In this document: positions 1 through 64,000 of the stretch, one piece after another | Layout of the letters: every line of letters begins with the position of its first letter | How positions within the stretch are numbered: the stretch's first letter is position 1 | Assembly: GCA_965222075.1 (NCBI GenBank) | Contig: OZ244937.1 | Coordinates: forward strand, 4,928,001 to 4,992,000 | Length of the DNA stretch: 64,000 nucleotides | Direction: 5' to 3' | Source: Candidatus Latescibacterota bacterium | GTDB taxonomy: Bacteria > Latescibacterota > UBA2968 > GCA-2709665 | Translations under genes and position numbers: made by a program | The notes under the pieces: generated by a model | What the model saw: the letters and a program-made list of their open reading frames with translations, nothing else | Database searches by the model: none | Told to the model about the DNA's origin: nothing

Positions 1-2
1 CC

Positions 3-1967
3 ACGTTTGCGCCGGCGCAGGCGCTCATTATCAGGTGCCGTGCGATCAATTCGGAGGGTGAGGCCAGGTCGAAGGAGGCCTATGAGGAGCTTCTGGAGTC
101 GAATCCCGAAGACCTGGAGGGCTGGCTGGAGTGGGCCAGGATCGTCTTGGCCGATGGGGATTATGAGCAGATCCGCAGGCGCCTGCCCCCTGTGATGAAC
201 GCCCATCCGGCCTGGACGGACCTGCTGCCCATCCTGGGTCAGGCCTACTGGAAGGCGAACCTGCCGGGGCCGGCGTGGGCCGCCTTCTCGGTGTATCTGG
301 ATTCCCTTGAGGCGGAGGAACGGCGGTGGTATGAGGACATCAGCCTGGTTTCGTGGGGAGACGAGGCCCGGGAATACCAGTGGGCGTATCCGGAGGAGAA
401 GCCGGAGATTGCGAAGCGCTTCTGGGCCAAGCGGGATCAGGACTATACGACGCTGGTCAACGAGCGCCTTTTGGAGCACCATCGGCGGGTGTGGTATGCC
501 CGGACCTATTTCGGGAAACAGAAATCCCCCTGGGACGCCCGAGGAGAGGTCTACATCCGCTACGGGGAACCTGACCACCGCAGCCGGTCCAGGGGCGTAA
601 GCCCGCCTCCTGGGGCGGCCGTGAACGCTGTGAAAGAGCGGTTTTTCAACATGCTCTACAGCGACGAATACATCCTCCTGGCGGTGGGCGGGGGGTCGGA
701 GTATGTCACGTTTGAAGAATATTTGGACGGGGAGGGCGAGAACTTAGGGACGATGAAGGGTGTGCAGTGGTTTGACAGCGTCACCGGCGGGTTGACGGGG
801 TCGCTGGCAGGGCCGGTCTTTCCGATCCTTTCCTACACCCCGGAGTCCAGGGGGGGGGTGTATCTGCCGGTCGGTTCGACCGATTTCAGCATCGTGCCCT
901 GGGAGTCGTGGGTCTACACCGATATCAACGGGGGGATTGTGATCGACTTTACCGACCAGGTGGGCAAGGGGGCGTTCGACTATGCGCCGATCCCCGAGAT
1001 GGGCAAGACGCCGGGGTTGAAACACGGAAGCACCTCGGGAAAAGACGCCATCCGGGCGTTCCGCGGCCTGGCGCGCCTGGCGCCGCTTGCGGTGATACGC
1101 ACCGCGGCCGCAGCGGTGCCGGAGCGCTACGCGATTCCAGAGGAAGACCGCCCCCTGGACTTCTACTTCGACCAGGCGCAGTTCCGGGGCGAGGCGGATT
1201 CCTCCCGCGTGGAGATCTACTACGGGGTGCCGATGTCGGAGGCGACCTACTTTTCAACCGAAGGGAAGACGGCGTTCGAGGCGGCCTGTGGGGTTGCTCT
1301 GGTCAACAGGGAAGGCAGAGGGATCTACCGGTTCGAGACCCGGCTGGTCTACTTGGAAGCGGGAGACCGCACCGGGGATCGGCGGGTTATCCCCCACCTG
1401 GCCGGGTTAAATATTACCCCGGGCGAATACACCCTGGATGTCCGGATGAAAAACCGGTTGAACGGGGAGATCGGCGTGTACCGGAAGCACCTGAGTGTTG
1501 AGGCCTATCCGCCCGGGCCGCTCAAGCTGAGCGACATCCAGCTGGCCTGGAAGGTCTCTGAAGAGGGTCAACCGGACAGGTTTTCCAAAAATGGCCTGCG
1601 GGTTGTTCCGATGCCGACGAGGCTTTACCGAAAGGGGCAGCCCGTGTACATTTACTATGAGATTTACAACCTGAAACGGGATGCGTTCGGGATGACCAAC
1701 TACACGGTAGAGTACACCGTCCGGTCGGGGGAACCGCCTGGGGCGATTTCGCGGATCTTGCGCGTGTTTAAGGGGACGAATGAACAGGTCTCGGTGGCTC
1801 AGGAACAGCTGGGCACACAGGAGACTCAGCCCAGCTACCTGGAGCTGGACTTGAGCGAGGTTGTGCCGGGGGAGGTCGCGCTGAGTGTGAGGGTGGAGGA
1901 CCTCAACTCGGGCGAGACCGGCTTGAAAGAGGCGAAGTTTGAGGTCAGGGAAGAGCGTGGAGAGTGA
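3..1967 (+). CDS. GWxTD-domain TPR protein, type A (5'-truncated by window edge)
   Basis: Frame is open from nt 3 (TFAPAQALIIRCRAIN...), upstream of the track's 147 start, and aligns with paralog 21665-24217. Has FW..RD.D.TT..NER..EH..RV.YA and PWDARGEVYIRYGEPD (GWxTD-type core), plus C-terminal beta-sandwich motifs (PMPTRLY..GQPVYIYYEIYNL). Confidence 0.85.
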   Translation, partial: TFAPAQALIIRCRAINSEGEARSKEAYEELLESNPEDLEGWLEWARIVLADGDYEQIRRRLPPVMNAHPAWTDLLPILGQAYWKANLPGPAWAAFSVYLDSLEAEERRWYEDISLVSWGDEAREYQWAYPEEKPEIAKRFWAKRDQDYTTLVNERLLEHHRRVWYARTYFGKQKSPWDARGEVYIRYGEPDHRSRSRGVSPPPGAAVNAVKERFFNMLYSDEYILLAVGGGSEYVTFEEYLDGEGENLGTMKGVQWFDSVTGGLTGSLAGPVFPILSYTPESRGGVYLPVGSTDFSIVPWESWVYTDINGGIVIDFTDQVGKGAFDYAPIPEMGKTPGLKHGSTSGKDAIRAFRGLARLAPLAVIRTAAAAVPERYAIPEEDRPLDFYFDQAQFRGEADSSRVEIYYGVPMSEATYFSTEGKTAFEAACGVALVNREGRGIYRFETRLVYLEAGDRTGDRRVIPHLAGLNITPGEYTLDVRMKNRLNGEIGVYRKHLSVEAYPPGPLKLSDIQLAWKVSEEGQPDRFSKNGLRVVPMPTRLYRKGQPVYIYYEIYNLKRDAFGMTNYTVEYTVRSGEPPGAISRILRVFKGTNEQVSVAQEQLGTQETQPSYLELDLSEVVPGEVALSVRVEDLNSGETGLKEAKFEVREERGE

Positions 1968-1992
1968 AGAGCGAAGAGCGAAGAGCGTGAGA
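1951..1992 (+). repeat. Heptamer tandem repeat (GAAGAGC)n at the GWxTD A/B junction
   Basis: gaagagc units overlap the stop of gene A. Confidence 0.7.
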
Positions 1993-1997
1993 GGCTT

Positions 1998-4900
1998 GTG
2001 GGTCGGTATACTGATAGACGATTGGGCGACCTGGTGATTGCCGGGCTGGCGGCTGTCTGTGCGTGTACGCCTGTGCCTGCCTGCGCCGAGATCCCTGCCT
2101 CGCCTGCTTCGGCAGGCAGGCAGGCACAGGTGGAGCCCGTGAGGTCGGCGGATGGTCGGCGGATGGCTTACACGGTGGCCAGGGGGTGGCCCAGGCCGCT
2201 GATGACGGAGGTCTGGACGGCCAGTGGAGATGGGAGCGATCCCAGGCGGGTGAAGGTTTACTTAGGGGCGCCGGGGGATCTGGGCTTTTTGCCGGGCGAT
2301 GAAGGGCTGGTCTACCTTCAGCGGGGCCTTTCCTATGCGCTATTCGGGTCGTACCTTTACGGTGGGCGAGAGGCGTCGCTGGTCCGGAACCGGGTGTGGA
2401 GGATGCCTGCCGGGGGTGCCGGGGAGGCCGTCTGGCCCCTGCCCGACGATCTTCAAGCTGTGAGGATCGCGGTTTCTCCCGATGGGCAACGGCTGGCGGT
2501 GTGCGGGTATCGGGGGGAGCTTCCGGAGCGGGGGGACCGGAGTCTGTGGGTGGTGGACCGCACCGGAAGGGCCGTTCTGGTGGAGAACGACGGGGTAGAC
2601 GGCCCTCTGGGGTGGTCTGAGGATTCGGAGGAGGTGTTCTGCGCCTTGGAAGAAGGGGGGGGACCTGTTCGGGTGCGGGTGGGAACTGGTGAGACGAGGC
2701 AGCGGGATGGAGCGGGGGTGGTGGCCTCTGCGGGGGGGAAAGAGGGGCAGGTGCTGAGCCTGATCGGGAAGGCGATGGATCAGTATATGAAGGGCTACCA
2801 CGCGATGCACCGGGGTGGGCGGCATGCCCGGACGATCAGGAGCGCTTACAGGGGGGCGATTCAGGCGTTTGAGCAGATCTACAAGTCACGGATGGGGATC
2901 TCGGAGGCGGACTGTCAGAATTACATCCAGGCGATTCGCAAGCAGGCCGATCGGGGGATGGAGGCGCGAAGGCAGGCGGTATGTCTGGAACACCAGCTTA
3001 TTCTGGGCGATCTGATTTTGCAGTATGCACAGACGCACGGCCAGATTCCCACCACCCTTGAGGACCTGCATTCCTGGACCGAACGCAGGGTGGAGGGGGA
3101 GGCGTCCGAGGAGGCCATACGGAAGAGAGACCTGAGGGCGCTGGCCCATCTGTTTCGCTGTTCCACCGATCCGGATGAGGGCCGCTCGATCAGCTACGTA
3201 TATCGTCCGGAGGCAGGGTCGGGGGATCCGCTGCTGACCTGTTTCTGGCACCGGGGCCGGCTGCTGCACCTCGCGCGGACCCCGGGGAGCTTTCGGGGGC
3301 GTGCATTGGAATTCCATTCCGGCCGGATCGATTCCTTAGATGCGGCGGCGGCCCGCTATTTGGCGGCAGGCGCAGCGGACAGCGCCGTTGCCCTCTTAGA
3401 GGTGGTGTCCCATCAGCGCCACAAGGCCCCGGTTGCGCACTACAAATATGGCTATGCCGCCTTCAAGGCGAGGGACTACGGGCGCGCGGAAAAGGCGTTT
3501 AAGAAGGTCTCCTCTATGAGCAAAGGGGTGGTGCTGTCCAGGGCGTATTACGGCATGGGGCTGATCCACACGGAGCGTCCCAGGGGGCTTTATACGGCGG
3601 TGCACTACTTCCGGGATGCCCTGATCCTGGATCGGGACTATGTGGACGCCCGATTCCAGATGGCCAGGATACGCGTACAGCTGTGGGAATACGACGCGAA
3701 GTCGGATATTGAGAAGGTCCTGGAGATGAACCCGGACTATGCGGACGCTTACCTGCTGATGGGGGACTATTATGCGGACCTGATGGAGGACTACGAGCAG
3801 GCGATCCTCTGGTATACAAAGTACCTGGCGCTGCGGCCTGAGGATGAGAACGGTCGGGTCCGGCTGAGCATGGCCTATTTGCAGGTGAAGGACTACGACA
3901 AGATCATGGATATCCTGCTCAAGTTTCTTTTGGAACATCCCGATGCCATCGAGCTGATGCCCATCGTCGCGCAGGCGTGCGTCAAACGGGAGAAGCACGA
4001 CATGGCCATGAGCTTCTTCCGGTCGTACATCTCGAATCTCGACCCGGAGGAACGGGCGCTTTACGAGGATATCAGCCGGTTCGCCTCACCGGAGGAGCTG
4101 GACGAGGCCGCGCGGACAGCGGAGCGGGAGGCGTTTTTGAAGCGCTTCTGGAACGGGCGGGATCCGGACCTGTCCACGCCGGTCAACGAGCGGCTCCTGG
4201 AACACTACCGGCGGGTGTGGTACGCCCGGCAGAGCTTCTCGGGGGGACAGCAGCCGTGGGACATGCGCGGAGAGGTCTACGTGCGGCTCGGGGAGCCGGA
4301 CCACCGGACGAGTTCGCAGATGATGAACGCGTCGCAGAGCCTGGACGTGCAGCGGGTCAAGGACCGGATGGCCCGCGCCATATACGGGAAGGATGGGACG
4401 GAGCATACGTTTATCGGACCCGTGTTCCCCGTGCGAAGTATGGCGCTGGAATCACGCGTGTGGGAAGGGGCGCGCCAGATCAGAACCACCGAAGGGGGGG
4501 GAGTCCGGTACGGGACCGTTCTGGCGGAGCAGGCCTTCGAACAGGAGGAGGGGGAGGAACAGGAGCTGGATACGGAAGAACGCGAGGAGAGAATCGCCCT
4601 CAGCGCGACGGGCAGGGAACGGGCAGGGGCGTCGGAAAATTTCGATCTGATGAGAGATCTGTTAGAGGACGCCCGGGAGCACAGCTTACGGTTCGGAAAG
4701 TACAGCCCCGTTACTACCACCGGCGTAGACATCGCCACGGTTTCCTGGGAGTCCTGGGTCTACACCCGGGTCGGGGGAGGTGTGGAGATCACGTTTACGG
4801 ACGAGGGCGGCACCGGCGTTTTCGGCCACGCCCCGATGCCGATGGTGGGGGATATTTCGCCGGCCCAGTTTGCGCGGTTTGCCCGGTATGCGCCGGAACG

Positions 4901-5774
4901 GGTTTTTGAACAGGCGGTTGCGGCCTTCCCCGATTTCTACACGCCCGAATACGACGTGGCGCCCTTCGATTTCTACTTCGATGTGGCCGATTTTCGGGGG
5001 AATAACGGCTACAGCGCCTTAGAGATTTACTACGGCCTGCCCGGCACGGCGGCACGCTACGTTCCCGAAGAGGATGTGACGCGGCTGGTGGTGAAGCGTC
5101 AGGCCGGACTGGTTGGAGCAGCGCTGGATACGGTCTACCGGGTCTCGGGCGACCTATTCTTCCAGATGTCGGGGCGGGGAGGCGTCGGGGCGGTTGTGCC
5201 CGATGTGGTGCGGCTGGAGCTGCCCCCCGGCGCCTACCGTCTGGAGGTGCGGGTGCGGGACCGGATGACCGGGCGCATCGGCCTTTACCGGAAGGATGTG
5301 AGGGTGGAGGGCTATACGCAGGAGGGGCTGCAGCTGAGCAGCCTGGAACTGGCCTGGCGGATTGCGGAGGACCAACCGTTGGACAAGTTTTCCAAGAGCG
5401 GGCTGAACGTGATCCCGATGCCCACACGGATGTATCCCAAGGGGCGAAGTGTTTTCGTCTACTACGAGATCTACAACCTGGTGCGGGACGAATTTGGCCA
5501 GACGAAATACCGGGTGGAGTATACGATCCGACCGGCGGGGGGAAATATTGTTTCGCGGCTGGTGCGGACGTTTGTGGGGAAGAAGGAGGAGGTGGTGGTG
5601 GGCTACGAACAGGTCGGTTATGGGGAGACGGAGGTGGTGCATACGGAGCTGGACCTGGGCGAGACCACACCGGGACGGCACTATTTGAAGGTTACGGTGA
5701 CGGATTTGAACAGCGAGGATGAGGAGCGGGTGGTGAAGGATGTGCCCTTTATGGTGGGGCGAGGTGGAGGGTGA
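1998..5774 (+). CDS. GWxTD-domain protein, type B: signal peptide, TolB-like propeller fragment, pilin-like domain, TPRs, GWxTD core, beta-sandwich
   Basis: 1258-aa ORF with SADGRRMAY and SPDGQRLAV propeller blades, TPRs (NPDYADAYLLMG) and PWDMRGEVYVRLGEPD; paralog of 24274-28158. Confidence 0.85.
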   Translation: MGRYTDRRLGDLVIAGLAAVCACTPVPACAEIPASPASAGRQAQVEPVRSADGRRMAYTVARGWPRPLMTEVWTASGDGSDPRRVKVYLGAPGDLGFLPGDEGLVYLQRGLSYALFGSYLYGGREASLVRNRVWRMPAGGAGEAVWPLPDDLQAVRIAVSPDGQRLAVCGYRGELPERGDRSLWVVDRTGRAVLVENDGVDGPLGWSEDSEEVFCALEEGGGPVRVRVGTGETRQRDGAGVVASAGGKEGQVLSLIGKAMDQYMKGYHAMHRGGRHARTIRSAYRGAIQAFEQIYKSRMGISEADCQNYIQAIRKQADRGMEARRQAVCLEHQLILGDLILQYAQTHGQIPTTLEDLHSWTERRVEGEASEEAIRKRDLRALAHLFRCSTDPDEGRSISYVYRPEAGSGDPLLTCFWHRGRLLHLARTPGSFRGRALEFHSGRIDSLDAAAARYLAAGAADSAVALLEVVSHQRHKAPVAHYKYGYAAFKARDYGRAEKAFKKVSSMSKGVVLSRAYYGMGLIHTERPRGLYTAVHYFRDALILDRDYVDARFQMARIRVQLWEYDAKSDIEKVLEMNPDYADAYLLMGDYYADLMEDYEQAILWYTKYLALRPEDENGRVRLSMAYLQVKDYDKIMDILLKFLLEHPDAIELMPIVAQACVKREKHDMAMSFFRSYISNLDPEERALYEDISRFASPEELDEAARTAEREAFLKRFWNGRDPDLSTPVNERLLEHYRRVWYARQSFSGGQQPWDMRGEVYVRLGEPDHRTSSQMMNASQSLDVQRVKDRMARAIYGKDGTEHTFIGPVFPVRSMALESRVWEGARQIRTTEGGGVRYGTVLAEQAFEQEEGEEQELDTEEREERIALSATGRERAGASENFDLMRDLLEDAREHSLRFGKYSPVTTTGVDIATVSWESWVYTRVGGGVEITFTDEGGTGVFGHAPMPMVGDISPAQFARFARYAPERVFEQAVAAFPDFYTPEYDVAPFDFYFDVADFRGNNGYSALEIYYGLPGTAARYVPEEDVTRLVVKRQAGLVGAALDTVYRVSGDLFFQMSGRGGVGAVVPDVVRLELPPGAYRLEVRVRDRMTGRIGLYRKDVRVEGYTQEGLQLSSLELAWRIAEDQPLDKFSKSGLNVIPMPTRMYPKGRSVFVYYEIYNLVRDEFGQTKYRVEYTIRPAGGNIVSRLVRTFVGKKEEVVVGYEQVGYGETEVVHTELDLGETTPGRHYLKVTVTDLNSEDEERVVKDVPFMVGRGGG
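2070..2130. repeat. Intragenic palindromic element (CCTGCC...GGCAGG family)
   Basis: 15-bp perfect inverted repeat cctgtgcctgcctgc/gcaggcaggcacagg; the inner 28 bp are almost identical to 56657-56684. Confidence 0.8.
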
Positions 5775-5781
5775 GGATGGG

Positions 5782-7635
5782 ATGGGTTGTGTGATTCGTT
5801 ATTGCGGGGGGGCAGTTCTGCTCGGTGCCCTGTGGGTTTTCTGTACGGCGGCCGGCGCTCAGGATGTGCGGTTTGTGGACGTGACCGAGCAGTGCGGCAT
5901 CGACTTTGTGCACGTCAACGGGGCCAGCCAGGAGAAGTTCCCGGTCGAGACGATGTGCGCAGGCTGCGGGTTTTTGGATTACGATGGGGACGGGGACCTG
6001 GACATTTACCTGGTCAACGGGGCACCGCTGCCGGGCTTCAAGGCGGAGCAGACGCCGGTCAACCGGCTTTACCGGAACGACGGAGCGGCGTCGGGGTGGA
6101 CGTTTACGGACGTGACCGAGGCGTCGGGGGCGGGCGATTCGGGCTATGGCATGGGCTGCGTTGCCGGGGATTACGACAACGACGGGGACCAGGACCTGTA
6201 CGTGACGAACTGGGGCCCCAACGTGCTTTACCGGAACGAGGGAAACGGGACGTTTACCAATGTGACCGACCAGGCGGGGGTGGGGAATGCCCTGTGGGGC
6301 TCGGCGGCGGCGTTTTTCGACTACGACGGGGACGGAGACCTGGACCTCTACGTGGCCAACTATCTGGATTCCCGATTGGACAACAACAAATTTTGCAGCA
6401 GTCTCCGCAGTATGGGTAAACGGGCCTACTGCCACCCGGACGAGTACCCCGGGGTGCCGGACGTGCTCTACCGGAATGAGGGGGATGGAACGTTTACCGA
6501 CGTGACCCGGGAGGCCGGGGTCTACCAGCCGGGGGGGAAGGGCCTGGGGGTGGTCTGCACCGACTACGACGGGGACGGAGACTTAGACCTCTACGTGGCC
6601 AACGACTCGATGGAGAATTACCTCTTCGACAACTCAGGAGACGGGATGTTCGAGGAGGTCGCGTTGCTGGTGGGGGCGGCGTTCAACGAGGCGGGACAAG
6701 CCGAGGCGGGGATGGGGGTGGACTGCGCCGATGTAGACGGGGATGGATTCTTGGATCTTATGATCGGACACCTGGACAACGAGACGAATACGCTCTACCG
6801 GAACGAGGGGGAGGGGATGTTTACAGATGTCACACCCACCTCGGGCATCGGTCCTCCTACCCTGCTGAAGGTGACGTTCGGGATAGTTTTTCTGGATGTG
6901 GAAAACGACGGGGATGCGGACGCCTTTGCGGCCAACGGCCACGTGCTGGACAACATCTCACTCGTATCCGATCAGGTCCCGTACAAGCAGCCCAACCAGC
7001 TTTTCGAAAATGTGGGCGGGGGGCGCTTTGTGGAGGCCTCGGAACGCTATGGCCCCGGCCTGGGCATCGTCAAGGCAAGCCGGGGGCTGGCCGCGGGGGA
7101 TTACGACAACGATGGGGACGTGGATCTGCTGGTGGCCAATATCGCCGAAGGACCGGATTTGCTGCGGAACGAGGGGGGCAACGGGGAGAACTGGCTGATG
7201 GTGAAGCTGGTGGGAGGGGCCAGGGGGGGCATGCGGGATGCGGGTTTCGGAAATAAAGGCATTCCTTCCAGGCAGGAGAGGCGGTCCGGTGAGCCGGAGG
7301 CGGGCCTGCCTGTGCGTTGCACGCAGACAGGCGTTAGCCAATCGTCCGGGGTGGGTGGTGAAGGGTCAGGGGGTGGGGTCTCGAACCGGGACGGGGTCGG
7401 GGCCCGGGTGACGGTAGTGGCGGGAGACCTTCGGCAGGTGAAGGAGGTGCACTGCGGGGCCAGTTATCTTGCTGCCAACGACCTGAGGGTGCATTTTGGG
7501 CTGGGGAAGCGGGAAGGGGTGGACAGCCTGGAGGTCCGGTGGCCGTCGGGGATTGTGGATCGGGTCGAGGGGGTTGGGGTTAACCGGCTGGTGGTGATTA
7601 GAGAAGGGGAGGCCGGGAGGGGATGGGGGAGATAG
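5782..7635 (+). CDS. CRTAC1-family protein (FG-GAP/VCBS repeats + ASPIC/UnbV domain)
   Basis: Multiple DYDxDGDxD repeats, LYRNxGxGxFxDVT, SNRDGVGARV, HFGLG, EVRWPSG; signal peptide after ATG 5782. Confidence 0.9.
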   Translation: MGCVIRYCGGAVLLGALWVFCTAAGAQDVRFVDVTEQCGIDFVHVNGASQEKFPVETMCAGCGFLDYDGDGDLDIYLVNGAPLPGFKAEQTPVNRLYRNDGAASGWTFTDVTEASGAGDSGYGMGCVAGDYDNDGDQDLYVTNWGPNVLYRNEGNGTFTNVTDQAGVGNALWGSAAAFFDYDGDGDLDLYVANYLDSRLDNNKFCSSLRSMGKRAYCHPDEYPGVPDVLYRNEGDGTFTDVTREAGVYQPGGKGLGVVCTDYDGDGDLDLYVANDSMENYLFDNSGDGMFEEVALLVGAAFNEAGQAEAGMGVDCADVDGDGFLDLMIGHLDNETNTLYRNEGEGMFTDVTPTSGIGPPTLLKVTFGIVFLDVENDGDADAFAANGHVLDNISLVSDQVPYKQPNQLFENVGGGRFVEASERYGPGLGIVKASRGLAAGDYDNDGDVDLLVANIAEGPDLLRNEGGNGENWLMVKLVGGARGGMRDAGFGNKGIPSRQERRSGEPEAGLPVRCTQTGVSQSSGVGGEGSGGGVSNRDGVGARVTVVAGDLRQVKEVHCGASYLAANDLRVHFGLGKREGVDSLEVRWPSGIVDRVEGVGVNRLVVIREGEAGRGWGR

Positions 7636-7641
7636 CGAAAT

Positions 7642-7900
7642 CACGGTTCGGCGTGCGCAGCTTCAACCGTCAGCAGCAGGGGTAGCAGCAGGAGGTGGGG
7701 GACGGGTTCACGGATTGCGGGGTAGCCCTTATTTTTCAGGGCGACGCCGAGGTGGTAGTGGGCGTCGGCGTGGTTGGGGTCGATCTCAAGGGCCTGTTCG
7801 AATCGCCCCGTCTGTGGATCCCCTGTTGAGCAGCAGACGGCCGGTGTGCACGTGGGCCCGGGCGCTTTGGGGAGGGAGGGCGCGCAGGCTGTCGGCCGGT
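7642..7900 (-). pseudogene. TPR protein gene remnant
   Basis: Minus strand reads ARAHVHTGRLLLNRGSTDGAI, then in another frame FEQALEIDPNHADAHYHLGVALKNKG; no start codon or full ORF. Confidence 0.65.
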
Positions 7901-7958
7901 GCGCGCCGGGGGCGTTCCGTCCGGTTCGGCTTTTTTGCGGGTTTGAGGGTAGGGCCTG

Positions 7959-9335
7959 TCATGTGTGGATGGTCTCTCCGAAGCGTATTGCAAAGGTCAC
8001 GAAGTCGCTAAATCCGATTTCCCCGTTCAGATCGAGATCGAACTTCACATTATAGGTCGCGTCGTTCTTTTTTGCCCCAAAGTGGCGTGCAAAGTTGACG
8101 AAGTCCTGAAAGTTGACGATCCCGTTTCCGTCAAAGTCGGGCGAGGGCGTTAGTGGGTCAGAGGGCAGTCTGACCAGGCGGATGCGGTGGTTGAGCGTAT
8201 CCGCAATGTAGAGGTTCTTGCCCGATTGATCCACGCAGATGCCTCTGGGACGCCATAATCTTGCCCGGGTCGCCGGCCCCCCATCCCCTGAATAATCCCC
8301 CTTGCCCTCGCCCGTAGGTCCGCTTCCCGCCACGGTGGTGATGACGCCAAGCTGTACATCCACCCTTCGAATTCGGTGGTTGAAGGTGTCTGCAATGTAG
8401 ATGTTGCCCTCCTGATCCACGGTGACGTCCCAGGGTTTCAACAGGCTTGCCAGGGTGGCGGGTCCTCCATCTCCGGAAAATCCTTCCGTTCCATTCCCGG
8501 CGATGGTGGAGATGGTGCCCTTTGTATCCACCTTCCGGATGCGGTGGTTGAAGGTATCCGCAATATAAAGGTTGCCTGATTTATCCACGTAGATCCCGCC
8601 GGGGCTGTGCAGGCTCGCATGGGTCGCCGCGTCTCCATCTCCGGAAAATCCTTCCGTTCCATTCCCGGCGATGGTGGAGATGATGCCCTTTGTATCCACC
8701 TTCCGGATGCGGTGGTTGAGGGTATCCGAAATGTAGATGGTGCCTCCGTAGGGATGGTGGCGCAGGGGACCGGCGGGGGTGCCCGATCCGACCACGAAGA
8801 CGTCGGTCGGTTTGGCCAGGCTCGTACCTCTGGCAGGGACACCATCGGTGCCAAAACCAAATTGACCGTTGCCCGCTATGGTGGTGATGATGCCGGTCTG
8901 CCCGTGCACCCACCGAATTCTGTTGTGCCCCGAATCCGTAAGGTAAAGGTTGCTCAGATCGTCGACGAACATGCCCGAAGGGGTAAACAGGCCTGCGGCG
9001 ACCGCCAGGTCTTCATCGCCGGAAAAATCGGGGAGCCCGTTGCCCGCCAGGGTGGTAATGGTGCCCCCCGCATCCACCTTCCGGATTCGGGCGTTACCAA
9101 AATCCGCAATATAGTAGTTGTTCCAGGGGTCTACGAACACGCCGGCAGGCCAGAATAGTTCTGCCTTTTCAGCCGGGCCGTTATCGCCGCCATAGCTGGC
9201 GGAGGTACCTCCGGCCAGGGTGGTGATGGCGCCCGGCTCCGGTTGGGCCGAAAGAGGAGATTTAACCAACCAGAGTGTGAAGACCAACCCGCAGAACAGG
9301 ATCGCTTTGAAACGGTTTTTGAGCATGGATGCCAT
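7959..9335 (-). CDS. Secreted NHL-repeat protein with C-terminal dockerin-like double EF-hand domain
   Basis: Repeated YIADTxNHRIRKVD..G.I.TIAGNG..GFSGDG; C-terminal DFDGNGIVNFQDF...FDLDLNGEIGFSDF; signal peptide. Confidence 0.9.
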   Translation of the reverse strand: MASMLKNRFKAILFCGLVFTLWLVKSPLSAQPEPGAITTLAGGTSASYGGDNGPAEKAELFWPAGVFVDPWNNYYIADFGNARIRKVDAGGTITTLAGNGLPDFSGDEDLAVAAGLFTPSGMFVDDLSNLYLTDSGHNRIRWVHGQTGIITTIAGNGQFGFGTDGVPARGTSLAKPTDVFVVGSGTPAGPLRHHPYGGTIYISDTLNHRIRKVDTKGIISTIAGNGTEGFSGDGDAATHASLHSPGGIYVDKSGNLYIADTFNHRIRKVDTKGTISTIAGNGTEGFSGDGGPATLASLLKPWDVTVDQEGNIYIADTFNHRIRRVDVQLGVITTVAGSGPTGEGKGDYSGDGGPATRARLWRPRGICVDQSGKNLYIADTLNHRIRLVRLPSDPLTPSPDFDGNGIVNFQDFVNFARHFGAKKNDATYNVKFDLDLNGEIGFSDFVTFAIRFGETIHT

Positions 9336-9391
9336 TGGGTATTGACGAAATCTTACCCAGGGGACTGCTGGTTGTCAAACAGATCGATGCG

Positions 9392-9419
9392 CCCGGACGG
9401 TCCACCGGGTCGCCCCTAC
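9392..9419 (-). repeat. GTAG-type REP-like palindrome
   Basis: Minus strand GTAGGGGCGACCCGGTGGACCGTCC; shares GTAGGGGCGACC with 57523-57548. Confidence 0.6.
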
Positions 9420-12214
9420 TCAGGCGAAATCAGGGGGTTACCCATTTTGAATACCCCCTTTCCGTATGTCCCGGCATACACGGTTTGTGGACTTAAGGGA
9501 TGGATCGCCAGGGTGTAAACAAAGGTGTCCGCCAGCCCTGCGCGAATCCAGGTACGTCCCCCATTCTCGCTTTTGTAGACGCCTCCACCGGGGGTCGCGG
9601 CATAGACCGTCTCAGGATTGGAAGGGTGGATCGCCAGGGAGAGGATCCTTTTCGCGAGAAGCCCGGTGTTGACAGCTGACCAGGTGACGCCTCCATCGCT
9701 GCTTTTGAATATGCCGCCATACGTCCCAACGTACACGGTTTTCGGACTCGAGGGATGGACCGCCAGGGTATGGACATCCGGATTTGTCAGGCCGGTGTTG
9801 ATCGGAGTCCAGGATGTCCCTGCGTTGGTGGATTTGAAGACGCCTCCGGTTGTTCCGGCATAGAGGGTGTGGGGATTGTTGGGGTGAATCGCAAGGGTTT
9901 GGGCCTTTTTGTGTGTCAGGCCGGTGTTGATCGGAGTCCAGGATGTCCCTGCGTTGGTGGATTTGAAGACGCCTCCGGTTGTTCCGGCATAGAGGGTGTG
10001 GGGATTGTTGGGGTGAATCGCAAAGGTTTGGGCCTTTTTGTGCGTCAGGCCGGTGTTGATCGGAGTCCAGGATGTCCCTGCGTTGGTGGATTTGAAGACG
10101 CCTCCGATTGTTCCGGCATAGAGGGTGTGGGGATTGGAAGGATGGACTGTTAGGGAGAGGATTTTTGTGTTCGCCAGTCCTGCGTTGATCAGCCTCCAGG
10201 TCGTCCCTGTGTCGGTGGATTTGAAGACGCCGCTCAGGGTTCCGGCATAGAGGGCGTGGGGGGCCTGAGGGTCAACCGTCAGGGAGAGGACCTTTGTACC
10301 GGTCAGGCCTGTCTCCTTCCAGGTCGTCTCCTCGGTCCCGCCTTTGAAGACGCCTCCCATCGTTCCGGCGTAGACCGTCTGAGGGTCTTCCGGATCGACC
10401 GCCAGAGAGAGGATGCTCAAGCTGGTCAGGCCTGTGACGGTCTCCTTCCAGGTCGCCCCTGCGTTGGTGGATTTGAAGACGCCGCTCAGGGTTCCGGCGT
10501 AGAGGGTGTGGGGATTGGAAGGATCGACTGCCAGGGAGAAGACCGTCGTTGAGGCCAGCCCGGTGTTGACGGCCGTCCAGACGCTCCCTCCGTCGGTCGT
10601 TTTGAGCAGCCCCCTGCCCAGCGCGCCGGCATAGACGGTCCGGGGGGCCGACGGATCGGCCGTGAGGGCGAAGATTTGCGTGTTCGTCTGCCCTGTGTGG
10701 ATCCAGATGATTCCCCCATTGCCGGACTTGTACACGCCTTCCGACGTTCCGGCATAGACCGTTTGCGGGCTTGCAGGGTCGATCGCCAGGGTGAGGGTCC
10801 TGGTATGGTGCAGGTCCATAAGGGACCAGGTTGTGCCGCCATTTGTGGATTTGAAGATGCCTCCGGTTGTTCCGGCATACACGGTTTGCGAATTGGAAGG
10901 ATCGATCGCCAGGGAGAGGACTTTTGTATTGGCCAGTCCTTCGTTGACGGCCGTCCAGGCCTCCCCCCGGTCGGTACTTTTGAATATGCCTTTCCCGTCC
11001 GTTCCCGCATAGAGGGTCTGTGGATTGGAAGGATCGACCGTCAGGGCGTAGACCCGGATGCCCAGGACCGACCGGGTCCAGGACGTGCCCCCGTCGATGG
11101 ATTTGAAGATGCCTCCGGTTGTTCCGGCATAGACGGTCTGAGGGCTTGAAGGGTCGATGGCCAGGGTCTGAATATCTATATTTGTCAGCCCTGTGTTGAT
11201 CTCATTCCAGGAAGCTCCTGCGTTGGTGGATTTGAAAACGCCTCCTACGGTTCCGGCATAGAGGGTTCGGGGGTTTGCAGGATTGCGCGCAAGAGCGTAG
11301 ATATTCCTATTGGCCAGTCCCGCGTTGACGGCCGTCCAGGAGGATCCCCCATTCGTGGATTTGAAGACGCCTCCCAATGTTCCGGCATAGAGGGTGCGGG
11401 GATTTTCAGGGTCGATCTCTAAGGAGAGGGTTCTGGTATTTGTCAGCCCTGTGTTGACGGCCGTCCAGGAGTCCCCTGCGTTGATGGATTTGAAGATGCC
11501 TCCCAATGTTCCGGCATAGAGGGTGCGGGGGTCTGCAGGATTGCAGGCAAGGGCGTAGACATTCAGATTTGTCAGTCCTGTGCTGGCGTCCGTCCAGGAG
11601 TCCCCTGCGTTGGTGGATTTGAAGATGCCTCCCAATGTTCCGGCATAGAGGGTGCGGGGATTTTCAGGGTTGATTTCCAGGGAGAGGATTTTTGTGTGGG
11701 TCAGTCCTGTGGTGACGGTCGTCCAGGACGCTCCCCCATTCGTGGATTTGAAGACGCCTCCCAGCGTTCCGGCATAGAGGGTGTGGGGATTTTCGGGGTT
11801 GACAATAAGGGCGTAGACATTCAGATTTGTCAGTCCTGTGTTGACGACCTTCCAGGAGGATCCCCCGCTGGTGGATTTGAAGACGCCCCCCCCCTCTGTT
11901 CCGGCATAGACGGTCTGGGGATTTTCGGGGTTGACAATAAGGGCGTAGATATTTTCATTGGTGATCCCTGAGTTGACGGCCGTCCAGGAGGCCCCTGCGC
12001 TGGTGGATTTGAAGATGCCTCCATTGTATGTTCCGGCATAGAGGGTGTGGGGATTTTCAGGGTCAACGATCAGGGCCGAGACGATTCCTCCGTAAGGCCC
12101 CTTGCTCACCCAGAGGGCGCCCCCGGCGTCAGTTCCCCACAGGGTAAGGCATAACAGTAAGAGAGTGGAGAGTGGAGAGTGGAGAGTGGGGGGTGAAAAG
12201 ACACGCTTCCGCAT
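9416..12214 (-). CDS. Secreted BNR/Asp-box (YCF48/VPS10-like) multi-propeller protein
   Basis: About 20 repeats of P.TLYAGT.GG.FKST..G.SW...NTGL; start placed at the ATG before the signal peptide; promoter upstream. Confidence 0.85.
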   Translation of the reverse strand: MRKRVFSPPTLHSPLSTLLLLCLTLWGTDAGGALWVSKGPYGGIVSALIVDPENPHTLYAGTYNGGIFKSTSAGASWTAVNSGITNENIYALIVNPENPQTVYAGTEGGGVFKSTSGGSSWKVVNTGLTNLNVYALIVNPENPHTLYAGTLGGVFKSTNGGASWTTVTTGLTHTKILSLEINPENPRTLYAGTLGGIFKSTNAGDSWTDASTGLTNLNVYALACNPADPRTLYAGTLGGIFKSINAGDSWTAVNTGLTNTRTLSLEIDPENPRTLYAGTLGGVFKSTNGGSSWTAVNAGLANRNIYALARNPANPRTLYAGTVGGVFKSTNAGASWNEINTGLTNIDIQTLAIDPSSPQTVYAGTTGGIFKSIDGGTSWTRSVLGIRVYALTVDPSNPQTLYAGTDGKGIFKSTDRGEAWTAVNEGLANTKVLSLAIDPSNSQTVYAGTTGGIFKSTNGGTTWSLMDLHHTRTLTLAIDPASPQTVYAGTSEGVYKSGNGGIIWIHTGQTNTQIFALTADPSAPRTVYAGALGRGLLKTTDGGSVWTAVNTGLASTTVFSLAVDPSNPHTLYAGTLSGVFKSTNAGATWKETVTGLTSLSILSLAVDPEDPQTVYAGTMGGVFKGGTEETTWKETGLTGTKVLSLTVDPQAPHALYAGTLSGVFKSTDTGTTWRLINAGLANTKILSLTVHPSNPHTLYAGTIGGVFKSTNAGTSWTPINTGLTHKKAQTFAIHPNNPHTLYAGTTGGVFKSTNAGTSWTPINTGLTHKKAQTLAIHPNNPHTLYAGTTGGVFKSTNAGTSWTPINTGLTNPDVHTLAVHPSSPKTVYVGTYGGIFKSSDGGVTWSAVNTGLLAKRILSLAIHPSNPETVYAATPGGGVYKSENGGRTWIRAGLADTFVYTLAIHPLSPQTVYAGTYGKGVFKMGNPLISPE
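9786..10135. repeat. Three near-identical 129-bp (43-aa) tandem units within the BNR gene
   Basis: gtcaggccggtgttgatcggagtccagg recurs at 9786, 9915 and 10044. Confidence 0.85.
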
Positions 12215-12240
12215 TCCGCAATCCGAGATCCGAAATCTGA
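12162..12240. repeat. Heptamer tandem repeats (AGAGTGG)x4 and TCCGCAT/TCCGAAA-type units
   Basis: Directly visible; they overlap the signal-peptide region and start of the BNR gene. Confidence 0.75.
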
Positions 12241-12336
12241 AGTTCCCATTTGGGTTGTTCAAACGCATTGGGAAGGCCGTGGGCTGTGCAGGTGGTATTG
12301 CAGGGAAGGACAGCAGCAGGGGGTGGGCAGCAATAT

Positions 12337-12365
12337 ATCGTATTTTCTGGGATCTGCAAAGTCAA
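12337..12365 (-). promoter_or_regulatory. Sigma70-like promoter for the BNR/NHL genes
   Basis: Minus strand TTGACT-N17-TACGAT. Confidence 0.55.
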
Positions 12366-12476
12366 GTTTTATGTGCCGGCGAGGTGCCTGAGGCCTTGAA
12401 ATTCAGGGGAAATTGGGTAGTTTTTATATCTTCAGAGGCGGCTGATCATTATCGGAGTTCAGACAGGAGGTGTTCT

Positions 12477-13403
12477 ATGAAGAGAAAGGGGTCTGTTTTT
12501 GCAAAGCGGAGGGCCATGTGCGGGGTGCTGATGGCCTTTTTGACGGCCTGCGACGAGACGCCGATGAAAGGGCCTCAGACCGGCGAGGCCCTTACCGTGA
12601 CGCTCCCCGGCAACGTGAGTATGGCGTTTGTCCGGATCGGGCCGGGGAGGGTTATTATGGGGTCGTCCTATGGAGAGGCGGGGCGGTTTGAAAACGAGGG
12701 GCCGCAGCATGAGGTCGCGATAACAAAGGGGTTTTATATGGGAAAGTACGAGGTGACGCAGCGACAGTGGGAGGCGGTGATGGGCACCTATCCGTGGCGG
12801 ATGCGTCCCCCCGCCCAGGGGCCAAGGGACTATGTTGTGGAACACCCGGACCACCCTGCGGCTTACATCTCATGGAACCACGCACAGTCCTTCATCCGCA
12901 GGTTGAACGAGGCCGCCGGAGATTCGCTGTACCGGCTGCCCACGGAGGCGGAGTGGGAGTATGCGGCGAGGGCCGGGACGCTTACACCGTGGTCGTTTGG
13001 GAACAACGAAGGCCGGATGGGGGATTATGCGTGGTATTCCGACAATGCCTGGGTCAGCGATCAGGAGGATGAGGGGGAGAAGTACGCGCATCCGGTGGGG
13101 ACGAAGCAGCCGAATCCGTGGGGGTTGTACGATATGCACGGCAATATGTGGGAATGGTGCCAGGACTGGTATGCGGAGGACTATTACAGGTTTTCTCCCG
13201 GTGCGGACCCCATTGGGCCCGGGTCGGGCGAGTCCCGCATTTTTAAGGGCGGTGACTTCTCCAGTTCCGCCACGCTGTGCGGGTCGGCGCGTCGCGGCGG
13301 CCTCCCCCCGGAGTTTACAGGCAACGGCGGCATCGGCTTTCGTGTGGTGAGGCAGGGCGCGGATAGGGAAGGGGGCCGGGGGATCAGGTCATTTTCACGG
13401 TAA
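12477..13403 (+). CDS. Formylglycine-generating enzyme (SUMF1/FGE-sulfatase) domain lipoprotein
   Basis: RLPTEAEWEYAARAG, PNPWGLYDMHGNMWEW, GFRVV; AGGAGG RBS before ATG 12477; lipobox FLTAC; FGE catalytic Cys pair not seen. Confidence 0.85.
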   Translation: MKRKGSVFAKRRAMCGVLMAFLTACDETPMKGPQTGEALTVTLPGNVSMAFVRIGPGRVIMGSSYGEAGRFENEGPQHEVAITKGFYMGKYEVTQRQWEAVMGTYPWRMRPPAQGPRDYVVEHPDHPAAYISWNHAQSFIRRLNEAAGDSLYRLPTEAEWEYAARAGTLTPWSFGNNEGRMGDYAWYSDNAWVSDQEDEGEKYAHPVGTKQPNPWGLYDMHGNMWEWCQDWYAEDYYRFSPGADPIGPGSGESRIFKGGDFSSSATLCGSARRGGLPPEFTGNGGIGFRVVRQGADREGGRGIRSFSR

Positions 13404-13416
13404 AGCAAAAAGGAGG

Positions 13417-13445
13417 TTGACAAGGGGGCTTCAGGTGGGTACATT
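13417..13445 (+). promoter_or_regulatory. Sigma70 promoter P1
   Basis: TTGACA-N17-TACATT with an upstream A-tract. Confidence 0.75.
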
Positions 13446-13492
13446 AGGGGGTAAGAATCAGAGTGTTTATTGCTGAGCCGGGGATGAGCCGT

Positions 13493-13525
13493 CAAAGGGG
13501 GACGGTTAGACCCCTTTTTTATTTT
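13493..13525 (+). terminator. Putative intrinsic terminator T1
   Basis: aaagggg...ccccttt followed by a U-rich tract. Confidence 0.5.
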
Positions 13526-13542
13526 GGTGATAAAAAAAAAGG

Positions 13543-13571
13543 TTGACAAGAGGATTTCGGGTGAGTACATT
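13543..13571 (+). promoter_or_regulatory. Sigma70 promoter P2 (duplicate of P1)
   Basis: TTGACA-N17-TACATT with A9 upstream, 126 bp after P1. Confidence 0.75.
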
Positions 13572-13670
13572 ACAAGGCCATGTGAATTCCTGATTCTGGG
13601 ATTTAAACCTTACGGGGTTCAGGTTATGTGGTCGAATTGGTTTAATTATCATTCAATCATTCATTCACGC

Positions 13671-13714
13671 CGGGGATAGGCTGGCCGTAAGGACAGTTAT
13701 ATCCCTGTTTTTTT
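13671..13714 (+). terminator. Intrinsic terminator T2
   Basis: Long stem cggggataggctggcc-GTAA-ggacagttatatccctg followed by T7. Confidence 0.7.
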
Positions 13715-13877
13715 ATGTTTTGAAGGCCAGTCTTGAAAAGTATGGAAAGGAGGGATGCGTAGAATTAATGTTGTCGGGTGGTTGCTCGATGGTTCCTGGC
13801 GTAGACATGGCCAACATCCCCTCACGGATGTCTGCGGCCGTAATTTCAACCTTATAATGTGGAAGGGGGGAATTATT

Positions 13878-14588
13878 TTGAAGACGAAGGCATGGTTGCT
13901 GTTTTTGACTGGGGTATTCCTGTTGAGCTCCGTCTCAACGGTGGACGCGCAGGCCCGTAAATGGGGTGTGGGCGCGTTCCTCTCCTGGAACAACCCTGTG
14001 AGTAAACTGGGGGATCAGTTCGGTCCGGCGCCCAAGTATGGGGCAAACTGGCAGTATCTGATTTCCCCGAGGCTCTACCTTGAAATGGAGTACCACTATT
14101 CCAAGTGGAAACGTGGGAAGTTAGTGGATAGGACGTTTACCTGGTCGGTGGACGGGAATGACTATCTGAGCCCGAGGGCGGAGGCGACGATGAAGATGAA
14201 CAGTATGATGTTTAACCTGTTGATCTTCCACCAGCAGGTCCCGTCCTTTAAGGGCAAAGATTTTACGTATTATTTTACGGTTGGAGGTGGGTTCCACAAT
14301 TACAACGCAGCACGTCGGAATTTCATCTACCCGGATCAGAAGGCGGAGCCTATTGATAAGACCCTGGTGCTCCAGGATCAGATCGACACGAGGGCCGCGT
14401 TGACGGTCAACTTTGGGTTTGGGGTTCAGGCTTTTGCGATAGACAACGTGGCGATAGACCTTCGGGCGCGTTACCACGTGATGATGGGCGATATCCGGCC
14501 GATGTGGGACTGGGGGGTCGTGAACAAGGCGTTTCCGATGATGCTGTTCGATATCGGCGCAGGTGTGAAGTTTTACTTCTGGAAGTAA
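13878..14588 (+). CDS. Small outer-membrane beta-barrel protein
   Basis: TTG start after a G-rich RBS; signal peptide ending VDAQA; amphipathic strands; C-terminal GAGVKFYFWK. Confidence 0.75.
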   Translation: MKTKAWLLFLTGVFLLSSVSTVDAQARKWGVGAFLSWNNPVSKLGDQFGPAPKYGANWQYLISPRLYLEMEYHYSKWKRGKLVDRTFTWSVDGNDYLSPRAEATMKMNSMMFNLLIFHQQVPSFKGKDFTYYFTVGGGFHNYNAARRNFIYPDQKAEPIDKTLVLQDQIDTRAALTVNFGFGVQAFAIDNVAIDLRARYHVMMGDIRPMWDWGVVNKAFPMMLFDIGAGVKFYFWK

Positions 14589-14609
14589 TCAGATAAGGAG
14601 GACTGAGCG

Positions 14610-17600
14610 ATGGCAACAAGCAAGCGTCTATTTATTCTCGTCGGCATGCTGTCTTTGCTGGTGGCCCTGCCCTTCTGGAGCGTCTACGGAGGTTCTCTGG
14701 GGAAGATTCAGGGGCGGGTGCTGGACGCAACGAACGCACCCCTGCCCGGGGCCAGCGTGGTGATTGAAGGCACGCAGCGGGGGACGGTGACCGACGCAGA
14801 CGGGTACTACCTGCTCCTGGCGTTGGACCCGGGGAAGTATTCTCTGACCGCGTCGCTGGTGGGGTATACGAATGTGACGCAGAAGGAGGTGGAGATCACG
14901 GTCGATCACACGACCATCGTGGACTTTTCGCTGAAGGAGGAGGCGATCGAGGCGGCCGAGATCGTGGTGACCGCCGAGCGTCCTCCGGTGGAGCTGGACA
15001 AGACCGCGACGAAGTATCTGGTGACGGCCGATGATATCGAGCAGACGCCGATCATCAAGACGACGGCGGAGTTTATCTCCCTGCAGCCTGGTGTGGACCA
15101 GGCCGGTACGTTCACCATCCGCGGGTCAGACACCACCCGGGGCACCAACCCCAATGCGTGGGGCTCGCAGTGGTATGCGCCCAACGACACGTATGTGATG
15201 GTGGATGGGGTTCGCATTCCCAACCAGGATGGGCACTCGGCCATCCTGTTTACGGGGATAAACAAGAGCGCGGTGCAGCAGATCTCGGTGGAGACGGGTG
15301 TGACCCCCGCAGAGTATGGGGACGCGCAGGCAGGCACGATCAACATCGTGACGAAGGATGGTGGGAAGGAGTTCCACGGGTGGTCGGAGGTCAACTTCGA
15401 GCCTGCGGGTCAGAAGCACTGGGGGGCGAACATCTACGATGCGCCAAGCCACCGCAACAGGATGGACTGGGACAATCCGGAGTGGCTGGGAGAGACGGAC
15501 CCGTTGACGGGCCGGATCATCCACGTGCGTGAGGACTACGCCAGCAACCAGGGCGTGCGGTTGGAGGGCAGCCTGTCGGGTCCGCTGGGTCCGAAGGCGG
15601 GGTTCATCGTTTCGGCCAAACACGACCGCCGCGCCTCGACCTATCCGGCAGCGACGAGCCACGGGTTTTATAACGACCGTGGGCAGTATCTCAACGCGCC
15701 GGACTACTTCTCGGGATCGGGAAGTGTCACCCTCAAGCCTACGCCCAACACGAAGTTCAAGCTGGGGTTGATCCTTGAGACCTACACGGCCTACAACGAC
15801 GAAGTCAACGAGTATGGGTATGCCAACGAGGGCTTCATCCGGGGCACGCGGCACAGCCTGCGTAATCTCTTCCTGCCCAAGAACTGGGCGGGTTCCGGTC
15901 AGTATGATCACCAGGAGGACCTGGAGTATATCACCTTTACGCACACGCTGTCTCCCAAGACGTTTTACGAGGTGCGCATTTCGCGGAGCCACACAGGCCA
16001 GGATACGGTTGGCGCGCCTGCGTTTACGACGGACTCTCGCAAGGACAAGAGCGGGTGGTTCATCATCGACCGTCAAATCGCGATGTGGGTCGATTCACAG
16101 CGGACGCGCCTTGCGCTTAAGGCAGACGTGTCCAGCCAGATCACCAAGGGGAATTTTGCGAAGGTCGGCTTTGAGGCGGTCTCCTACGATGCGTATTACA
16201 CCTACTGGGGCGCCCGGTCGAAGTCGGACAACTGGTTTACGTATTATGCAGGTGGAGATACCCCCTGGGAGATGGGCACGCCTGCCCAGCCGATTCGTGG
16301 GTCTTTGTATGCGCAGGATAAGATGGAGTTTGAGGGGTTGATCGTAAACGTGGGTCTGCGCCTCGATTTCCAGAAGCACCGTCACGAGGAGCTGGTGCGA
16401 TCCGGGATGCACTGGGCGCCGATGTGGCGTCGGTATAGCAACCGTCACTACGGCTACGGCGTGGGCGCGGGGAACGGTGTGGAGGTTCCCCAGAACTTTG
16501 CGCTGACGCCGCCGACGCATGTCTACCTCAGCCCCCGGTTGGGCATCTCTCATCCGATCACGGACCGGATGGTGATGCACTTCTCTCTGGGCAGATTCGT
16601 GCAGTGGATGGACCTTTACAGGCAGTATGCGAAGTCCTACCGCAACTTCGGCCGGATCGGTCCGGATGGGGATCCTTCCTGGGTCGACCTCAACAACAAC
16701 GGGGTGAAGGACGCTGCGGAGCATTTGAGCAACATGGACCCGCACTACAGTGGGTTTGGCGGGGATCCGTGGACGCTCCCGGAGGAGACGCTGACGTTTG
16801 AGGTGGGCGCAGACTGGAACTTCGTGTCTGACTACACCGCAACGTTGACGATGTTCTACCGCAACGAGACGCAGCAGATCCGCAACGACGGTACGGGCTG
16901 GTATGGTCCCAAGCGTGGGTCTCACTACACGCGGGGCAAGGCGAACTCGGCCGCGGCGTATATCAAGGGCGTGGAGCTGGCGCTCGGAAAGCGGATGAGC
17001 AGCTATTTCTCCTTCCGGGTGGCGTGGTCGGCGTCGTGGTCGGCGTTCGGCAACATGGGCCTCTCCCAGTATGGAGCGTCCGTGTATCCGGACTCCAACT
17101 TTGTGCGCAGCAGCAATTTCTGGTATGATTTCACTTACGGCGCCGATGGGTCGGGAATAGGGATTCCGCTGACGGAGAAGGAGAAAGAGGAGTTCAGCCA
17201 TAGTGCGAACAATTCGGTGCGCAGCCTCCTCAACAGCCGACGGGACAATCCCCAGCGGTTCTACGGCAAGATGCCGGAGTTTGAGGACGATGCGATCTTT
17301 ATCGACTACCGGTCGCTGGGCGGAAACCGCTACGGTCCGATGGGCGCCTGGGCAGGTCAGAAGAGCGGTTGGATACTGGCGCAGGCGAACGTGCAGTTTG
17401 TGCTGAATACGCCCTCAGACGTGCGGTTTGGCCCCGGGTGGATGAGCTGGATGGCGAGCGACCTGAGCGCGAACATGCTCTGGAAGATGCGGTCGGGAGG
17501 ACGGGTGCGGTGGACGCCGCCGGGGCAGGAACGGCGGGTAGACCACAGATCGATCGATGCCACAACGGACCTGAGCGTAGAGAAGGTGTTCAACGCAAAG

Positions 17601-17807
17601 GGTCGGGTGCGGCCGGCGCTCTTCGTCGAGGTCCGCAACCTGTTCGAAGATAAGATTGACACGGCCAATAACACGGACTACATGCGGTGGGGTCTGATGA
17701 TGGCCCGTCCGGACAATGCCGACTTCATCCAGTACGGGGACTTCGGCGACCGGAGTTACTTCAAGAGACCCAGGCAGACCAACATCGGTCTCCGTGTGAT
17801 CTTTTAA
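14610..17807 (+). CDS. TonB-dependent receptor with N-terminal carboxypeptidase-regulatory-like domain
   Basis: GKIQGRVLDA..PLPGASV..EGT..G..TDADGYY; plug motif PAEYGDAQAGTINIVTK; SPRLGISHPIT; C-terminal Phe; AAGGAGG RBS. Confidence 0.9.
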   Translation: MATSKRLFILVGMLSLLVALPFWSVYGGSLGKIQGRVLDATNAPLPGASVVIEGTQRGTVTDADGYYLLLALDPGKYSLTASLVGYTNVTQKEVEITVDHTTIVDFSLKEEAIEAAEIVVTAERPPVELDKTATKYLVTADDIEQTPIIKTTAEFISLQPGVDQAGTFTIRGSDTTRGTNPNAWGSQWYAPNDTYVMVDGVRIPNQDGHSAILFTGINKSAVQQISVETGVTPAEYGDAQAGTINIVTKDGGKEFHGWSEVNFEPAGQKHWGANIYDAPSHRNRMDWDNPEWLGETDPLTGRIIHVREDYASNQGVRLEGSLSGPLGPKAGFIVSAKHDRRASTYPAATSHGFYNDRGQYLNAPDYFSGSGSVTLKPTPNTKFKLGLILETYTAYNDEVNEYGYANEGFIRGTRHSLRNLFLPKNWAGSGQYDHQEDLEYITFTHTLSPKTFYEVRISRSHTGQDTVGAPAFTTDSRKDKSGWFIIDRQIAMWVDSQRTRLALKADVSSQITKGNFAKVGFEAVSYDAYYTYWGARSKSDNWFTYYAGGDTPWEMGTPAQPIRGSLYAQDKMEFEGLIVNVGLRLDFQKHRHEELVRSGMHWAPMWRRYSNRHYGYGVGAGNGVEVPQNFALTPPTHVYLSPRLGISHPITDRMVMHFSLGRFVQWMDLYRQYAKSYRNFGRIGPDGDPSWVDLNNNGVKDAAEHLSNMDPHYSGFGGDPWTLPEETLTFEVGADWNFVSDYTATLTMFYRNETQQIRNDGTGWYGPKRGSHYTRGKANSAAAYIKGVELALGKRMSSYFSFRVAWSASWSAFGNMGLSQYGASVYPDSNFVRSSNFWYDFTYGADGSGIGIPLTEKEKEEFSHSANNSVRSLLNSRRDNPQRFYGKMPEFEDDAIFIDYRSLGGNRYGPMGAWAGQKSGWILAQANVQFVLNTPSDVRFGPGWMSWMASDLSANMLWKMRSGGRVRWTPPGQERRVDHRSIDATTDLSVEKVFNAKGRVRPALFVEVRNLFEDKIDTANNTDYMRWGLMMARPDNADFIQYGDFGDRSYFKRPRQTNIGLRVIF

Positions 17808-17813
17808 CCGACA

Positions 17814-17852
17814 TCAGGTGGACGCGGCCTTACGGGGCTGTGTCCACCTGAT
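17814..17852. other. Strong intergenic hairpin without U-tract
   Basis: atcaggtggac...gtccacctgat, 11-bp perfect arms plus an inner stem. Confidence 0.7.
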
Positions 17853-17888
17853 ATTCTGTAATGAAACTTATGGAAGGAGGATTAGGGT

Positions 17889-20303
17889 ATGAGGGTGCGA
17901 ATATGGGTTTCAGCGGCTGTCGCGCTGTGTGCGGGGCTACTGCTTTGTACTCAAGTGTCCGACCTCTACGCCCAGGCGAACCAGGCGCCTACGACGTATA
18001 CGCTGCGGTCGATGTTGAAGACCGGTTTCCGAAACGTGGGCATCCAGGGCGCGTTTTTCAATTCGGGCGCGGGCTCCGGGCAGTATCAGTCTTACCCGTA
18101 CAACCACGGGGGAGGTGGCTCCTACGGTTCCAACCTGCTTAGCGGTACGGGCAGTTCCAACTCCGAGGCCTATCAGAATTCGGTACGCGCAGGCCACGGG
18201 GTGTGGACGATGACGTCGGATGCGGAGGTGGTCTACACGGGCGTGCGGATCGGCATGCAGGAGGAGAAGATCACGGCGATGCAGTACGACGTGGAGTCTG
18301 ATCCGGACCTGTCGGGTCTGGGCAAGGGCGGGATTGGGGACTGGTACTTCCACCGCCGGCCGACAGTGAAGCTGGGGAACGGATCGCGGTATCAGGATGG
18401 GTTTGTGGAGTCGAGCATGGGCGGAAACTGGTGGCCGGGTTCCGACCTGATCGTGGAGGGGAGGAAGTCGCAGCCCCTCAGCAAGCCCCCGGTCCACATT
18501 TTGAATTATCAATTCAGCGAGTACCCGCGGAACGACGAGTGGCCTGAGGAGATCATTATTACGCAGTGGACGAATACGCAGGGGATAACAACCACCGAGC
18601 GGGCGTCCATGTGGAGCCACCCCGATTTCGACGATCTGATCATTGATGAGTACATCCTCGAAAACACGGGGGATACGGACGGCGACGGCGACCCGGACAT
18701 GCCGGTGGGTCAGTTGAACGACCTCTACATCGGATTCCAGGACCGGTACAATATCAGCGCTGCGGGACAGCATGCGTATATCCGGTACTGGCGGGACGAG
18801 CGGGACTGGTGCATGGACGACTGGTACGTGTACGACCCGGGCAACAAGGTGCTTTATGCCTGGGACGGGGACCATCCGCTCTACCGCGACTGGGACGATA
18901 CGGGAGACCCGTACAAGGATGCGTTTGCGACAGGTACACTGGCGAACGGCGGGAAGATCCGACAGGGTGAGGACACGCCGATGTCGCCTGCGCACCTGGG
19001 TGTGGGCGTGGTCGCCTATACGGACGATCCCACCAGCCCATACAGGTACAATGCTCACGACACGGGCAAGGGCTACGTGGAACCGGACGGAGACCAGCCT
19101 TATGCCGTGCGGTTCTGGGAGTCGTTCAACTCGAACGTGCAGAACGACCCGAGCAACATAGAGATGACAGAGACGGAGATCTACTCCGATGTGCTGGGCG
19201 GCGGACGCTCTATCGACGCGAACCCGGACCATACGAGTGGGCAGTTCTCCATGCTGATCTTCGGGCCTTATGACGTGCCTCCGAACGGCAAGATCAAGAT
19301 CGTGCTGGCCTATTTGGCAGGGCACCCCGGGCAGATGCTGGGAAATACGGACGTGTGGACCTGGGCGAGGGCCGACAAGCCCCTTGCGACGAAGCAGGCA
19401 GAACTGCTGAGGGGTAAGGACGCGCTTGAGGCCAACTTGGAGGCGGCCAGGTTTGCTTACCAGAACGCCTTCGACATTCCGGACGCGCCGCCGGACGTGA
19501 ACTTCCGGTCGGGCAGCAGCCCGAGTGCGTCCATGACGCTGGACTGGCCCGTGTCGGTGGAAAACGCGGCCCACCCGGACTACGCAGGTGGAGAGGCGAA
19601 CGACGTTGCAGGCTACCGGGTTTATCGGTCCACCTGGTTCCACCAGGGGCCGTGGGAGCTGCTTGCGGACATTCCGACGGGAACGACGAGCATGGAGGAG
19701 ACAAACTTCGAGGTGTCCCGCGCGAGCGATTCCAAGTTCGGCGATCTTTACCTCTTTGAGGACAAGAACTCGGCCGCCGGGTTCTTCTTCTACTATAGCG
19801 TTCGTCCCTACAGCAAGCCTCACACGAGTTGGTCGCCGGGCGGTGACATGGCCATGCATCCGCTGGGGATGGCGGACCTCCCTGGGCAGGTTATCACACA
19901 CGTGCAGGTGGGGCAGGAGGGGGGATGGGCTGCAAATACGCAGCGGATCTACGCGGCCGAGTCGCCCTTTGCCATTCCATCGGCCGGGTCGGAGAACCTG
20001 CAGGAGCAGGTGCTGGTGGTGCCCAACCCGTACTTCTTAGATGAGTCGCACCAATACCCGGGATCCACGAAGATCCGATTTGTGGGTGTTCCGTCAAAGT
20101 CCCGGATCCGGGTCTTCTCGGTGTCGGGGGATCTGGTCTCCGACTTCAAGCACGACGATGCGAGCAAGGGGGAGACCGACTACAATCAGTTCACCTGGAA
20201 TTTCGGCGGAGAGATCGCCACGGGAGTCTACTTCTACGTGGTGGAGAATCTGACCGGGAGCGGCGAGCAGTTCCAGAGAGGCACCTTCATGGTATTGCGA
20301 TAG
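17889..20303 (+). CDS. Secreted protein with FN3-like domain and T9SS type-A/FlgD-like C-terminal sorting domain
   Basis: Signal peptide; AGYRVYRS...YYSVRPY FN3-like segment; CTD VLVVPNPY...IRVFSVSGDLV...ATGVYFYVV...FMVLR; DTDGDGDPD Ca-type loop. Confidence 0.75.
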   Translation: MRVRIWVSAAVALCAGLLLCTQVSDLYAQANQAPTTYTLRSMLKTGFRNVGIQGAFFNSGAGSGQYQSYPYNHGGGGSYGSNLLSGTGSSNSEAYQNSVRAGHGVWTMTSDAEVVYTGVRIGMQEEKITAMQYDVESDPDLSGLGKGGIGDWYFHRRPTVKLGNGSRYQDGFVESSMGGNWWPGSDLIVEGRKSQPLSKPPVHILNYQFSEYPRNDEWPEEIIITQWTNTQGITTTERASMWSHPDFDDLIIDEYILENTGDTDGDGDPDMPVGQLNDLYIGFQDRYNISAAGQHAYIRYWRDERDWCMDDWYVYDPGNKVLYAWDGDHPLYRDWDDTGDPYKDAFATGTLANGGKIRQGEDTPMSPAHLGVGVVAYTDDPTSPYRYNAHDTGKGYVEPDGDQPYAVRFWESFNSNVQNDPSNIEMTETEIYSDVLGGGRSIDANPDHTSGQFSMLIFGPYDVPPNGKIKIVLAYLAGHPGQMLGNTDVWTWARADKPLATKQAELLRGKDALEANLEAARFAYQNAFDIPDAPPDVNFRSGSSPSASMTLDWPVSVENAAHPDYAGGEANDVAGYRVYRSTWFHQGPWELLADIPTGTTSMEETNFEVSRASDSKFGDLYLFEDKNSAAGFFFYYSVRPYSKPHTSWSPGGDMAMHPLGMADLPGQVITHVQVGQEGGWAANTQRIYAAESPFAIPSAGSENLQEQVLVVPNPYFLDESHQYPGSTKIRFVGVPSKSRIRVFSVSGDLVSDFKHDDASKGETDYNQFTWNFGGEIATGVYFYVVENLTGSGEQFQRGTFMVLR

Positions 20304-20324
20304 GCGACGAAAGGGGGTAGAACG

Positions 20325-21353
20325 ATGAAATATTTCAGAACCATATTCCTGCTCGCCGCGATGGGGATGCTTCTGGTTCCCCCTCCAGGCGATGCAGATA
20401 TTTTTCCCATTAACAATGACATTACGGACCTCCGTCCTGAAAACCAGGGCACCCACGTGCGGCGCACCGATACGCACCTGTGGGTGGGGCTGTCCGGGTT
20501 TCAGTTCCTGAAGATCGGCCAGGGCGCACGCGCCGTGGCTATGGGCGATGCGTATACGGCCGTGGCCGATGACATCAACGCGATTTACTGGAACCCGGCG
20601 GGGCTGACGGCGGTGCGGGGGACGGCCTGGACGGCCAACTACACGAAGTGGTTGGTGGACTCCGAGGTTTACTCAGCGGCGGTGGCCTGGAACACGGGTA
20701 CTGCCCAGGGCGGGGTGCTCGGGATGAGCGTGATGTCTTTTCGGCCCGGGGAGATCCTCGAGACGACGATCTTCCAGCCCCGAGGCACCGGCCAGACCGT
20801 GGCCGCCGGCGACCTGGCCATCGGCGTGGTCTATGCGCTGAAGCTGACGGACAAGTTCTCGTTCGCTACCCGGGTGCAGTGGATCCACCAGACGCTGTAC
20901 ACGGAGAGCCTCAGTACGATTGGCATTGACGTTGGAACGCTTTTCCATACCGGCTTCAAGAGCCTGCGCCTGGCCATGGCGCTGAAGAACTTCGGCCCGG
21001 ACAAGAAAGTGACGGAGACCAAGTTCTTCATGCCGCTTTATTACAACGTAGCCTTAGCGGCAGAGTTCTACGGCGAGAAGGGCGACCTGACGTACCTGAC
21101 GATCACCGGAGAGTCTGCGTTTGCGGCGGATTACGAGCTGCGCGCGCACGTGGGCGCAGAGGCGTGGTTCCAGAACATCTTTGCGCTGCGAGCGGGCTAC
21201 AAGATCAACTACGACACGGACAGTTTCAGTGCGGGCGCCGGCCTGAAGTATGAGATTGCCGGCGATCGGTCGTTGACGGTGGACGTGGCCTATTCGGATA
21301 TGGGCGAGTTATTCAGCGCCCCCATCCGGGTGACGGTCGGAGGGACGTTCTAA
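20325..21353 (+). CDS. PorV/PorQ-family outer-membrane barrel
   Basis: FLKIGQGARAVAMGDAYTAVADDINAIYWNPAGL signature; LRAGY; C-terminal Phe. Confidence 0.85.
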   Translation: MKYFRTIFLLAAMGMLLVPPPGDADIFPINNDITDLRPENQGTHVRRTDTHLWVGLSGFQFLKIGQGARAVAMGDAYTAVADDINAIYWNPAGLTAVRGTAWTANYTKWLVDSEVYSAAVAWNTGTAQGGVLGMSVMSFRPGEILETTIFQPRGTGQTVAAGDLAIGVVYALKLTDKFSFATRVQWIHQTLYTESLSTIGIDVGTLFHTGFKSLRLAMALKNFGPDKKVTETKFFMPLYYNVALAAEFYGEKGDLTYLTITGESAFAADYELRAHVGAEAWFQNIFALRAGYKINYDTDSFSAGAGLKYEIAGDRSLTVDVAYSDMGELFSAPIRVTVGGTF

Positions 21354-21376
21354 GAGGCAGACGTTTAGCCGCAAGC

Positions 21377-21424
21377 AAAGCCGGCGGTCACCTCCCGGAT
21401 AAAGGGGGTGCCGTCGGCTTTTTT
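21377..21424 (+). terminator. Intrinsic terminator after porV/Q-like gene
   Basis: aaagccggcgg-cacc...ggtg-ccgtcggc followed by T-tract. Confidence 0.75.
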
Positions 21425-21664
21425 AATAACAGACGACAGCGGTAAGCCTTTCCGATCGTCTGTTTTTTGGGTATATTTTAAAGCGTTCCACGTTTGTTAT
21501 AGGATCTATTATCAGGATGAGCGTTTTGGTCTATCAGGATATTCCCGGCAAGGGTTCGCCCATCCGGCATATTATAATAAGACGTTCTTATATATAGTAT
21601 AGCGCGGTTCCGGGGGCGGGGCGTTGAGATCCGTTTTACCAAAGAGGCAGGAGGAGATGGAACA

Positions 21665-24217
21665 ATGGAGAAGAAGCGCTTTGGTCTGTTAATCGGTCGG
21701 ATCGCAGGGGGTGTGGTGGTCCTGCTCTGGCTGGTAGGGAGCGTCCCGGCTCAGGAAGATGGTGATGTATCCCCGGAGGCGTCGGAAGCGACAGCGGACA
21801 CGTCCAGGGCGAAAAAGGAGGCGGCGGTGCAGGCGCTGGAGCAGCGCGTGCAGGCCGATCCGGACGATGCGGAGCAGTGGCTGCAACTGGGCCACGCCCG
21901 CCTGGATGCGGGAGACCTGAAGGGGGCGGAAAAGGCGTTTGAAAAGGCCGAATCCAGGGGGGGGGATGAGGTGGATGCGAAGGCCTACAACGGGTTGGGG
22001 CTGGTTTACACGGAACGCCCGCGCCAGCTTCAGACGGCGATCCATTTCTTCCAGAAGGCCCTGAGGAAGGCCCCTCGCTACGTAGAGGCGCACTACAACA
22101 AGGCGCGGGCGTATTACACTCACAACTGGCTTTCCCACGCGATTAAGGCGGCCAAGGACGCCTTAGCCGTGGATTCCACGCACGTGGCAGCGCAGCAGCT
22201 CATCGACAGGTGCCGCGCGATCAAGGTGGAGGATGCGGGAAAGTCGAAGGAGATGTACGAGAAATACCTGGAGTCAAAGCCGGAGGACATGATGAGCTGG
22301 GTGGAATGGGGGAAGCTGGCGGTGGTGGAGGGAGACTACGAGCAGATTCTGAACCGTCTGCCGGGTGTAATCGAGGCGAACCCGGGGTGGTGGGAGCTGT
22401 TCCCGATCCTGGGGCAGGCCTTCTGGAAGGTGAACATGCTGGAACCGGCGGGGATAGCCTTCAGCAGGTATGTGGAGGGCTTAGAGGAGGAGGAACGGGT
22501 GCTGTATGAAGACCTGAGCCTGGTCACGTGGGGGGATGAGACCCGCGCATTTGAAGCGGCCACCGGGGAAGACCGGAGGGAGGTGGCGAAGCGCTTCTGG
22601 GCGGAGCGGGACCCGGACTATACGACGCCGGTCAACGAGCGCCAGTTAGAGCACTACCGGAGGGTGTGGTATGCGCGGACCTATTTCTCAAGGTATAAGC
22701 AGCCCTGGGACCGGCGGGGGGAGGTCTACATCCGCTACGGGGAGCCGGACCACCGAAGCCGATCCAGGCACCCAAGCCCGCCCCTTTCGGAGTCGGTAAC
22801 CGCGGTGAAGGAGCGGTATTTCAATCTGATCTACAGCAATATGCACTCCCTCCTGTCCATGGGCGGCGGGTCTGAGATCAACACGGGCGCAGAGGGTGCG
22901 GATTACCCCGTTTACGATATTTCCCAGGGCGAGGCGCCGCAGAATTTCGGCGATCTGTTCGGGGATGAGGACCGGTATCAGGGCAATCAGGGCACGTCGA
23001 GGGGCATCGAGTGGTACGACGCGGTTACGGGCGGGCTGACCGGGTCGCTGGTGGGGCCGGTTTTTCCGGTGCGCTCCTACGATCCCAATGTGGCAGGGGG
23101 CGTGTATCTGCCGGTCGGTTCGAGCGATTTCAGCATGGTGAAGTGGGAGTCGTGGACCTACACGCACATCGACGGGGGAATCGTGATCGACTTTACCGAC
23201 GAGATCGGCAAGTCGGGGTTCGACTACGCGCCAATTCCGGATTTGCACAAGACGCCGGGGTTGCGGCACGGGTCCACCGCAGGGATGGACGACATCCGGG
23301 CGATGACCGCCTTTACCCGGCGGGCGCCGATGACGATTATGCGCACGGCGGCGGCGGCGGTGCCGGAGCAGTATACGATCCCGGAGGAGGACCGTCCCAT
23401 GGACTTCTACTTCGATCAGGCGAAGTTCCGGGCGGTGGCGGACTCCGCCCACGTGGAGGTCTACTATGGGGTGCCGATGGCGGAGACGACCTACTTTGCG
23501 GGCGACGATGTGACCGGGCTGCGGGCGGCCTGCCGGGTCGCGCTTGCAGAAGTGGATAAGGAGGACGGGAGGATTTACCGGTCCGAGAGCGAGCTGGTCT
23601 ACGTGGAGCCGGGAGATCGGACCGGGGGGAGCAGATTTAGGATTATCCCCCACGTGGTCGCCTTAGACGTCCCTCCCGGTGAATACACCCTGGACGTGCG
23701 GATGGAGAACCGGCTGGATGGGGAGATCGGCACCTACCGGAAGCGTCTGACCGTGGAGCCGTATCCGGGCGGACCGCTCAAGCTGAGCGACGTTCAACTG
23801 GCCTGGAAGGTCACCGAAGAGGGACCGCCGGATAGGTTCTCCAAGAACGGCCTGAAGGTGCTGCCGATGCCGACGCGGCTTTATAAGAGGGGCCAGCCGG
23901 TGTTCCTCTACTACGAGATCTACAATCTGAGGCGGGACGAGTTCGGGATGACCAACTACACGGTGGAGTATATGATACGGTCGGGCAAGCCGCCCGGGGT
24001 GATCTCGCGGCTCTTTCGGGCGTTTCAGGGTGGGGAGAAGGACGAACGGGTGGCGGTGGCGCAGGAGCAGCTGGGCACGCAGGAGACGCAGCCCAGTTAC
24101 ATCGAGCTGGATTTGAGCGAGGTCGTGCCGGGGGAGGTGGTGTTGACGGTGACGGTGGAGGACCTCAACTCGGGCGAGACGGTGTCGAGGGAGGCGAAGT
24201 TCGAAATTATGGAATAA
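21665..24217 (+). CDS. GWxTD-domain TPR protein, type A' (paralog of 3-1967)
   Basis: Signal peptide, N-terminal TPRs, PWDRRGEVYIRYGEPD, C-terminal half highly similar to gene A. Confidence 0.88.
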   Translation: MEKKRFGLLIGRIAGGVVVLLWLVGSVPAQEDGDVSPEASEATADTSRAKKEAAVQALEQRVQADPDDAEQWLQLGHARLDAGDLKGAEKAFEKAESRGGDEVDAKAYNGLGLVYTERPRQLQTAIHFFQKALRKAPRYVEAHYNKARAYYTHNWLSHAIKAAKDALAVDSTHVAAQQLIDRCRAIKVEDAGKSKEMYEKYLESKPEDMMSWVEWGKLAVVEGDYEQILNRLPGVIEANPGWWELFPILGQAFWKVNMLEPAGIAFSRYVEGLEEEERVLYEDLSLVTWGDETRAFEAATGEDRREVAKRFWAERDPDYTTPVNERQLEHYRRVWYARTYFSRYKQPWDRRGEVYIRYGEPDHRSRSRHPSPPLSESVTAVKERYFNLIYSNMHSLLSMGGGSEINTGAEGADYPVYDISQGEAPQNFGDLFGDEDRYQGNQGTSRGIEWYDAVTGGLTGSLVGPVFPVRSYDPNVAGGVYLPVGSSDFSMVKWESWTYTHIDGGIVIDFTDEIGKSGFDYAPIPDLHKTPGLRHGSTAGMDDIRAMTAFTRRAPMTIMRTAAAAVPEQYTIPEEDRPMDFYFDQAKFRAVADSAHVEVYYGVPMAETTYFAGDDVTGLRAACRVALAEVDKEDGRIYRSESELVYVEPGDRTGGSRFRIIPHVVALDVPPGEYTLDVRMENRLDGEIGTYRKRLTVEPYPGGPLKLSDVQLAWKVTEEGPPDRFSKNGLKVLPMPTRLYKRGQPVFLYYEIYNLRRDEFGMTNYTVEYMIRSGKPPGVISRLFRAFQGGEKDERVAVAQEQLGTQETQPSYIELDLSEVVPGEVVLTVTVEDLNSGETVSREAKFEIME

Positions 24218-24273
24218 GGCGGTTTTTGAATCCGCATTCTGAAATCCGAAATCTACAATGGTCAGGAGCCGGG

Positions 24274-27200
24274 ATGAGGCATCTTATGAGAAGGCCGGGC
24301 GGCCTGTTGAGCGCGGTCGTTGCTCTGGCGGCCGTCTGTGGTTCACTGCCAGCGGTTGCGTGGCAGGCAGGCAGGCAGGCACAGGTCAACGGTGTGAGGT
24401 CTCCCGACGGGAAGGGTCTGGCCTACACGGTGGCCAGGGGCAGGCCGGAGGCGCTGATGACCGAGATCCGGACGGCGCGTGCGGATGGGAGCGGGGGCCA
24501 GCTGGTCAAGGCCTACCTGGGCGAGCCGGGCGATCTTTGTTTTCTGCCGGGGGGCGAAGGGTTCGTCTACCTCCAGGTGAGCCTTTCCTATACGGTCTTC
24601 GGATCGCACCTCTGCGCCGAGTATAAGTTGCCCCTGATGCGGAATCGGGTCTGGCGGCTGAAGGCGGATGGGTCGTCCGAGACGCTCTGGCCCCTGCCCG
24701 GGGAGCTTCAGCCGCTCAGGATTGCGGTTTCTCCGGATGGGGGGCGGCTGGCTGTGGGCGGGTTCCGGGGGAGCCTGCAGGACCGTGAGGACCGGGGGCT
24801 GTGGGTTGTGGACCACAGCGGGGCCGCCGTCCGGCTGCTGAACGGCCGGGTGACCGGACCTTTGCGATGGTCCTCCGATTCGGGGCGGATTTTCTGTGCC
24901 GTGGAGGAGGGGGGGTGTTTGAGGGGCGTGGCCGTGCAGGTGGGAACGGGCGAGGTGACGGACGCAGATGCGCCGGAAGCTGAAGCGTACGCAGGGGGCG
25001 ACGATGCCGCGCCCGCCGATGTCGTCGATGGGACAGCACCCGGTCTGATCAGCAATGCGCTGGACCGGTATACGAAGGGCTACCACGCGATGCACCAGGA
25101 CAGGCCCTACCGGCTGATAAAGAACGCATATAAGGGGGCCATCCGTGCCTTTGAGCAGCTTTACAAAGGAGGGATCTCAAAAGCGGACTGCCTCGGCTAC
25201 ATCCAGACGCTGCGTGCCCGGATCCCTAAGAAAAAGGGTGAGGGTGAGAGGAGGCACCGACGGGCCAGCTGCCGGGAACACCAGCTTGTTGTGGGCACCC
25301 TGTTTGAAGGTTACGCGCAGGCGCACGGGCAGCTTCCCCCTACCTTAGAGGACCTGCGCTTCTGGGTGGAGCGCCAGGTCGAAGAGAGGGCCTCCCGGGA
25401 GGAGGCGCCCGAGGAGGCCATAGAGAGAGATCGGACGACCCTGGCCCGTATTTTTCACTGTGCGACCGATCCCGACCGGGAGCGGTCGATCAGCTACGTG
25501 TACCGGCCCGAGGCGCCCCCGGGCACCCCGGTGCTTCTCTGCTACTGGCACCGGGGCGAACTGCTTCGCCTCAGGGAGAGGTCGGGAGGGTACGGCGCTG
25601 AGGTCCTGACCTTGTATCCCGATCAGATCGATTCCTTAGATGCGGCGGCGGCCGGCTACCTGGAGGCAGAGGCGGCGGACAGCGCCGTTGCCCTCCTGGA
25701 GGTGGTGTCCCATCAGCGCCACAAAGACCCGGTTTCGCACAATAAATACGGTTATGCCGCACTTGAGGCAAAGGACGATGCGCTGGCAGAGAAGGCGTTT
25801 AAGCGGGCGGCCTCCCTGAGCAAGGGGAAGGTGCTGGCCAGGGCGTATTACGGCCTGGGGCTGATCAATATGGAGCGTTCCAGGGGTCGGCAGACGGCCA
25901 TCGAATATTTCCGGGACGCCCTGAGCCGGGACCGGAAATTTGTGGACGCCAGATACCAGATGGCCAGGGCGCGCGTTCTCCTGTGGCAGTATGACGCAAA
26001 GTCCGACATTGAGAAGGTCCTGAAGATGGACCCGAATTATGCGGATGCCTACCTGCTGATGGGGGACTACGAGGCGGACCTCAATAAGGAATACGAGCGC
26101 GCGATCCCCTGGTATACGAAGTATCTGGCGCTGCGGCCCGACGATCCGGTGAGCCGGAACCGGCTGAGCATGGCCTATTTGCACGTGAAGGACTACGACA
26201 AGGTTATGGAGACGCTGCTGGGATTCGTCCAGGAGCATCCGGATGCGATTGAACTGCTGCCGATTGTCTCCCAGGCGTGCGCCAAACAGGATAAGCTGGA
26301 CCTGGCGATGGGCTTCTTCAAGGCGTATGTTTCAAAGCTCGACCCGGAGGAGCGGGCGCTTTACAAGGATATCAGCCGGTTCGCCTCGAAGGAGGAGCTG
26401 GCGGAGTATTCCAGGGCCTCCGGCGCGGAGCAGGAGGCGTTTTTGAAGCGCTTCTGGAACGGGCGGGACCCGGACCTGTCCACGCCGGTCAACGAGCGCC
26501 TCCTGGAGCACTACCGGCGGGTGTGGTATGCCCGGCAGAGCTTCTCGAAGGAGCGGCAGCCGTGGGATATGCGCGGGGAGGTCTACGTGCGGTTCGGGGA
26601 GCCGGACCACCGGACGAGTTCGGCGATGATGAACGCCAGGCAGAGTCTGGAGGTGCAGCGGGTCAAGGAGCGGATGGCCCTGGACATTTATGGGACCGAT
26701 GGGAGCCAGGCGAGCTTCGTTGGGCCGGTATACCCCGTGCGTACCCTTGCGATGGGGGCGCGCCTCCGCGACTTACAGGGCGAATTCGAGGCGTCGGAGG
26801 TTGAGGTTATCACCGAAGATGTTGACGACCAGCAGCTGGATATAGTGGCCGCCGGCCCCAATACACGAACGAACACTGAATCGGGGATGATGCAGCGGGG
26901 GGAAGGGGGAAACCAGCAGTCTCAGCTGCAGTCACAGTCCCAATCTCAGTCGCAGTCGCAGACCCTGGTCACAGCGGCCATCAGCGATGCTTCCGACGGC
27001 TCGTTTAGCGGCGATCTGATGGAAATCAATGAGATGTTGAACTTAGAGGGGACCTTTTCGGTGGCCGGGGAGGATTTCTTAAAGTTCGGGGAATACCGTC
27101 CTGTCATCACTTCCGGCGCAGATGTCTCCACGGTCCCCTGGGAGTCCTGGGTCTACACCCGGATCGGCGGGGGTATTGAGATCACCTTTACCGACGAGTC

Positions 27201-28158
27201 GGGCAAGGGGGCTTACAATTATGCCCCCATCCCGATGGCCTTCGACGTTTCCGCACGTCAGATGACCAAGTTTGCACGGTATGCGCCGGAGACCATTTTT
27301 CAACGGGCGGTTGCGGCCTTTCCCGACTTCTACACGCCCGAATACGACAAGATCCCCTTTGATTTCTACTTTGATCTGGCCGATTTTCGGGGGGACAATG
27401 GAAAGAGCGTCGTAGAGATCTACTACGGAATGCCCGGCATGGCGTCCCGGTACTTTCCCAGAGAGGGTGTGACGCGGCTGGTGGTGAAACGCCAGGCCGC
27501 CCTGGTGGGGACGTCTCTGGATACGGTCTACCGGACATCGGGCGACCTGTTCTACCAGGCGCCGGGGTCCAGGGTCGGGGCGTTTGTTCCCGATATTGTG
27601 CGACTGGAGGTGCCTCCCGGAACCTACCGGCTGGAGGTGCGGGCTCGGGACCGGATGACGGGCCGGATCGGCCTTTACCGGAAGGAAGTGGAGGTGGAGG
27701 GCTACGCAGGGGAGGGGCTGCAGCTGAGCGACCTGACCCTGGCCTGGCGGATTGCCCAGGACCAGCCGATGGACAAGTTCACCAAGAACGGGCTGCACAT
27801 CGTTCCGATGCCCACCCGGATGTATCCCCAGGGGCAGGGCATCTTTGTCTACTACGAGATCTACAACCTGGTGCGGGACTCGTTCGGGCAGACGAGGTAC
27901 CGGGTGGAGTATACGATCCGGCCGGCGGGGGGGAATATTGTTTCGCGGCTGGTGCGGACGTTTGTGGGGAAGAAGAAGGAGGTGGTGGTGGGCTACGAGC
28001 AGGTCGGTTATAAGGAGGCGGAGTCGGTGTATATGGAGCTGGATCTGGGTGAGACCACACCGGGACGGCACTATTTGAAGGTTGAGGTGACGGATTTGAA
28101 CAGCGAGGAGGCGGTGACGGCGCTGAAGGATGTGCCCTTTACGGTGGCTCGGCAGTAG
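24274..28158 (+). CDS. GWxTD-domain protein, type B' (paralog of 1998-5774)
   Basis: Same architecture as B; AGGAG RBS before ATG 24274; long near-identical DNA stretches with B. Confidence 0.88.
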   Translation: MRHLMRRPGGLLSAVVALAAVCGSLPAVAWQAGRQAQVNGVRSPDGKGLAYTVARGRPEALMTEIRTARADGSGGQLVKAYLGEPGDLCFLPGGEGFVYLQVSLSYTVFGSHLCAEYKLPLMRNRVWRLKADGSSETLWPLPGELQPLRIAVSPDGGRLAVGGFRGSLQDREDRGLWVVDHSGAAVRLLNGRVTGPLRWSSDSGRIFCAVEEGGCLRGVAVQVGTGEVTDADAPEAEAYAGGDDAAPADVVDGTAPGLISNALDRYTKGYHAMHQDRPYRLIKNAYKGAIRAFEQLYKGGISKADCLGYIQTLRARIPKKKGEGERRHRRASCREHQLVVGTLFEGYAQAHGQLPPTLEDLRFWVERQVEERASREEAPEEAIERDRTTLARIFHCATDPDRERSISYVYRPEAPPGTPVLLCYWHRGELLRLRERSGGYGAEVLTLYPDQIDSLDAAAAGYLEAEAADSAVALLEVVSHQRHKDPVSHNKYGYAALEAKDDALAEKAFKRAASLSKGKVLARAYYGLGLINMERSRGRQTAIEYFRDALSRDRKFVDARYQMARARVLLWQYDAKSDIEKVLKMDPNYADAYLLMGDYEADLNKEYERAIPWYTKYLALRPDDPVSRNRLSMAYLHVKDYDKVMETLLGFVQEHPDAIELLPIVSQACAKQDKLDLAMGFFKAYVSKLDPEERALYKDISRFASKEELAEYSRASGAEQEAFLKRFWNGRDPDLSTPVNERLLEHYRRVWYARQSFSKERQPWDMRGEVYVRFGEPDHRTSSAMMNARQSLEVQRVKERMALDIYGTDGSQASFVGPVYPVRTLAMGARLRDLQGEFEASEVEVITEDVDDQQLDIVAAGPNTRTNTESGMMQRGEGGNQQSQLQSQSQSQSQSQTLVTAAISDASDGSFSGDLMEINEMLNLEGTFSVAGEDFLKFGEYRPVITSGADVSTVPWESWVYTRIGGGIEITFTDESGKGAYNYAPIPMAFDVSARQMTKFARYAPETIFQRAVAAFPDFYTPEYDKIPFDFYFDLADFRGDNGKSVVEIYYGMPGMASRYFPREGVTRLVVKRQAALVGTSLDTVYRTSGDLFYQAPGSRVGAFVPDIVRLEVPPGTYRLEVRARDRMTGRIGLYRKEVEVEGYAGEGLQLSDLTLAWRIAQDQPMDKFTKNGLHIVPMPTRMYPQGQGIFVYYEIYNLVRDSFGQTRYRVEYTIRPAGGNIVSRLVRTFVGKKKEVVVGYEQVGYKEAESVYMELDLGETTPGRHYLKVEVTDLNSEEAVTALKDVPFTVARQ

Positions 28159-28189
28159 CACGGAGGGCGGAGCCGCCACCCACCCATTT

Positions 28190-28240
28190 GGGAGTCTGAC
28201 GGTCTAAAAAGACGGTTGGGCTCCCTTTTTGTTTTTCTTT
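28190..28240 (+). terminator. Intrinsic terminator
   Basis: gggag...ctccc stem followed by a T-rich tract. Confidence 0.65.
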
Positions 28241-28337
28241 TTCCGGTTTTATCGTTATTTTCTGAGGGGGGCAGTTTATGGATAGGCCATCTTTGTTCTC
28301 CCTTCCCGCGTCGGGAAGGGGGTCAGGGGGAGTGTTG

Positions 28338-29147
28338 ATGATACCGGAGGAACAGAAGGCCTTTTTTGAAGCACAGGGATACCTTGTTGTAGAGGATCTG
28401 CTGTCTGCTGGTGAGGTGGCGGAATGTGAGGCGGAGATTGAGCGGCTGCACCGGCTGGCTGCCGAGTTAGAGGCCAGGGACGATCCGGCGATCCGCCGGT
28501 TCCAGCGGGAGCCGTATGCCGGGGGTGCGGTTCAGGTTGGCCTGCCCGTGCTGAGGAAGATCGAGCAGACACGGGAGATTTCGGAGGTCTTCCGGCGGCT
28601 TGCCGCGCATCCCAGACTTTTAAAGGTGATCCGGACGCTCATCGGCCCGGACCTGCTCCTGTTCCGGAGCACGTTGATGCTGAAGCCCGCGCACCACGGC
28701 TCCGCGCACGGCCTGCATCAGGACTCGGCGTACTGGCCTATGGATCCTCCGACGCTGGTTACCGTGAGCATCGCGTTGAGCGATGCCACGCCGGAGAACG
28801 GCTGTTTCCAGGTGATTCCGAAGAGCCACACGTGGGGGATGCAGCGGTGGGGGCGCATTGCCCGGGAGCAGGACGAAGCGTTGACGGACCGCGAGGACGT
28901 GGATCTGTCGGCGCAGATCGAGGTCTCCCTGTCTGGGGGCAGCGCCCTGCTGTTTCACAGCCTGCTGGTCCACGGGTCGGGCCCCAACCGATCTCCACAT
29001 CCGAGACATACGGCTCTGTATGCCTACTTCCCGCCTGCGGTTCGCTATGTTCCCAAAGCGGGGGGGCCGCAGCAGAAGGTGTTTCCGGTTGTGTCAGGGC
29101 TGGATGGGGCGAAGGAGGTGACCCTGGTGGCGGAGGAGGGGAACTGA
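28338..29147 (+). CDS. Phytanoyl-CoA dioxygenase (PhyH) family Fe(II)/2OG enzyme
   Basis: F..QGYLVV, HQD, ENGC..VIPKSH, VHGSGPNRS..R. Confidence 0.9.
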   Translation: MIPEEQKAFFEAQGYLVVEDLLSAGEVAECEAEIERLHRLAAELEARDDPAIRRFQREPYAGGAVQVGLPVLRKIEQTREISEVFRRLAAHPRLLKVIRTLIGPDLLLFRSTLMLKPAHHGSAHGLHQDSAYWPMDPPTLVTVSIALSDATPENGCFQVIPKSHTWGMQRWGRIAREQDEALTDREDVDLSAQIEVSLSGGSALLFHSLLVHGSGPNRSPHPRHTALYAYFPPAVRYVPKAGGPQQKVFPVVSGLDGAKEVTLVAEEGN

Positions 29148-29180
29148 AGGTTGAAGATTGGGACAGATCTTAAGAGAGGA

Positions 29181-29961
29181 GATGGAGATGGGGCGTACCT
29201 TGCACATTAAGCCACGGTATTACCGGTGGCACGTGGATCACGGGGTGGAGTGGGTGGAGACGAATACGGGATATGCCCACCTGGACTGGGAGATGCCGCT
29301 GACGGAGGCGGCGCTGGTGCTGGTGGATGTGTGGGCCCACCACTATCTGAAAGATACGGAGGCCCGGTCTGAAGAGATTGTGCGGGAGAAGATTGTGCCG
29401 CTGGTGGCGGCGTGTCGCAAGGCGGGGATGCAGCTTATTCACGCGCCCGCTCCGGGGCTGGCGGAGGAGCACCCCGCCCGGGTTAAACTGGTTAGCGACG
29501 GTGAGATGGCCGGGGTCCGGCGGGAAGACTGGCCGCCGTCCGAGTTCCGGAGAAAGTCGGGGGATTACCGGAGGTACGCCCGGCCGGTGGAGCCGAGGGA
29601 GGAGGAACTGGTGAAGATGCGTTCGAAGCGGAAGATGCACCCCCTGGTGCAGGTGGAGGGGGAGGATGTGGTGATCCTCAACGGGGAGGAACTGCACCGG
29701 TTCTGCAAGCAGAAGGGCATTCTGTTTCTGTTCTTTCTGGGGTTCAATACCAACGCATGTATTCTGCTGCGTGATTACGGCACAAATGAGATGAACAAAC
29801 GGGGCTATGAGGTGATCATTTTGAGGGACTGCGGCACGGGTATGGAGTCGTTTGAGACGCACGATGCGCTGTGGCAGACCCGGGGGGCGGTGCTGTTTTT
29901 AGAGATGTTCGGGAAGTATTCGGTTACATCGGAGGAACTGATCGCGGGACTGCCGGGTTAA
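29181..29961 (+). CDS. Isochorismatase-family cysteine hydrolase
   Basis: ALVLVDVW, GFNTNAC, GYEVIILRDC; start uncertain. Confidence 0.75.
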
Positions 29962-30072
29962 AAGGAAAAAGCAACTGAACACAGGTGAATACGGATAAAA
30001 CGGCGGTTCATCCCACCTGTGTCGTGGTTCCAGGGGCTTCCGGGTTGAGGACTGGCGAGAGGATCCGGGATA

Positions 30073-30897
30073 GTGATTTCAATCTTTACAGACGAGATCA
30101 ACCGCGAAGACCCCCTGCGGGCGGTCGAGCTGGCCGCAGAGTGGGGGGTGACGCACGTTGAGGTGCGGTCGCTGGGAGGGGGACGGTTTCCCAGGGTGCC
30201 AGATGAGGAGATGGAGGCGTTTTACGCCCGGGTATGCGATGCGGGGCTGGGGGTTTCGGGGGTGTCGCCGGGGTTCTTCAAGTGTCCGATCCACGATCCG
30301 TCGGTGGCTGAAGGGCTTTTGGAGGGGTTGCCCCGGGCGTGTGAATGGGCCAGGCGGTGGGGGACGGACCTGGTGTCGTGCTTCGGGTTTGACAGGGGGC
30401 AGGGAGAGTGGGTGCCTGCCCAGGTTGTGGACCGGGTGGGTGAGATGGCCGATATCGTGTCGCGGGAGGGCTGTCGGCTGGCGCTGGAAAACGAGCCGGT
30501 CTGCTGGGGGGGGACCGGCCTGGAGGCCGCAGAGATGATCCGCCAGATCGGCGTTGACCGGATCAAGTTGTGCTGGGATCCGGGCAACTCGGCGCGGGCC
30601 GGGTCGGCCTGCCCGTATCCGGACGAGTACGAGACAGTAAAGGATCTGGTTGCCCACGTGCATGTAAAAAATTACGATGCAGGCGGTTGGGTGATTGCCG
30701 AACGGGGAGTCGTGGATTGGCCCGGCCAGTTGAAGGCGCTCCGGTCCGATGCGTACGGCGGGTTTGTGGTGGTAGAGACCCACCTGGCCATCAGCCCGGA
30801 TGCGTTTGAGGTGGTCGATCCGACGTTTAGCGGGCTGGAGGCGAACAGCCTGCGGAATCTCAAATTTGTGCGGGAATGTATGGGGGTTGAAGATTGA
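30073..30897 (+). CDS. Sugar-phosphate isomerase/epimerase (AP-endonuclease-2 TIM barrel)
   Basis: FTDEI, LENE, WDPGN, HVHVK, VETH. Confidence 0.85.
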   Translation: MISIFTDEINREDPLRAVELAAEWGVTHVEVRSLGGGRFPRVPDEEMEAFYARVCDAGLGVSGVSPGFFKCPIHDPSVAEGLLEGLPRACEWARRWGTDLVSCFGFDRGQGEWVPAQVVDRVGEMADIVSREGCRLALENEPVCWGGTGLEAAEMIRQIGVDRIKLCWDPGNSARAGSACPYPDEYETVKDLVAHVHVKNYDAGGWVIAERGVVDWPGQLKALRSDAYGGFVVVETHLAISPDAFEVVDPTFSGLEANSLRNLKFVRECMGVED

Positions 30898-30901
30898 AGA
30901 T

Positions 30902-32080
30902 ATGACTGACTGGGAACCGATTCTAAGTGCGGTTGACGGGGAGTGGCTTGCCGAGCAGACGGTGGCTCTGGTGGGGATTCCAAGCGTGACGATGGAGGAG
31001 GAGGCTGTTTGCGGCTGCTACGAGGCGCAGCTGCGAAACCTGGGCCTGGAGGTGGATGTGCGCGAGGTGACGCCGGGGCGGTCAAATCTCTACGCTCGAA
31101 TTTCGGGTTTGGGAGGGGGGCCGACGCTGATGCTGAACGGGCACCTGGATACGATTCCGATCGGGAACTGCCCGCCCTGCCGCCGGGAGGGGGACCGGAT
31201 TTACGGCCGGGGCTCGACGGATATGAAGGGCGGCATGGCGGCGGTTCTGGGTGCGGCGAAGGCGCTGCTGGAGTCGAGGGTGCGGTTGAAGGGCGATTTG
31301 CTGCTGACCGCGGTGGTGGGGCACGAGGAGCCGGAGGCGGAGAAGGACGGCCCCCGGGCGCTGATTGAGGATATCAAGCGTGGACGGGCGGCCTGCGACC
31401 GGATCCTGATTGTGGAGGGGCGGGATGCGCTGTGGGTGATGAGCATGGGGTCGATGGTGTTTACGATTACCCTGGCGTCCGACCGGGGGGGGATGCACAC
31501 CAATTATGTGCCTTTTGGCGAGAATCCGATCCGGTATGTGGGCGATCTGATCCGGCGGTTTACACAGCGCCAGGAGGAGCTGGACGCCGGGGATGTGCAC
31601 CCGCTTGCAGGCCCCGAACGGATTGACCTGGGGATTGTGCAGGCGGGGGACTATTTCAACCGGACACCGCTTGAGTGCACGCTGACGGGCACCCGCCGCT
31701 GGGCGCCGGGCAAGACGGCGGCCTCGGTGCTTGCCGAACTTGAGTCCTTAGCGATGCCGTTCGTCCACGAAGGGGGGCTGACGCTTTCGGTTGAGATGGT
31801 GCACGAGCGCGAACCGTTCGAGACCCCCCGAGACGATCCGGCCGTTGAGGCTGCTTCGGCCGCCCACCGGATCGTGACGGGAAAGGAGGCCGAATGCGAA
31901 GGGCGGCGGATCGTGGGGGACGCGAATCTTTACGTGCACGGAAGCGGCGTGCCGACCTTCTACTACGGCCCTTCCAACGAGACGGCTCACGCGGATGTGG
32001 AGTGGGTTTCGGCAGCGCGAATCCGGAATGCGGCCAGGGTCTACGCGCTGACGGCGGCGATGTACTGTGGGGTTGCGTAG
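30902..32080 (+). CDS. M20 metallopeptidase/deacylase (ArgE/DapE-like)
   Basis: NGHLDT, YGRGSTDMKGG, HEE, AHADVE. Confidence 0.9.
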   Translation: MTDWEPILSAVDGEWLAEQTVALVGIPSVTMEEEAVCGCYEAQLRNLGLEVDVREVTPGRSNLYARISGLGGGPTLMLNGHLDTIPIGNCPPCRREGDRIYGRGSTDMKGGMAAVLGAAKALLESRVRLKGDLLLTAVVGHEEPEAEKDGPRALIEDIKRGRAACDRILIVEGRDALWVMSMGSMVFTITLASDRGGMHTNYVPFGENPIRYVGDLIRRFTQRQEELDAGDVHPLAGPERIDLGIVQAGDYFNRTPLECTLTGTRRWAPGKTAASVLAELESLAMPFVHEGGLTLSVEMVHEREPFETPRDDPAVEAASAAHRIVTGKEAECEGRRIVGDANLYVHGSGVPTFYYGPSNETAHADVEWVSAARIRNAARVYALTAAMYCGVA

Positions 32081-32106
32081 AAGCCCTTTATTCCGGTTAA
32101 GGAGGG

Positions 32107-33151
32107 ATGTTTATGAACACGATCGTGAGGGCGACCGGAGGCGGGGTGTTGACCGACCGGACGGCCCGGTGGGAGGACGAGGCGGGCCTTGAGGGAGAGG
32201 TGGAGGCCTTCGGGGCAGAACACAACCCGACCGGGAATCCGATTGGGGGCGGTGAAGGGTATTCGGAGGTTTATACGGAGGGGGACTACACGGTCCGCAG
32301 TTATGAGGAGCTGGAGGTTGTCCTGGCAGAGGCAAAGGCGGGGCAGGTGGTGTTTGTGCCGGAGGATATTGAGATCGACATGGGCCGGCCGGCCGGAGCT
32401 GTCGGTTCCGGAGGCGGTGACCCTGGCGGGCAGCCGGGGGGACAACGGATCGGACGGCGGGTTGATTTTTTCCGACAACCTGCATACCCCTGGTCTGTTT
32501 GCCTCGGCCGGAGACTGCGTGCGCATTACCGGACTGCGGGTTCAGGGGCCATACCCCCACCGGGAGCGCATCGACGCGAATTCAAGTGGGATGCACAGCA
32601 ACCACTTCGGCATGGAAATCGACAACTGCAATATCTCCGGTTTCAGAGGTTCTGCAACCGGGTTTGGGAGAGGCGCCAGCCGGGGCTATGTGCACCACAA
32701 CTACATTCACCACAACCAGCAGGCCGGACTGGGCTACGGAGTAAGCGTGGGCGGTGGGGACGTGCTGATCGAGGCCAATCTGTTCGACTGGTGCCGACAC
32801 CACATCGCCTCTTCCGGCGCGCCCGGCTCGGCATACGAAGCCCGGTACAATATCTGCGGGGAAAACGCGAATGGGCATTTGATCGACATGCATGGGGGGC
32901 GGGACCGGGGGGATGCCACGGATATTGCGGGAGACTGGATGAATGTTCACCACAACACGTTTATGTGCGAGGAAGCCCGAAGCGTGGGCATCCGGGGCAT
33001 GCCCAGCCAGGGCGCAGTGATCCACCACAACTGGTTTTACAGCCCGGATCCGGAGAATGTGGTCCGGACGTCGGGAGGAACCGAAGCATACCAGAATGTG
33101 TTCGGCCCTGAAAAGACTTTGATCCGTCAGCTGGAGATTCGCTATGACTGA
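32107..33151 (+). pseudogene. Right-handed beta-helix (pectin-lyase-like) protein gene split by a frameshift
   Basis: N-part (NPIGGGEGY...VVFVPEDIEIDM) is in ORF 32107; C-part (VTLAGSRG...HHNYIHHNQ..GLGYG..IEANLFD..RH) is in ORF 32189; frame switch near 32382-32395. Confidence 0.75.
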
Positions 33152-34997
33152 TGCTAACCCTGTGTCGGCGCGTGCGGCATCGGACGCCGGGTCCGGCGCG
33201 AGTGTAGACCACCTGGGCGATCCGCTGCCCGAAGGGGCCGTGCAGCGCCTGGGCACCCGAAGGATGCAGGTTTCGATTTCGGATATGGCCTACTCGGCCG
33301 ACGGCAAGAAGGCGTTTGTGATTTCCGGTGGTGAGTTGCACGTCTGGGACCTGATCCGAGGGGAGCAGGTGGGCGCTTACCGGGTATCGGACCATTCGCT
33401 GGCGGGGATGGACTGCGACCGGAGCCTCCGAAAAGCCCTGTTTGCAGATCGGTCCGGGGCGGTGATCGAGTGGGACCTTGAGGAGAACCGGGAGGGACGC
33501 CGGTTTGCAACCGGGAGGGGGTCGCTCATTTCCGTCCGGTACTCTCCGGAGGGTGAGCGGGCGCTGACGCTGGACCGGGAGGCGTCGGCTTTGGAGGAGT
33601 GGGACCTGGAGGCGGGCGAGCGGTTGATTTTGATTGAGGCGCCCGGAGAGAGTCTGAATCGGTGCATCTACGGCCCGGACGGCCGGACGGCGTTTGTGGG
33701 ACACCAGCCGGGAGACAATATTTACCATTACGATCTGGTCTCCGGTGAGCTGCTTAAAATTTTCGTGGACGATTACAGCAATTACGATATGTGCCTCTCC
33801 GCAGACGGAGAGCGGCTGCTGGTGGGGACAAGGCACAAGTCGAACGAGTGGCGGCTTTCGGACTATGCGTGCCTGGAGACGTTTACCGGCCACCTGGGTC
33901 ACGCAGTGCCCTCTGTGGCCTATACGCGGGACGATCGGTTCCTGCTGACGGGCTCCCGGGACGGCTCGATCCGGATGTGGGACCGGAAAAAGGCCGAGGT
34001 GGTGAAACGGTGGTACCCGCACCAGAGGTACGTGAACCGGATGCGGGTTTCCTCTGACGGGGAGTGGGTGCTCTCCTACGGCGGCGACGGCCTGCTGACC
34101 GAGACGAGTTTAGAGACGGGCGAACCGCGCCTGCGGTGGGAACGCCACAGGTCGGGTGTGCAGGCCTTGGCGTTTACGCCGGACGGCTCGTATGCAGTCT
34201 CCGGGTCGGCAGACAAGACCATCCGGGTGTGGGAGACCGACGGGTGGCGCCCGGTTCGCAAGATTTTGAACCCCGGCGACGAGGTACACGCGCTTTCTGT
34301 TTCGCCCGACGGGCAGCAGGTTGCGGCCGGCTCGAAAGACGGCACAGTTCGGGTGTTCGCACTTGAGACCGGGGAGGTTGTAAAGGCGCTTTCCGGGCAC
34401 CTGGGCTATGTCCGCGCGGTTGAGTACACGGGGGATGGGAGCCGGCTGTTGAGCGCCGCGGGCGACGGCACCGTGCAAGTGTGGGACGTTGAAAGGGGAG
34501 TGGTGGTCTGGACGATGAAGGGCCACCTGGGGGGAGCGCTGGCGGTGGCGGCATCGCCGGACGGGAAGCGGGCGCTGAGTGGGGGGCGCGACGGCATGGT
34601 GCGGGAGTGGGACGCAGAGACGGGAGATCTGATGCAGACGGTGATCGCACACAGGGGGTGGGTGCAGGTTGTAGCGTACAGCCCCGACGGGCGCTGTGCG
34701 ATCTCCGGGGGACGCGACGGGCTCGTCCTTGAGTGGGACCTGGAGGAAGGCCGGGAGGCGCAGGCGTTTGTCCATGCGGCGTGGGTGGAAGCCGCAGGGT
34801 ACCTGGCGGACGGGAAGGCGATCTGTTCCGGTGGTCAGGATGGGCGTGTGATTGTGTGGAACCGGGAGACCGGCGAGGCGGTCGAACGGTTTTCCGGGCA
34901 CGATTCCACGGTACATGCCCTGGCGGCAAGCCCGGATGGGGGGCTGCTGCTTTCGGGATCGGCAGATACCACCATGCTCCTGTGGAGGTTGGCGTGA
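33144..34997 (+). CDS. WD40-repeat protein
   Basis: GDPLPEGAVQRLG leader; many GH...SPDG...SGS.D.T...WD repeats. Confidence 0.9.
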   Translation: MTDANPVSARAASDAGSGASVDHLGDPLPEGAVQRLGTRRMQVSISDMAYSADGKKAFVISGGELHVWDLIRGEQVGAYRVSDHSLAGMDCDRSLRKALFADRSGAVIEWDLEENREGRRFATGRGSLISVRYSPEGERALTLDREASALEEWDLEAGERLILIEAPGESLNRCIYGPDGRTAFVGHQPGDNIYHYDLVSGELLKIFVDDYSNYDMCLSADGERLLVGTRHKSNEWRLSDYACLETFTGHLGHAVPSVAYTRDDRFLLTGSRDGSIRMWDRKKAEVVKRWYPHQRYVNRMRVSSDGEWVLSYGGDGLLTETSLETGEPRLRWERHRSGVQALAFTPDGSYAVSGSADKTIRVWETDGWRPVRKILNPGDEVHALSVSPDGQQVAAGSKDGTVRVFALETGEVVKALSGHLGYVRAVEYTGDGSRLLSAAGDGTVQVWDVERGVVVWTMKGHLGGALAVAASPDGKRALSGGRDGMVREWDAETGDLMQTVIAHRGWVQVVAYSPDGRCAISGGRDGLVLEWDLEEGREAQAFVHAAWVEAAGYLADGKAICSGGQDGRVIVWNRETGEAVERFSGHDSTVHALAASPDGGLLLSGSADTTMLLWRLA

Positions 34998-36694
34998 GCG
35001 TCCGTGTGGTCAAAGAGGTGGATATTGAGGCCACAATGCGGGACGGCACTGTTCTCCGGGCAGATGTGTACCGGCCCAATGTCGAGGGCCGGTTTCCAAC
35101 GCTTTTGCACAGAACGCCTTATAACAAGGCGGGTAGAGATGAAGTAGGCAATCAGCTGGCGGAGCGGGGATACGGGGTTGTGATGCAGGATGTGCGGGGG
35201 CGGTATGCCTCAGACGGTGCGTTCTGTCCCGGTTTTTTCAGCGCAGACCACAGGGATTCGGAGGATGGCTTTGATACGGTGGAATGGGCGGCGCAGCTGC
35301 CCTGGTCCACGGGAAAGGTGGGCACGTTTGGCAACTCCTATTGCGGCTGGACGCAGTGGGAGCTGGCCCACACCCGGCCTCCGCATTTGGTGGCGATGCT
35401 GGCGGGCGGGATTGCGGCCAACCTGCTGGATCGGGAACTGTCGGGTGTGCTGCGGGTGGGCCGGGTGATGGACTGGACGGTGAACAACCTGTCTGTGGAT
35501 ATGGCACAGCGGCTGGGCGATCTCCGGAAGCCGAACACGACGGACGAGGCGAGACGCCTCTGGGGTGAACGGGACCGGAGCAAGTGGCTCTGGTTCCTCC
35601 CGCTGTGGGAGATCCCCGAAGAGGCGATGCCCGGGATGAGGGCGCACTGGCGGCGGTGGCTGGAGGACCACACCGCGGACCATTTTGGGTTTTTAGAGAA
35701 GCACCGGCAGGTGAACGTTCCGGTTTTGAGCACGACGGGGTGGTACGATCAGCAGATCGGCACGATCAAGCATTTTACGGGGATGGTGAAGAACGGGATG
35801 AACGAGCACGCCAGGGAAAACCAGTATTTGATTGTGGGACCCTGGACGCATACGATGAACGAGTATGTCAGCCAGGTGGGAGAGGTGGACTTTGGCCCTG
35901 AGGCGTGCCGGAACTTTTACGAGATTGCCGATGCCTGGTTTTCGCGCTGGCTCAAGGGCGAGGAGACCAGGGCTGCGGACTGGCCGCCGATTCAGCTCTT
36001 TGTGATGGGGGCCAACACGTGGCGCGGGGAGGTGGAGTGGCCGCTGGCCAGGACGGTTTATACCGAATTTTATTTTCACAGCGGCGGGAAGGCCAATTCC
36101 CCGGCGGGGGACGGGATAATCTCACGGCAACCGCCGCAGGAGGAGCCGCCCGATGGGTATACGTACGATCCAAGGGATCCGGTGATGAGCCTGTACACCC
36201 CCGGTGGACAGCACGAGCCGATCGATCAGCGGGCGCTGGACGGGCGGCAAGACATCCTGGTCTATTCGACGCCGCCCCTGGAAGAACCTGTGGAAGTGAC
36301 AGGGCCGGTGGTGGTGAAGCTGTGGGCCGCCTCTTCTGCGAGGGATACGGACTTTGTGGCCAAGCTGATCGATGTGCATCCAAACGGGTTCGCCCAGGAG
36401 CTGTGCTACGGGATTGTGCGGGCCCGGTACCGGGAGTCTTTTGACGAGCCGTCGCCGATCGAACCTGGGCGGGTTTATGAATACACGATTCAGGTGAATC
36501 CCACGAGCAATCTATTCAAGCGGGGGCACCGGATACGGATCGATATTTCCAGCAGCGATTTTCCGAATTTCGACCGCAACCACAATACAGGGGACGACGA
36601 CTACAAAGAGGCGGCCCTGCAGACGGCGCAGCAGACGGTTTTCCACGAGGGGGGCCGTCCGTCGCGGGTGATTCTGCCGGTGATTCCAGGTTAG
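34994..36694 (+). CDS. CocE/NonD-family hydrolase
   Basis: MRDGTVLRADVYRP, RTPY, QDVRGRYASDG, GNSYCG nucleophile, GWYD, GPWTH; GTG start overlaps upstream stop. Confidence 0.9.
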   Translation: MSVRVVKEVDIEATMRDGTVLRADVYRPNVEGRFPTLLHRTPYNKAGRDEVGNQLAERGYGVVMQDVRGRYASDGAFCPGFFSADHRDSEDGFDTVEWAAQLPWSTGKVGTFGNSYCGWTQWELAHTRPPHLVAMLAGGIAANLLDRELSGVLRVGRVMDWTVNNLSVDMAQRLGDLRKPNTTDEARRLWGERDRSKWLWFLPLWEIPEEAMPGMRAHWRRWLEDHTADHFGFLEKHRQVNVPVLSTTGWYDQQIGTIKHFTGMVKNGMNEHARENQYLIVGPWTHTMNEYVSQVGEVDFGPEACRNFYEIADAWFSRWLKGEETRAADWPPIQLFVMGANTWRGEVEWPLARTVYTEFYFHSGGKANSPAGDGIISRQPPQEEPPDGYTYDPRDPVMSLYTPGGQHEPIDQRALDGRQDILVYSTPPLEEPVEVTGPVVVKLWAASSARDTDFVAKLIDVHPNGFAQELCYGIVRARYRESFDEPSPIEPGRVYEYTIQVNPTSNLFKRGHRIRIDISSSDFPNFDRNHNTGDDDYKEAALQTAQQTVFHEGGRPSRVILPVIPG

Positions 36695-36755
36695 AGACGG
36701 CAGACGACATGGTCCGTGGTTTGTGGTCCGTTGTTATACAGGAGGCAACGTAGCG

Positions 36756-37715
36756 ATGAGCGTGTCCCAGACGTTGACGGAGGTTTTGATCGATGAACGG
36801 GCGTGGACGGCGGAGAGCATCAACGATCCCGCGTCCTGGTGCTGCACGCTGTCGGAGGCGTGTCTGGCTGAACTTGACGCATTTGTTCAGGAACTGAAGG
36901 GAGATCCCCGGTCGATTACGGAGATCCGGATTGAAGATACGCAGCTCCCGGCCTGCCGGGAAACGCTTCAACCTGTTTCCCATGCGATTCATTTGGGGCG
37001 CGGTTTTTCGGTTGTAGACCGGACGCCATTAGAACGCTATTCCGTTGAGGAGGTCCAGACGATCTACTGGCTGGTGGGCCAGGTTCTGGGGCTTCCGTTT
37101 GAGCAGGATGTGAGGGGGACGCTGCTTTACGATGTGCGGGATACCGGCCAGGATGTGAGCCAGGGCGCCCGGTTTTCGGTGACGAATGCCGAGAGTTCAT
37201 TCCATACGGACGGGGCGTTCAATCCTCAGGCGCCGGATATTGTGGGCCTGCTCTGCCTGCAGACGGCAAAATCCGGGGGGCAGAGCCAGCTGATTAGCGC
37301 AATCACGCTCCATAACGAGCTGCTGCAGCATCACCCCGATGCGCTGGAGATGCTGTATCAGTCGTTTTATTTCGACCGCCGGGGTCAGTTTCGGGAGGGC
37401 GAACAGCCGATTTCAGAGACGCCGATTTTCCGGTGGGACGGCCAGGAGTTGGTGTTCAAGTACATCTATTATTACATCCAGGTGGGGCACGAGGCCATGG
37501 ACCGGCCGCTGATGCCCGAGCAGGAGAAGGCCTTAGAGGCGCTGGAATCGCTGATGCGTTGCGAGGATCTGCAGGTGAAGTTCAGCCTGCAACCCGGCCA
37601 GGTGCTGTTTACGAACAATCGGTGGATTCTGCACAACCGCACGGCGTTTGAGGACTATGTGGAGCTTGAGAAGCGGAGGCACTACGTGCGGCTGTGGTTG
37701 AGCCGGAGAGATTGA
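36756..37715 (+). CDS. TauD/TfdA-family dioxygenase
   Basis: FHTD, LLCLQTAKSGG, LHNRT, RHYVRLW. Confidence 0.88.
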   Translation: MSVSQTLTEVLIDERAWTAESINDPASWCCTLSEACLAELDAFVQELKGDPRSITEIRIEDTQLPACRETLQPVSHAIHLGRGFSVVDRTPLERYSVEEVQTIYWLVGQVLGLPFEQDVRGTLLYDVRDTGQDVSQGARFSVTNAESSFHTDGAFNPQAPDIVGLLCLQTAKSGGQSQLISAITLHNELLQHHPDALEMLYQSFYFDRRGQFREGEQPISETPIFRWDGQELVFKYIYYYIQVGHEAMDRPLMPEQEKALEALESLMRCEDLQVKFSLQPGQVLFTNNRWILHNRTAFEDYVELEKRRHYVRLWLSRRD

Positions 37716-37844
37716 AAGGGGTTGAAAAGCATTCACCGGAAAGGCGGACGATCCGCCGTGGCGGGTGTGGCAGGTCGCGCGGGTTTCCGTGGGGAAAGGG
37801 GAGGTGACGGTGTGCAACGTGCATCTGCCGTTAAGGAGGTCAAT

Positions 37845-38195
37845 GTGAGCGCTGTGATCATCTATCACAATCCCAAATGCAGCAAGAGCAGGCAGACGCT
37901 GCAGCTTCTCAGAGACCGGGGGGTTGAGCCAAGGGTCGTGGAGTATTTGAAGACGCCGCCGGACGAAGACACGCTTGCCCGCCTCCTGGGGATGCTGGAT
38001 ATGGAGCCGATCGAGTTGATGCGGACGAAGGAGGAGGAATACGAGCAGCTGGGGCTGGAGGAGAAAAAGGACGACCGGAAGGCGTTGATCCGGCAGATGG
38101 CGGCGCACCCGATTCTGATCGAGCGGCCGATTGTGGTGAAGGGCAACCAGGCGCGGGTCGGACGCCCGCCGGAGGCGGTGCTGGAGATTTTGTAG
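37845..38195 (+). CDS. arsC: Arsenate reductase (glutaredoxin-dependent ArsC family)
   Basis: IYHNPKCSKSR, LIERPIV, GRPPE; AAGGAGG RBS before GTG. Confidence 0.85.
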   Translation: MSAVIIYHNPKCSKSRQTLQLLRDRGVEPRVVEYLKTPPDEDTLARLLGMLDMEPIELMRTKEEEYEQLGLEEKKDDRKALIRQMAAHPILIERPIVVKGNQARVGRPPEAVLEIL

Positions 38196-38283
38196 AGAGA
38201 TCCAGCCGTCTGAGAATTGCCAACAGACGTTGGCGGTGTCCCTCCGGTGCTAAATTCTGTTAGCGGTTCAATTCCAGATCACC

Positions 38284-39576
38284 ATGGTAAACGGACATCA
38301 GATCGATATCGCTTTCGGCAGGGAGACGGTTCCGATTTGTGCCGATCCGGGGCTGGCGGAGTGGGAGGTGATCCGGCCTGCGTACGAGGCGGGGCTGCCA
38401 AATGCGAGAGCGCGGTTTCGGGAGGCGTGCTGCAGTCCGATTGCGTGTGAGCCGCTGCGTGAGGTGGTCTCGCCGGGCGACCGGGTGGTGATTGTGACGT
38501 CGGATGGGACGCGGCCGGTGCCGAACCGGGTGTTGATTCCCTGGATTTTGGAGGAGCTGCCGGTTCCCGTTGAGCAGGTGACGGTGCTGCTGGGCAATGG
38601 GACGCATCGGGCAAATACGGACGCGGAGATCGCCGAGATGTTCGGGGAGGAGATTGTGGGGAGGGTGGCGATATGCAATCACGACGGGTACGATCCGGAG
38701 CGGAATGCGTGGGTGGGGAAGACGGCCGGGGGGGCAGATGTTTTTCTGGACCGGGGCTACTTAGAAGCGGATAAGCGGATTGTAGTGGGGTTTATCGAAC
38801 CGCACTTTTTTGCGGGGTTTTCGGGGGGCGCGAAGGGTATTGCGCCGGGGGTGGCGGGCGTGGAGACGGTGCTTCGGCTGCACCGGGCGGAGTTGATCGC
38901 CGATCCGAGGAGTACGTGGGGCGTGCTGGCGGGGAATCCGATCCAGGAGGAGATCGCAGAGGCGGTGGGATTCTGCCCGCCCGATTTTATGGTGAATGTG
39001 ACGCTGAATTCGGATAAGGAGATGACGGCGTTTTACACAGGAGATTACCGGGAGGCCCACCGGCAGGGGTGCGCGGCGGTGAAGGCGTCGTCGATGGCGC
39101 CGGTGGTGGAGGCGTTTCCGGTGGTGGTGACGTCGAACAGCGGGTATCCACTGGACCAGAATCTGTATCAGACGGTGAAGGGGATTTCGGCGGCGGCGCG
39201 GGTGGTGGCGGACGGGGGGACGATCCTGGTGGCGAGCGAGTGCAGCGACGGGGTGCCGGACCACGGGAATTTCGCGCAGATTATGCAGACGGGGTGCTCG
39301 CCGGAAGCGGTGTTGAAGTCGATTTACGATCTGGAACGGCCGATCTTGGACCAGTGGCAGGCGCAGATTCTGGCCGGGATTTTAGAGCGGGCGGATGTGC
39401 GGGTTTACTCGCGGATGGAGCGAGCGGAGATTCGGGCCTGTAAGCTGGAGGTTGCGGAGGATCTGGACGGGGCGTTGCGGGAGCGAATCGAGGCGGTGGG
39501 GAAAGGGGCGCGGGTGGCGGTTCTGCCCGATGGGCCGCTGACGATTCCATATTTGGAGGGAGATGGTTTTTCATAG
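38284..39576 (+). CDS. larA: Nickel-pincer-dependent lactate racemase family protein (LarA homolog)
   Basis: SDGTRP, GTHR, IEPHFFAGFSGGAKG, GYPLDQNLYQTVKG. Confidence 0.88.
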   Translation: MVNGHQIDIAFGRETVPICADPGLAEWEVIRPAYEAGLPNARARFREACCSPIACEPLREVVSPGDRVVIVTSDGTRPVPNRVLIPWILEELPVPVEQVTVLLGNGTHRANTDAEIAEMFGEEIVGRVAICNHDGYDPERNAWVGKTAGGADVFLDRGYLEADKRIVVGFIEPHFFAGFSGGAKGIAPGVAGVETVLRLHRAELIADPRSTWGVLAGNPIQEEIAEAVGFCPPDFMVNVTLNSDKEMTAFYTGDYREAHRQGCAAVKASSMAPVVEAFPVVVTSNSGYPLDQNLYQTVKGISAAARVVADGGTILVASECSDGVPDHGNFAQIMQTGCSPEAVLKSIYDLERPILDQWQAQILAGILERADVRVYSRMERAEIRACKLEVAEDLDGALRERIEAVGKGARVAVLPDGPLTIPYLEGDGFS

Positions 39577-39588
39577 AGGAGTGGGGCG

Positions 39589-42144
39589 ATGGCGAAGCGA
39601 CAGGAGGTTCGGCTGCGGGTTTCGGAGTCGGCGGGAATTTCCCGGGAGAACTGGCCGGTGACGCGGGGGGTACCGCTACCCAAGGGGGCGCTGGGGAATC
39701 TGGATTCGGTGGGGGTGGAGGATGCGGACGGACGTACGGTCCCCGCGCAGTTCCGGGTGCTGAGCCGGTGGCCGGAGGGGAGTTTGAAGTGGGTGTTGAG
39801 CGATTTTCAGGCGGATGTACCGGCGAACGGGGAGGCGGTTTATACCTTCTGTTATGGAGGGGAAAAAACGGACGTTTCGCCTGCGGCGTCGGTTCAGATC
39901 TGGGAGGGGGCGGAGCAGATTACGGTCTGTACCGGGCCGTTGCGGTTCGGGGTGAGCCTGCGACGGTTTTCCCTGGTGGAATTCGTGGAGTTGGGAAAGA
40001 TGGAGGCGGACGGCGTTTTTGTGCCTGAGGAGGAGGTGGTTGGACCGGAGGCCGCAGGAGAGGCGTGGGTGCGGATTTGCGAGTCGTTCCGGGACGATGA
40101 AGGGAAGCGGTACCTCTACGGGATGGGAGGGATGTGTCTGGCATCGCTGGCGGAGGACGCCTATTCCGTGCAGGTGGAGGAGGCCGGTCCGCTGCGGGTG
40201 GTGATCCGGTGTGAGGGGGCATTCGAGGGGGAGGCGCCGATGCACCATTACAGGGGGTACCGGCCGTTCCGTTTTGTGGTCCGGATTTACGCCTATGCGG
40301 GGCAGGCGACGCTGCGGGTGCTGCACACAGTGGTCGTGGCGTGCAACCCGAGGGAGACCGAGGTGGAGGAGATTGCCCTGCGAGCGCCGGCCTCACTGAG
40401 GGGAGAGGTGCGCTACCGGGCCGCGTCCCGGCTGCCGGTGGAGGATACGCTGGAGTTGGGCGCGTCTGTGCTACTGTCCCAGCGGCTGGACAACCACTTT
40501 TATTTAGACCGGCGTGCGGGGGAAGGCGTGCGGCGCCTCGCAGAGGGGGAGCGGACGGAGGGGTGGATGACGGTTGAGGATGCGCGGGTGGGGGTCGGGG
40601 TGGGGCTGCGCTATATGCCGGAGGAGTACCCAAAGGCGCTGGGAACGACAGGGACGGGCGAGGGGATTGATGTGTACCTGTGGCGGGACCCGGATGGGAA
40701 GCGGCTTTCGCTTAAGCGGTATGCCGAGGCAGTAACCTGGGAGGAGGGGGAGGGGGTGTACGCGGATGGGACGGGGACGGCGAAGACGAGTGAGTTTTTC
40801 GTCTGTTTTTACCGGACGGTGGAGGGGGGAAGCGTGCCGGCCCGGTTGTGCGGGTTTCTGCATCCGCCGGGTGTGGAGATTGATCCGGCGTGGACCGCAG
40901 CCTGCGAGGTGACGGGGGGGTTTGCGCCGGTCGATCCAAAGCGGTTTCCCGAGTCGGAGCGGATGATGGCGGGGTTTATAGACTGGATGGAGCGGAACAT
41001 CCGTCTGGGGAGGTGGTACGGATTTTTCGACTGGGGGGATGTGCTGGCGGCCTGGGAGGCGTCGAAGGGGGACTGGCGGTTTTACGGGCGGTGGGGCTGG
41101 TGCAACAGCGAGTGGGACCCCCGGCACGGGGTCTGGATCCAGTATCTTCGGACGGGGGAGGCGCGGCACTTCCGGCTGGGAGAGGCGATGACGCGGCATT
41201 CGGTGGATGTGGATACCTGCCACTTCCACCCGTTCCGGCCCTATATGGTGGGGGGCTGCTTCCGGCACAGCGTGGACCATTTTGGAGACGAGCCCTGCGC
41301 GTCGCATACGTTTGTGGACAACTGGGTGGATTACTACTATCTTACCGGTGACCTGCGAACCTACGAGGTGCTGCAGGAGGCGGGGGCGTTCTTTTTGCGT
41401 TTTCGGTGGACGGAGGATGCGGCCTACAGTTTCAGCCTGCGGGGGATTGCGAATGCGCTGCGGGGGCTGCTCTACGTCTACGAGGTAACGGGGGAGGACC
41501 GGTTTAAGGAACGCGCCGAAGAGGTCTATGCCGTGATTGCGCGAGGGCAGAACGAGGATGGAAGCTGGCACAAGCGTTTTCAGGTTTCCACGCCGGACAG
41601 GCTCCCGGACCAGGGCCCCTACGGGATGGCGACGGAGGGGACGACCCTGGCGGTGGAGATGGGGGCGGCGTCGGCGTTTACGGATGACGAATTCCGGAAA
41701 TTGAGGGGGACGGACAGAGGCCTGATCCGCGTGCTGCCGCTGGAGGAACAGAAGGGTTACCAGACGCATTATCTGATGATCGGGCTGGAGCTGCTGCACC
41801 GGCTGAGGGGAGGGGAGGATGTGGCAGGGGTCTATTGCCGGGCGGTCGACTGGTTCTGCGGCGGTGAGAAAACGTGGGATGCGGAGGTGGCCATCCGCGA
41901 GTGCTACGGCGGCGTGATCTGCCGCCACCTGGGGTACGCCTTCCATCTGACGGGGGACCGGCGCTACCTGGAGGTCGGCCGGAAGGTGCTGCGGCTGTTG
42001 ATCGATCAGCAGGACTGGAGCGAGGATCCGATGCAGCACGGGGCGGTTTCGATGAATCCCACACACGTGAGTACGCTGTTTTTCGGGGCGCCGTTTTTAC
42101 TCGGGATGATGCGAGAAGCAGGGATGGAGGAGCGGGATTCCTGA
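39589..42144 (+). CDS. YetA/PcRGLX-like (PL26 exo-rhamnogalacturonan lyase-like) protein
   Basis: PVTRGVPLPKG, RWPEGSLKW, EEAGPLR, WYGFFDWGD, WCNSE, H..DVD. Confidence 0.7.
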   Translation: MAKRQEVRLRVSESAGISRENWPVTRGVPLPKGALGNLDSVGVEDADGRTVPAQFRVLSRWPEGSLKWVLSDFQADVPANGEAVYTFCYGGEKTDVSPAASVQIWEGAEQITVCTGPLRFGVSLRRFSLVEFVELGKMEADGVFVPEEEVVGPEAAGEAWVRICESFRDDEGKRYLYGMGGMCLASLAEDAYSVQVEEAGPLRVVIRCEGAFEGEAPMHHYRGYRPFRFVVRIYAYAGQATLRVLHTVVVACNPRETEVEEIALRAPASLRGEVRYRAASRLPVEDTLELGASVLLSQRLDNHFYLDRRAGEGVRRLAEGERTEGWMTVEDARVGVGVGLRYMPEEYPKALGTTGTGEGIDVYLWRDPDGKRLSLKRYAEAVTWEEGEGVYADGTGTAKTSEFFVCFYRTVEGGSVPARLCGFLHPPGVEIDPAWTAACEVTGGFAPVDPKRFPESERMMAGFIDWMERNIRLGRWYGFFDWGDVLAAWEASKGDWRFYGRWGWCNSEWDPRHGVWIQYLRTGEARHFRLGEAMTRHSVDVDTCHFHPFRPYMVGGCFRHSVDHFGDEPCASHTFVDNWVDYYYLTGDLRTYEVLQEAGAFFLRFRWTEDAAYSFSLRGIANALRGLLYVYEVTGEDRFKERAEEVYAVIARGQNEDGSWHKRFQVSTPDRLPDQGPYGMATEGTTLAVEMGAASAFTDDEFRKLRGTDRGLIRVLPLEEQKGYQTHYLMIGLELLHRLRGGEDVAGVYCRAVDWFCGGEKTWDAEVAIRECYGGVICRHLGYAFHLTGDRRYLEVGRKVLRLLIDQQDWSEDPMQHGAVSMNPTHVSTLFFGAPFLLGMMREAGMEERDS

Positions 42145-42179
42145 AAGGGCGGCGGCAGGAGGAAACAGGGAGAGGTTCT

Positions 42180-43289
42180 ATGAAAAAGACCTGCAGGGTC
42201 GGTCTGGTGGGATGTGGTGGGATGGGGCGCCACCACCTTGGTGTGATACAGGATCTGCCCGGGTTCGAAATCGCCGCGATCTGTGATGTTTTTCCGGAGG
42301 CCCTGGAGCAGAGCGGAGAGACATTTGCGGTGGCTGCGCGGTACGAGAATTTTGAGAAGATGTACGACGAGGTGGAGCCGGATATCGTGACCGTGACCAC
42401 GCAGACGCGCGGACATTACGCGCCGACGGTGGCGGCGTTGACGCGCGGGATTTCCGTGCTGTGCGAGAAGCCGATCGCCATTGATCTCGCCGAGGCGGAT
42501 GAGATGGTGGAGGCCGGACAGACCTCCGGCGCCAGGCTGGCCGTAAACCATCAGGGCCGCGTGAGTCCCGGCGTTCGCAAGGCCCAGGAGCTGGTCCGGC
42601 AGGGGGTGATCGGCGATCCGGTGATGGTGCGGGGGCGAAACAAGTGCGGACGGAAGAGCGGCAATGAGTTTATGGAGATGGGCACCCATGTGACGGATAT
42701 GATGCTGTGCTTTGTAAGCATTCCGGAATGGTGCGCAGGGACGGTGTACTACCAGGGCCGTCTGGCCCGGCCTCAGGACATTATGGAGGCCAGGGAGATG
42801 TCGCCCCGGGACCGGGACTCGGGGCCGGTGATGGGTGACCGGGCAGTGGGGCAGTACGGGTTTGAGGGCGGCATTTTAGGCGAAATCCACTTTTTGGGGT
42901 ATGAGCGGAACCTGAACAGAAATTTTGGGGTGGATGTTCTGGGCACCGAGGGCCAGCTGACGGTGCGGACGGCGGACGATGTGACGAAAAGTCTGTGGCA
43001 TCTGCCCAGGCCGATGGAAGGGCTGCCGTCCGAGCTGGGCGACTGGCGGCCCGTGGACCTGAGCGATATGGGGGATGAAACGTCGCTTGCCACCATGTAC
43101 CGGCGGCTGGCGGAGGCGACTGAAGCGGATACGGAACCGCCCAGCAGCGGGGAGGAAGGCCGCCTGGCCTTCGAGATGATCCTGGGCATCTACCAGTCGC
43201 ACCGGGAGGGCGGGGGCCGGGTGGCGCTGCCGCTGTCCGAACGCCGGCACCCGCTGGAGGTGTGGCGGAGCGCGGCGGTCGAGGCATGA
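42180..43289 (+). CDS. Gfo/Idh/MocA oxidoreductase
   Basis: GLVGCGGMG, VLCEKP, GTH..D. Confidence 0.9.
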   Translation: MKKTCRVGLVGCGGMGRHHLGVIQDLPGFEIAAICDVFPEALEQSGETFAVAARYENFEKMYDEVEPDIVTVTTQTRGHYAPTVAALTRGISVLCEKPIAIDLAEADEMVEAGQTSGARLAVNHQGRVSPGVRKAQELVRQGVIGDPVMVRGRNKCGRKSGNEFMEMGTHVTDMMLCFVSIPEWCAGTVYYQGRLARPQDIMEAREMSPRDRDSGPVMGDRAVGQYGFEGGILGEIHFLGYERNLNRNFGVDVLGTEGQLTVRTADDVTKSLWHLPRPMEGLPSELGDWRPVDLSDMGDETSLATMYRRLAEATEADTEPPSSGEEGRLAFEMILGIYQSHREGGGRVALPLSERRHPLEVWRSAAVEA

Positions 43290-43425
43290 AGTGGTGAACG
43301 ACGTGGCATGTCTTCGGGACTGGCTCCAGGAAGGGCTGGCGCTGGTCGAACACGCGCCGAGGGCGGCCAACGGCAGGAAACGGATTGCATCGGCCAGGTA
43401 GCCGGGCGGACCTGGAGGTGTCAAG

Positions 43426-44160
43426 ATGCGGTTAAGGAAGAAGGCGGTTGTGGTGACGGGCGCGGCGTCGGGGATCGGGCGGGCAGCGGCGCTGTGCTGT
43501 GCGCGGGAGGGGGCGTGGGTCGGGGTTCTGGATCTGGACCGGGAAGGGGTTGAGGCGACGGTGGGGGAGATCAGGGCGTTGGGCGGCACGGCACACGGCA
43601 TCGGGGTGGACGTGCGTGAGGAGGCCGGGGTGAGGGCCGCGATGGAGGCGGTGGAAGAGGCGTTCGGGCGGATCGACGGGCTGATCCACACGGCCGGGGT
43701 TCTGGAGGGGGCGCTGGTGGAGGTGGACCTGTTTGAAGAAGAGACCTGGGACCGGGTGATCGACGTGAATCTGAAGGGGAGTTTTCTGGCGGCGAAGTAC
43801 GCAGCGCCGGCGATGGAGCGGGCGGGGTGCGGGGTGCTGGTGCTGATTTCCTCGGGGGCGGGCGTGAGGGGGGGGAGTTCGTCCGTGGCCTACGGGGCGA
43901 GCAAGGGAGGTGTGCACGGGCTTTCCCTGGTGCTGGCGGCACAGCTGGCGCCCCGAAATATCCGGGTGCACGCGGTCTGCCCGGGAAATATCGAGACGCC
44001 GCTGAAGATGCGGGTGGTGGAAAAGCAGGCGCGAAAGGCCGGCCGGCCGCTGGAGGAGATGAAGGCAGGACTGGGAGCGCCGGAGGGCGTGGGGAAGGTA
44101 CTGGCGTTCCTGGTGTCGGACGAGGCGGACTACGTGCGGGGGACGATCTTTACACGGTAG
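43426..44160 (+). CDS. Short-chain dehydrogenase/reductase
   Basis: TGAASGIG, YGASK, CPG. Confidence 0.9.
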   Translation: MRLRKKAVVVTGAASGIGRAAALCCAREGAWVGVLDLDREGVEATVGEIRALGGTAHGIGVDVREEAGVRAAMEAVEEAFGRIDGLIHTAGVLEGALVEVDLFEEETWDRVIDVNLKGSFLAAKYAAPAMERAGCGVLVLISSGAGVRGGSSSVAYGASKGGVHGLSLVLAAQLAPRNIRVHAVCPGNIETPLKMRVVEKQARKAGRPLEEMKAGLGAPEGVGKVLAFLVSDEADYVRGTIFTR

Positions 44161-44174
44161 CGCAGGAGGTTGCC

Positions 44175-45047
44175 ATGAAGGAACTCAAAGGAATGTGCTC
44201 GGCGTTGTGTACTCCCTTTACAGACGACGGAGAACAGGTTGACGAAACGGCGTTGAGAAACCATCTCGATGCTATGATCGAGGCCGGAATACACATCATC
44301 CTGGTTTGTGGGGGGACCGGCGAATTTGCATACCTGCGGTCTGAAGAACGCAGGCGGATCGCCGAGATCGCTTCGAAACATATTGATGGCAGGGCGGGAT
44401 TGGTGGTGATGACATCGGCGATCAATACGGCAGATGCGATCGAGTTTTCCAGGCACGCCGAAGGCGTTGGGGCAGACTGTCTGCTGATTCTGCCGCCCTA
44501 TTTCGAGGGGCCCGACAACGATGGCGTCGTCTATCACTTCGAGAAGATATCCGGGGCTATCAACATTCCGATTATGGTCTACAATATTCCGGTGCATTCG
44601 GGCATTGATATTACTCCGGAGCTTTTTAAGCGTCTCAGGGAGATCGAGAACGTTCAGTACATTAAAGACAGTACCGCCGATCTTGTCCGGATCCAGGAAC
44701 TGCTCGCCATTGGGGCAAACGTGTTCAACGGAGGCGATCCGATCGCTTTCTTCAGCCTGCTGGCCGGATGCCCCGGATGTGTATGGGGCGCCTGCAACGC
44801 GATGCCGAAGGAGTCTGTGGATCTTTACAATTTTGTCGTTTCAGGAAGGCTGGAAGAGGCGAGGGGTCTCTGGAAGCGCATGTTGCCCACCAATCTGTTT
44901 TTCTGGACCCACGTGTACAATGTAGCCGTTAAAGCGGCAACGAATTTGTCCGGCAGAAAAGTGGGACCCTGCCGTAAGCCTCTCCAACCTCTGGCGGATT
45001 CTGAGATGAGGGAATTGAAGGAAGCCATGGAGCCTCTGGGGATATAA
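44175..45047 (+). CDS. Dihydrodipicolinate synthase (DapA)-family lyase/aldolase
   Basis: TPF, GGTGEF, YNIP, IKDS. Confidence 0.9.
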   Translation: MKELKGMCSALCTPFTDDGEQVDETALRNHLDAMIEAGIHIILVCGGTGEFAYLRSEERRRIAEIASKHIDGRAGLVVMTSAINTADAIEFSRHAEGVGADCLLILPPYFEGPDNDGVVYHFEKISGAINIPIMVYNIPVHSGIDITPELFKRLREIENVQYIKDSTADLVRIQELLAIGANVFNGGDPIAFFSLLAGCPGCVWGACNAMPKESVDLYNFVVSGRLEEARGLWKRMLPTNLFFWTHVYNVAVKAATNLSGRKVGPCRKPLQPLADSEMRELKEAMEPLGI

Positions 45048-45146
45048 CCTCACGGTCTTGTTGCGATCCGGGAGCATTTTTGTGGTAATGTTGACGTCCG
45101 ACATTATAGACGACTATTTAACAGATTTCAGAAAGCGGGGGTTGAG

Positions 45147-46430
45147 ATGGAAGGTACGGTGAAGATCGCGTTGATCGGCGCGGGGATGTTCGGAGGGGAT
45201 GTGCATGCCCGGGCGTTTGCAGACCTGCAGCGGGTGGGGATCAGCGGAAATCTGGGGCGCGTGGGGCTGGATCGGTGGGCGCGAGACCTGGCCGATGTCC
45301 GGTTTTCGCTGGTGGCGGTGGCGACGCGGTCGGAGGCGTCGGCGATTCGGGCGCAGCGCGATTACAGTGCGTGGACGGGGTACGAGCCGAAACCTTACTG
45401 GGGAGAGACGCCCTGGGAGGAGGTGCTGAAGGATTTTCCCGACCTGGACGTGATGGCGGTGGCGACGCCGGACCACCTGCACACCGAGGTGACCTTAGCC
45501 GCGCTGAGGAACGGGACGCACGTGATTATGGAGAAGCCGATGTGCCTTTCCATCGATGAGGCGGACCAGATTGTGACCCTGGCGCGGGAGAAGGGGCTGG
45601 TGGCGGCCGTGGATATGCACAAGCGATACGATCCGGATCACCTCCGTATCCAGCACGATATCGCAGAACGGATCGGGGAACCGATCTACGGACAGGCGGT
45701 GCTGGAAGAGCCGCTGGAGGTGTCCACCAGCACGTTCAAGTGGGCCGAGCAGAGCGATCCGTTCAGCTATGTGGGGCCACACTGGACGGACCTGATCTAC
45801 AACTACTACCGGAGCAAGCCGGTGTCGCTGACGGCGGTGGGCCAGAAGAAGCGGCTGGTGAGAGATGGGATCAACGCCTACGATGCGGTGCAGGTGCGGG
45901 TGGATTTTGACAACGGGATGAGCATCTATTTTCAAAATAACTGGATTACGCCGGACGATTTTGAGGGACCGGTGAACCAGGGACACGAGATCGTGGGGAC
46001 GGAGGGGAAGGTGGAGTCGGACCAGCAGTACCGCGGCCTGCGTTTCTGGTCAAACGGCGGGGGCAGCCGCACAGTCAATAACCACATGACGCGGGATGTG
46101 AAGCGTCCGGACGATTCGGATGTTTATATTGGCTACGGCGTTGACAGCATTACCGTGGGGCTTGTGGCGGTCTGCCGAATGAAGTTCCTCGGAGAGGCGC
46201 GGGAGGATGTGGACGGGATCTATCCGACGCCGGAGGATGGGCGGATTACGGTGGCGATTGTGCACGCAGCCCGGCTGGTCCGAGACCTGAATTTCAAGTA
46301 TCTTCAGGAGGGAAAGGGCGCCCCGGTGACGGCCCGGTTCGGGGAGGACGGGATTACGATTGTTGACCCGAATCGGATTGAGGAAGGGCCGGAGGCGGTG
46401 TTTGAGCGGATTTACCATAAGCCGATATAA
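45147..46430 (+). CDS. Gfo/Idh/MocA oxidoreductase
   Basis: GAGMFG, ATPDHLH, MEKP, HKRYDP. Confidence 0.88.
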   Translation: MEGTVKIALIGAGMFGGDVHARAFADLQRVGISGNLGRVGLDRWARDLADVRFSLVAVATRSEASAIRAQRDYSAWTGYEPKPYWGETPWEEVLKDFPDLDVMAVATPDHLHTEVTLAALRNGTHVIMEKPMCLSIDEADQIVTLAREKGLVAAVDMHKRYDPDHLRIQHDIAERIGEPIYGQAVLEEPLEVSTSTFKWAEQSDPFSYVGPHWTDLIYNYYRSKPVSLTAVGQKKRLVRDGINAYDAVQVRVDFDNGMSIYFQNNWITPDDFEGPVNQGHEIVGTEGKVESDQQYRGLRFWSNGGGSRTVNNHMTRDVKRPDDSDVYIGYGVDSITVGLVAVCRMKFLGEAREDVDGIYPTPEDGRITVAIVHAARLVRDLNFKYLQEGKGAPVTARFGEDGITIVDPNRIEEGPEAVFERIYHKPI

Positions 46431-46534
46431 AAACCCGAACCGGACCTGGAATTCAGGCGTTTTGTTCGTTCGCCGCAGGGGCGTAGTGCTGTGCGTCCGG
46501 GCGAGGCATCTCCGGTTTGGCTTGGAGGTTTTCA

Positions 46535-47911
46535 ATGGGCAAGGAGTTCGATATTACACCCCGGGAGGTGCCCCGGGTGGAGACGAAGTACAGGCGGATT
46601 GTGACGCCGCTGCCGGCTCCGGCGTCGCTGGAGACGCTGGAGACGCTGCGGAGGGTAGAGCCGATTTCGATGCGGGGGCAGCCACCGGTGGTGTGGGACA
46701 AGGCGGAGGATGTGCAGGTTTATGACAAGTACGGGAATATGTGGTTGGACTGGAGTTCCGGGGTGCTGGTGACCAATGCCGGGCACGGGATGCCGGAGGT
46801 GCGGCAGGCGATTCTCGACCAGGTGAACAGCGGGCTGCTGCACAATTACTGTTTTCCAAGCGAGGAACGCGCGCAGCTTGTGGACTACTTAGCCGGGCTG
46901 GCGCCGGAGGGACTGGACAAGGTGTTTTTGCTGACCACAGGGTCCGAGGCGACGGAGAATGCCATCAAGCTGGCCCGTACCTATGGGATAGAAAAGGGCG
47001 GTAAGGAGAAGATCGGGTTTGTGGGGTTTGAACGGGGATTCCACGGGCGTACGCTGGGGGCGCAGCAGGCGGGGGGGATGCCCGGGCAGAAGGATTGGAT
47101 TGTGAACGATGACCCGGCGATTGTGCAGGTACCTTTCCCGGACGGGTACTGGACGGAGAATGTGGATTTTGACCACTTCTGCACGTCGCTGGAGCAGAAG
47201 GGGCTGGCGCCGGACCAGGTGGCGGGCGTGATGCTGGAGACCTACCAGGGCGTGGGGCCGGATTTTACGCCGGTGGAGTACATCCGGGCCTTGGCGGAGT
47301 GGTGCAGGGCGTACGACGCTCTGTTGATTTTTGATGAGGTACAGGCGGGGTTCGGACGGACAGGGAGAATGTGGGGGTTTGAACACTACGGGGTGACGCC
47401 CGATCTGATCTGCTTTGGGAAGGGGGTGAGCAGTTCCCTGCCGCTGTCGGGGGTGATCGGACGGGGGGAGGTTATGGATCTGTATCCGTCGGGGTCCATG
47501 ACGAGTACGCATACGGGAAATCCGGTGTGTGCGGCAGCCGCACTGGCGAGCCTGAAGAAGATCGTGGAGGAGGACCTGGCGGGGAATGCCGCGCGGCTGG
47601 AGGGGGTTTTAATGGGAGGGCTGAGGGGGATTCAGGAGCGGCACACCGATGTGATTGGCAACTGTACGGGCCGGGGGCTGGTGGCAGGCTTGCAGATGGT
47701 CAAGAAGGGGAAAAAGGAGCCGGATGCGGACATGGCGTTCGATGTGGTGGAACGCTGTTTTCACAAGGGGCTGCTTTTCTTTGCGCCGGTGGGCTCGTGG
47801 GGGCAGACGGTGAAGATTTCACCGCCTCTGACGATTTCCCAGGAGGCGGTGGAGGAGGGGATAGGGGTTCTGGGTGAGGTGGTGGACGAGGCGGTCGAGG
47901 CGATGGGTTGA
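46535..47911 (+). CDS. Class III PLP aminotransferase (GabT-like)
   Basis: TTGSEATENA, FHGRT, DEVQAGFGRTG, FGKG. Confidence 0.9.
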   Translation: MGKEFDITPREVPRVETKYRRIVTPLPAPASLETLETLRRVEPISMRGQPPVVWDKAEDVQVYDKYGNMWLDWSSGVLVTNAGHGMPEVRQAILDQVNSGLLHNYCFPSEERAQLVDYLAGLAPEGLDKVFLLTTGSEATENAIKLARTYGIEKGGKEKIGFVGFERGFHGRTLGAQQAGGMPGQKDWIVNDDPAIVQVPFPDGYWTENVDFDHFCTSLEQKGLAPDQVAGVMLETYQGVGPDFTPVEYIRALAEWCRAYDALLIFDEVQAGFGRTGRMWGFEHYGVTPDLICFGKGVSSSLPLSGVIGRGEVMDLYPSGSMTSTHTGNPVCAAAALASLKKIVEEDLAGNAARLEGVLMGGLRGIQERHTDVIGNCTGRGLVAGLQMVKKGKKEPDADMAFDVVERCFHKGLLFFAPVGSWGQTVKISPPLTISQEAVEEGIGVLGEVVDEAVEAMG

Positions 47912-47987
47912 AGGGGATTTTTGAACCGGAGAGACCGCAGAGAATTGAACCTTGAACATTAAGCAGAGCGCCAGGAATAGAGGGGCT

Positions 47988-49175
47988 ATGGATCTTTATG
48001 AGAAGTACCGGCTGACGCGGATTATCAATGCCAATGGGAAGATGACGAGCCTTGCGGGCGCCATCGTTCTTCCGGAAATCGTCGAAACGGTGGATGAGGC
48101 GATGTCCCGGTTTTTCGAGTTGAGCGAACTCCAGGAGCGGGCGGGCGAGGTGATCGCACGGGCAACGGGCGCGGAGTGGGGCTGCGTGACAGCCTGCACG
48201 GCAGCGGGGATCACGCTGGGGGTGGCGGCCTGTATGACGGGGCAAGACCCGGGGAAGGTGGCCCAGCTCCCGGAAACGGCGGGGATGCGGGACGAGGTGG
48301 TGATTCAGAAGGGGCATACGGTAAATTTTGGGGCGCCGCTGACGCAGATGATCCGGCTTGCGGGGGCGAAGGCGGTCGAGGTCGGTACGGTCCACGGTAC
48401 GAGGGAATACCACCTGACGCATGCGATTGGGGATCAGACCGCGGCGGTGATGTTCGTGGTGTCGCACCATACGGTGCGGTACGGCTGTGTTCCCTTAGAA
48501 CGCGTGGTGGAGATCGCCCACGAGCGGGGGGTGCCGGTGGTGGTGGATGGCGCGGCGCAGTCGTTTGTGATTAAAGAGATTGTAGGCGCAGGAACGGACC
48601 TGGTGATTTGCAGCGGGCACAAGTATCTCTCCGGGACGACGGCGGGAATCGTCTGCGGCCGGGAGGACCTCGTGCGGGGGGTGAACCTGCAAAATCAGGG
48701 GATCGGACGGCCGATGAAGGTGGGGAAGGAGGGGATCGTGGGGGCGATGGTCGCGCTGGAGTACCGGATGAAGTTAGATGTGGATGCCTGGGAGGCCGAG
48801 CAGAACCGGAAGATGTACCGGATCATCGAACGCCTGGAGGGGATTGAGGGCATCCGCATAAGCGTGGAGCCGGATCCGAATGGGAATCCGTTCAGCCGGG
48901 CGCGGATGGACGTGGATGAGGGACAGGTGGGGCTGAGCGCCGGGGCCATTAGCCGGGCGGTGGCAGACGGAGATCCGTCGATCCGGGTGCGTGCGCACCA
49001 CGTGGACGAGGGATATTTTATGATTGATGCGATGGAGATGACGGATGAGGAGGTGGAGCTGACGTGCGACCGTCTGATGGGGGTTCTGACGTCGTCGGAG
49101 ACGGAGAAGGCGGAGATGAGGGGGAAGTACGGGAGTGAGGAGATGACCTCCGCGAGGTGGTCCTGGCTGGGGTGA
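47988..49175 (+). CDS. SelA/DgaE-like PLP-dependent enzyme
   Basis: IINANG.MTSL.G, VVDGAA, SGHKYL, GRPMKVGKE. Confidence 0.8.
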   Translation: MDLYEKYRLTRIINANGKMTSLAGAIVLPEIVETVDEAMSRFFELSELQERAGEVIARATGAEWGCVTACTAAGITLGVAACMTGQDPGKVAQLPETAGMRDEVVIQKGHTVNFGAPLTQMIRLAGAKAVEVGTVHGTREYHLTHAIGDQTAAVMFVVSHHTVRYGCVPLERVVEIAHERGVPVVVDGAAQSFVIKEIVGAGTDLVICSGHKYLSGTTAGIVCGREDLVRGVNLQNQGIGRPMKVGKEGIVGAMVALEYRMKLDVDAWEAEQNRKMYRIIERLEGIEGIRISVEPDPNGNPFSRARMDVDEGQVGLSAGAISRAVADGDPSIRVRAHHVDEGYFMIDAMEMTDEEVELTCDRLMGVLTSSETEKAEMRGKYGSEEMTSARWSWLG

Positions 49176-49195
49176 GTTGGATCTGCCAGGGCTAC

Positions 49196-49240
49196 AAAAA
49201 AAAGATCCCCGCCGGATGAGGCATCCCGCGGGGATTCTGC
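49196..49240. terminator. Terminator between convergent genes (U-tract on minus strand)
   Basis: A8-gatccccgc...gcggggattc. Confidence 0.65.
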
Positions 49241-49278
49241 TTTCCTGATCCTGTTCACAGCAGGGATGGCCTGACCTG

Positions 49279-50505
49279 TTATGGCAGGTTACCCGTAATG
49301 GAGACCTGGCCCGTGAAACCGCCAGCAGCCAGCTTGTCTGCGAGCGCCTGACAGGAACTGGTCGGCAGTGTTGCATTCCCGGTGAATATCAGGTTCCCAC
49401 CGACGCTGGTGAGATTGTTCAGGGCTTCCAGACTGGTCAGCGCCGCATTGTTGTCAACTCCCAGGTCTTCGCCGATGTTATTGAGGTTGTTCAGACCCTC
49501 CAGGGTCGTCAGGGCGAAGTTTTTGGTGATTCCCAGGTCTCCTCCGATGCTGGTGAGGTTATTCAGGCCTTCCAGGGTAAGCAGGGCGACATTGCTGTCG
49601 ATCCCCAGGCCACCTCCGATGCTGGTGAGGTTATCCAGGCCCGCCAGGGAGGTGAGGACGGCATTGTTGGCGATGAGCACGTCTTCCGCGATGCTATTGA
49701 GGTTGTCCAGGCCCACCAGGCTGGTCAGCAGGGGATTGGTGCCGATTAGCATAATCCCCTCCAACCTGGTGAGGCTATTCAGGCCGTTCAGGGTCGTCAG
49801 GGCATCGTTCTCGACAACAACCAGGTCTCCTCCGAGGTTGTTGACGCTGCGCAGGCCCTCTATGGTGGTGAGGGCGGCATTGTTGTCGAGTTGCAGGAAC
49901 CCCCCCCCGCTGGTGAGGCTGCGCAGGCCCTCTATGGTGGTAAGGCCGGCATTGTTGGCGATAAACAGGTCTCCCCCGACACTGGTGAGATTACGCAGAC
50001 CCTCCAGGGTGGTGAGGCCAGCATTGGTGTCGATGGTCAGGCTACCTGCTATGCTGGTGAGGTTATGGAGGCCTTCCAGGCTTTTCAGTGAGGGATTGCT
50101 GTCGATAAGCATCTCTCCATTTACTACGTGGGTGAGGTTGCTCAGGGCTCCCAGGGTAGTGAGGGCGGCATTGTTGCCGATGAACAGGTCTCCGCTTATG
50201 CTGAGGTTGTTGATGCCTTCCAGGCTGGTCAGCAAGGGGTTGCTGTCGATAAACAGGCCCGCTTCTACGCCGGTTAGGCTGCGCAGGCCCTCCAGGGTCG
50301 TCAGAGGAGAGCCGTCAATCAGGAGGCCGCCGGTGATCTTGAACGCGTCCCCTCCACTGGAGACCAGAGCGCCAAGATCCGCCTGGGTACGGATGGTAAA
50401 GTTCCCCTCCAATACCTTCACGTCTGAAGATGCCGGATCCTCACTTCCACAGCTGACCAGCACCCCGGCAGCCATCAGGGCCAGAAAGACGAAGCTCCTT
50501 TGCAT
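49279..50505 (-). CDS. Receptor-L-domain/LRR-like lipoprotein (25-aa repeats)
   Basis: Lipobox LVSC; repeats L.SL.GL.NLTS.GG.L.I..N.. Confidence 0.85.
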   Translation of the reverse strand: MQRSFVFLALMAAGVLVSCGSEDPASSDVKVLEGNFTIRTQADLGALVSSGGDAFKITGGLLIDGSPLTTLEGLRSLTGVEAGLFIDSNPLLTSLEGINNLSISGDLFIGNNAALTTLGALSNLTHVVNGEMLIDSNPSLKSLEGLHNLTSIAGSLTIDTNAGLTTLEGLRNLTSVGGDLFIANNAGLTTIEGLRSLTSGGGFLQLDNNAALTTIEGLRSVNNLGGDLVVVENDALTTLNGLNSLTRLEGIMLIGTNPLLTSLVGLDNLNSIAEDVLIANNAVLTSLAGLDNLTSIGGGLGIDSNVALLTLEGLNNLTSIGGDLGITKNFALTTLEGLNNLNNIGEDLGVDNNAALTSLEALNNLTSVGGNLIFTGNATLPTSSCQALADKLAAGGFTGQVSITGNLP

Positions 50506-50717
50506 AATATCCTCTCAGAAATCGAGTGGTGTCCTCAATGCCGGGCACAGACCGTTGAAATCCGGAGTACCGACACCGGGGGACGCATGGTGTTCGCCCG
50601 TACGATGCCTGATATAATATCCGGAAGTGGAGGCCCGCACGCAAGACAATTTCGTTTCCGGCAATTTGGCCGACCGGGGCCATTCTACGATGAAGACAAC
50701 AGAATCCGCCTTCCGTT

Positions 50718-51965
50718 TCAATCCGTCAGGAGTTTCCCACCTCCGAACATCCGTCCTATATCCCGCTTGATGTCACCTTCCATCAGCGGCCAGCCGGCGT
50801 CTCTGAGCGCACCATATTTTCTCGCCAGCACGGGACCGATGGCTTTCAGAGCGTGGGGCCACTTGTAGAGGAGCTGGTCCAGGATACGGGCGTCGGAGTG
50901 CTGGGGGATGAAGCTGGTGCCCAGGAGTTCCATGCGCTCGGATGTGACTTCTTCGATGATGCTGGGGTTATTGAGGAACCACCAGCAGCCGAAGGGGAGG
51001 ATGTTGGGGAATTTTCGGGCGGCGACGCACAGTTCGTGCTGGTCTTCACGGGAGAGAACCGTGATCAGGAAGGTGACGTCGGACCACTCGCGGGCGATGT
51101 TTTCCAGGTTGGTGAGGTCCCAGCTTCCGAGGCTGTCACCGCCGTCGCGCAAGACGGGGTTGACCTGCCGCCGCACGCCCACCATCATGGCCGAGGGGAT
51201 GTTCCGCTCCCGGGCGGTGGGGTAGACGACCTCGCCCATGAGTTTTGCGATGCTGCTTTTTCCGGGATAGGTGAAGTCGGGGGGCAGGGAGATGGCCATG
51301 TACCGCGCGTCCATGCGGTCGCACCAATCGTTGAGGTAGCGGCGGAGTTCGGAGACGGTTTTCTGAGAGATTTCTTTTTCGACGTTGTAGCCCAGGGCGT
51401 TTAATTTTTCCACTCCGCCCGGCCAGCCCATCAGGGCGCTGTCCAAGCGCAGGACGGCCCGGAAGCGGGGATCGCGGTCGAAGCCCTCCTGCCAGATGGG
51501 ACCTTCGACGTCGTCTAAGGGATCGTTGGTCATGAAAACACTGGCAACGCCCGCTTTCCGGAAGACCTGATTGACGTAGTCCTCCGGTTTGAGGTCGGCG
51601 CAGTAGGCGCGGAATTCGGAGAGGTCGTTCGCCCTGGGGTTCAGGCCGAGGGCGACCATGACGGTGACAACACCAAGTTGGGCCTCGGAGACGGGGCTGC
51701 TGTCCCCCACGAAGAGGGTTTTCCAGATGATATCCGCTTGCCCGGATTTAGGCAGGCCGTTGAAATCCTTCACAGAGATGCCGGGCGGTAACTGGCGGGA
51801 GGCCTCGGCCTTCAGGTAGTGGTAGGTGAGCAGTTCGTCGGGCCCCCACAGGCTGAGCGGGCCCATCCGGGGAGGGTAGAGGTGGGTGTGGATGTCTACG
51901 ATGGGTTGTTCGGAAAGGGCGCGGGTGACAGCGGAGCTTACTGAGAAGCTGTTTGGACTGGACAT
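50718..51965 (-). CDS. uxaC: Uronate (glucuronate) isomerase, divergent amidohydrolase-type family
   Basis: DIHTH, ELLTYHYL, MTND, GCWWF, QHSDAR. Confidence 0.8.
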   Translation of the reverse strand: MSSPNSFSVSSAVTRALSEQPIVDIHTHLYPPRMGPLSLWGPDELLTYHYLKAEASRQLPPGISVKDFNGLPKSGQADIIWKTLFVGDSSPVSEAQLGVVTVMVALGLNPRANDLSEFRAYCADLKPEDYVNQVFRKAGVASVFMTNDPLDDVEGPIWQEGFDRDPRFRAVLRLDSALMGWPGGVEKLNALGYNVEKEISQKTVSELRRYLNDWCDRMDARYMAISLPPDFTYPGKSSIAKLMGEVVYPTARERNIPSAMMVGVRRQVNPVLRDGGDSLGSWDLTNLENIAREWSDVTFLITVLSREDQHELCVAARKFPNILPFGCWWFLNNPSIIEEVTSERMELLGTSFIPQHSDARILDQLLYKWPHALKAIGPVLARKYGALRDAGWPLMEGDIKRDIGRMFGGGKLLTD

Positions 51966-52056
51966 CTTTGATCTTGTTTATCGCAGGTCCTTTCGCTGAT
52001 AGTGCGTACGTAAGACACTTCTTCTCAACAAGCGTTATTTCAAAACATCTGGATGC

Positions 52057-53049
52057 TCATCCTTTCTGGACGAGGTAGCCCAGCCTTTTGTCCACGGTGT
52101 TCAGAAGCGGTTCGCCCGCGATATAGCGGCGGAGGTTTTCGCAAAAGATTTGCTGGATGTTCAAACGCCCCTCGGGAGAGTAGCCCGCCAGGTGGGGGGT
52201 GATGAGGACGTTGGGCATGTCCCAGAGGGGGCTGGATTTGGGGAGGGGTTCCTCTTCGAAGACGTCGAGGCCGGCACCGGCGATTTTTCCGGCTTGAAGG
52301 GCACCGATGAGGTCGGCTTCGTTGACGATGGGGCCCCGGGCGATGTTGACCAAGAAGGCGGTCTCTTTCATCCGGTCGAAGCAGGCGGCGTTCACGATCC
52401 CCCGCGTGCGGTTGGTGAGGGAGAAGGCGACCACGACGATGTCGGCTTCTGCAAGGGCGTGGAGCATGCCGTCTGCTGTTACAACACGCGCAACCCCTTC
52501 CGGCGGGGTTGTGACCTGGGCGTCTACGGCGATGACCTGCACGCCGAGGGCGCTGAGGCGGGAGGCGATGTTTCGTCCGATGGTACCCAGGCCGAGCACG
52601 CAGGCGATTTTTCCTTCGATCTGAGAGATCGGGGACTGGAAAAGATCCCACTTCCGTTCGCTACGGGTGCGCTCGTGGGCGGCGATGCCCCGGGTAAATC
52701 CGAGAATGAGGGCCAGGGCGTGTTCGGCCATGGCCGCGTCGAAGGCGCCGGCGGTATTGGTGATGATAACGTCGCTTTCAATCATTTCGGAGTAGAGCAT
52801 GGTTTCGAATCCGACGCCGATGCTCTGTACCCAGCGGAGCTTCCGGGCTTTCAAGAAGGGCTCCCTGGGCAGGCGGCCGTAAACGATTTCCGCGTCTACG
52901 ATTTCCCGTAAGAGGTCTTCGGGGGTGTGCGCGGCAACGGCTTCCACACGGGGGGATACGGCCTGGAGCTGGTCGAGCCATTCGGTCCAGGGGCCGGACA
53001 TGACGACGAGCTTGCGTTTGTCCATAGGGGTCTGCTTCTCCTTTCCCAA
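52057..53049 (-). CDS. D-2-hydroxyacid dehydrogenase
   Basis: GLGTIG, VNIARG, GAGLDVFEEEP, TPH. Confidence 0.9.
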   Translation of the reverse strand: MGKEKQTPMDKRKLVVMSGPWTEWLDQLQAVSPRVEAVAAHTPEDLLREIVDAEIVYGRLPREPFLKARKLRWVQSIGVGFETMLYSEMIESDVIITNTAGAFDAAMAEHALALILGFTRGIAAHERTRSERKWDLFQSPISQIEGKIACVLGLGTIGRNIASRLSALGVQVIAVDAQVTTPPEGVARVVTADGMLHALAEADIVVVAFSLTNRTRGIVNAACFDRMKETAFLVNIARGPIVNEADLIGALQAGKIAGAGLDVFEEEPLPKSSPLWDMPNVLITPHLAGYSPEGRLNIQQIFCENLRRYIAGEPLLNTVDKRLGYLVQKG

Positions 53050-53073
53050 TAGATCAGGCGGATATGTGCGTTC

Positions 53074-53829
53074 TCAGGGTTTTTTAAAGATCAGATTCTG
53101 CACGATGCCGGGCGTGTAATCGACCACATCGGCGTTGTGAAATACGAATCCTTTGTTGAGAAAGATATCCTTGATTTGAGACGCGATGTTTTTGTGCATA
53201 AAGACTTCGATAAGAACGCTTTTTAACCGGGGGTCGGAAAGGGTCTGGTCGGCGCCGGTGACGATCCGGTCTTCGATGCCGTCCACGTCGACCTTGATGT
53301 GGGTGGGAAAGGGCGCGGAGAGCCGGCCGGTGAGGTCGTCTAAGGAAACGGCCAGGATGCCCTGTTGATTTTGCGGGGGGAACGGTTTTTCGCCCTGAGT
53401 GATGGGGCGGCCCAGGGCGTGCAGGGCTGCGCCGGGGGCGAAGGTTTTGACGTAGAATTGGTGGAAAACCATGCGGTCCGTTATGGCCAGGCAATAGGGG
53501 ATGACGGTTCCGACCAGGTCGTTGAGGACGATGTTTTTGTTGAGTTTGGCAAAGTTCAGGGCTTCGGGCTCAAAGGCGAGTACCGTGACCTGTTTTTTGA
53601 GTTTCAACGCCGCGTAGAGAGCGTACTGGCCGATGTTGGCGCCCACATCGTAGATGATATCGCCCGGCCGGAAGAAGGTGTCGATCCAGGCGAGGGTGTC
53701 CGGCTCTTTTTCGGTATAGGTGCTGGCCCGCCAGCGTTCGTGGTTTCGGACGCCTTCCTCTTCGGCTTCGGTGTCGAGATCGATCAGGATGGTTTCACCG
53801 CCGACCTCACAGGTCAGGATGGTGCTCAC
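53074..53829 (-). CDS. FkbM-family methyltransferase
   Basis: DVGANIG, AFEP, HIKVDVDG. Confidence 0.88.
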   Translation of the reverse strand: MSTILTCEVGGETILIDLDTEAEEEGVRNHERWRASTYTEKEPDTLAWIDTFFRPGDIIYDVGANIGQYALYAALKLKKQVTVLAFEPEALNFAKLNKNIVLNDLVGTVIPYCLAITDRMVFHQFYVKTFAPGAALHALGRPITQGEKPFPPQNQQGILAVSLDDLTGRLSAPFPTHIKVDVDGIEDRIVTGADQTLSDPRLKSVLIEVFMHKNIASQIKDIFLNKGFVFHNADVVDYTPGIVQNLIFKKP

Positions 53830-53936
53830 TTCTCAGCTCCTTTTGAAGGCTTGCGCTGTGCCGGGGATTCTTGTATTCTTACCGTCTGTGTGGCCAGTCA
53901 TGATAAGCAAATCATTCACAATTGCAAGGAGTAGCT

Positions 53937-54929
53937 ATGCCCGGACCTTACGATGTGTACGGAATTGGAAATGCGCTGGTGGATATCCAGTACCGGGTCA
54001 ATCCGGAATACTTAGATCGGATGCAGATTGAAAAGGGCGTGATGACGCTTGTGGAAGAGGAACGCCAGAAAGAGCTGATGGACAGCCTCCAGGACGTGCC
54101 TTCGGAGCGGGCGTCAGGCGGTTCGGCGGCCAATACGATGATCGGTCTGGCCAATTTTGGTGGCAGGGGCTATTATGCCTGCAAGGTGGGCAAGGATGAA
54201 TACGGGGATTTTTACCTGAAGGACCTGGAAGCGACTGGCGTGGCCTTCAACCCTTCCAACCGGGAGGCGGGGGTTACGGGCAAGTGTCTGGTTTTTATCA
54301 CTCCCGATGCGGACCGGACGATGAATACGTTTCTGGGGATTACAAGCACGTTCGGGCCGGGTCAGGTGGAAGAGGAGGTGGTCCGGCAAAGCGCGTATCT
54401 CTACATTGAGGGGTATCTGCTGTCGTCGGAGACCGGGTTTCAGGCGGCGCTGGCGGCGCAGTCGTATGCGCGGGCTCACGGGACGCAGGTGGCCATTACG
54501 CTGAGCGATCCGTTTATCGTCAATGTGTTCAAGGACCAGGTCCGGGAAATTCTGAGCGGGGGTGTGGACCTCCTGTTTTGTAACGAGGCAGAAGCCCAGG
54601 CCTATACGGAGACGTCGGATACGACCGATGCCTGTGACGCGCTTTCCGGTGTGGTGGAACGGTTTGCGGTGACCTGCGGGCCCGACGGGGCGGTTGTTGG
54701 CGAGGGAGATCGGAGGCTGGAGGCGCCGGGGTTCCGCGTGGAAGCGGTGGATACGAACGGGGCCGGGGATAGCTTTGCGGGCGCGTTCCTGTTCGGGGTG
54801 ACCAGCGGGTACGATGCGGCGCAGGCTGCCAAATTGGCGACCTACATGTCGTCCCGGGTTGTGGCCAAGTACGGGCCCCGGCTCGATGGGTCTTTGAAGG
54901 GGGAGGTGAATCGGATTCTGGCGCTTTGA
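53937..54929 (+). CDS. PfkB-family (adenosine-kinase-like) kinase
   Basis: GNALVD, GGSAANT, RTMNTFLG, DTNGAGD. Confidence 0.9.
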   Translation: MPGPYDVYGIGNALVDIQYRVNPEYLDRMQIEKGVMTLVEEERQKELMDSLQDVPSERASGGSAANTMIGLANFGGRGYYACKVGKDEYGDFYLKDLEATGVAFNPSNREAGVTGKCLVFITPDADRTMNTFLGITSTFGPGQVEEEVVRQSAYLYIEGYLLSSETGFQAALAAQSYARAHGTQVAITLSDPFIVNVFKDQVREILSGGVDLLFCNEAEAQAYTETSDTTDACDALSGVVERFAVTCGPDGAVVGEGDRRLEAPGFRVEAVDTNGAGDSFAGAFLFGVTSGYDAAQAAKLATYMSSRVVAKYGPRLDGSLKGEVNRILAL

Positions 54930-54959
54930 ACAATGTGGCTGGTGGGGACTTCCTTTGCC

Positions 54960-56222
54960 TCATGGGGCATCGGTTTGTGTTTTTCTTTTGCGCAGGCCGG
55001 AGAACGCGGCCGTTACGCCCAGGACGGTGAGGGCCGCGATTGTGCATGTGAGGCCCACGGCGGTGGGAGCGCCGAAGGCGGAGGCCAGGACGCCGGTCTG
55101 CAGTCTGCCCATCGGGCCTCCTCCGATGGCCAGGACGAGCGTGCCCATGGCCCGGTCGCGCATGTCGTCGCTGGATGAAGTGAGCACGATGGTGCTTTGC
55201 ATGACGGAGAAACAGGCGTGGCCCATTCCTGCGAGGATAAGCAGGGCCACCGACAGGGGATAGGAGGTGGAGGCTGCAAAGGCGACCACCGCGATCGACA
55301 GGAAGAGGGAGCCGCCCGCATAGATCCGGCCGGGGCTGAGGAAGCGCCGAAGTCCATTGACGACCAGCAGCCCGACGAAGGCCCCGATGCCGCCAGCGGC
55401 GTCGAGCAGGCCCAGGCCGACCGGGCCCTGGCCCAGGATATCGCGGGCGAAGACGGGCAGCAGGGTCTGGTAGGGGAAGACCAGGATGTTTATTGTGACG
55501 GTGACCAGCAGGACGCCCGGGATGGTCGGGTGCCCGCGGACGTAGCGCAGGCCTTCGACCATGGTGGTCCAGGGGGTGGCTTTTTTCGATCGTCCCGAAG
55601 GCTGCGCCGGCTGCCGGGAGAGCCCGAGCAGGATCAGGAGCGCCAGGGCGGAGAGGCCCGCCAGTACGGCGAAGCATCCTGTTACTCCCAGGAGCTCAAT
55701 GAAAATACCGGCTCCGAAAGGGCCGATGACCCGGCCGATGTTCTGGAAGAAGCCCTCTAAGAGCATCCCGTCCATGGTCCGCTCCCTGCCGATCAGATCG
55801 GGCAGAAGGGCGCGGCGCGCCGGCCAGTCCACCCCCCACGCGGTGCCCAGGAGGACGGCGGAGAGCGCCAGGTGCCAGAAGGCGAGACGGCCGGTCCAGA
55901 GCAGGAGGAAGATGGCAATCGTGACGGCCAGGACCGCCCCTTGCGAACAGAGGATGACACTGCGGCGCCCGAGTCGGTCCGCAACCTGTCCGGAGAAAAA
56001 GCCGAGGACCAAAAGGGGAGCCGAGCGGTAGAAGCCGACGAGGGCGACCAGCCAGGCCGAGTTCGTGATTTCCAGAACGAGCCAGCCGGTGGCGATCATT
56101 TCCATAAATCGCGACTGCCACCAGAGGGCGTTGCCCAGCAGCAGCCGGCGGCAGTCGGGTACGCTTAAGGGCGCAAGGACGCCGCTGAAGATGGATCGAT
56201 TGTCCGCTTTCACCTCCCCCAC
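54960..56222 (-). CDS. MFS transporter
   Basis: About 12 hydrophobic segments; GQVADRLGRR motif A. Confidence 0.9.
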   Translation of the reverse strand: MGEVKADNRSIFSGVLAPLSVPDCRRLLLGNALWWQSRFMEMIATGWLVLEITNSAWLVALVGFYRSAPLLVLGFFSGQVADRLGRRSVILCSQGAVLAVTIAIFLLLWTGRLAFWHLALSAVLLGTAWGVDWPARRALLPDLIGRERTMDGMLLEGFFQNIGRVIGPFGAGIFIELLGVTGCFAVLAGLSALALLILLGLSRQPAQPSGRSKKATPWTTMVEGLRYVRGHPTIPGVLLVTVTINILVFPYQTLLPVFARDILGQGPVGLGLLDAAGGIGAFVGLLVVNGLRRFLSPGRIYAGGSLFLSIAVVAFAASTSYPLSVALLILAGMGHACFSVMQSTIVLTSSSDDMRDRAMGTLVLAIGGGPMGRLQTGVLASAFGAPTAVGLTCTIAALTVLGVTAAFSGLRKRKTQTDAP

Positions 56223-56243
56223 CTTTTACCGCCGCAGAGCGTG

Positions 56244-56588
56244 TTAAGGCCCTTCGTCGGGCGGGTGTCTCAGGTTCCGGTCCGGAAAATCGCGGTAGGG
56301 ATGTTCGGCCAGGGTATCTTCATTCAGAGAGTAGAGGTCCATCGCCCCCCGTTTGCTTGCGAAGTCGGTGTAGGCGGTGAAGGTGAAGTGCTTGATGTTG
56401 AAGGGGCTGCGCCCTACCAGGTAGCGGCCGAGCTGCCGGATGTGGACCTCGATGGCCCGGTCGCGGTCGTGCTGCGTGTAAGCCTCCCCCCAGCCGTGGA
56501 GCCCGGCATCGGTTTCAATTTTGACAAAGAGCAGGTTCTTGGCAGTTTCGGGGTGGACGAGGAAGGTTTTGACGCAGGTGATTTTCAT
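56244..56588 (-). pseudogene. Mandelate racemase/galactonate dehydratase-family gene with large in-frame internal deletion
   Basis: MKIT..KTF, FVKIETD.GL.GWGEA N-terminal domain joined directly to a C-terminal-type tail (LNED.LA.HPY); only 114 aa, TIM barrel missing. Confidence 0.75.
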
Positions 56589-56630
56589 AGGGGATCTTCC
56601 TTTCCACAGGGTATGATTGTTCGCGGTGGT

Positions 56631-56684
56631 GGTTTGACCCGGGAGGTCAAACCCCGCCTGCCTCGCCTGCTTCAGCAGGCAGGC
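56631..56684. repeat. Intergenic hairpin plus CCTGCC...GGCAGG palindromic element
   Basis: ggtttgacc/ggtcaaacc hairpin, then cctgcctcgcctgcttcagcaggcaggc (cf. 2094-2121). Confidence 0.75.
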
Positions 56685-56743
56685 CATCCACTCTGCGGGT
56701 GGTCGTTGACTGAATTATTGTGTCACAAGTATAGGTCTTCAGG

Positions 56744-57505
56744 TCAAATCATGAGATCCCCGCCGTTAATATCCAGCGAGGCGCCCGTGATGTAGGCGGC
56801 GCGGTCGGTGGTGAGGAAGGCGACCAGGTCGGCGACCTCCTCGGGGCGTCCCAGGCGGGAAACGGGGAAGCTTTCGACATAGGCCCGGGTGCGGTCCTCG
56901 TCGATGGTGGACCGGACCATCTCGGTGTCGATGAGGCCGGGGCAGACGGCGTTGACGGTGATGCCATAGCGGGCGACTTCCCTGGCTAAGTGGCGGGTGA
57001 AGCCCAGGACGCCGGCCTTGGCGGCGGTGTAGTGGGCACCGCCGACGGTGCTGATGTTTTTCCCTGCGGTGGAGGAGAAGTTGACGATTCGGCCCCATCC
57101 AGCGGCCTGCATAGCGGGCAGCACGGCCTGCGAGCAGAGGAATGTGCCTTTGAGGTTGACGTCGATCACGCGCTCCCATTCCTCTTCGGAAATGTCGACG
57201 ACTTTCGTAGGGTAGAGGACGCCGGCATTGTTGACGAGGATGTGAACGCCTTCAAACGCATGGGCGGCCCAGTCGACCATGGCCTGCACGGCGGGGGCGT
57301 CCGTGACGTCGGCCCCAAAGGCGATCGATTCTGCGCCGGAGGACCGGAGTTCCCCGGCCGTACATTCGGCAGTCGATTCGTTCAGGTCGTTGACGACCAC
57401 GCGCGCGTCCATGTCCGCCAGGATGCGGGCTACGGCGCGGCCTATGCCCTGTCCGGCGCCGGTGACGATGGCGGTGCGGCCTTTGAGGGTTTCCAGTTCG
57501 AACAT
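56744..57505 (-). CDS. SDR (FabG-like)
   Basis: TGAGQGIG, NNAG, YTAAK, YITG. Confidence 0.9.
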   Translation of the reverse strand: MFELETLKGRTAIVTGAGQGIGRAVARILADMDARVVVNDLNESTAECTAGELRSSGAESIAFGADVTDAPAVQAMVDWAAHAFEGVHILVNNAGVLYPTKVVDISEEEWERVIDVNLKGTFLCSQAVLPAMQAAGWGRIVNFSSTAGKNISTVGGAHYTAAKAGVLGFTRHLAREVARYGITVNAVCPGLIDTEMVRSTIDEDRTRAYVESFPVSRLGRPEEVADLVAFLTTDRAAYITGASLDINGGDLMI

Positions 57506-57522
57506 TGGGGTTCCTTTCGATG

Positions 57523-57548
57523 GGGGGCGACCGGCTGGTCGCCCCTAC
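57523..57548 (-). repeat. GTAG-type REP-like palindrome
   Basis: Minus strand GTAGGGGCGACCAGCCGGTCGCCCCC. Confidence 0.7.
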
Positions 57549-58738
57549 GGTGAGATGACGCCCAGGTCCTTGCCGACTTCCGCGAAGGTCCGGATGGCCC
57601 GGTCGAGCTGCTCGCGGGTGTGGGCGGCCGAGAGCTGGACACGGATGCGGGCCTCCCCTCTGGGGACGACGGGGTAGCTGAATCCGACGGCGAAGATGCC
57701 CCGGGCGTTGATGATTGCCGCCATGTCTACGGTGCGGCGTTCGTCGCCGAGCAGGATGGGGACGATGGGGTGGATGCCGGGGACGATCGGGAAGCCTCGG
57801 GCGGCCATCTCATCCCGGAAGTAGCGGGTGTTTTCAAAAAGGACCTCGCGCAGGTCCGGGTTGTGCTCGACCAGGTCGATGGCTTTAATGGAAGCAGTGA
57901 CGATGGGGGGCGCTAAGGTGTTGGAGAAGAGGTAGGGCCGGGAGCGTTGCCGGAGGTAGTCGATGATTTCCCGCCGGGACGAGGTGAAGCCGCCCGAGGC
58001 GCCGCCCAGGGCCTTTCCCAGGGTGCTGGTGGTGATGTCGATCCGGTCGGCGACACCGAAGTGCTCGGGAGTGCCCCGGCCGGTGGGGCCCAGGAAACCG
58101 GTGGCGTGGGAGTCGTCGACCATGACGAGGGCGTCGTAGCGGTCGGCCAATTCGCAGATGGCGTCTAAGGGCGCTAAGTCGCCGTGCATGGAAAAGACGC
58201 CGTCGGTGGCGATGAGCCGGAACCGGGACCCTTCGGCCGCTTTCAGTTTGGCTTCGAGGTCGGCCATGTCGGCGTGCTGGTAGACGTTCCGCTGCGCCTT
58301 GCAGAGCCGGATGCCGTCGATGATGCTGGCGTGGTTGAGGGCATCGCTGAAGAGGGCGTCTTCGGGACCTAAGAGGGTTTCGAAGAGGCCGGCGTTGGCG
58401 TCGAAGCAGGAGGTGTAGAGGATGGTGTCGTCGGTGCCCAGGAAGGCGGAGATGCGGCGTTCTAAGGCCTTGTGGAGGTCCTGCGTGCCGCAGATGAAGC
58501 GGACGGAGGCCATGCCGTAGCCGTGCGTGCGAAGGCCTTCGGCGGCGGCCTGGACGACCTGGGGATGGCCGGCGAGCCCGAGGTAGTTGTTGGCGCAGAA
58601 GTTGATGGTTTCCCCTTCGGTCGTGCCGACCTGCGCGCCCTGCGGCGTGGTGATCTGCTTTTCGGCCTTGTAGAGGCCGCTTTCCCGGATTGATTTCAGT
58701 TCGTCCTGGAGCCAGGTTTTGATCTGGGTGTAGGCCAT
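57545..58738 (-). CDS. kbl: Glycine C-acetyltransferase (2-amino-3-ketobutyrate CoA ligase)
   Basis: [57 protein letters not shown]. Confidence 0.93.
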
Positions 58739-58899
58739 GGCGGTTGCCTCCGGTTGCATGCGAATCAGGGGATCTGTAGCCTTCAAAATAGAGGAAGCGG
58801 AGCAGAAAAGCAAGCCGGATGTTCCGGAGGCTTTCGGCTTGACATCGGATGGGGCGATAACGATATTGCAGTCTTAAGTTGGAGAGTCGCCTGCCTTCT

Positions 58900-58923
58900 A
58901 CAGACACAGCATGCTGTGTCTGT
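58900..58923. repeat. Perfect 24-bp palindrome (REP-like)
   Basis: acagacacagcatgctgtgtctgt. Confidence 0.7.
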
Positions 58924-58957
58924 GAGGTCCGACAATACCCCACAGGAAGGAGAAGGG

Positions 58958-59344
58958 ATGCCGATGCAGCCGAGCAAAGAACTGGAGACCTTTGAGAATC
59001 CCTATCCGGACCGGAGGTATACGGTCGAGTTTACCTGTGCGGAGTTTACGTCGATCTGTCCGAAAACGGGGCAGCCCGACTTCGGGACGATTGTGATCCG
59101 GTACGTGCCGGGATCCAAGTGCATCGAGTTGAAGTCACTCAAGCTCTATTTCTGGTCCTACCGGAATGAGGGGATTTTTTACGAGGCGGTGACGAACAAG
59201 ATTCTGGACGATCTGGTGGCGGCGTGCGATCCGGTTGAGATGACGGTGATCGGGCGGTTCAACGTGCGGGGGGGAATCGACCATGAGATTACGGCAACCT
59301 ATCCGCAAGTTTTTGCGAGAAGGAGATCGGGATGGAATTGTTGA
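58958..59344 (+). CDS. queF: PreQ0 reductase QueF (type I)
   Basis: [26 protein letters not shown]. Confidence 0.93.
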
Positions 59345-59931
59345 AGGAACTGTGTGAGTGTTCGGGAATTCCGGGGCAGGAAGCGCGGCTCCGGGAGATT
59401 GTGAGGCGGGAGATGGACCCCGTGGCTGATGAGGTGCGCGTGGATGCGCTGGGGAACTTGATCGTGTTGAAACGCGCGACGAAGAGGCGGTCTCCGAAGA
59501 AGCTGATGGTTGCCGCGCATATGGATGAGATCGGGTTTGTGGTCTCGAATATCGACGAGCGGGGGCTGCTGCGGCTGGTGCCGCTGGGCGGCCACGATCC
59601 GCGCAATATGGTGGCGCAACGGGTGACGGTTTGCGGAACCAGACGGGATCTGACGGGGTTGCTCTATCCTGGGATCAAGCCGCCGCACATCCAGACGGAT
59701 GCAGACCGGGGGAAGTCGCTTCAGGTGAGCGATTTTGTTGTGGACCTCTACATGCCGGCCTCGCGGGTGAAGCGGGAGGTGGAGGTGGGGGCGATGGTGA
59801 CGCTTTCGGTGCCGACCCGGTACGTGCATACGTCGATTGAACTGGCGGACAGGGGAGATATCGAGGCAGCGGTGAATCTGCTGACGGCGTTTATTGAAGA
59901 GGGGCAAAAGGCCGATCTGACGATAGTGTAA
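59332..59931 (+). pseudogene. M42 aminopeptidase gene with in-frame internal deletion
   Basis: AAHMDEIG N-terminal half joined to the C-terminal PTRYVHT..E; 199 aa; the DNR/QEE metal-binding segment is absent. Confidence 0.8.
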
Positions 59932-60066
59932 AAGCAGTGAAACGTGAAAAAAAGCCTGATGCGTTTGCCGTTTTGAAGAGGGGTGGGCGGTGGTGTGGTC
60001 GCAAGAACATAAAAAAACCGTGGATGCTTCAAATTCTGGAATGGCCATCGAGGTTTCCTCGATCTG

Positions 60067-61089
60067 TCAGGAAGTTGTGACAAAGCAGAAGGATTCGACG
60101 CTGAAGTCGGCCGCATGGGAAGGTCCGACGACCGACTGCCAGTGCCATTCGCCGGGTTCGGCCCACCACAGTCTGCCCTGCGAACCGTTGGCCCAGATCG
60201 ATCCATCCGGGGCGGCCTGGAACAGTTCAACCATGTCCGATGCAGGTTCCTCAATCCCGCCTCCGGCCGGTTCCCAGGTCTCCCCGTTGTCGGAGGAGAC
60301 CACGATCCGCCCCAGTTGACCCACCTTCTGCGCAGGGCCTGCCAGTACCATGTCCGGCCGATTTGGGGGCACGATGACGGCGCGGGTGTAGTCCCTTTTG
60401 ATCGGTTTGGTCCAGGTGCGCCCGCCGTCGTCGGACCGGGCCAGGCCGCCATAGCGCGGCCGGTTCACCTGGGGCCGGTGCTTGAGGCCCGCCCACCCCA
60501 GCGCCATCCAGAGCACGTCCGGGTTTTCAGGGTGGCCGGTGATGTGGTGGATGTCATCGTCGAAGGTGTCCGCCATCGTCCACGTCTGTCCGCCGTCGGG
60601 GCTGTCTAAGAGTCCGCCGACCTCGATTGAGGCGAGCAGGCGGCCGGAATCGCCCGGCGGGGAATAGAAGTTCCGCAGCGCCCCGGCGCGGGGGGAATAG
60701 GGCAGGTACCAGTTGGAAACCCCCGGAACCGCCGCGATGCCTTCCATCTCCCGCCAGGTCTGTCCGCCGTCGGCGCTGCGGTACCCGCGCCCCGGTTCGG
60801 TCCCGCAGATGATCGCGCCGTCCTGCGTGGGATCGGCTATGATTGTCCGTAGCGCTGTCGCTGTTAGCCCTTCGTTGGCGGATGCCCAGGTCTGTCCACC
60901 ATCGGCGCTGCGGAAGATGCCCTCTCCGTAGCTGCCGGCCAGAACTGTGTCCTTTTCCTGCACGGGATTATCCGCATCGTTGAAGGCGTAGATCGCCCAG
61001 AAGGTATGGTCTTCGAGGCCGAGGCAGATGGGGTTTCCGCCATCGAGCCGGTAGACGCCGGCTTGTGTGCCAAGGTAAGTTCGAAACAT
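60067..61089 (-). CDS. Cytoplasmic BNR/Asp-box beta-propeller protein
   Basis: Repeated SxDGGxTW; no signal peptide. Confidence 0.85.
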   Translation of the reverse strand: MFRTYLGTQAGVYRLDGGNPICLGLEDHTFWAIYAFNDADNPVQEKDTVLAGSYGEGIFRSADGGQTWASANEGLTATALRTIIADPTQDGAIICGTEPGRGYRSADGGQTWREMEGIAAVPGVSNWYLPYSPRAGALRNFYSPPGDSGRLLASIEVGGLLDSPDGGQTWTMADTFDDDIHHITGHPENPDVLWMALGWAGLKHRPQVNRPRYGGLARSDDGGRTWTKPIKRDYTRAVIVPPNRPDMVLAGPAQKVGQLGRIVVSSDNGETWEPAGGGIEEPASDMVELFQAAPDGSIWANGSQGRLWWAEPGEWHWQSVVGPSHAADFSVESFCFVTTS

Positions 61090-61198
61090 AACTGGGTCAC
61101 CTCCGGGTTTCAGGGTTTACTCTTGTGTTTCGATTATCCCAGGCCGGGAAAGATCGATTTGAGGGTACAGTACCGCAAAGACAATGCTAAAGAAGGGG

Positions 61199-62032
61199 TC
61201 AAAAATCTCTCTCTATCAGCGATTGGAGAAAGGCGGCCGAGCGGACGGCGGCCTCCTGGGGAGGGAGGTCTCCTCCAAAGGCCTGGTGGAGGGTGATGTA
61301 GCCGTTGTAGCCGATGGTTTTCAGGCCCTGGAAGACGCGAGCAAAGTCGATGCCGCCCGGTTCATCCAGAGGACGCTGGGTGGACATGACCTCGCCCAAG
61401 GCCCAGGTTTCCATCGGTTTTGATCCATCCGGGTCGGGGGCATGGTTCTGGAGGTAGACGTTGAAGAGGTAAGGCGCGAAGGCGCGGAGCGCGTCGGGGC
61501 CGTAATCTTCCCCGCAGAGGGCCAGGTTTGCGGGTTCGTAGATGAGCCCGAAATTGGGTCTTCCGATCTTCCGGAAGACGTTTAGGGAGCCTGAAACGGT
61601 TTCGAAGAGGCTGCGCGTGTGGCTCTGGTGGGCCAGCCTGATGCCCCGCTCCCGCGCTTCGTCTGCGGCCCTCTGCGCAAAGGGGATGTCCGCTTCTGTT
61701 TTGAGGCAGACCCGGATGAGATCACTTTTGAGCGTTTCGGCCAGGTCGAGATGGGGGGCGATGTTGCGGAGACACCCGGGGCCTTCGGAACCGTTTTCCG
61801 GGACGGCGAAGTCTCCCGTGACCATAGAGACTTCAAATCCGAAACCGTCTAAGGTCCGGCGCACCAGGAGAACGCGTTCTTTCGGGCTGTGCACGCCCAC
61901 CATCGAGGCGCGCATGCAAAGGGCGAGGTAGCCAGCGTCTCTGGCGATGCGGGCGAGGTCGGGCAGTTCGATGTCGATGACGCGCTTGTTACTGAAGCTT
62001 TCGGCGACGCGTACGGAAAGGGAGAGGTTCAT
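61199..62032 (-). CDS. Sugar-phosphate isomerase/epimerase family (TIM barrel)
   Basis: SVRVAE, AHQSH, YEPAN, GIDF..V...L..IGY.G. Confidence 0.8.
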   Translation of the reverse strand: MNLSLSVRVAESFSNKRVIDIELPDLARIARDAGYLALCMRASMVGVHSPKERVLLVRRTLDGFGFEVSMVTGDFAVPENGSEGPGCLRNIAPHLDLAETLKSDLIRVCLKTEADIPFAQRAADEARERGIRLAHQSHTRSLFETVSGSLNVFRKIGRPNFGLIYEPANLALCGEDYGPDALRAFAPYLFNVYLQNHAPDPDGSKPMETWALGEVMSTQRPLDEPGGIDFARVFQGLKTIGYNGYITLHQAFGGDLPPQEAAVRSAAFLQSLIERDF

Positions 62033-62179
62033 CAAGAGGCTCCGTGGAGAAAAAGGGAATGATGGGAAAGAGAATTGAAAAATGAAACGGGTTCTACACG
62101 AATTTATACAATTTATAGTTATTTGTTTCCTGTTGTCAACCGGAGAAAGGGGTGGGGCCGAGGGGGGGTGAAAATTCGG

Positions 62180-62208
62180 TTGACAAGGAGTGTTCTGGGA
62201 TTTATTAT
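62180..62208 (+). promoter_or_regulatory. Sigma70 promoter
   Basis: TTGACA-N17-TATTAT. Confidence 0.7.
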
Positions 62209-62214
62209 ACAGCG

Positions 62215-62317
62215 AAGAGCACTTGGGAGGGTCTCTCAACGGGGTGGACGCCCGAAGGCTTCATTTTGAGATCGGGAGGGAAGGGACGTGCGATGTGCAC
62301 GTCCCTTATTTTTTTTT
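62215..62317 (+). ncRNA. Candidate ~100-nt small RNA or attenuator leader
   Basis: Bounded by a promoter and a strong terminator; long irregular hairpin at 62230-62273; no ORF. Confidence 0.4.
62281..62317 (+). terminator. Intrinsic terminator
   Basis: aagggacgtgc-gatgt-gcacgtccctt followed by T9. Confidence 0.8.
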
Positions 62318-62613
62318 AAGGGATTGTGAATGCTGAGCGCAGGGGCTGCCAAACGACGCGTTACGCCTCCCGTCTGGGCGCCCTACCTGACGTCGTCGAG
62401 GTGGGACCCTGGAGCCGGGTGGCGCCGGGAAGGTGCGGAGCGCTTAGAGGAGGTGGGAAAGGGTCTGCTGAAACGGCTTGGTGGAAAAGGCGACACTGGT
62501 CCAGGCCGGCCGCCGAATGACAATAGGGGTTTGCCGAAAGGGGCGAATTTGGATATCTTGTAAGTATGCTGCTTTGATACGGGTTCTTTGCACCAGATAA
62601 GGACGGGTCAGAT

Positions 62614-63342
62614 ATGAGAATGAAACCAAAAATGATCGAGGTGGTCGTCGATATCGAGATGACAATCAGGAGCTTGAGGACAGATGGCCTGGTTGCCCGG
62701 AGGGCAAGGCACCCGATGGTCTGGCTGCGCAGCGTTGAGACCCATACGGTGCTCCCGATCGTGATTGGAAGCACAGAGGCCATGTCGATCTATGCGGAAC
62801 TGACCGGCCAGCAAACGCCGCGCCCGTTGACGCACGATTTGCTCAGGGCCATGCTGGACTATTTTGACGCTCAGGTCGAGGAAGTCCGGATCGTGGACCT
62901 GAAGGACAGTATTTTTTATGCAGAGCTTGTGCTCTGCTGGGGTGGTGATAAAGTGTGTCTGGATACCCGCTCCAGCGACGGCATTGCCATGGCATTGAAA
63001 TACGACGCCCCTGTTTATATGGCGGAGGAGATATTGGAAAGAGCAGGATGTAAAGAGGATATCGGGCCGGAAGGGATCGCGTTTGAAGGGATGAGGATGA
63101 GCCGGTCGGAATCGGTGGAAGCGGCTTCAGATGAGGATATGATTCTGGCGCTTGAGGACCTGCTGGAGGAGGCAGGGCCTGGAGAGCCTGAGTCATTCGC
63201 TTACAACCTCAAAGAACAGATCAACAAACTGAAGAAGAGGTTGGAGCGGGCGGTTCGACAGGAACGCTACGAGGAGGCCGGGCGGCTGCGGGATGAGATT
63301 GCAAGGCTGAGGGGAGACCAGGAGGGCCAACAAGATCTATAA
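62614..63342 (+). CDS. Bifunctional nuclease (DUF151) with C-terminal UvrB/C motif
   Basis: LPIVIG..EA..I, PRPLTHDL, RSSDGIA.AL, E.YEEAG.LRDEI. Confidence 0.9.
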   Translation: MRMKPKMIEVVVDIEMTIRSLRTDGLVARRARHPMVWLRSVETHTVLPIVIGSTEAMSIYAELTGQQTPRPLTHDLLRAMLDYFDAQVEEVRIVDLKDSIFYAELVLCWGGDKVCLDTRSSDGIAMALKYDAPVYMAEEILERAGCKEDIGPEGIAFEGMRMSRSESVEAASDEDMILALEDLLEEAGPGEPESFAYNLKEQINKLKKRLERAVRQERYEEAGRLRDEIARLRGDQEGQQDL

Positions 63343-63376
63343 ACGACCGGAGATCGGTCGGGATGGCCCATAAGTT

Positions 63377-63420
63377 AAACGGACGGGGTGTAAAAAACAC
63401 CTCGCCCGTTTGTTTTGTTT
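63377..63420 (+). terminator. Intrinsic terminator
   Basis: aaacgg..gggtgt-aaaaa-acacct..ccgttt followed by a T-rich tail. Confidence 0.65.
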
Positions 63421-63465
63421 GCTCTACGATCGCGCTTCAGATCGATGGTTCTGAACATTCAAGAT

Positions 63466-64000
63466 TCACCGCAGAGACGCGGAGGACCTGGAGCATGCCG
63501 AAGACCAGTGGTTTGACCTGGAGACGATGCGCAGTGCAGTGCCCACCATCAGGACATAGCCGATCAGGAAGACAGTCCAGTTGAACGCCGTTGGCACAAG
63601 AGCGAGCACGGCCTCGACGCCCCCCTGCATCAGGAGAGCGATGATGTCCTCCATAAAGACGTACAAAACCAGCAGAGCGCCGGTAGACGCTCCGATCCAG
63701 TCGTAGCGGTCTACCCGGATGCGAGTGCCTTTGTCCAGGAGTTGCATTGCGCGGAGGGCGCCTGCGATCAGCAGCAGGGAGACCAGAATCGGGGCCAGCA
63801 CGGGTCCGATCCAGGGCACGGGGATCAGGAAGAGGATATCCCAGGTAAGGAGGGATTCGGGCCAGTTCAGGAAGACCTTGAGCCAGATATAGTACCAGAT
63901 ATCCCAGAGGCCGAAGAGGAAGGCGAAGCAGGCAAATCGCCCCCATCCGGGAGATCCCGCCAGGCGGGCGACGGCGCCCAACATGAGCAAGGTTGCAGCC
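63466..64000 (-). CDS. Conserved-looking membrane protein (5' end outside window)
   Basis: WDIWYY.WL.V...WP.SL..WDILFLIPVPW.GPVLAP; several transmembrane segments. Confidence 0.7.
   Translation of the reverse strand, partial: AATLLMLGAVARLAGSPGWGRFACFAFLFGLWDIWYYIWLKVFLNWPESLLTWDILFLIPVPWIGPVLAPILVSLLLIAGALRAMQLLDKGTRIRVDRYDWIGASTGALLVLYVFMEDIIALLMQGGVEAVLALVPTAFNWTVFLIGYVLMVGTALRIVSRSNHWSSACSRSSASLR

Follow-up and report, generated by a model that had tools for sequence, protein, structure and literature searches.

A conserved four-gene outer-membrane cassette of Latescibacterota-type bacteria, probably for nutrient uptake, in which type IX secretion parts seem to stand where Bacteroidota use a SusD lipoprotein

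The 64,000-nucleotide stretch of Candidatus Latescibacterota DNA analysed here (the window) carries, at positions 13878-21353, four co-oriented genes encoding a small outer-membrane beta-barrel, a TonB-dependent receptor, an 804-aa exported protein and a barrel of the PorV/PorQ family, followed by a pair of large GWxTD proteins. All six genes lie on the plus strand, with boundaries unchanged from the earlier annotation, and all six products have signal-peptide-like N-termini. The intergenic gaps within the four-gene cassette are 21, 81 and 21 nt, and the unit ends at two tandem hairpin-plus-U-run terminators (21377-21470, plus strand), recognized from sequence and folding. The region 21354-21480 is predicted to fold into two tandem hairpins with a U run after each (−50.6 kcal/mol, z = −4.22), none of 200 shuffled sequences being as stable; a simple terminator scanner made no call at this position. 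The description in an earlier note on this DNA, of four tightly spaced co-oriented genes ending at a terminator, is thereby borne out. Upstream of the cassette, a promoter scan found two copies of a 40-nt promoter-like element (TTGACA-17-TACATT; 13407-13446 and 13533-13572, plus strand), which form a direct repeat with 83% identity. The motif occurs nowhere else in the window, is matched in none of 100 shuffles and is absent from the 80 related loci (the best 80 of 152), and on its sequence we regard it as a putative promoter. An Rfam scan of the window and the leader found no riboswitch and no other Rfam family.

The small barrel (13878-14588, plus strand; 236 aa, with a signal peptide) starts with a TTG codon at 13878, within a longest open reading frame that begins at 13755. 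Its matches to OMP_b-brl (PF13505; 22 bits) and TIGR04565 (35.5-36.1 bits) do not reach the respective cutoffs; of 26 members of the small-barrel family, 24 match the latter model. We rejected its assignment as a PorP/SprF homologue, since no PorP/SprF model was matched in the NCBIfam scan, and likewise as a PorG homologue, with PorG being matched by only 3 of the 26 members at E values of at least 0.006. Comparison of the family profile with solved structures revealed no meaningful sequence relative.

The receptor (14610-17807, plus strand; 1,065 aa) has Pfam matches above cutoff to CarbopepD_reg_2 (78.9 bits) and to Plug (PF07715, 38.6 bits against a gathering cutoff of 23.9). Its layout comprises a signal peptide, a CarboxypepD_reg-type extension (aa 33-120), the motif EIVVTAE (aa 117-123, nt 14958-14978), a plug (aa 132-242) and a divergent C-terminal part. 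By comparison with the TonB-box consensus, we take the EIVVTAE motif before the plug to be a TonB box; E117, V120, A122, R124 and P125 are conserved in 30 relatives. The receptor family profile matches FepA-type plugs (E = 5.6e-16) and the extension plus plug of a SusC homologue (E = 3.1e-14), with the match to solved receptors being limited to the extension and plug. The C-terminal part matched no receptor-barrel model in Pfam at E ≤ 0.01 and no solved barrel; the length of the protein and its C-terminal Phe fit a barrel, and this part presumably forms one. Against the SusC/RagA model TIGR04056 the receptor scores 70.8 bits, with a cutoff of 368.25, over model positions 2-207 of 981 only, that is, the N-terminal part, and it is thus not a SusC-family member by NCBIfam. 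No Oar-specific model was matched either.

The third gene (17889-20303, plus strand) encodes the 804-aa exported protein, referred to here as the cargo, which has no Pfam family and no sequence match in the PDB. We distinguish a signal peptide (aa 1-30), an unannotated N-terminal domain (aa 31-525, nt 17979-19463), a weakly Ig-like middle region (aa 528-700, nt 19470-19988), for which only sub-threshold Ig-like matches were obtained, in 7 of 20 family members, and a T9SS-like C-terminal beta-sandwich tail (aa 705-804, nt 20001-20300), all on the plus strand. Many Asp, Glu and Asn residues of the N-terminal domain are invariant, which would be compatible with a catalytic or Ca-binding site. The cargo family comprises 288 representative clusters at E ≤ 1e-30 and 5,834 at E ≤ 1e-3, with 24 of 27 distant relatives lacking a Pfam family. 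Neither the cargo profile nor the tail profile found a meaningful sequence relative among solved structures, and when the cargo profile was aligned with hhalign to itself and to 14 window proteins, neither repeats nor similarity emerged.

The earlier note had called this product a T9SS-CTD protein; its tail resembles that of PorZ and the type A sorting domain, with a match to the latter that falls short of the curated threshold. The last 115 aa match the T9SS type A model TIGR04183 at 18.5 bits (E = 0.0014, cutoff 23) and the PorZ tail at E = 8.7e-5. Across 64 distinct cargo tails, TIGR04183 is matched at E ≤ 1 by 40 (best 2.6e-4) and is not matched even at that level by the other 24, while the PorZ tail is matched by 32 (best 1.8e-7) and the PorU tail by 10. 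Profile-profile alignment with hhalign relates the tail to a bona fide Por_Secre_tail (66.6% probability, E = 5.4e-5) and to a FlgD_ig tail (67.7%, E = 4.9e-5); PF18962 was not matched by the cargo or by the family members scanned with Pfam. A type B sorting domain is not indicated, with TIGR04131 being matched by 1 of 64 tails and CHU_C weakly by 4 of 13 full-length members (best E = 0.029). We therefore consider the 804-aa protein a plausible CTD protein, with a score below the curated T9SS cutoff. To judge from sequence it is not a lipoprotein, the single lipobox-like motif among 81 family members not being credible.

The fourth gene (20325-21353, plus strand) encodes an outer-membrane barrel of 342 aa that is of the PorV/PorQ family, with 180.2 bits for NF033709 against a cutoff of 90 and 35.4 bits for PF19572 against 27; its relatives carry the public name 'PorV/PorQ family protein'. 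It is neither PorV proper nor PorQ proper, since it scores below both equivalog cutoffs (NF033710, 84.3 against 250 bits; NF033711, 77.9 against 220 bits). Among solved structures the family profile matched only PorV of F. johnsoniae (E = 3.4e-22). The barrel also matches Toluene_X/FadL weakly (E = 1.2e-4), and several homologues carry PF03349.

The two genes that follow the terminators encode GWxTD protein A (21665-24217, plus strand; 850 aa), with a signal peptide, TPR repeats that are matched in Pfam, a GWxTD domain at aa 281-368 and a conserved C-terminal half, and its paralogue GWxTD protein B (24226-28158, plus strand; 1,310 aa). With TIGR04514 scores of 61.4 and 60.5 bits (cutoff 28) and signal-peptide-like N-termini, they agree with the earlier description of two large exported TPR-GWxTD proteins 3' of the cassette. 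A and B share 39% identity over about 840 aa, B having about 480 extra N-terminal residues for which no meaningful PDB match was found; the family profile matched only TPR proteins in the PDB. A second GWxTD pair lies at the start of the window, consisting of A2 (cut by the window start, ending at 1967; 49.3 bits for TIGR04514) and B2 (1998-5774; 55.2 bits), both on the plus strand and followed by an FG-GAP/ASPIC protein (5740-7635, plus strand) with FG-GAP_3 and UnbV_ASPIC matches. Identity between the pairs is 65% for A/A2 and 62% for B/B2, and positions 1-7635 probably represent the end of a cassette unit that precedes this one; loci L009 and L001, the second following the first on one chromosome, have this layout too.

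SusD-like families had zero matches among the six proteins, the other scanned window proteins and 43 recurrent neighbour clusters, in keeping with the claim that a SusD-like lipoprotein is absent here. No SprA/Sov translocon, PorKLMN or PorU was found among the scanned window proteins.

The cassette recurs in related genomes with the same gene content and order, in multiple copies, co-inherited and in catabolic surroundings. Of 152 confirmed loci we compared the best 80; these stem from 36 MAG assemblies, mostly Candidatus Latescibacterota, with the taxa carrying the cassette being Latescibacterota, Marinimicrobia-type and Ignavibacteriota MAGs. Within this best 80 of 152, the receptor gene lies directly upstream of the cargo-type gene in 70 of 70 loci, the PorV-like barrel gene directly downstream of it in 79 of 80 and the small barrel gene upstream of the receptor in 64 of 67, with the complete four-gene order being kept in 63 of the 67 loci long enough to show all four. 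This recurrence indicates that the arrangement is more than chance, and with it the gene order, the receptor-CTD-PorV triplet and the dedicated PorV/Q barrel, all of them put forward in the earlier note, hold up across relatives. In the Melioribacteraceae locus L079 all four genes are kept in a different order. At least two cassette loci are found in 26 of the 36 assemblies, one of which has seven, these being lower bounds from the best 80 of 152 loci. Fusions of the cargo with the barrel or with the receptor were not found, what looked like a cargo-PorV fusion in locus L038 being a frameshift artefact, and no longer fused forms of the cargo were found either, which is weak evidence. We conclude that the four genes make up a genuine module that is conserved, present in multiple copies and devoid of SusD.

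The four gene trees agree on the paralogue classes. Of eight cargo-defined classes with more than one member, each of the eight forms one side of a branch of its own in the PorV-like tree, as do seven in the receptor tree and seven in the small-barrel tree, and the total number of class-label changes on the trees equals the minimum, which none of 200 shuffles reached. The cargo and receptor trees have both well-supported deep splits in common (support 96/98 and 99/98), whereas the PorV-like and small-barrel trees recover one deep cargo/receptor grouping and place classes C7 and C8 elsewhere (support ≤ 88). The expected congruence of the gene trees is thus found at the level of paralogue classes and for the deep splits of cargo and receptor, and only in part for the PorV-like barrel. 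Congruent trees can arise from tight linkage alone. Distance correlations (mirror-tree, Spearman) do not single out the tail-barrel pair, being 0.37 for tail and PorV-like barrel and 0.54 for N-domain and PorV-like barrel. Divergence among distant paralogues is greatest in the cargo N-domain (24-34% identity) and the barrel part of the receptor (34%), and smallest in the tail (42%), PorV-like barrel (43%), plug (46%) and receptor N-terminal extension (55%).

With respect to the surroundings of the cassette, catabolic neighbours are class-specific and include sugar oxidoreductases, sulfatase and FGE, LacI, an SSF symporter, GGT and an M14 peptidase. In 43 of 80 loci (best 80 of 152) there is also a DUF6785/6784 protein, for which 11 or more membrane helices are predicted; 12 loci have it immediately behind the PorV-like gene. 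TPR and FG-GAP/ASPIC neighbours likewise recur. The only neighbour recurring across paralogue classes is a TPR+GWxTD gene, found within 10 kb of the cassette in 51 of 57 loci, as the postulated association of GWxTD genes with such cassettes would have it. Of the 25 loci with a GWxTD gene no more than 1.5 kb downstream of the PorV-like gene, 10 have it on the opposite strand, and we find nothing in support of the suggestion that the GWxTD/TPR proteins are assembly or secretion factors. A bona fide type A sorting domain was found in 1 of 114 neighbour C-termini scanned, in a Neomarinimicrobiota locus.

Taken together, we regard the cassette as a conserved four-gene outer-membrane unit of Latescibacterota-type bacteria that probably serves nutrient uptake, and in which T9SS parts seem to stand where Bacteroidota use a SusD lipoprotein. 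As in SusC/SusD (RagA/RagB), a receptor with a CarboxypepD_reg-type extension, a TonB box and a plug is encoded next to a large exported partner, and the cassette occurs in several copies per genome, each in a different catabolic neighbourhood. Unlike SusC/SusD of Bacteroidota, it is carried by Latescibacterota, Marinimicrobia-type and Ignavibacteriota MAGs, its partner is neither SusD-homologous nor a lipoprotein, its receptor fails the SusC/RagA model, and it has two further barrels. The pairing of a PorV/PorQ-family barrel with a protein whose tail best resembles the PorZ and PorU CTDs recalls PorQ-PorZ and PorV-PorU, the differences being that in the cassette the two genes lie together, occur several times per genome and are coupled to a TonB-dependent receptor, with a barrel below both equivalog cutoffs and a cargo N-domain unrelated to PorZ or PorU. 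In principle, PorP/SprF-like barrels and type B CTD proteins (SprF-SprB, PorP-PG1035) are also alike, in that a dedicated barrel anchors a CTD protein that is often encoded beside it. F. johnsoniae has 10 PorP-like proteins, thought to be cargo-specific according to PMC9143113. The cassette, in contrast, has a barrel of the PorV/PorQ family and a type A-like tail. Oar of Myxococcus xanthus is linked to the secretion of PopC; descriptions of it mention neither a T9SS-tailed neighbour nor a PorV-like barrel, both of which accompany the cassette receptor. The N-terminal architecture and size class of Oar are shared with the cassette receptor (PMC6434023). A search of the open-access literature returned no paper that deals with this cassette, with GWxTD or with the occurrence of T9SS in Latescibacterota.

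That the cassette is a SusCD-analogous uptake unit, with its surface partner held by its own PorV-like barrel, is a proposal to which we give equal measures of belief and doubt. The window would then contain a single copy of a modular uptake unit of the outer membrane that typifies Candidatus Latescibacterota and also some other lineages of the FCB group; T9SS is placed in the FCB superphylum by a review (PMC11205867). The TonB-dependent receptor would import the substrate, and the neighbouring protein of about 800 aa would be exported via its type IX-style C-terminal domain without release. It would be kept at the surface by this domain remaining bound to the PorV/PorQ-family barrel of the cassette, as PorZ is on PorQ and PorU on PorV. 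In PMC10202324 and PMC10947112, the PorU and PorZ CTDs are described as retained uncleaved on PorV and PorQ, and cognate PorV-like barrels as possibly protecting the CTD from cleavage. From there, and presumably in contact with the receptor, the large, fast-diverging N-domain may capture or process the substrate, doing the job of SusD and of the surface glycan-binding lipoproteins in Bacteroidota. The small barrel would be a fourth structural member and the TPR+GWxTD proteins long-term accessories. In its fullest form, as a lipoprotein-free 'utilisome' of Latescibacterota and allied FCB lineages, with a substrate-capturing, type IX-secreted lid or partner, drawn from an unannotated family that counts hundreds to thousands of metagenomic clusters, sitting non-covalently on a cassette-specific PorV-like barrel and the small barrel and class-specific GWxTD/TPR proteins as accessories, we offer the idea tentatively, on the doubtful side of even.

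The reading that survives best beside it, and that we still think rather unlikely, also has an uptake unit. In it the 800-aa protein, an enzyme or a binding protein, would be secreted or only loosely attached, the PorV-like barrel would serve just as its dedicated secretion shuttle and not as an anchor, and the receptor would import the products without a stable complex with the cargo. Gene order and trees are the same under both, PorV is portrayed in PMC9143113 and PMC10947112 as a shuttle picking up cargo at the translocon, the tail-PorV distance correlation is not elevated, and the invariant Asp, Glu and Asn residues of the N-domain might reflect a catalytic or Ca-binding site. An own barrel in 79 of 80 loci (best 80 of 152), however, exceeds the need of a general shuttle, PorZ and PorU, which are the two with retained CTDs, give the best matches to the tail, and no enzyme family was detected in the cargo. 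We consider it improbable that the PorV-family barrel is a FadL-type channel for a hydrophobic or amphiphilic substrate without type IX secretion, with the 'CTD' being an ordinary Ig-like domain and the 800-aa protein being placed by another route. The weak Toluene_X/FadL match, PF03349 on several homologues and the window tail scoring below T9SS cutoffs point that way, but they are set against the 180 bits for NF033709, a barrel profile that at E ≤ 0.01 matches PorV and no FadL among solved structures, the 40 of 64 tails that match TIGR04183, and the hhalign link of the tail to a bona fide sorting domain.

It is very improbable that the receptor works outward in the manner of Myxococcus Oar, secreting the 800-aa protein or another substrate: the Oar-like N-terminal layout (PMC6434023) and the length of about 1,065 aa would allow it, but the same extension occurs in SusC-type receptors, as the SusC homologue match attests, the 800-aa protein has its own T9SS-like export tail and PorV-like partner, and catabolic neighbourhoods with inner-membrane permease-like genes fit import. 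A surface adhesin or envelope structural module (gliding, S-layer-like or aggregation), for which the receptor would be only a neighbour or anchor, has equally little in its favour, since, although barrel-anchored T9SS proteins include adhesins such as SprB-SprF (PMC9143113) and there are recurrent TPR and FG-GAP/ASPIC neighbours, 70 of 70 loci (best 80 of 152) have the receptor gene next to that of the cargo, with which it shares the deep tree splits, the class-specific catabolic context would be hard to explain, and the cargo profile is without the internal repeats typical of long adhesins.

What is understood of how TonB-dependent receptors take up polymers together with surface partners comes almost entirely from the lipoprotein-dependent SusCD systems of Bacteroidota. 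If the cassette does work as such a unit, with the surface partner anchored on the cassette's PorV-like barrel, it would provide a marker for substrate-utilisation loci in Latescibacterota MAGs, and other FCB phyla would build a machine of the SusCD kind from type IX secretion parts, as a second, independent solution to the same problem. PorV/PorQ paralogues would thereby gain a role in nutrient uptake outside the secretion apparatus, and there would be a working hypothesis for a large unannotated cargo family and for the uncharacterised GWxTD proteins.

The six-gene arrangement described in the earlier note was borne out in full, with genes all in one orientation (+) at 13878-28158 of the window (G+C, ~61%). 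Gene 1 (13878-14588, TTG start) encodes a small outer membrane (OM) barrel protein of 236 aa that has a signal peptide and matches PF13505 (22 bits) and TIGR04565 (35.5 bits) below threshold. It is followed at intervals of 21, 81, and 21 nt by gene 2 (14610-17807), a TonB-dependent receptor of 1,065 aa with a signal peptide and a C-terminal Phe, gene 3 (17889-20303), an 804-aa exported protein (the cargo) with a signal peptide and without a lipobox, and gene 4 (20325-21353), a PorV/PorQ-family barrel of 342 aa. Two tandem hairpins, each with a U run after it, lie directly 3' of gene 4 (21377-21470, + strand); these terminators were seen by folding (−50.6 kcal/mol, z = −4.22, 0/200 shuffles as stable) and had not been called by a simple terminator scanner. 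The GWxTD genes begin 311 nt 3' of gene 4 and encode two exported TPR proteins, GWxTD A (21665-24217; domain score, 61.4 bits versus 28) and GWxTD B (24226-28158; 60.5 bits versus 28). We also observe, 5' of the cassette formed by genes 1 to 4, a 40-nt element containing TTGACA-17-TACATT in two copies (13407-13446 and 13533-13572; 83% identical, 126 nt apart), with no other site in the window and none in the 80 related loci.

This observation extends to a large protein family. Relatives of similar length to the cargo number 17 in a set of 5.8 billion proteins, none of them named, and a cargo profile searched against 1.84 billion representatives retrieved 288 clusters at E ≤ 1e-30, 2,383 at E ≤ 1e-10, and 5,834 at E ≤ 1e-3, the weaker of which may have the tail or middle region alone in common. 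Of 27 distant matches scanned, 24 were without a Pfam family. We analyzed the best 80 of 152 confirmed loci from species-representative genomes (36 MAG assemblies), labeled as Latescibacterota (62), Gemmatimonadota (13), Marinimicrobia-type or Fidelibacterota (3), and Ignavibacteriota (1, Melioribacteraceae), with 1 unlabeled. Among these best 80 of 152, at least two loci occur in 26/36 assemblies, and one assembly holds seven. The earlier proposal depended on a gene order kept in relatives, and scoring with local profile HMMs built from the window proteins, run on all six-frame ORFs, indicates that it is kept: the receptor is directly 5' of the cargo gene in all 70 loci with enough sequence, the co-encoded PorV-like barrel is directly 3' in 79/80 (exception, L020), the small barrel is 5' of the receptor in 64/67 (exceptions, L006, L080, and L079), and all four genes are present in 63/67.

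A few loci depart from this plan. In the Melioribacteraceae locus L079, the small barrel is placed between the cargo and the PorV-like barrel, and in L080 (5258-9527) the receptor gene is in two pieces (710 and 323 aa) separated by a 374-aa opposite-strand ORF, which may be an insertion. A Neomarinimicrobiota locus has an ORF of 329 aa between small barrel and receptor (L047:5902-6888), which carries a bona fide Por_Secre_tail (39.3 bits; TIGR04183, 50.9). Two Marinimicrobia-type loci (L050 and L076) have, beyond a ceramidase-like gene and ~3.4 kb 3' of the first cargo/PorV-like pair, a second cargo paralogue of ~757 aa; the available locus sequence shows neither a receptor nor a barrel belonging to it. 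One 1,150-aa ORF joining cargo and PorV-like barrel (L038:9953-13405) was rejected as a fusion and attributed to a frameshift in the record, because its cargo part ends in sequence unlike that of the family; protein-set and profile searches found no fused forms of the cargo.

With respect to inheritance, 70 complete loci yielded cargo proteins that fall into 10 classes (C1, C2, and so on), 8 of them multi-member. The 13 Gemmatimonadota-labeled cassettes (L002, L012, L020, L021, L029, L040, L048, L054, L055, L062, L069, L075, and L077), where classed, share classes with Latescibacterota loci. The congruence of gene trees anticipated earlier is found at the level of classes and only partly for the deeper groupings. 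In IQ-TREE trees, multi-member classes occupy one side of a branch in 8/8 (PorV-like barrel), 7/8 (receptor), and 7/8 (small barrel) cases, with total label changes at the minimum possible (as low in 0/200 shuffles); FastTree trees had 45, 40, and 38 of 67 bipartitions in common. Both well-supported deep groupings are common to the cargo and receptor trees ({C2,C3,C4}, support 96/98; {C7,C8}, 99/98). Of these, the PorV-like and small-barrel trees recover only {C2,C3}, and their different placements of C7 and C8 have support of ≤88. Distance correlations (tail-barrel, 0.37; N-domain-barrel, 0.54; N-domain-receptor barrel part, 0.56) do not single out the tail and barrel pair. Since the classes are orthologous, syntenic groups, in which tight linkage alone can yield such agreement, the trees tell us that cassettes do not exchange parts and carry no evidence of protein contact. 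Comparison of distant paralogues shows the greatest divergence in the cargo N-domain (24-34% identity) and the receptor barrel part (34%), and the least in the tail (42%), the PorV-like barrel (43%), the plug (46%), and the N-terminal extension (55%), a pattern that fits specificity lying in the former two and unchanging contacts with machinery in the others.

The T9SS C-terminal domain that the earlier note had assigned to the cargo is plausible at a sub-cutoff score. Scanned alone, the last 115 residues of the window cargo match the PorZ C-terminal domain (E = 8.7e-5) and reach 18.5 bits (E = 0.0014) against the T9SS type A sorting domain, under the cutoff of 23. Across 64 distinct family tails, TIGR04183 matches 40 at E ≤ 1 (best, 2.6e-4) and finds no match in 24; the PorZ tail is matched by 32 (best, 1.8e-7), the tail of a T9SS-dependent M6-like protein by 28, the PorU tail by 10, and the type B model by 1. 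A tail profile aligns to the bona fide Por_Secre_tail of the Neomarinimicrobiota locus (39.3 bits versus 27) with 66.6% probability (E = 5.4e-5) and to the FlgD_ig-type tail of a neighboring cohesin protein with 67.7% (E = 4.9e-5). On the basis of the sub-cutoff TIGR04183 scores, the PorZ and PorU tail matches, and the profile alignments, the cargo tail appears to be related to type IX sorting domains but divergent from them, not a certified member. A certified type A tail occurs in only 1 of 114 neighboring proteins scanned. In the cargo middle region (aa 528-700), Ig-like matches are all sub-threshold and occur in 7/20 members.

We give about even credence to the cassette being an uptake unit with a surface-retained 800-aa partner. 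The receptor would import a substrate, the 800-aa protein would be exported via a type IX pathway, and its uncleaved tail would stay attached to the PorV/Q-type barrel that the cassette itself encodes, leaving the protein at the surface as a putative capture or processing partner of the receptor. Of the SusCD analogy drawn earlier, the module and its GWxTD link hold, while the contacts and roles are what we infer; the remark that no SusD-like lipoprotein is present also holds, with no SusD-like protein among the recurrent neighbors clustered and scanned. A less probable alternative is that the 800-aa protein is a released enzyme and the PorV-like barrel its dedicated shuttle. The window cargo has no Pfam family and no PDB relative by sequence, and profile comparison found neither internal repeats in its N-terminal 500 residues nor likeness to other window proteins. 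The gene 4 barrel scores 180.2 bits against NF033709 (versus 90) and lies under both the PorV and PorQ equivalog cutoffs, and among solved structures its family profile finds only Flavobacterium johnsoniae PorV (6h3i_F, E = 3.4e-22); a FadL-type channel operating without type IX secretion is, in our judgment, unlikely. The receptor has a CarboxypepD_reg-type extension (78.9 bits) and a plug (38.6 versus 23.9), with a TonB-box-like EIVVTAE at residues 117-123, and its large C-terminal part matches no receptor-barrel model; the family profile (30 relatives) matches solved receptors in extension and plug only (FepA, 5.6e-16; SusC homologue 8aa4_A, 3.1e-14), with the SusC/RagA model not reached (70.8 bits versus 368). 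Export by this receptor, as described for Oar (PMC6434023), seems very improbable. We consider an adhesin or structural module just as remote.

Retention of a tail on a barrel, as the uptake reading proposes, is a published principle, known for PorU on PorV and PorZ on PorQ (PMC10202324). Type B cargos are held in place by cognate PorP-like barrels, ten of which occur in F. johnsoniae (PMC9143113), and in the Bacteroidota BAM complex a surface lipoprotein is reported to be held by a FadL-like barrel (PMC12578637). A review places the type IX system in the FCB superphylum (PMC11205867), which includes the Latescibacteria (PMC4454575), and that genomic paper treats only TonB import, in generic terms, and porins (PMC4454575). 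Our literature search found no publication coupling a barrel-held cargo pair to a TonB-dependent receptor. The earlier interpretation as a whole is partly supported; the module would be a variation on two known themes, uptake of the SusCD type and type IX cargo anchored by a barrel, with an unannotated protein family at its core.

GWxTD A and B are paralogues (39% identity over ~840 aa), B being longer by ~480 N-terminal residues. A second pair, followed by an FG-GAP/ASPIC protein identified by domain matches, occupies window 1-7635 (+): A2, truncated by the window edge, has its end at 1967, and B2 spans 1998-5774 (65% A/A2 and 62% B/B2 identity). The same order of GWxTD pair and FG-GAP/ASPIC gene comes after a cassette in L009, whose next neighbor downstream on the chromosome is L001, and because of this matching layout another cassette probably lies just 5' of the window start. 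Counted from the cassette side, a GWxTD gene is present no more than 10 kb away, on one side or the other, in 51 of the 57 loci flanked by at least 9 kb in each direction, downstream in 46/67, and starting within 1.5 kb of the PorV-like gene end in 25/69 (15 same strand, 10 convergent). It is the sole neighbor common to classes C1, C2, C3, C5, C6, C7, and C9, and is directly upstream in L053 (class C8); among classed loci, none was seen in the available sequence of L047 (the single Marinimicrobia-type) and L079 (the single Melioribacteraceae). A tree of 66 GWxTD C-terminal halves follows the class of the neighboring cassette (8 changes versus a minimum of 7; 0/200 shuffles as low), with A and B types apart within classes C2 and C3. 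The tie between GWxTD genes and cassettes proposed earlier is real and old. TPR proteins are the only PDB matches of the GWxTD profile, and the term GWxTD occurred in no relevant paper in our literature search.

The remaining recurrent neighbors, clustered and then scanned, vary by class and include GFO/IDH/MocA oxidoreductases, FGE-type enzymes, a sulfatase, a LacI regulator, an SSF symporter, gamma-glutamyltranspeptidase, an M14 peptidase, an enolase-superfamily enzyme, and a Rha78A-like protein. Another recurrent neighbor, a DUF6785+DUF6784 protein (e.g., L044:17726-19711, ~662 aa) for which at least 11 membrane helices are predicted, is found in 43/80 loci, directly 3' of the PorV-like gene in 12, and is absent from the window; it is a candidate inner-membrane permease of the same pathway. 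The window's own downstream 28-50 kb is likewise catabolic, the mostly co-oriented cluster 3' of the GWxTD pair (28278-50617) including a PhyH dioxygenase, an isochorismatase-like protein, a xylose-isomerase-like TIM barrel, an M20 deacylase, a CocE/NonD hydrolase, a TauD-like dioxygenase, LarA, an 851-aa PcRGLX-like protein, a DapA-like aldolase, a GFO/IDH/MocA protein, an aminotransferase, and a DgaE-like lyase. The overall pattern is that of a transport module plugged into differing substrate-utilization loci.
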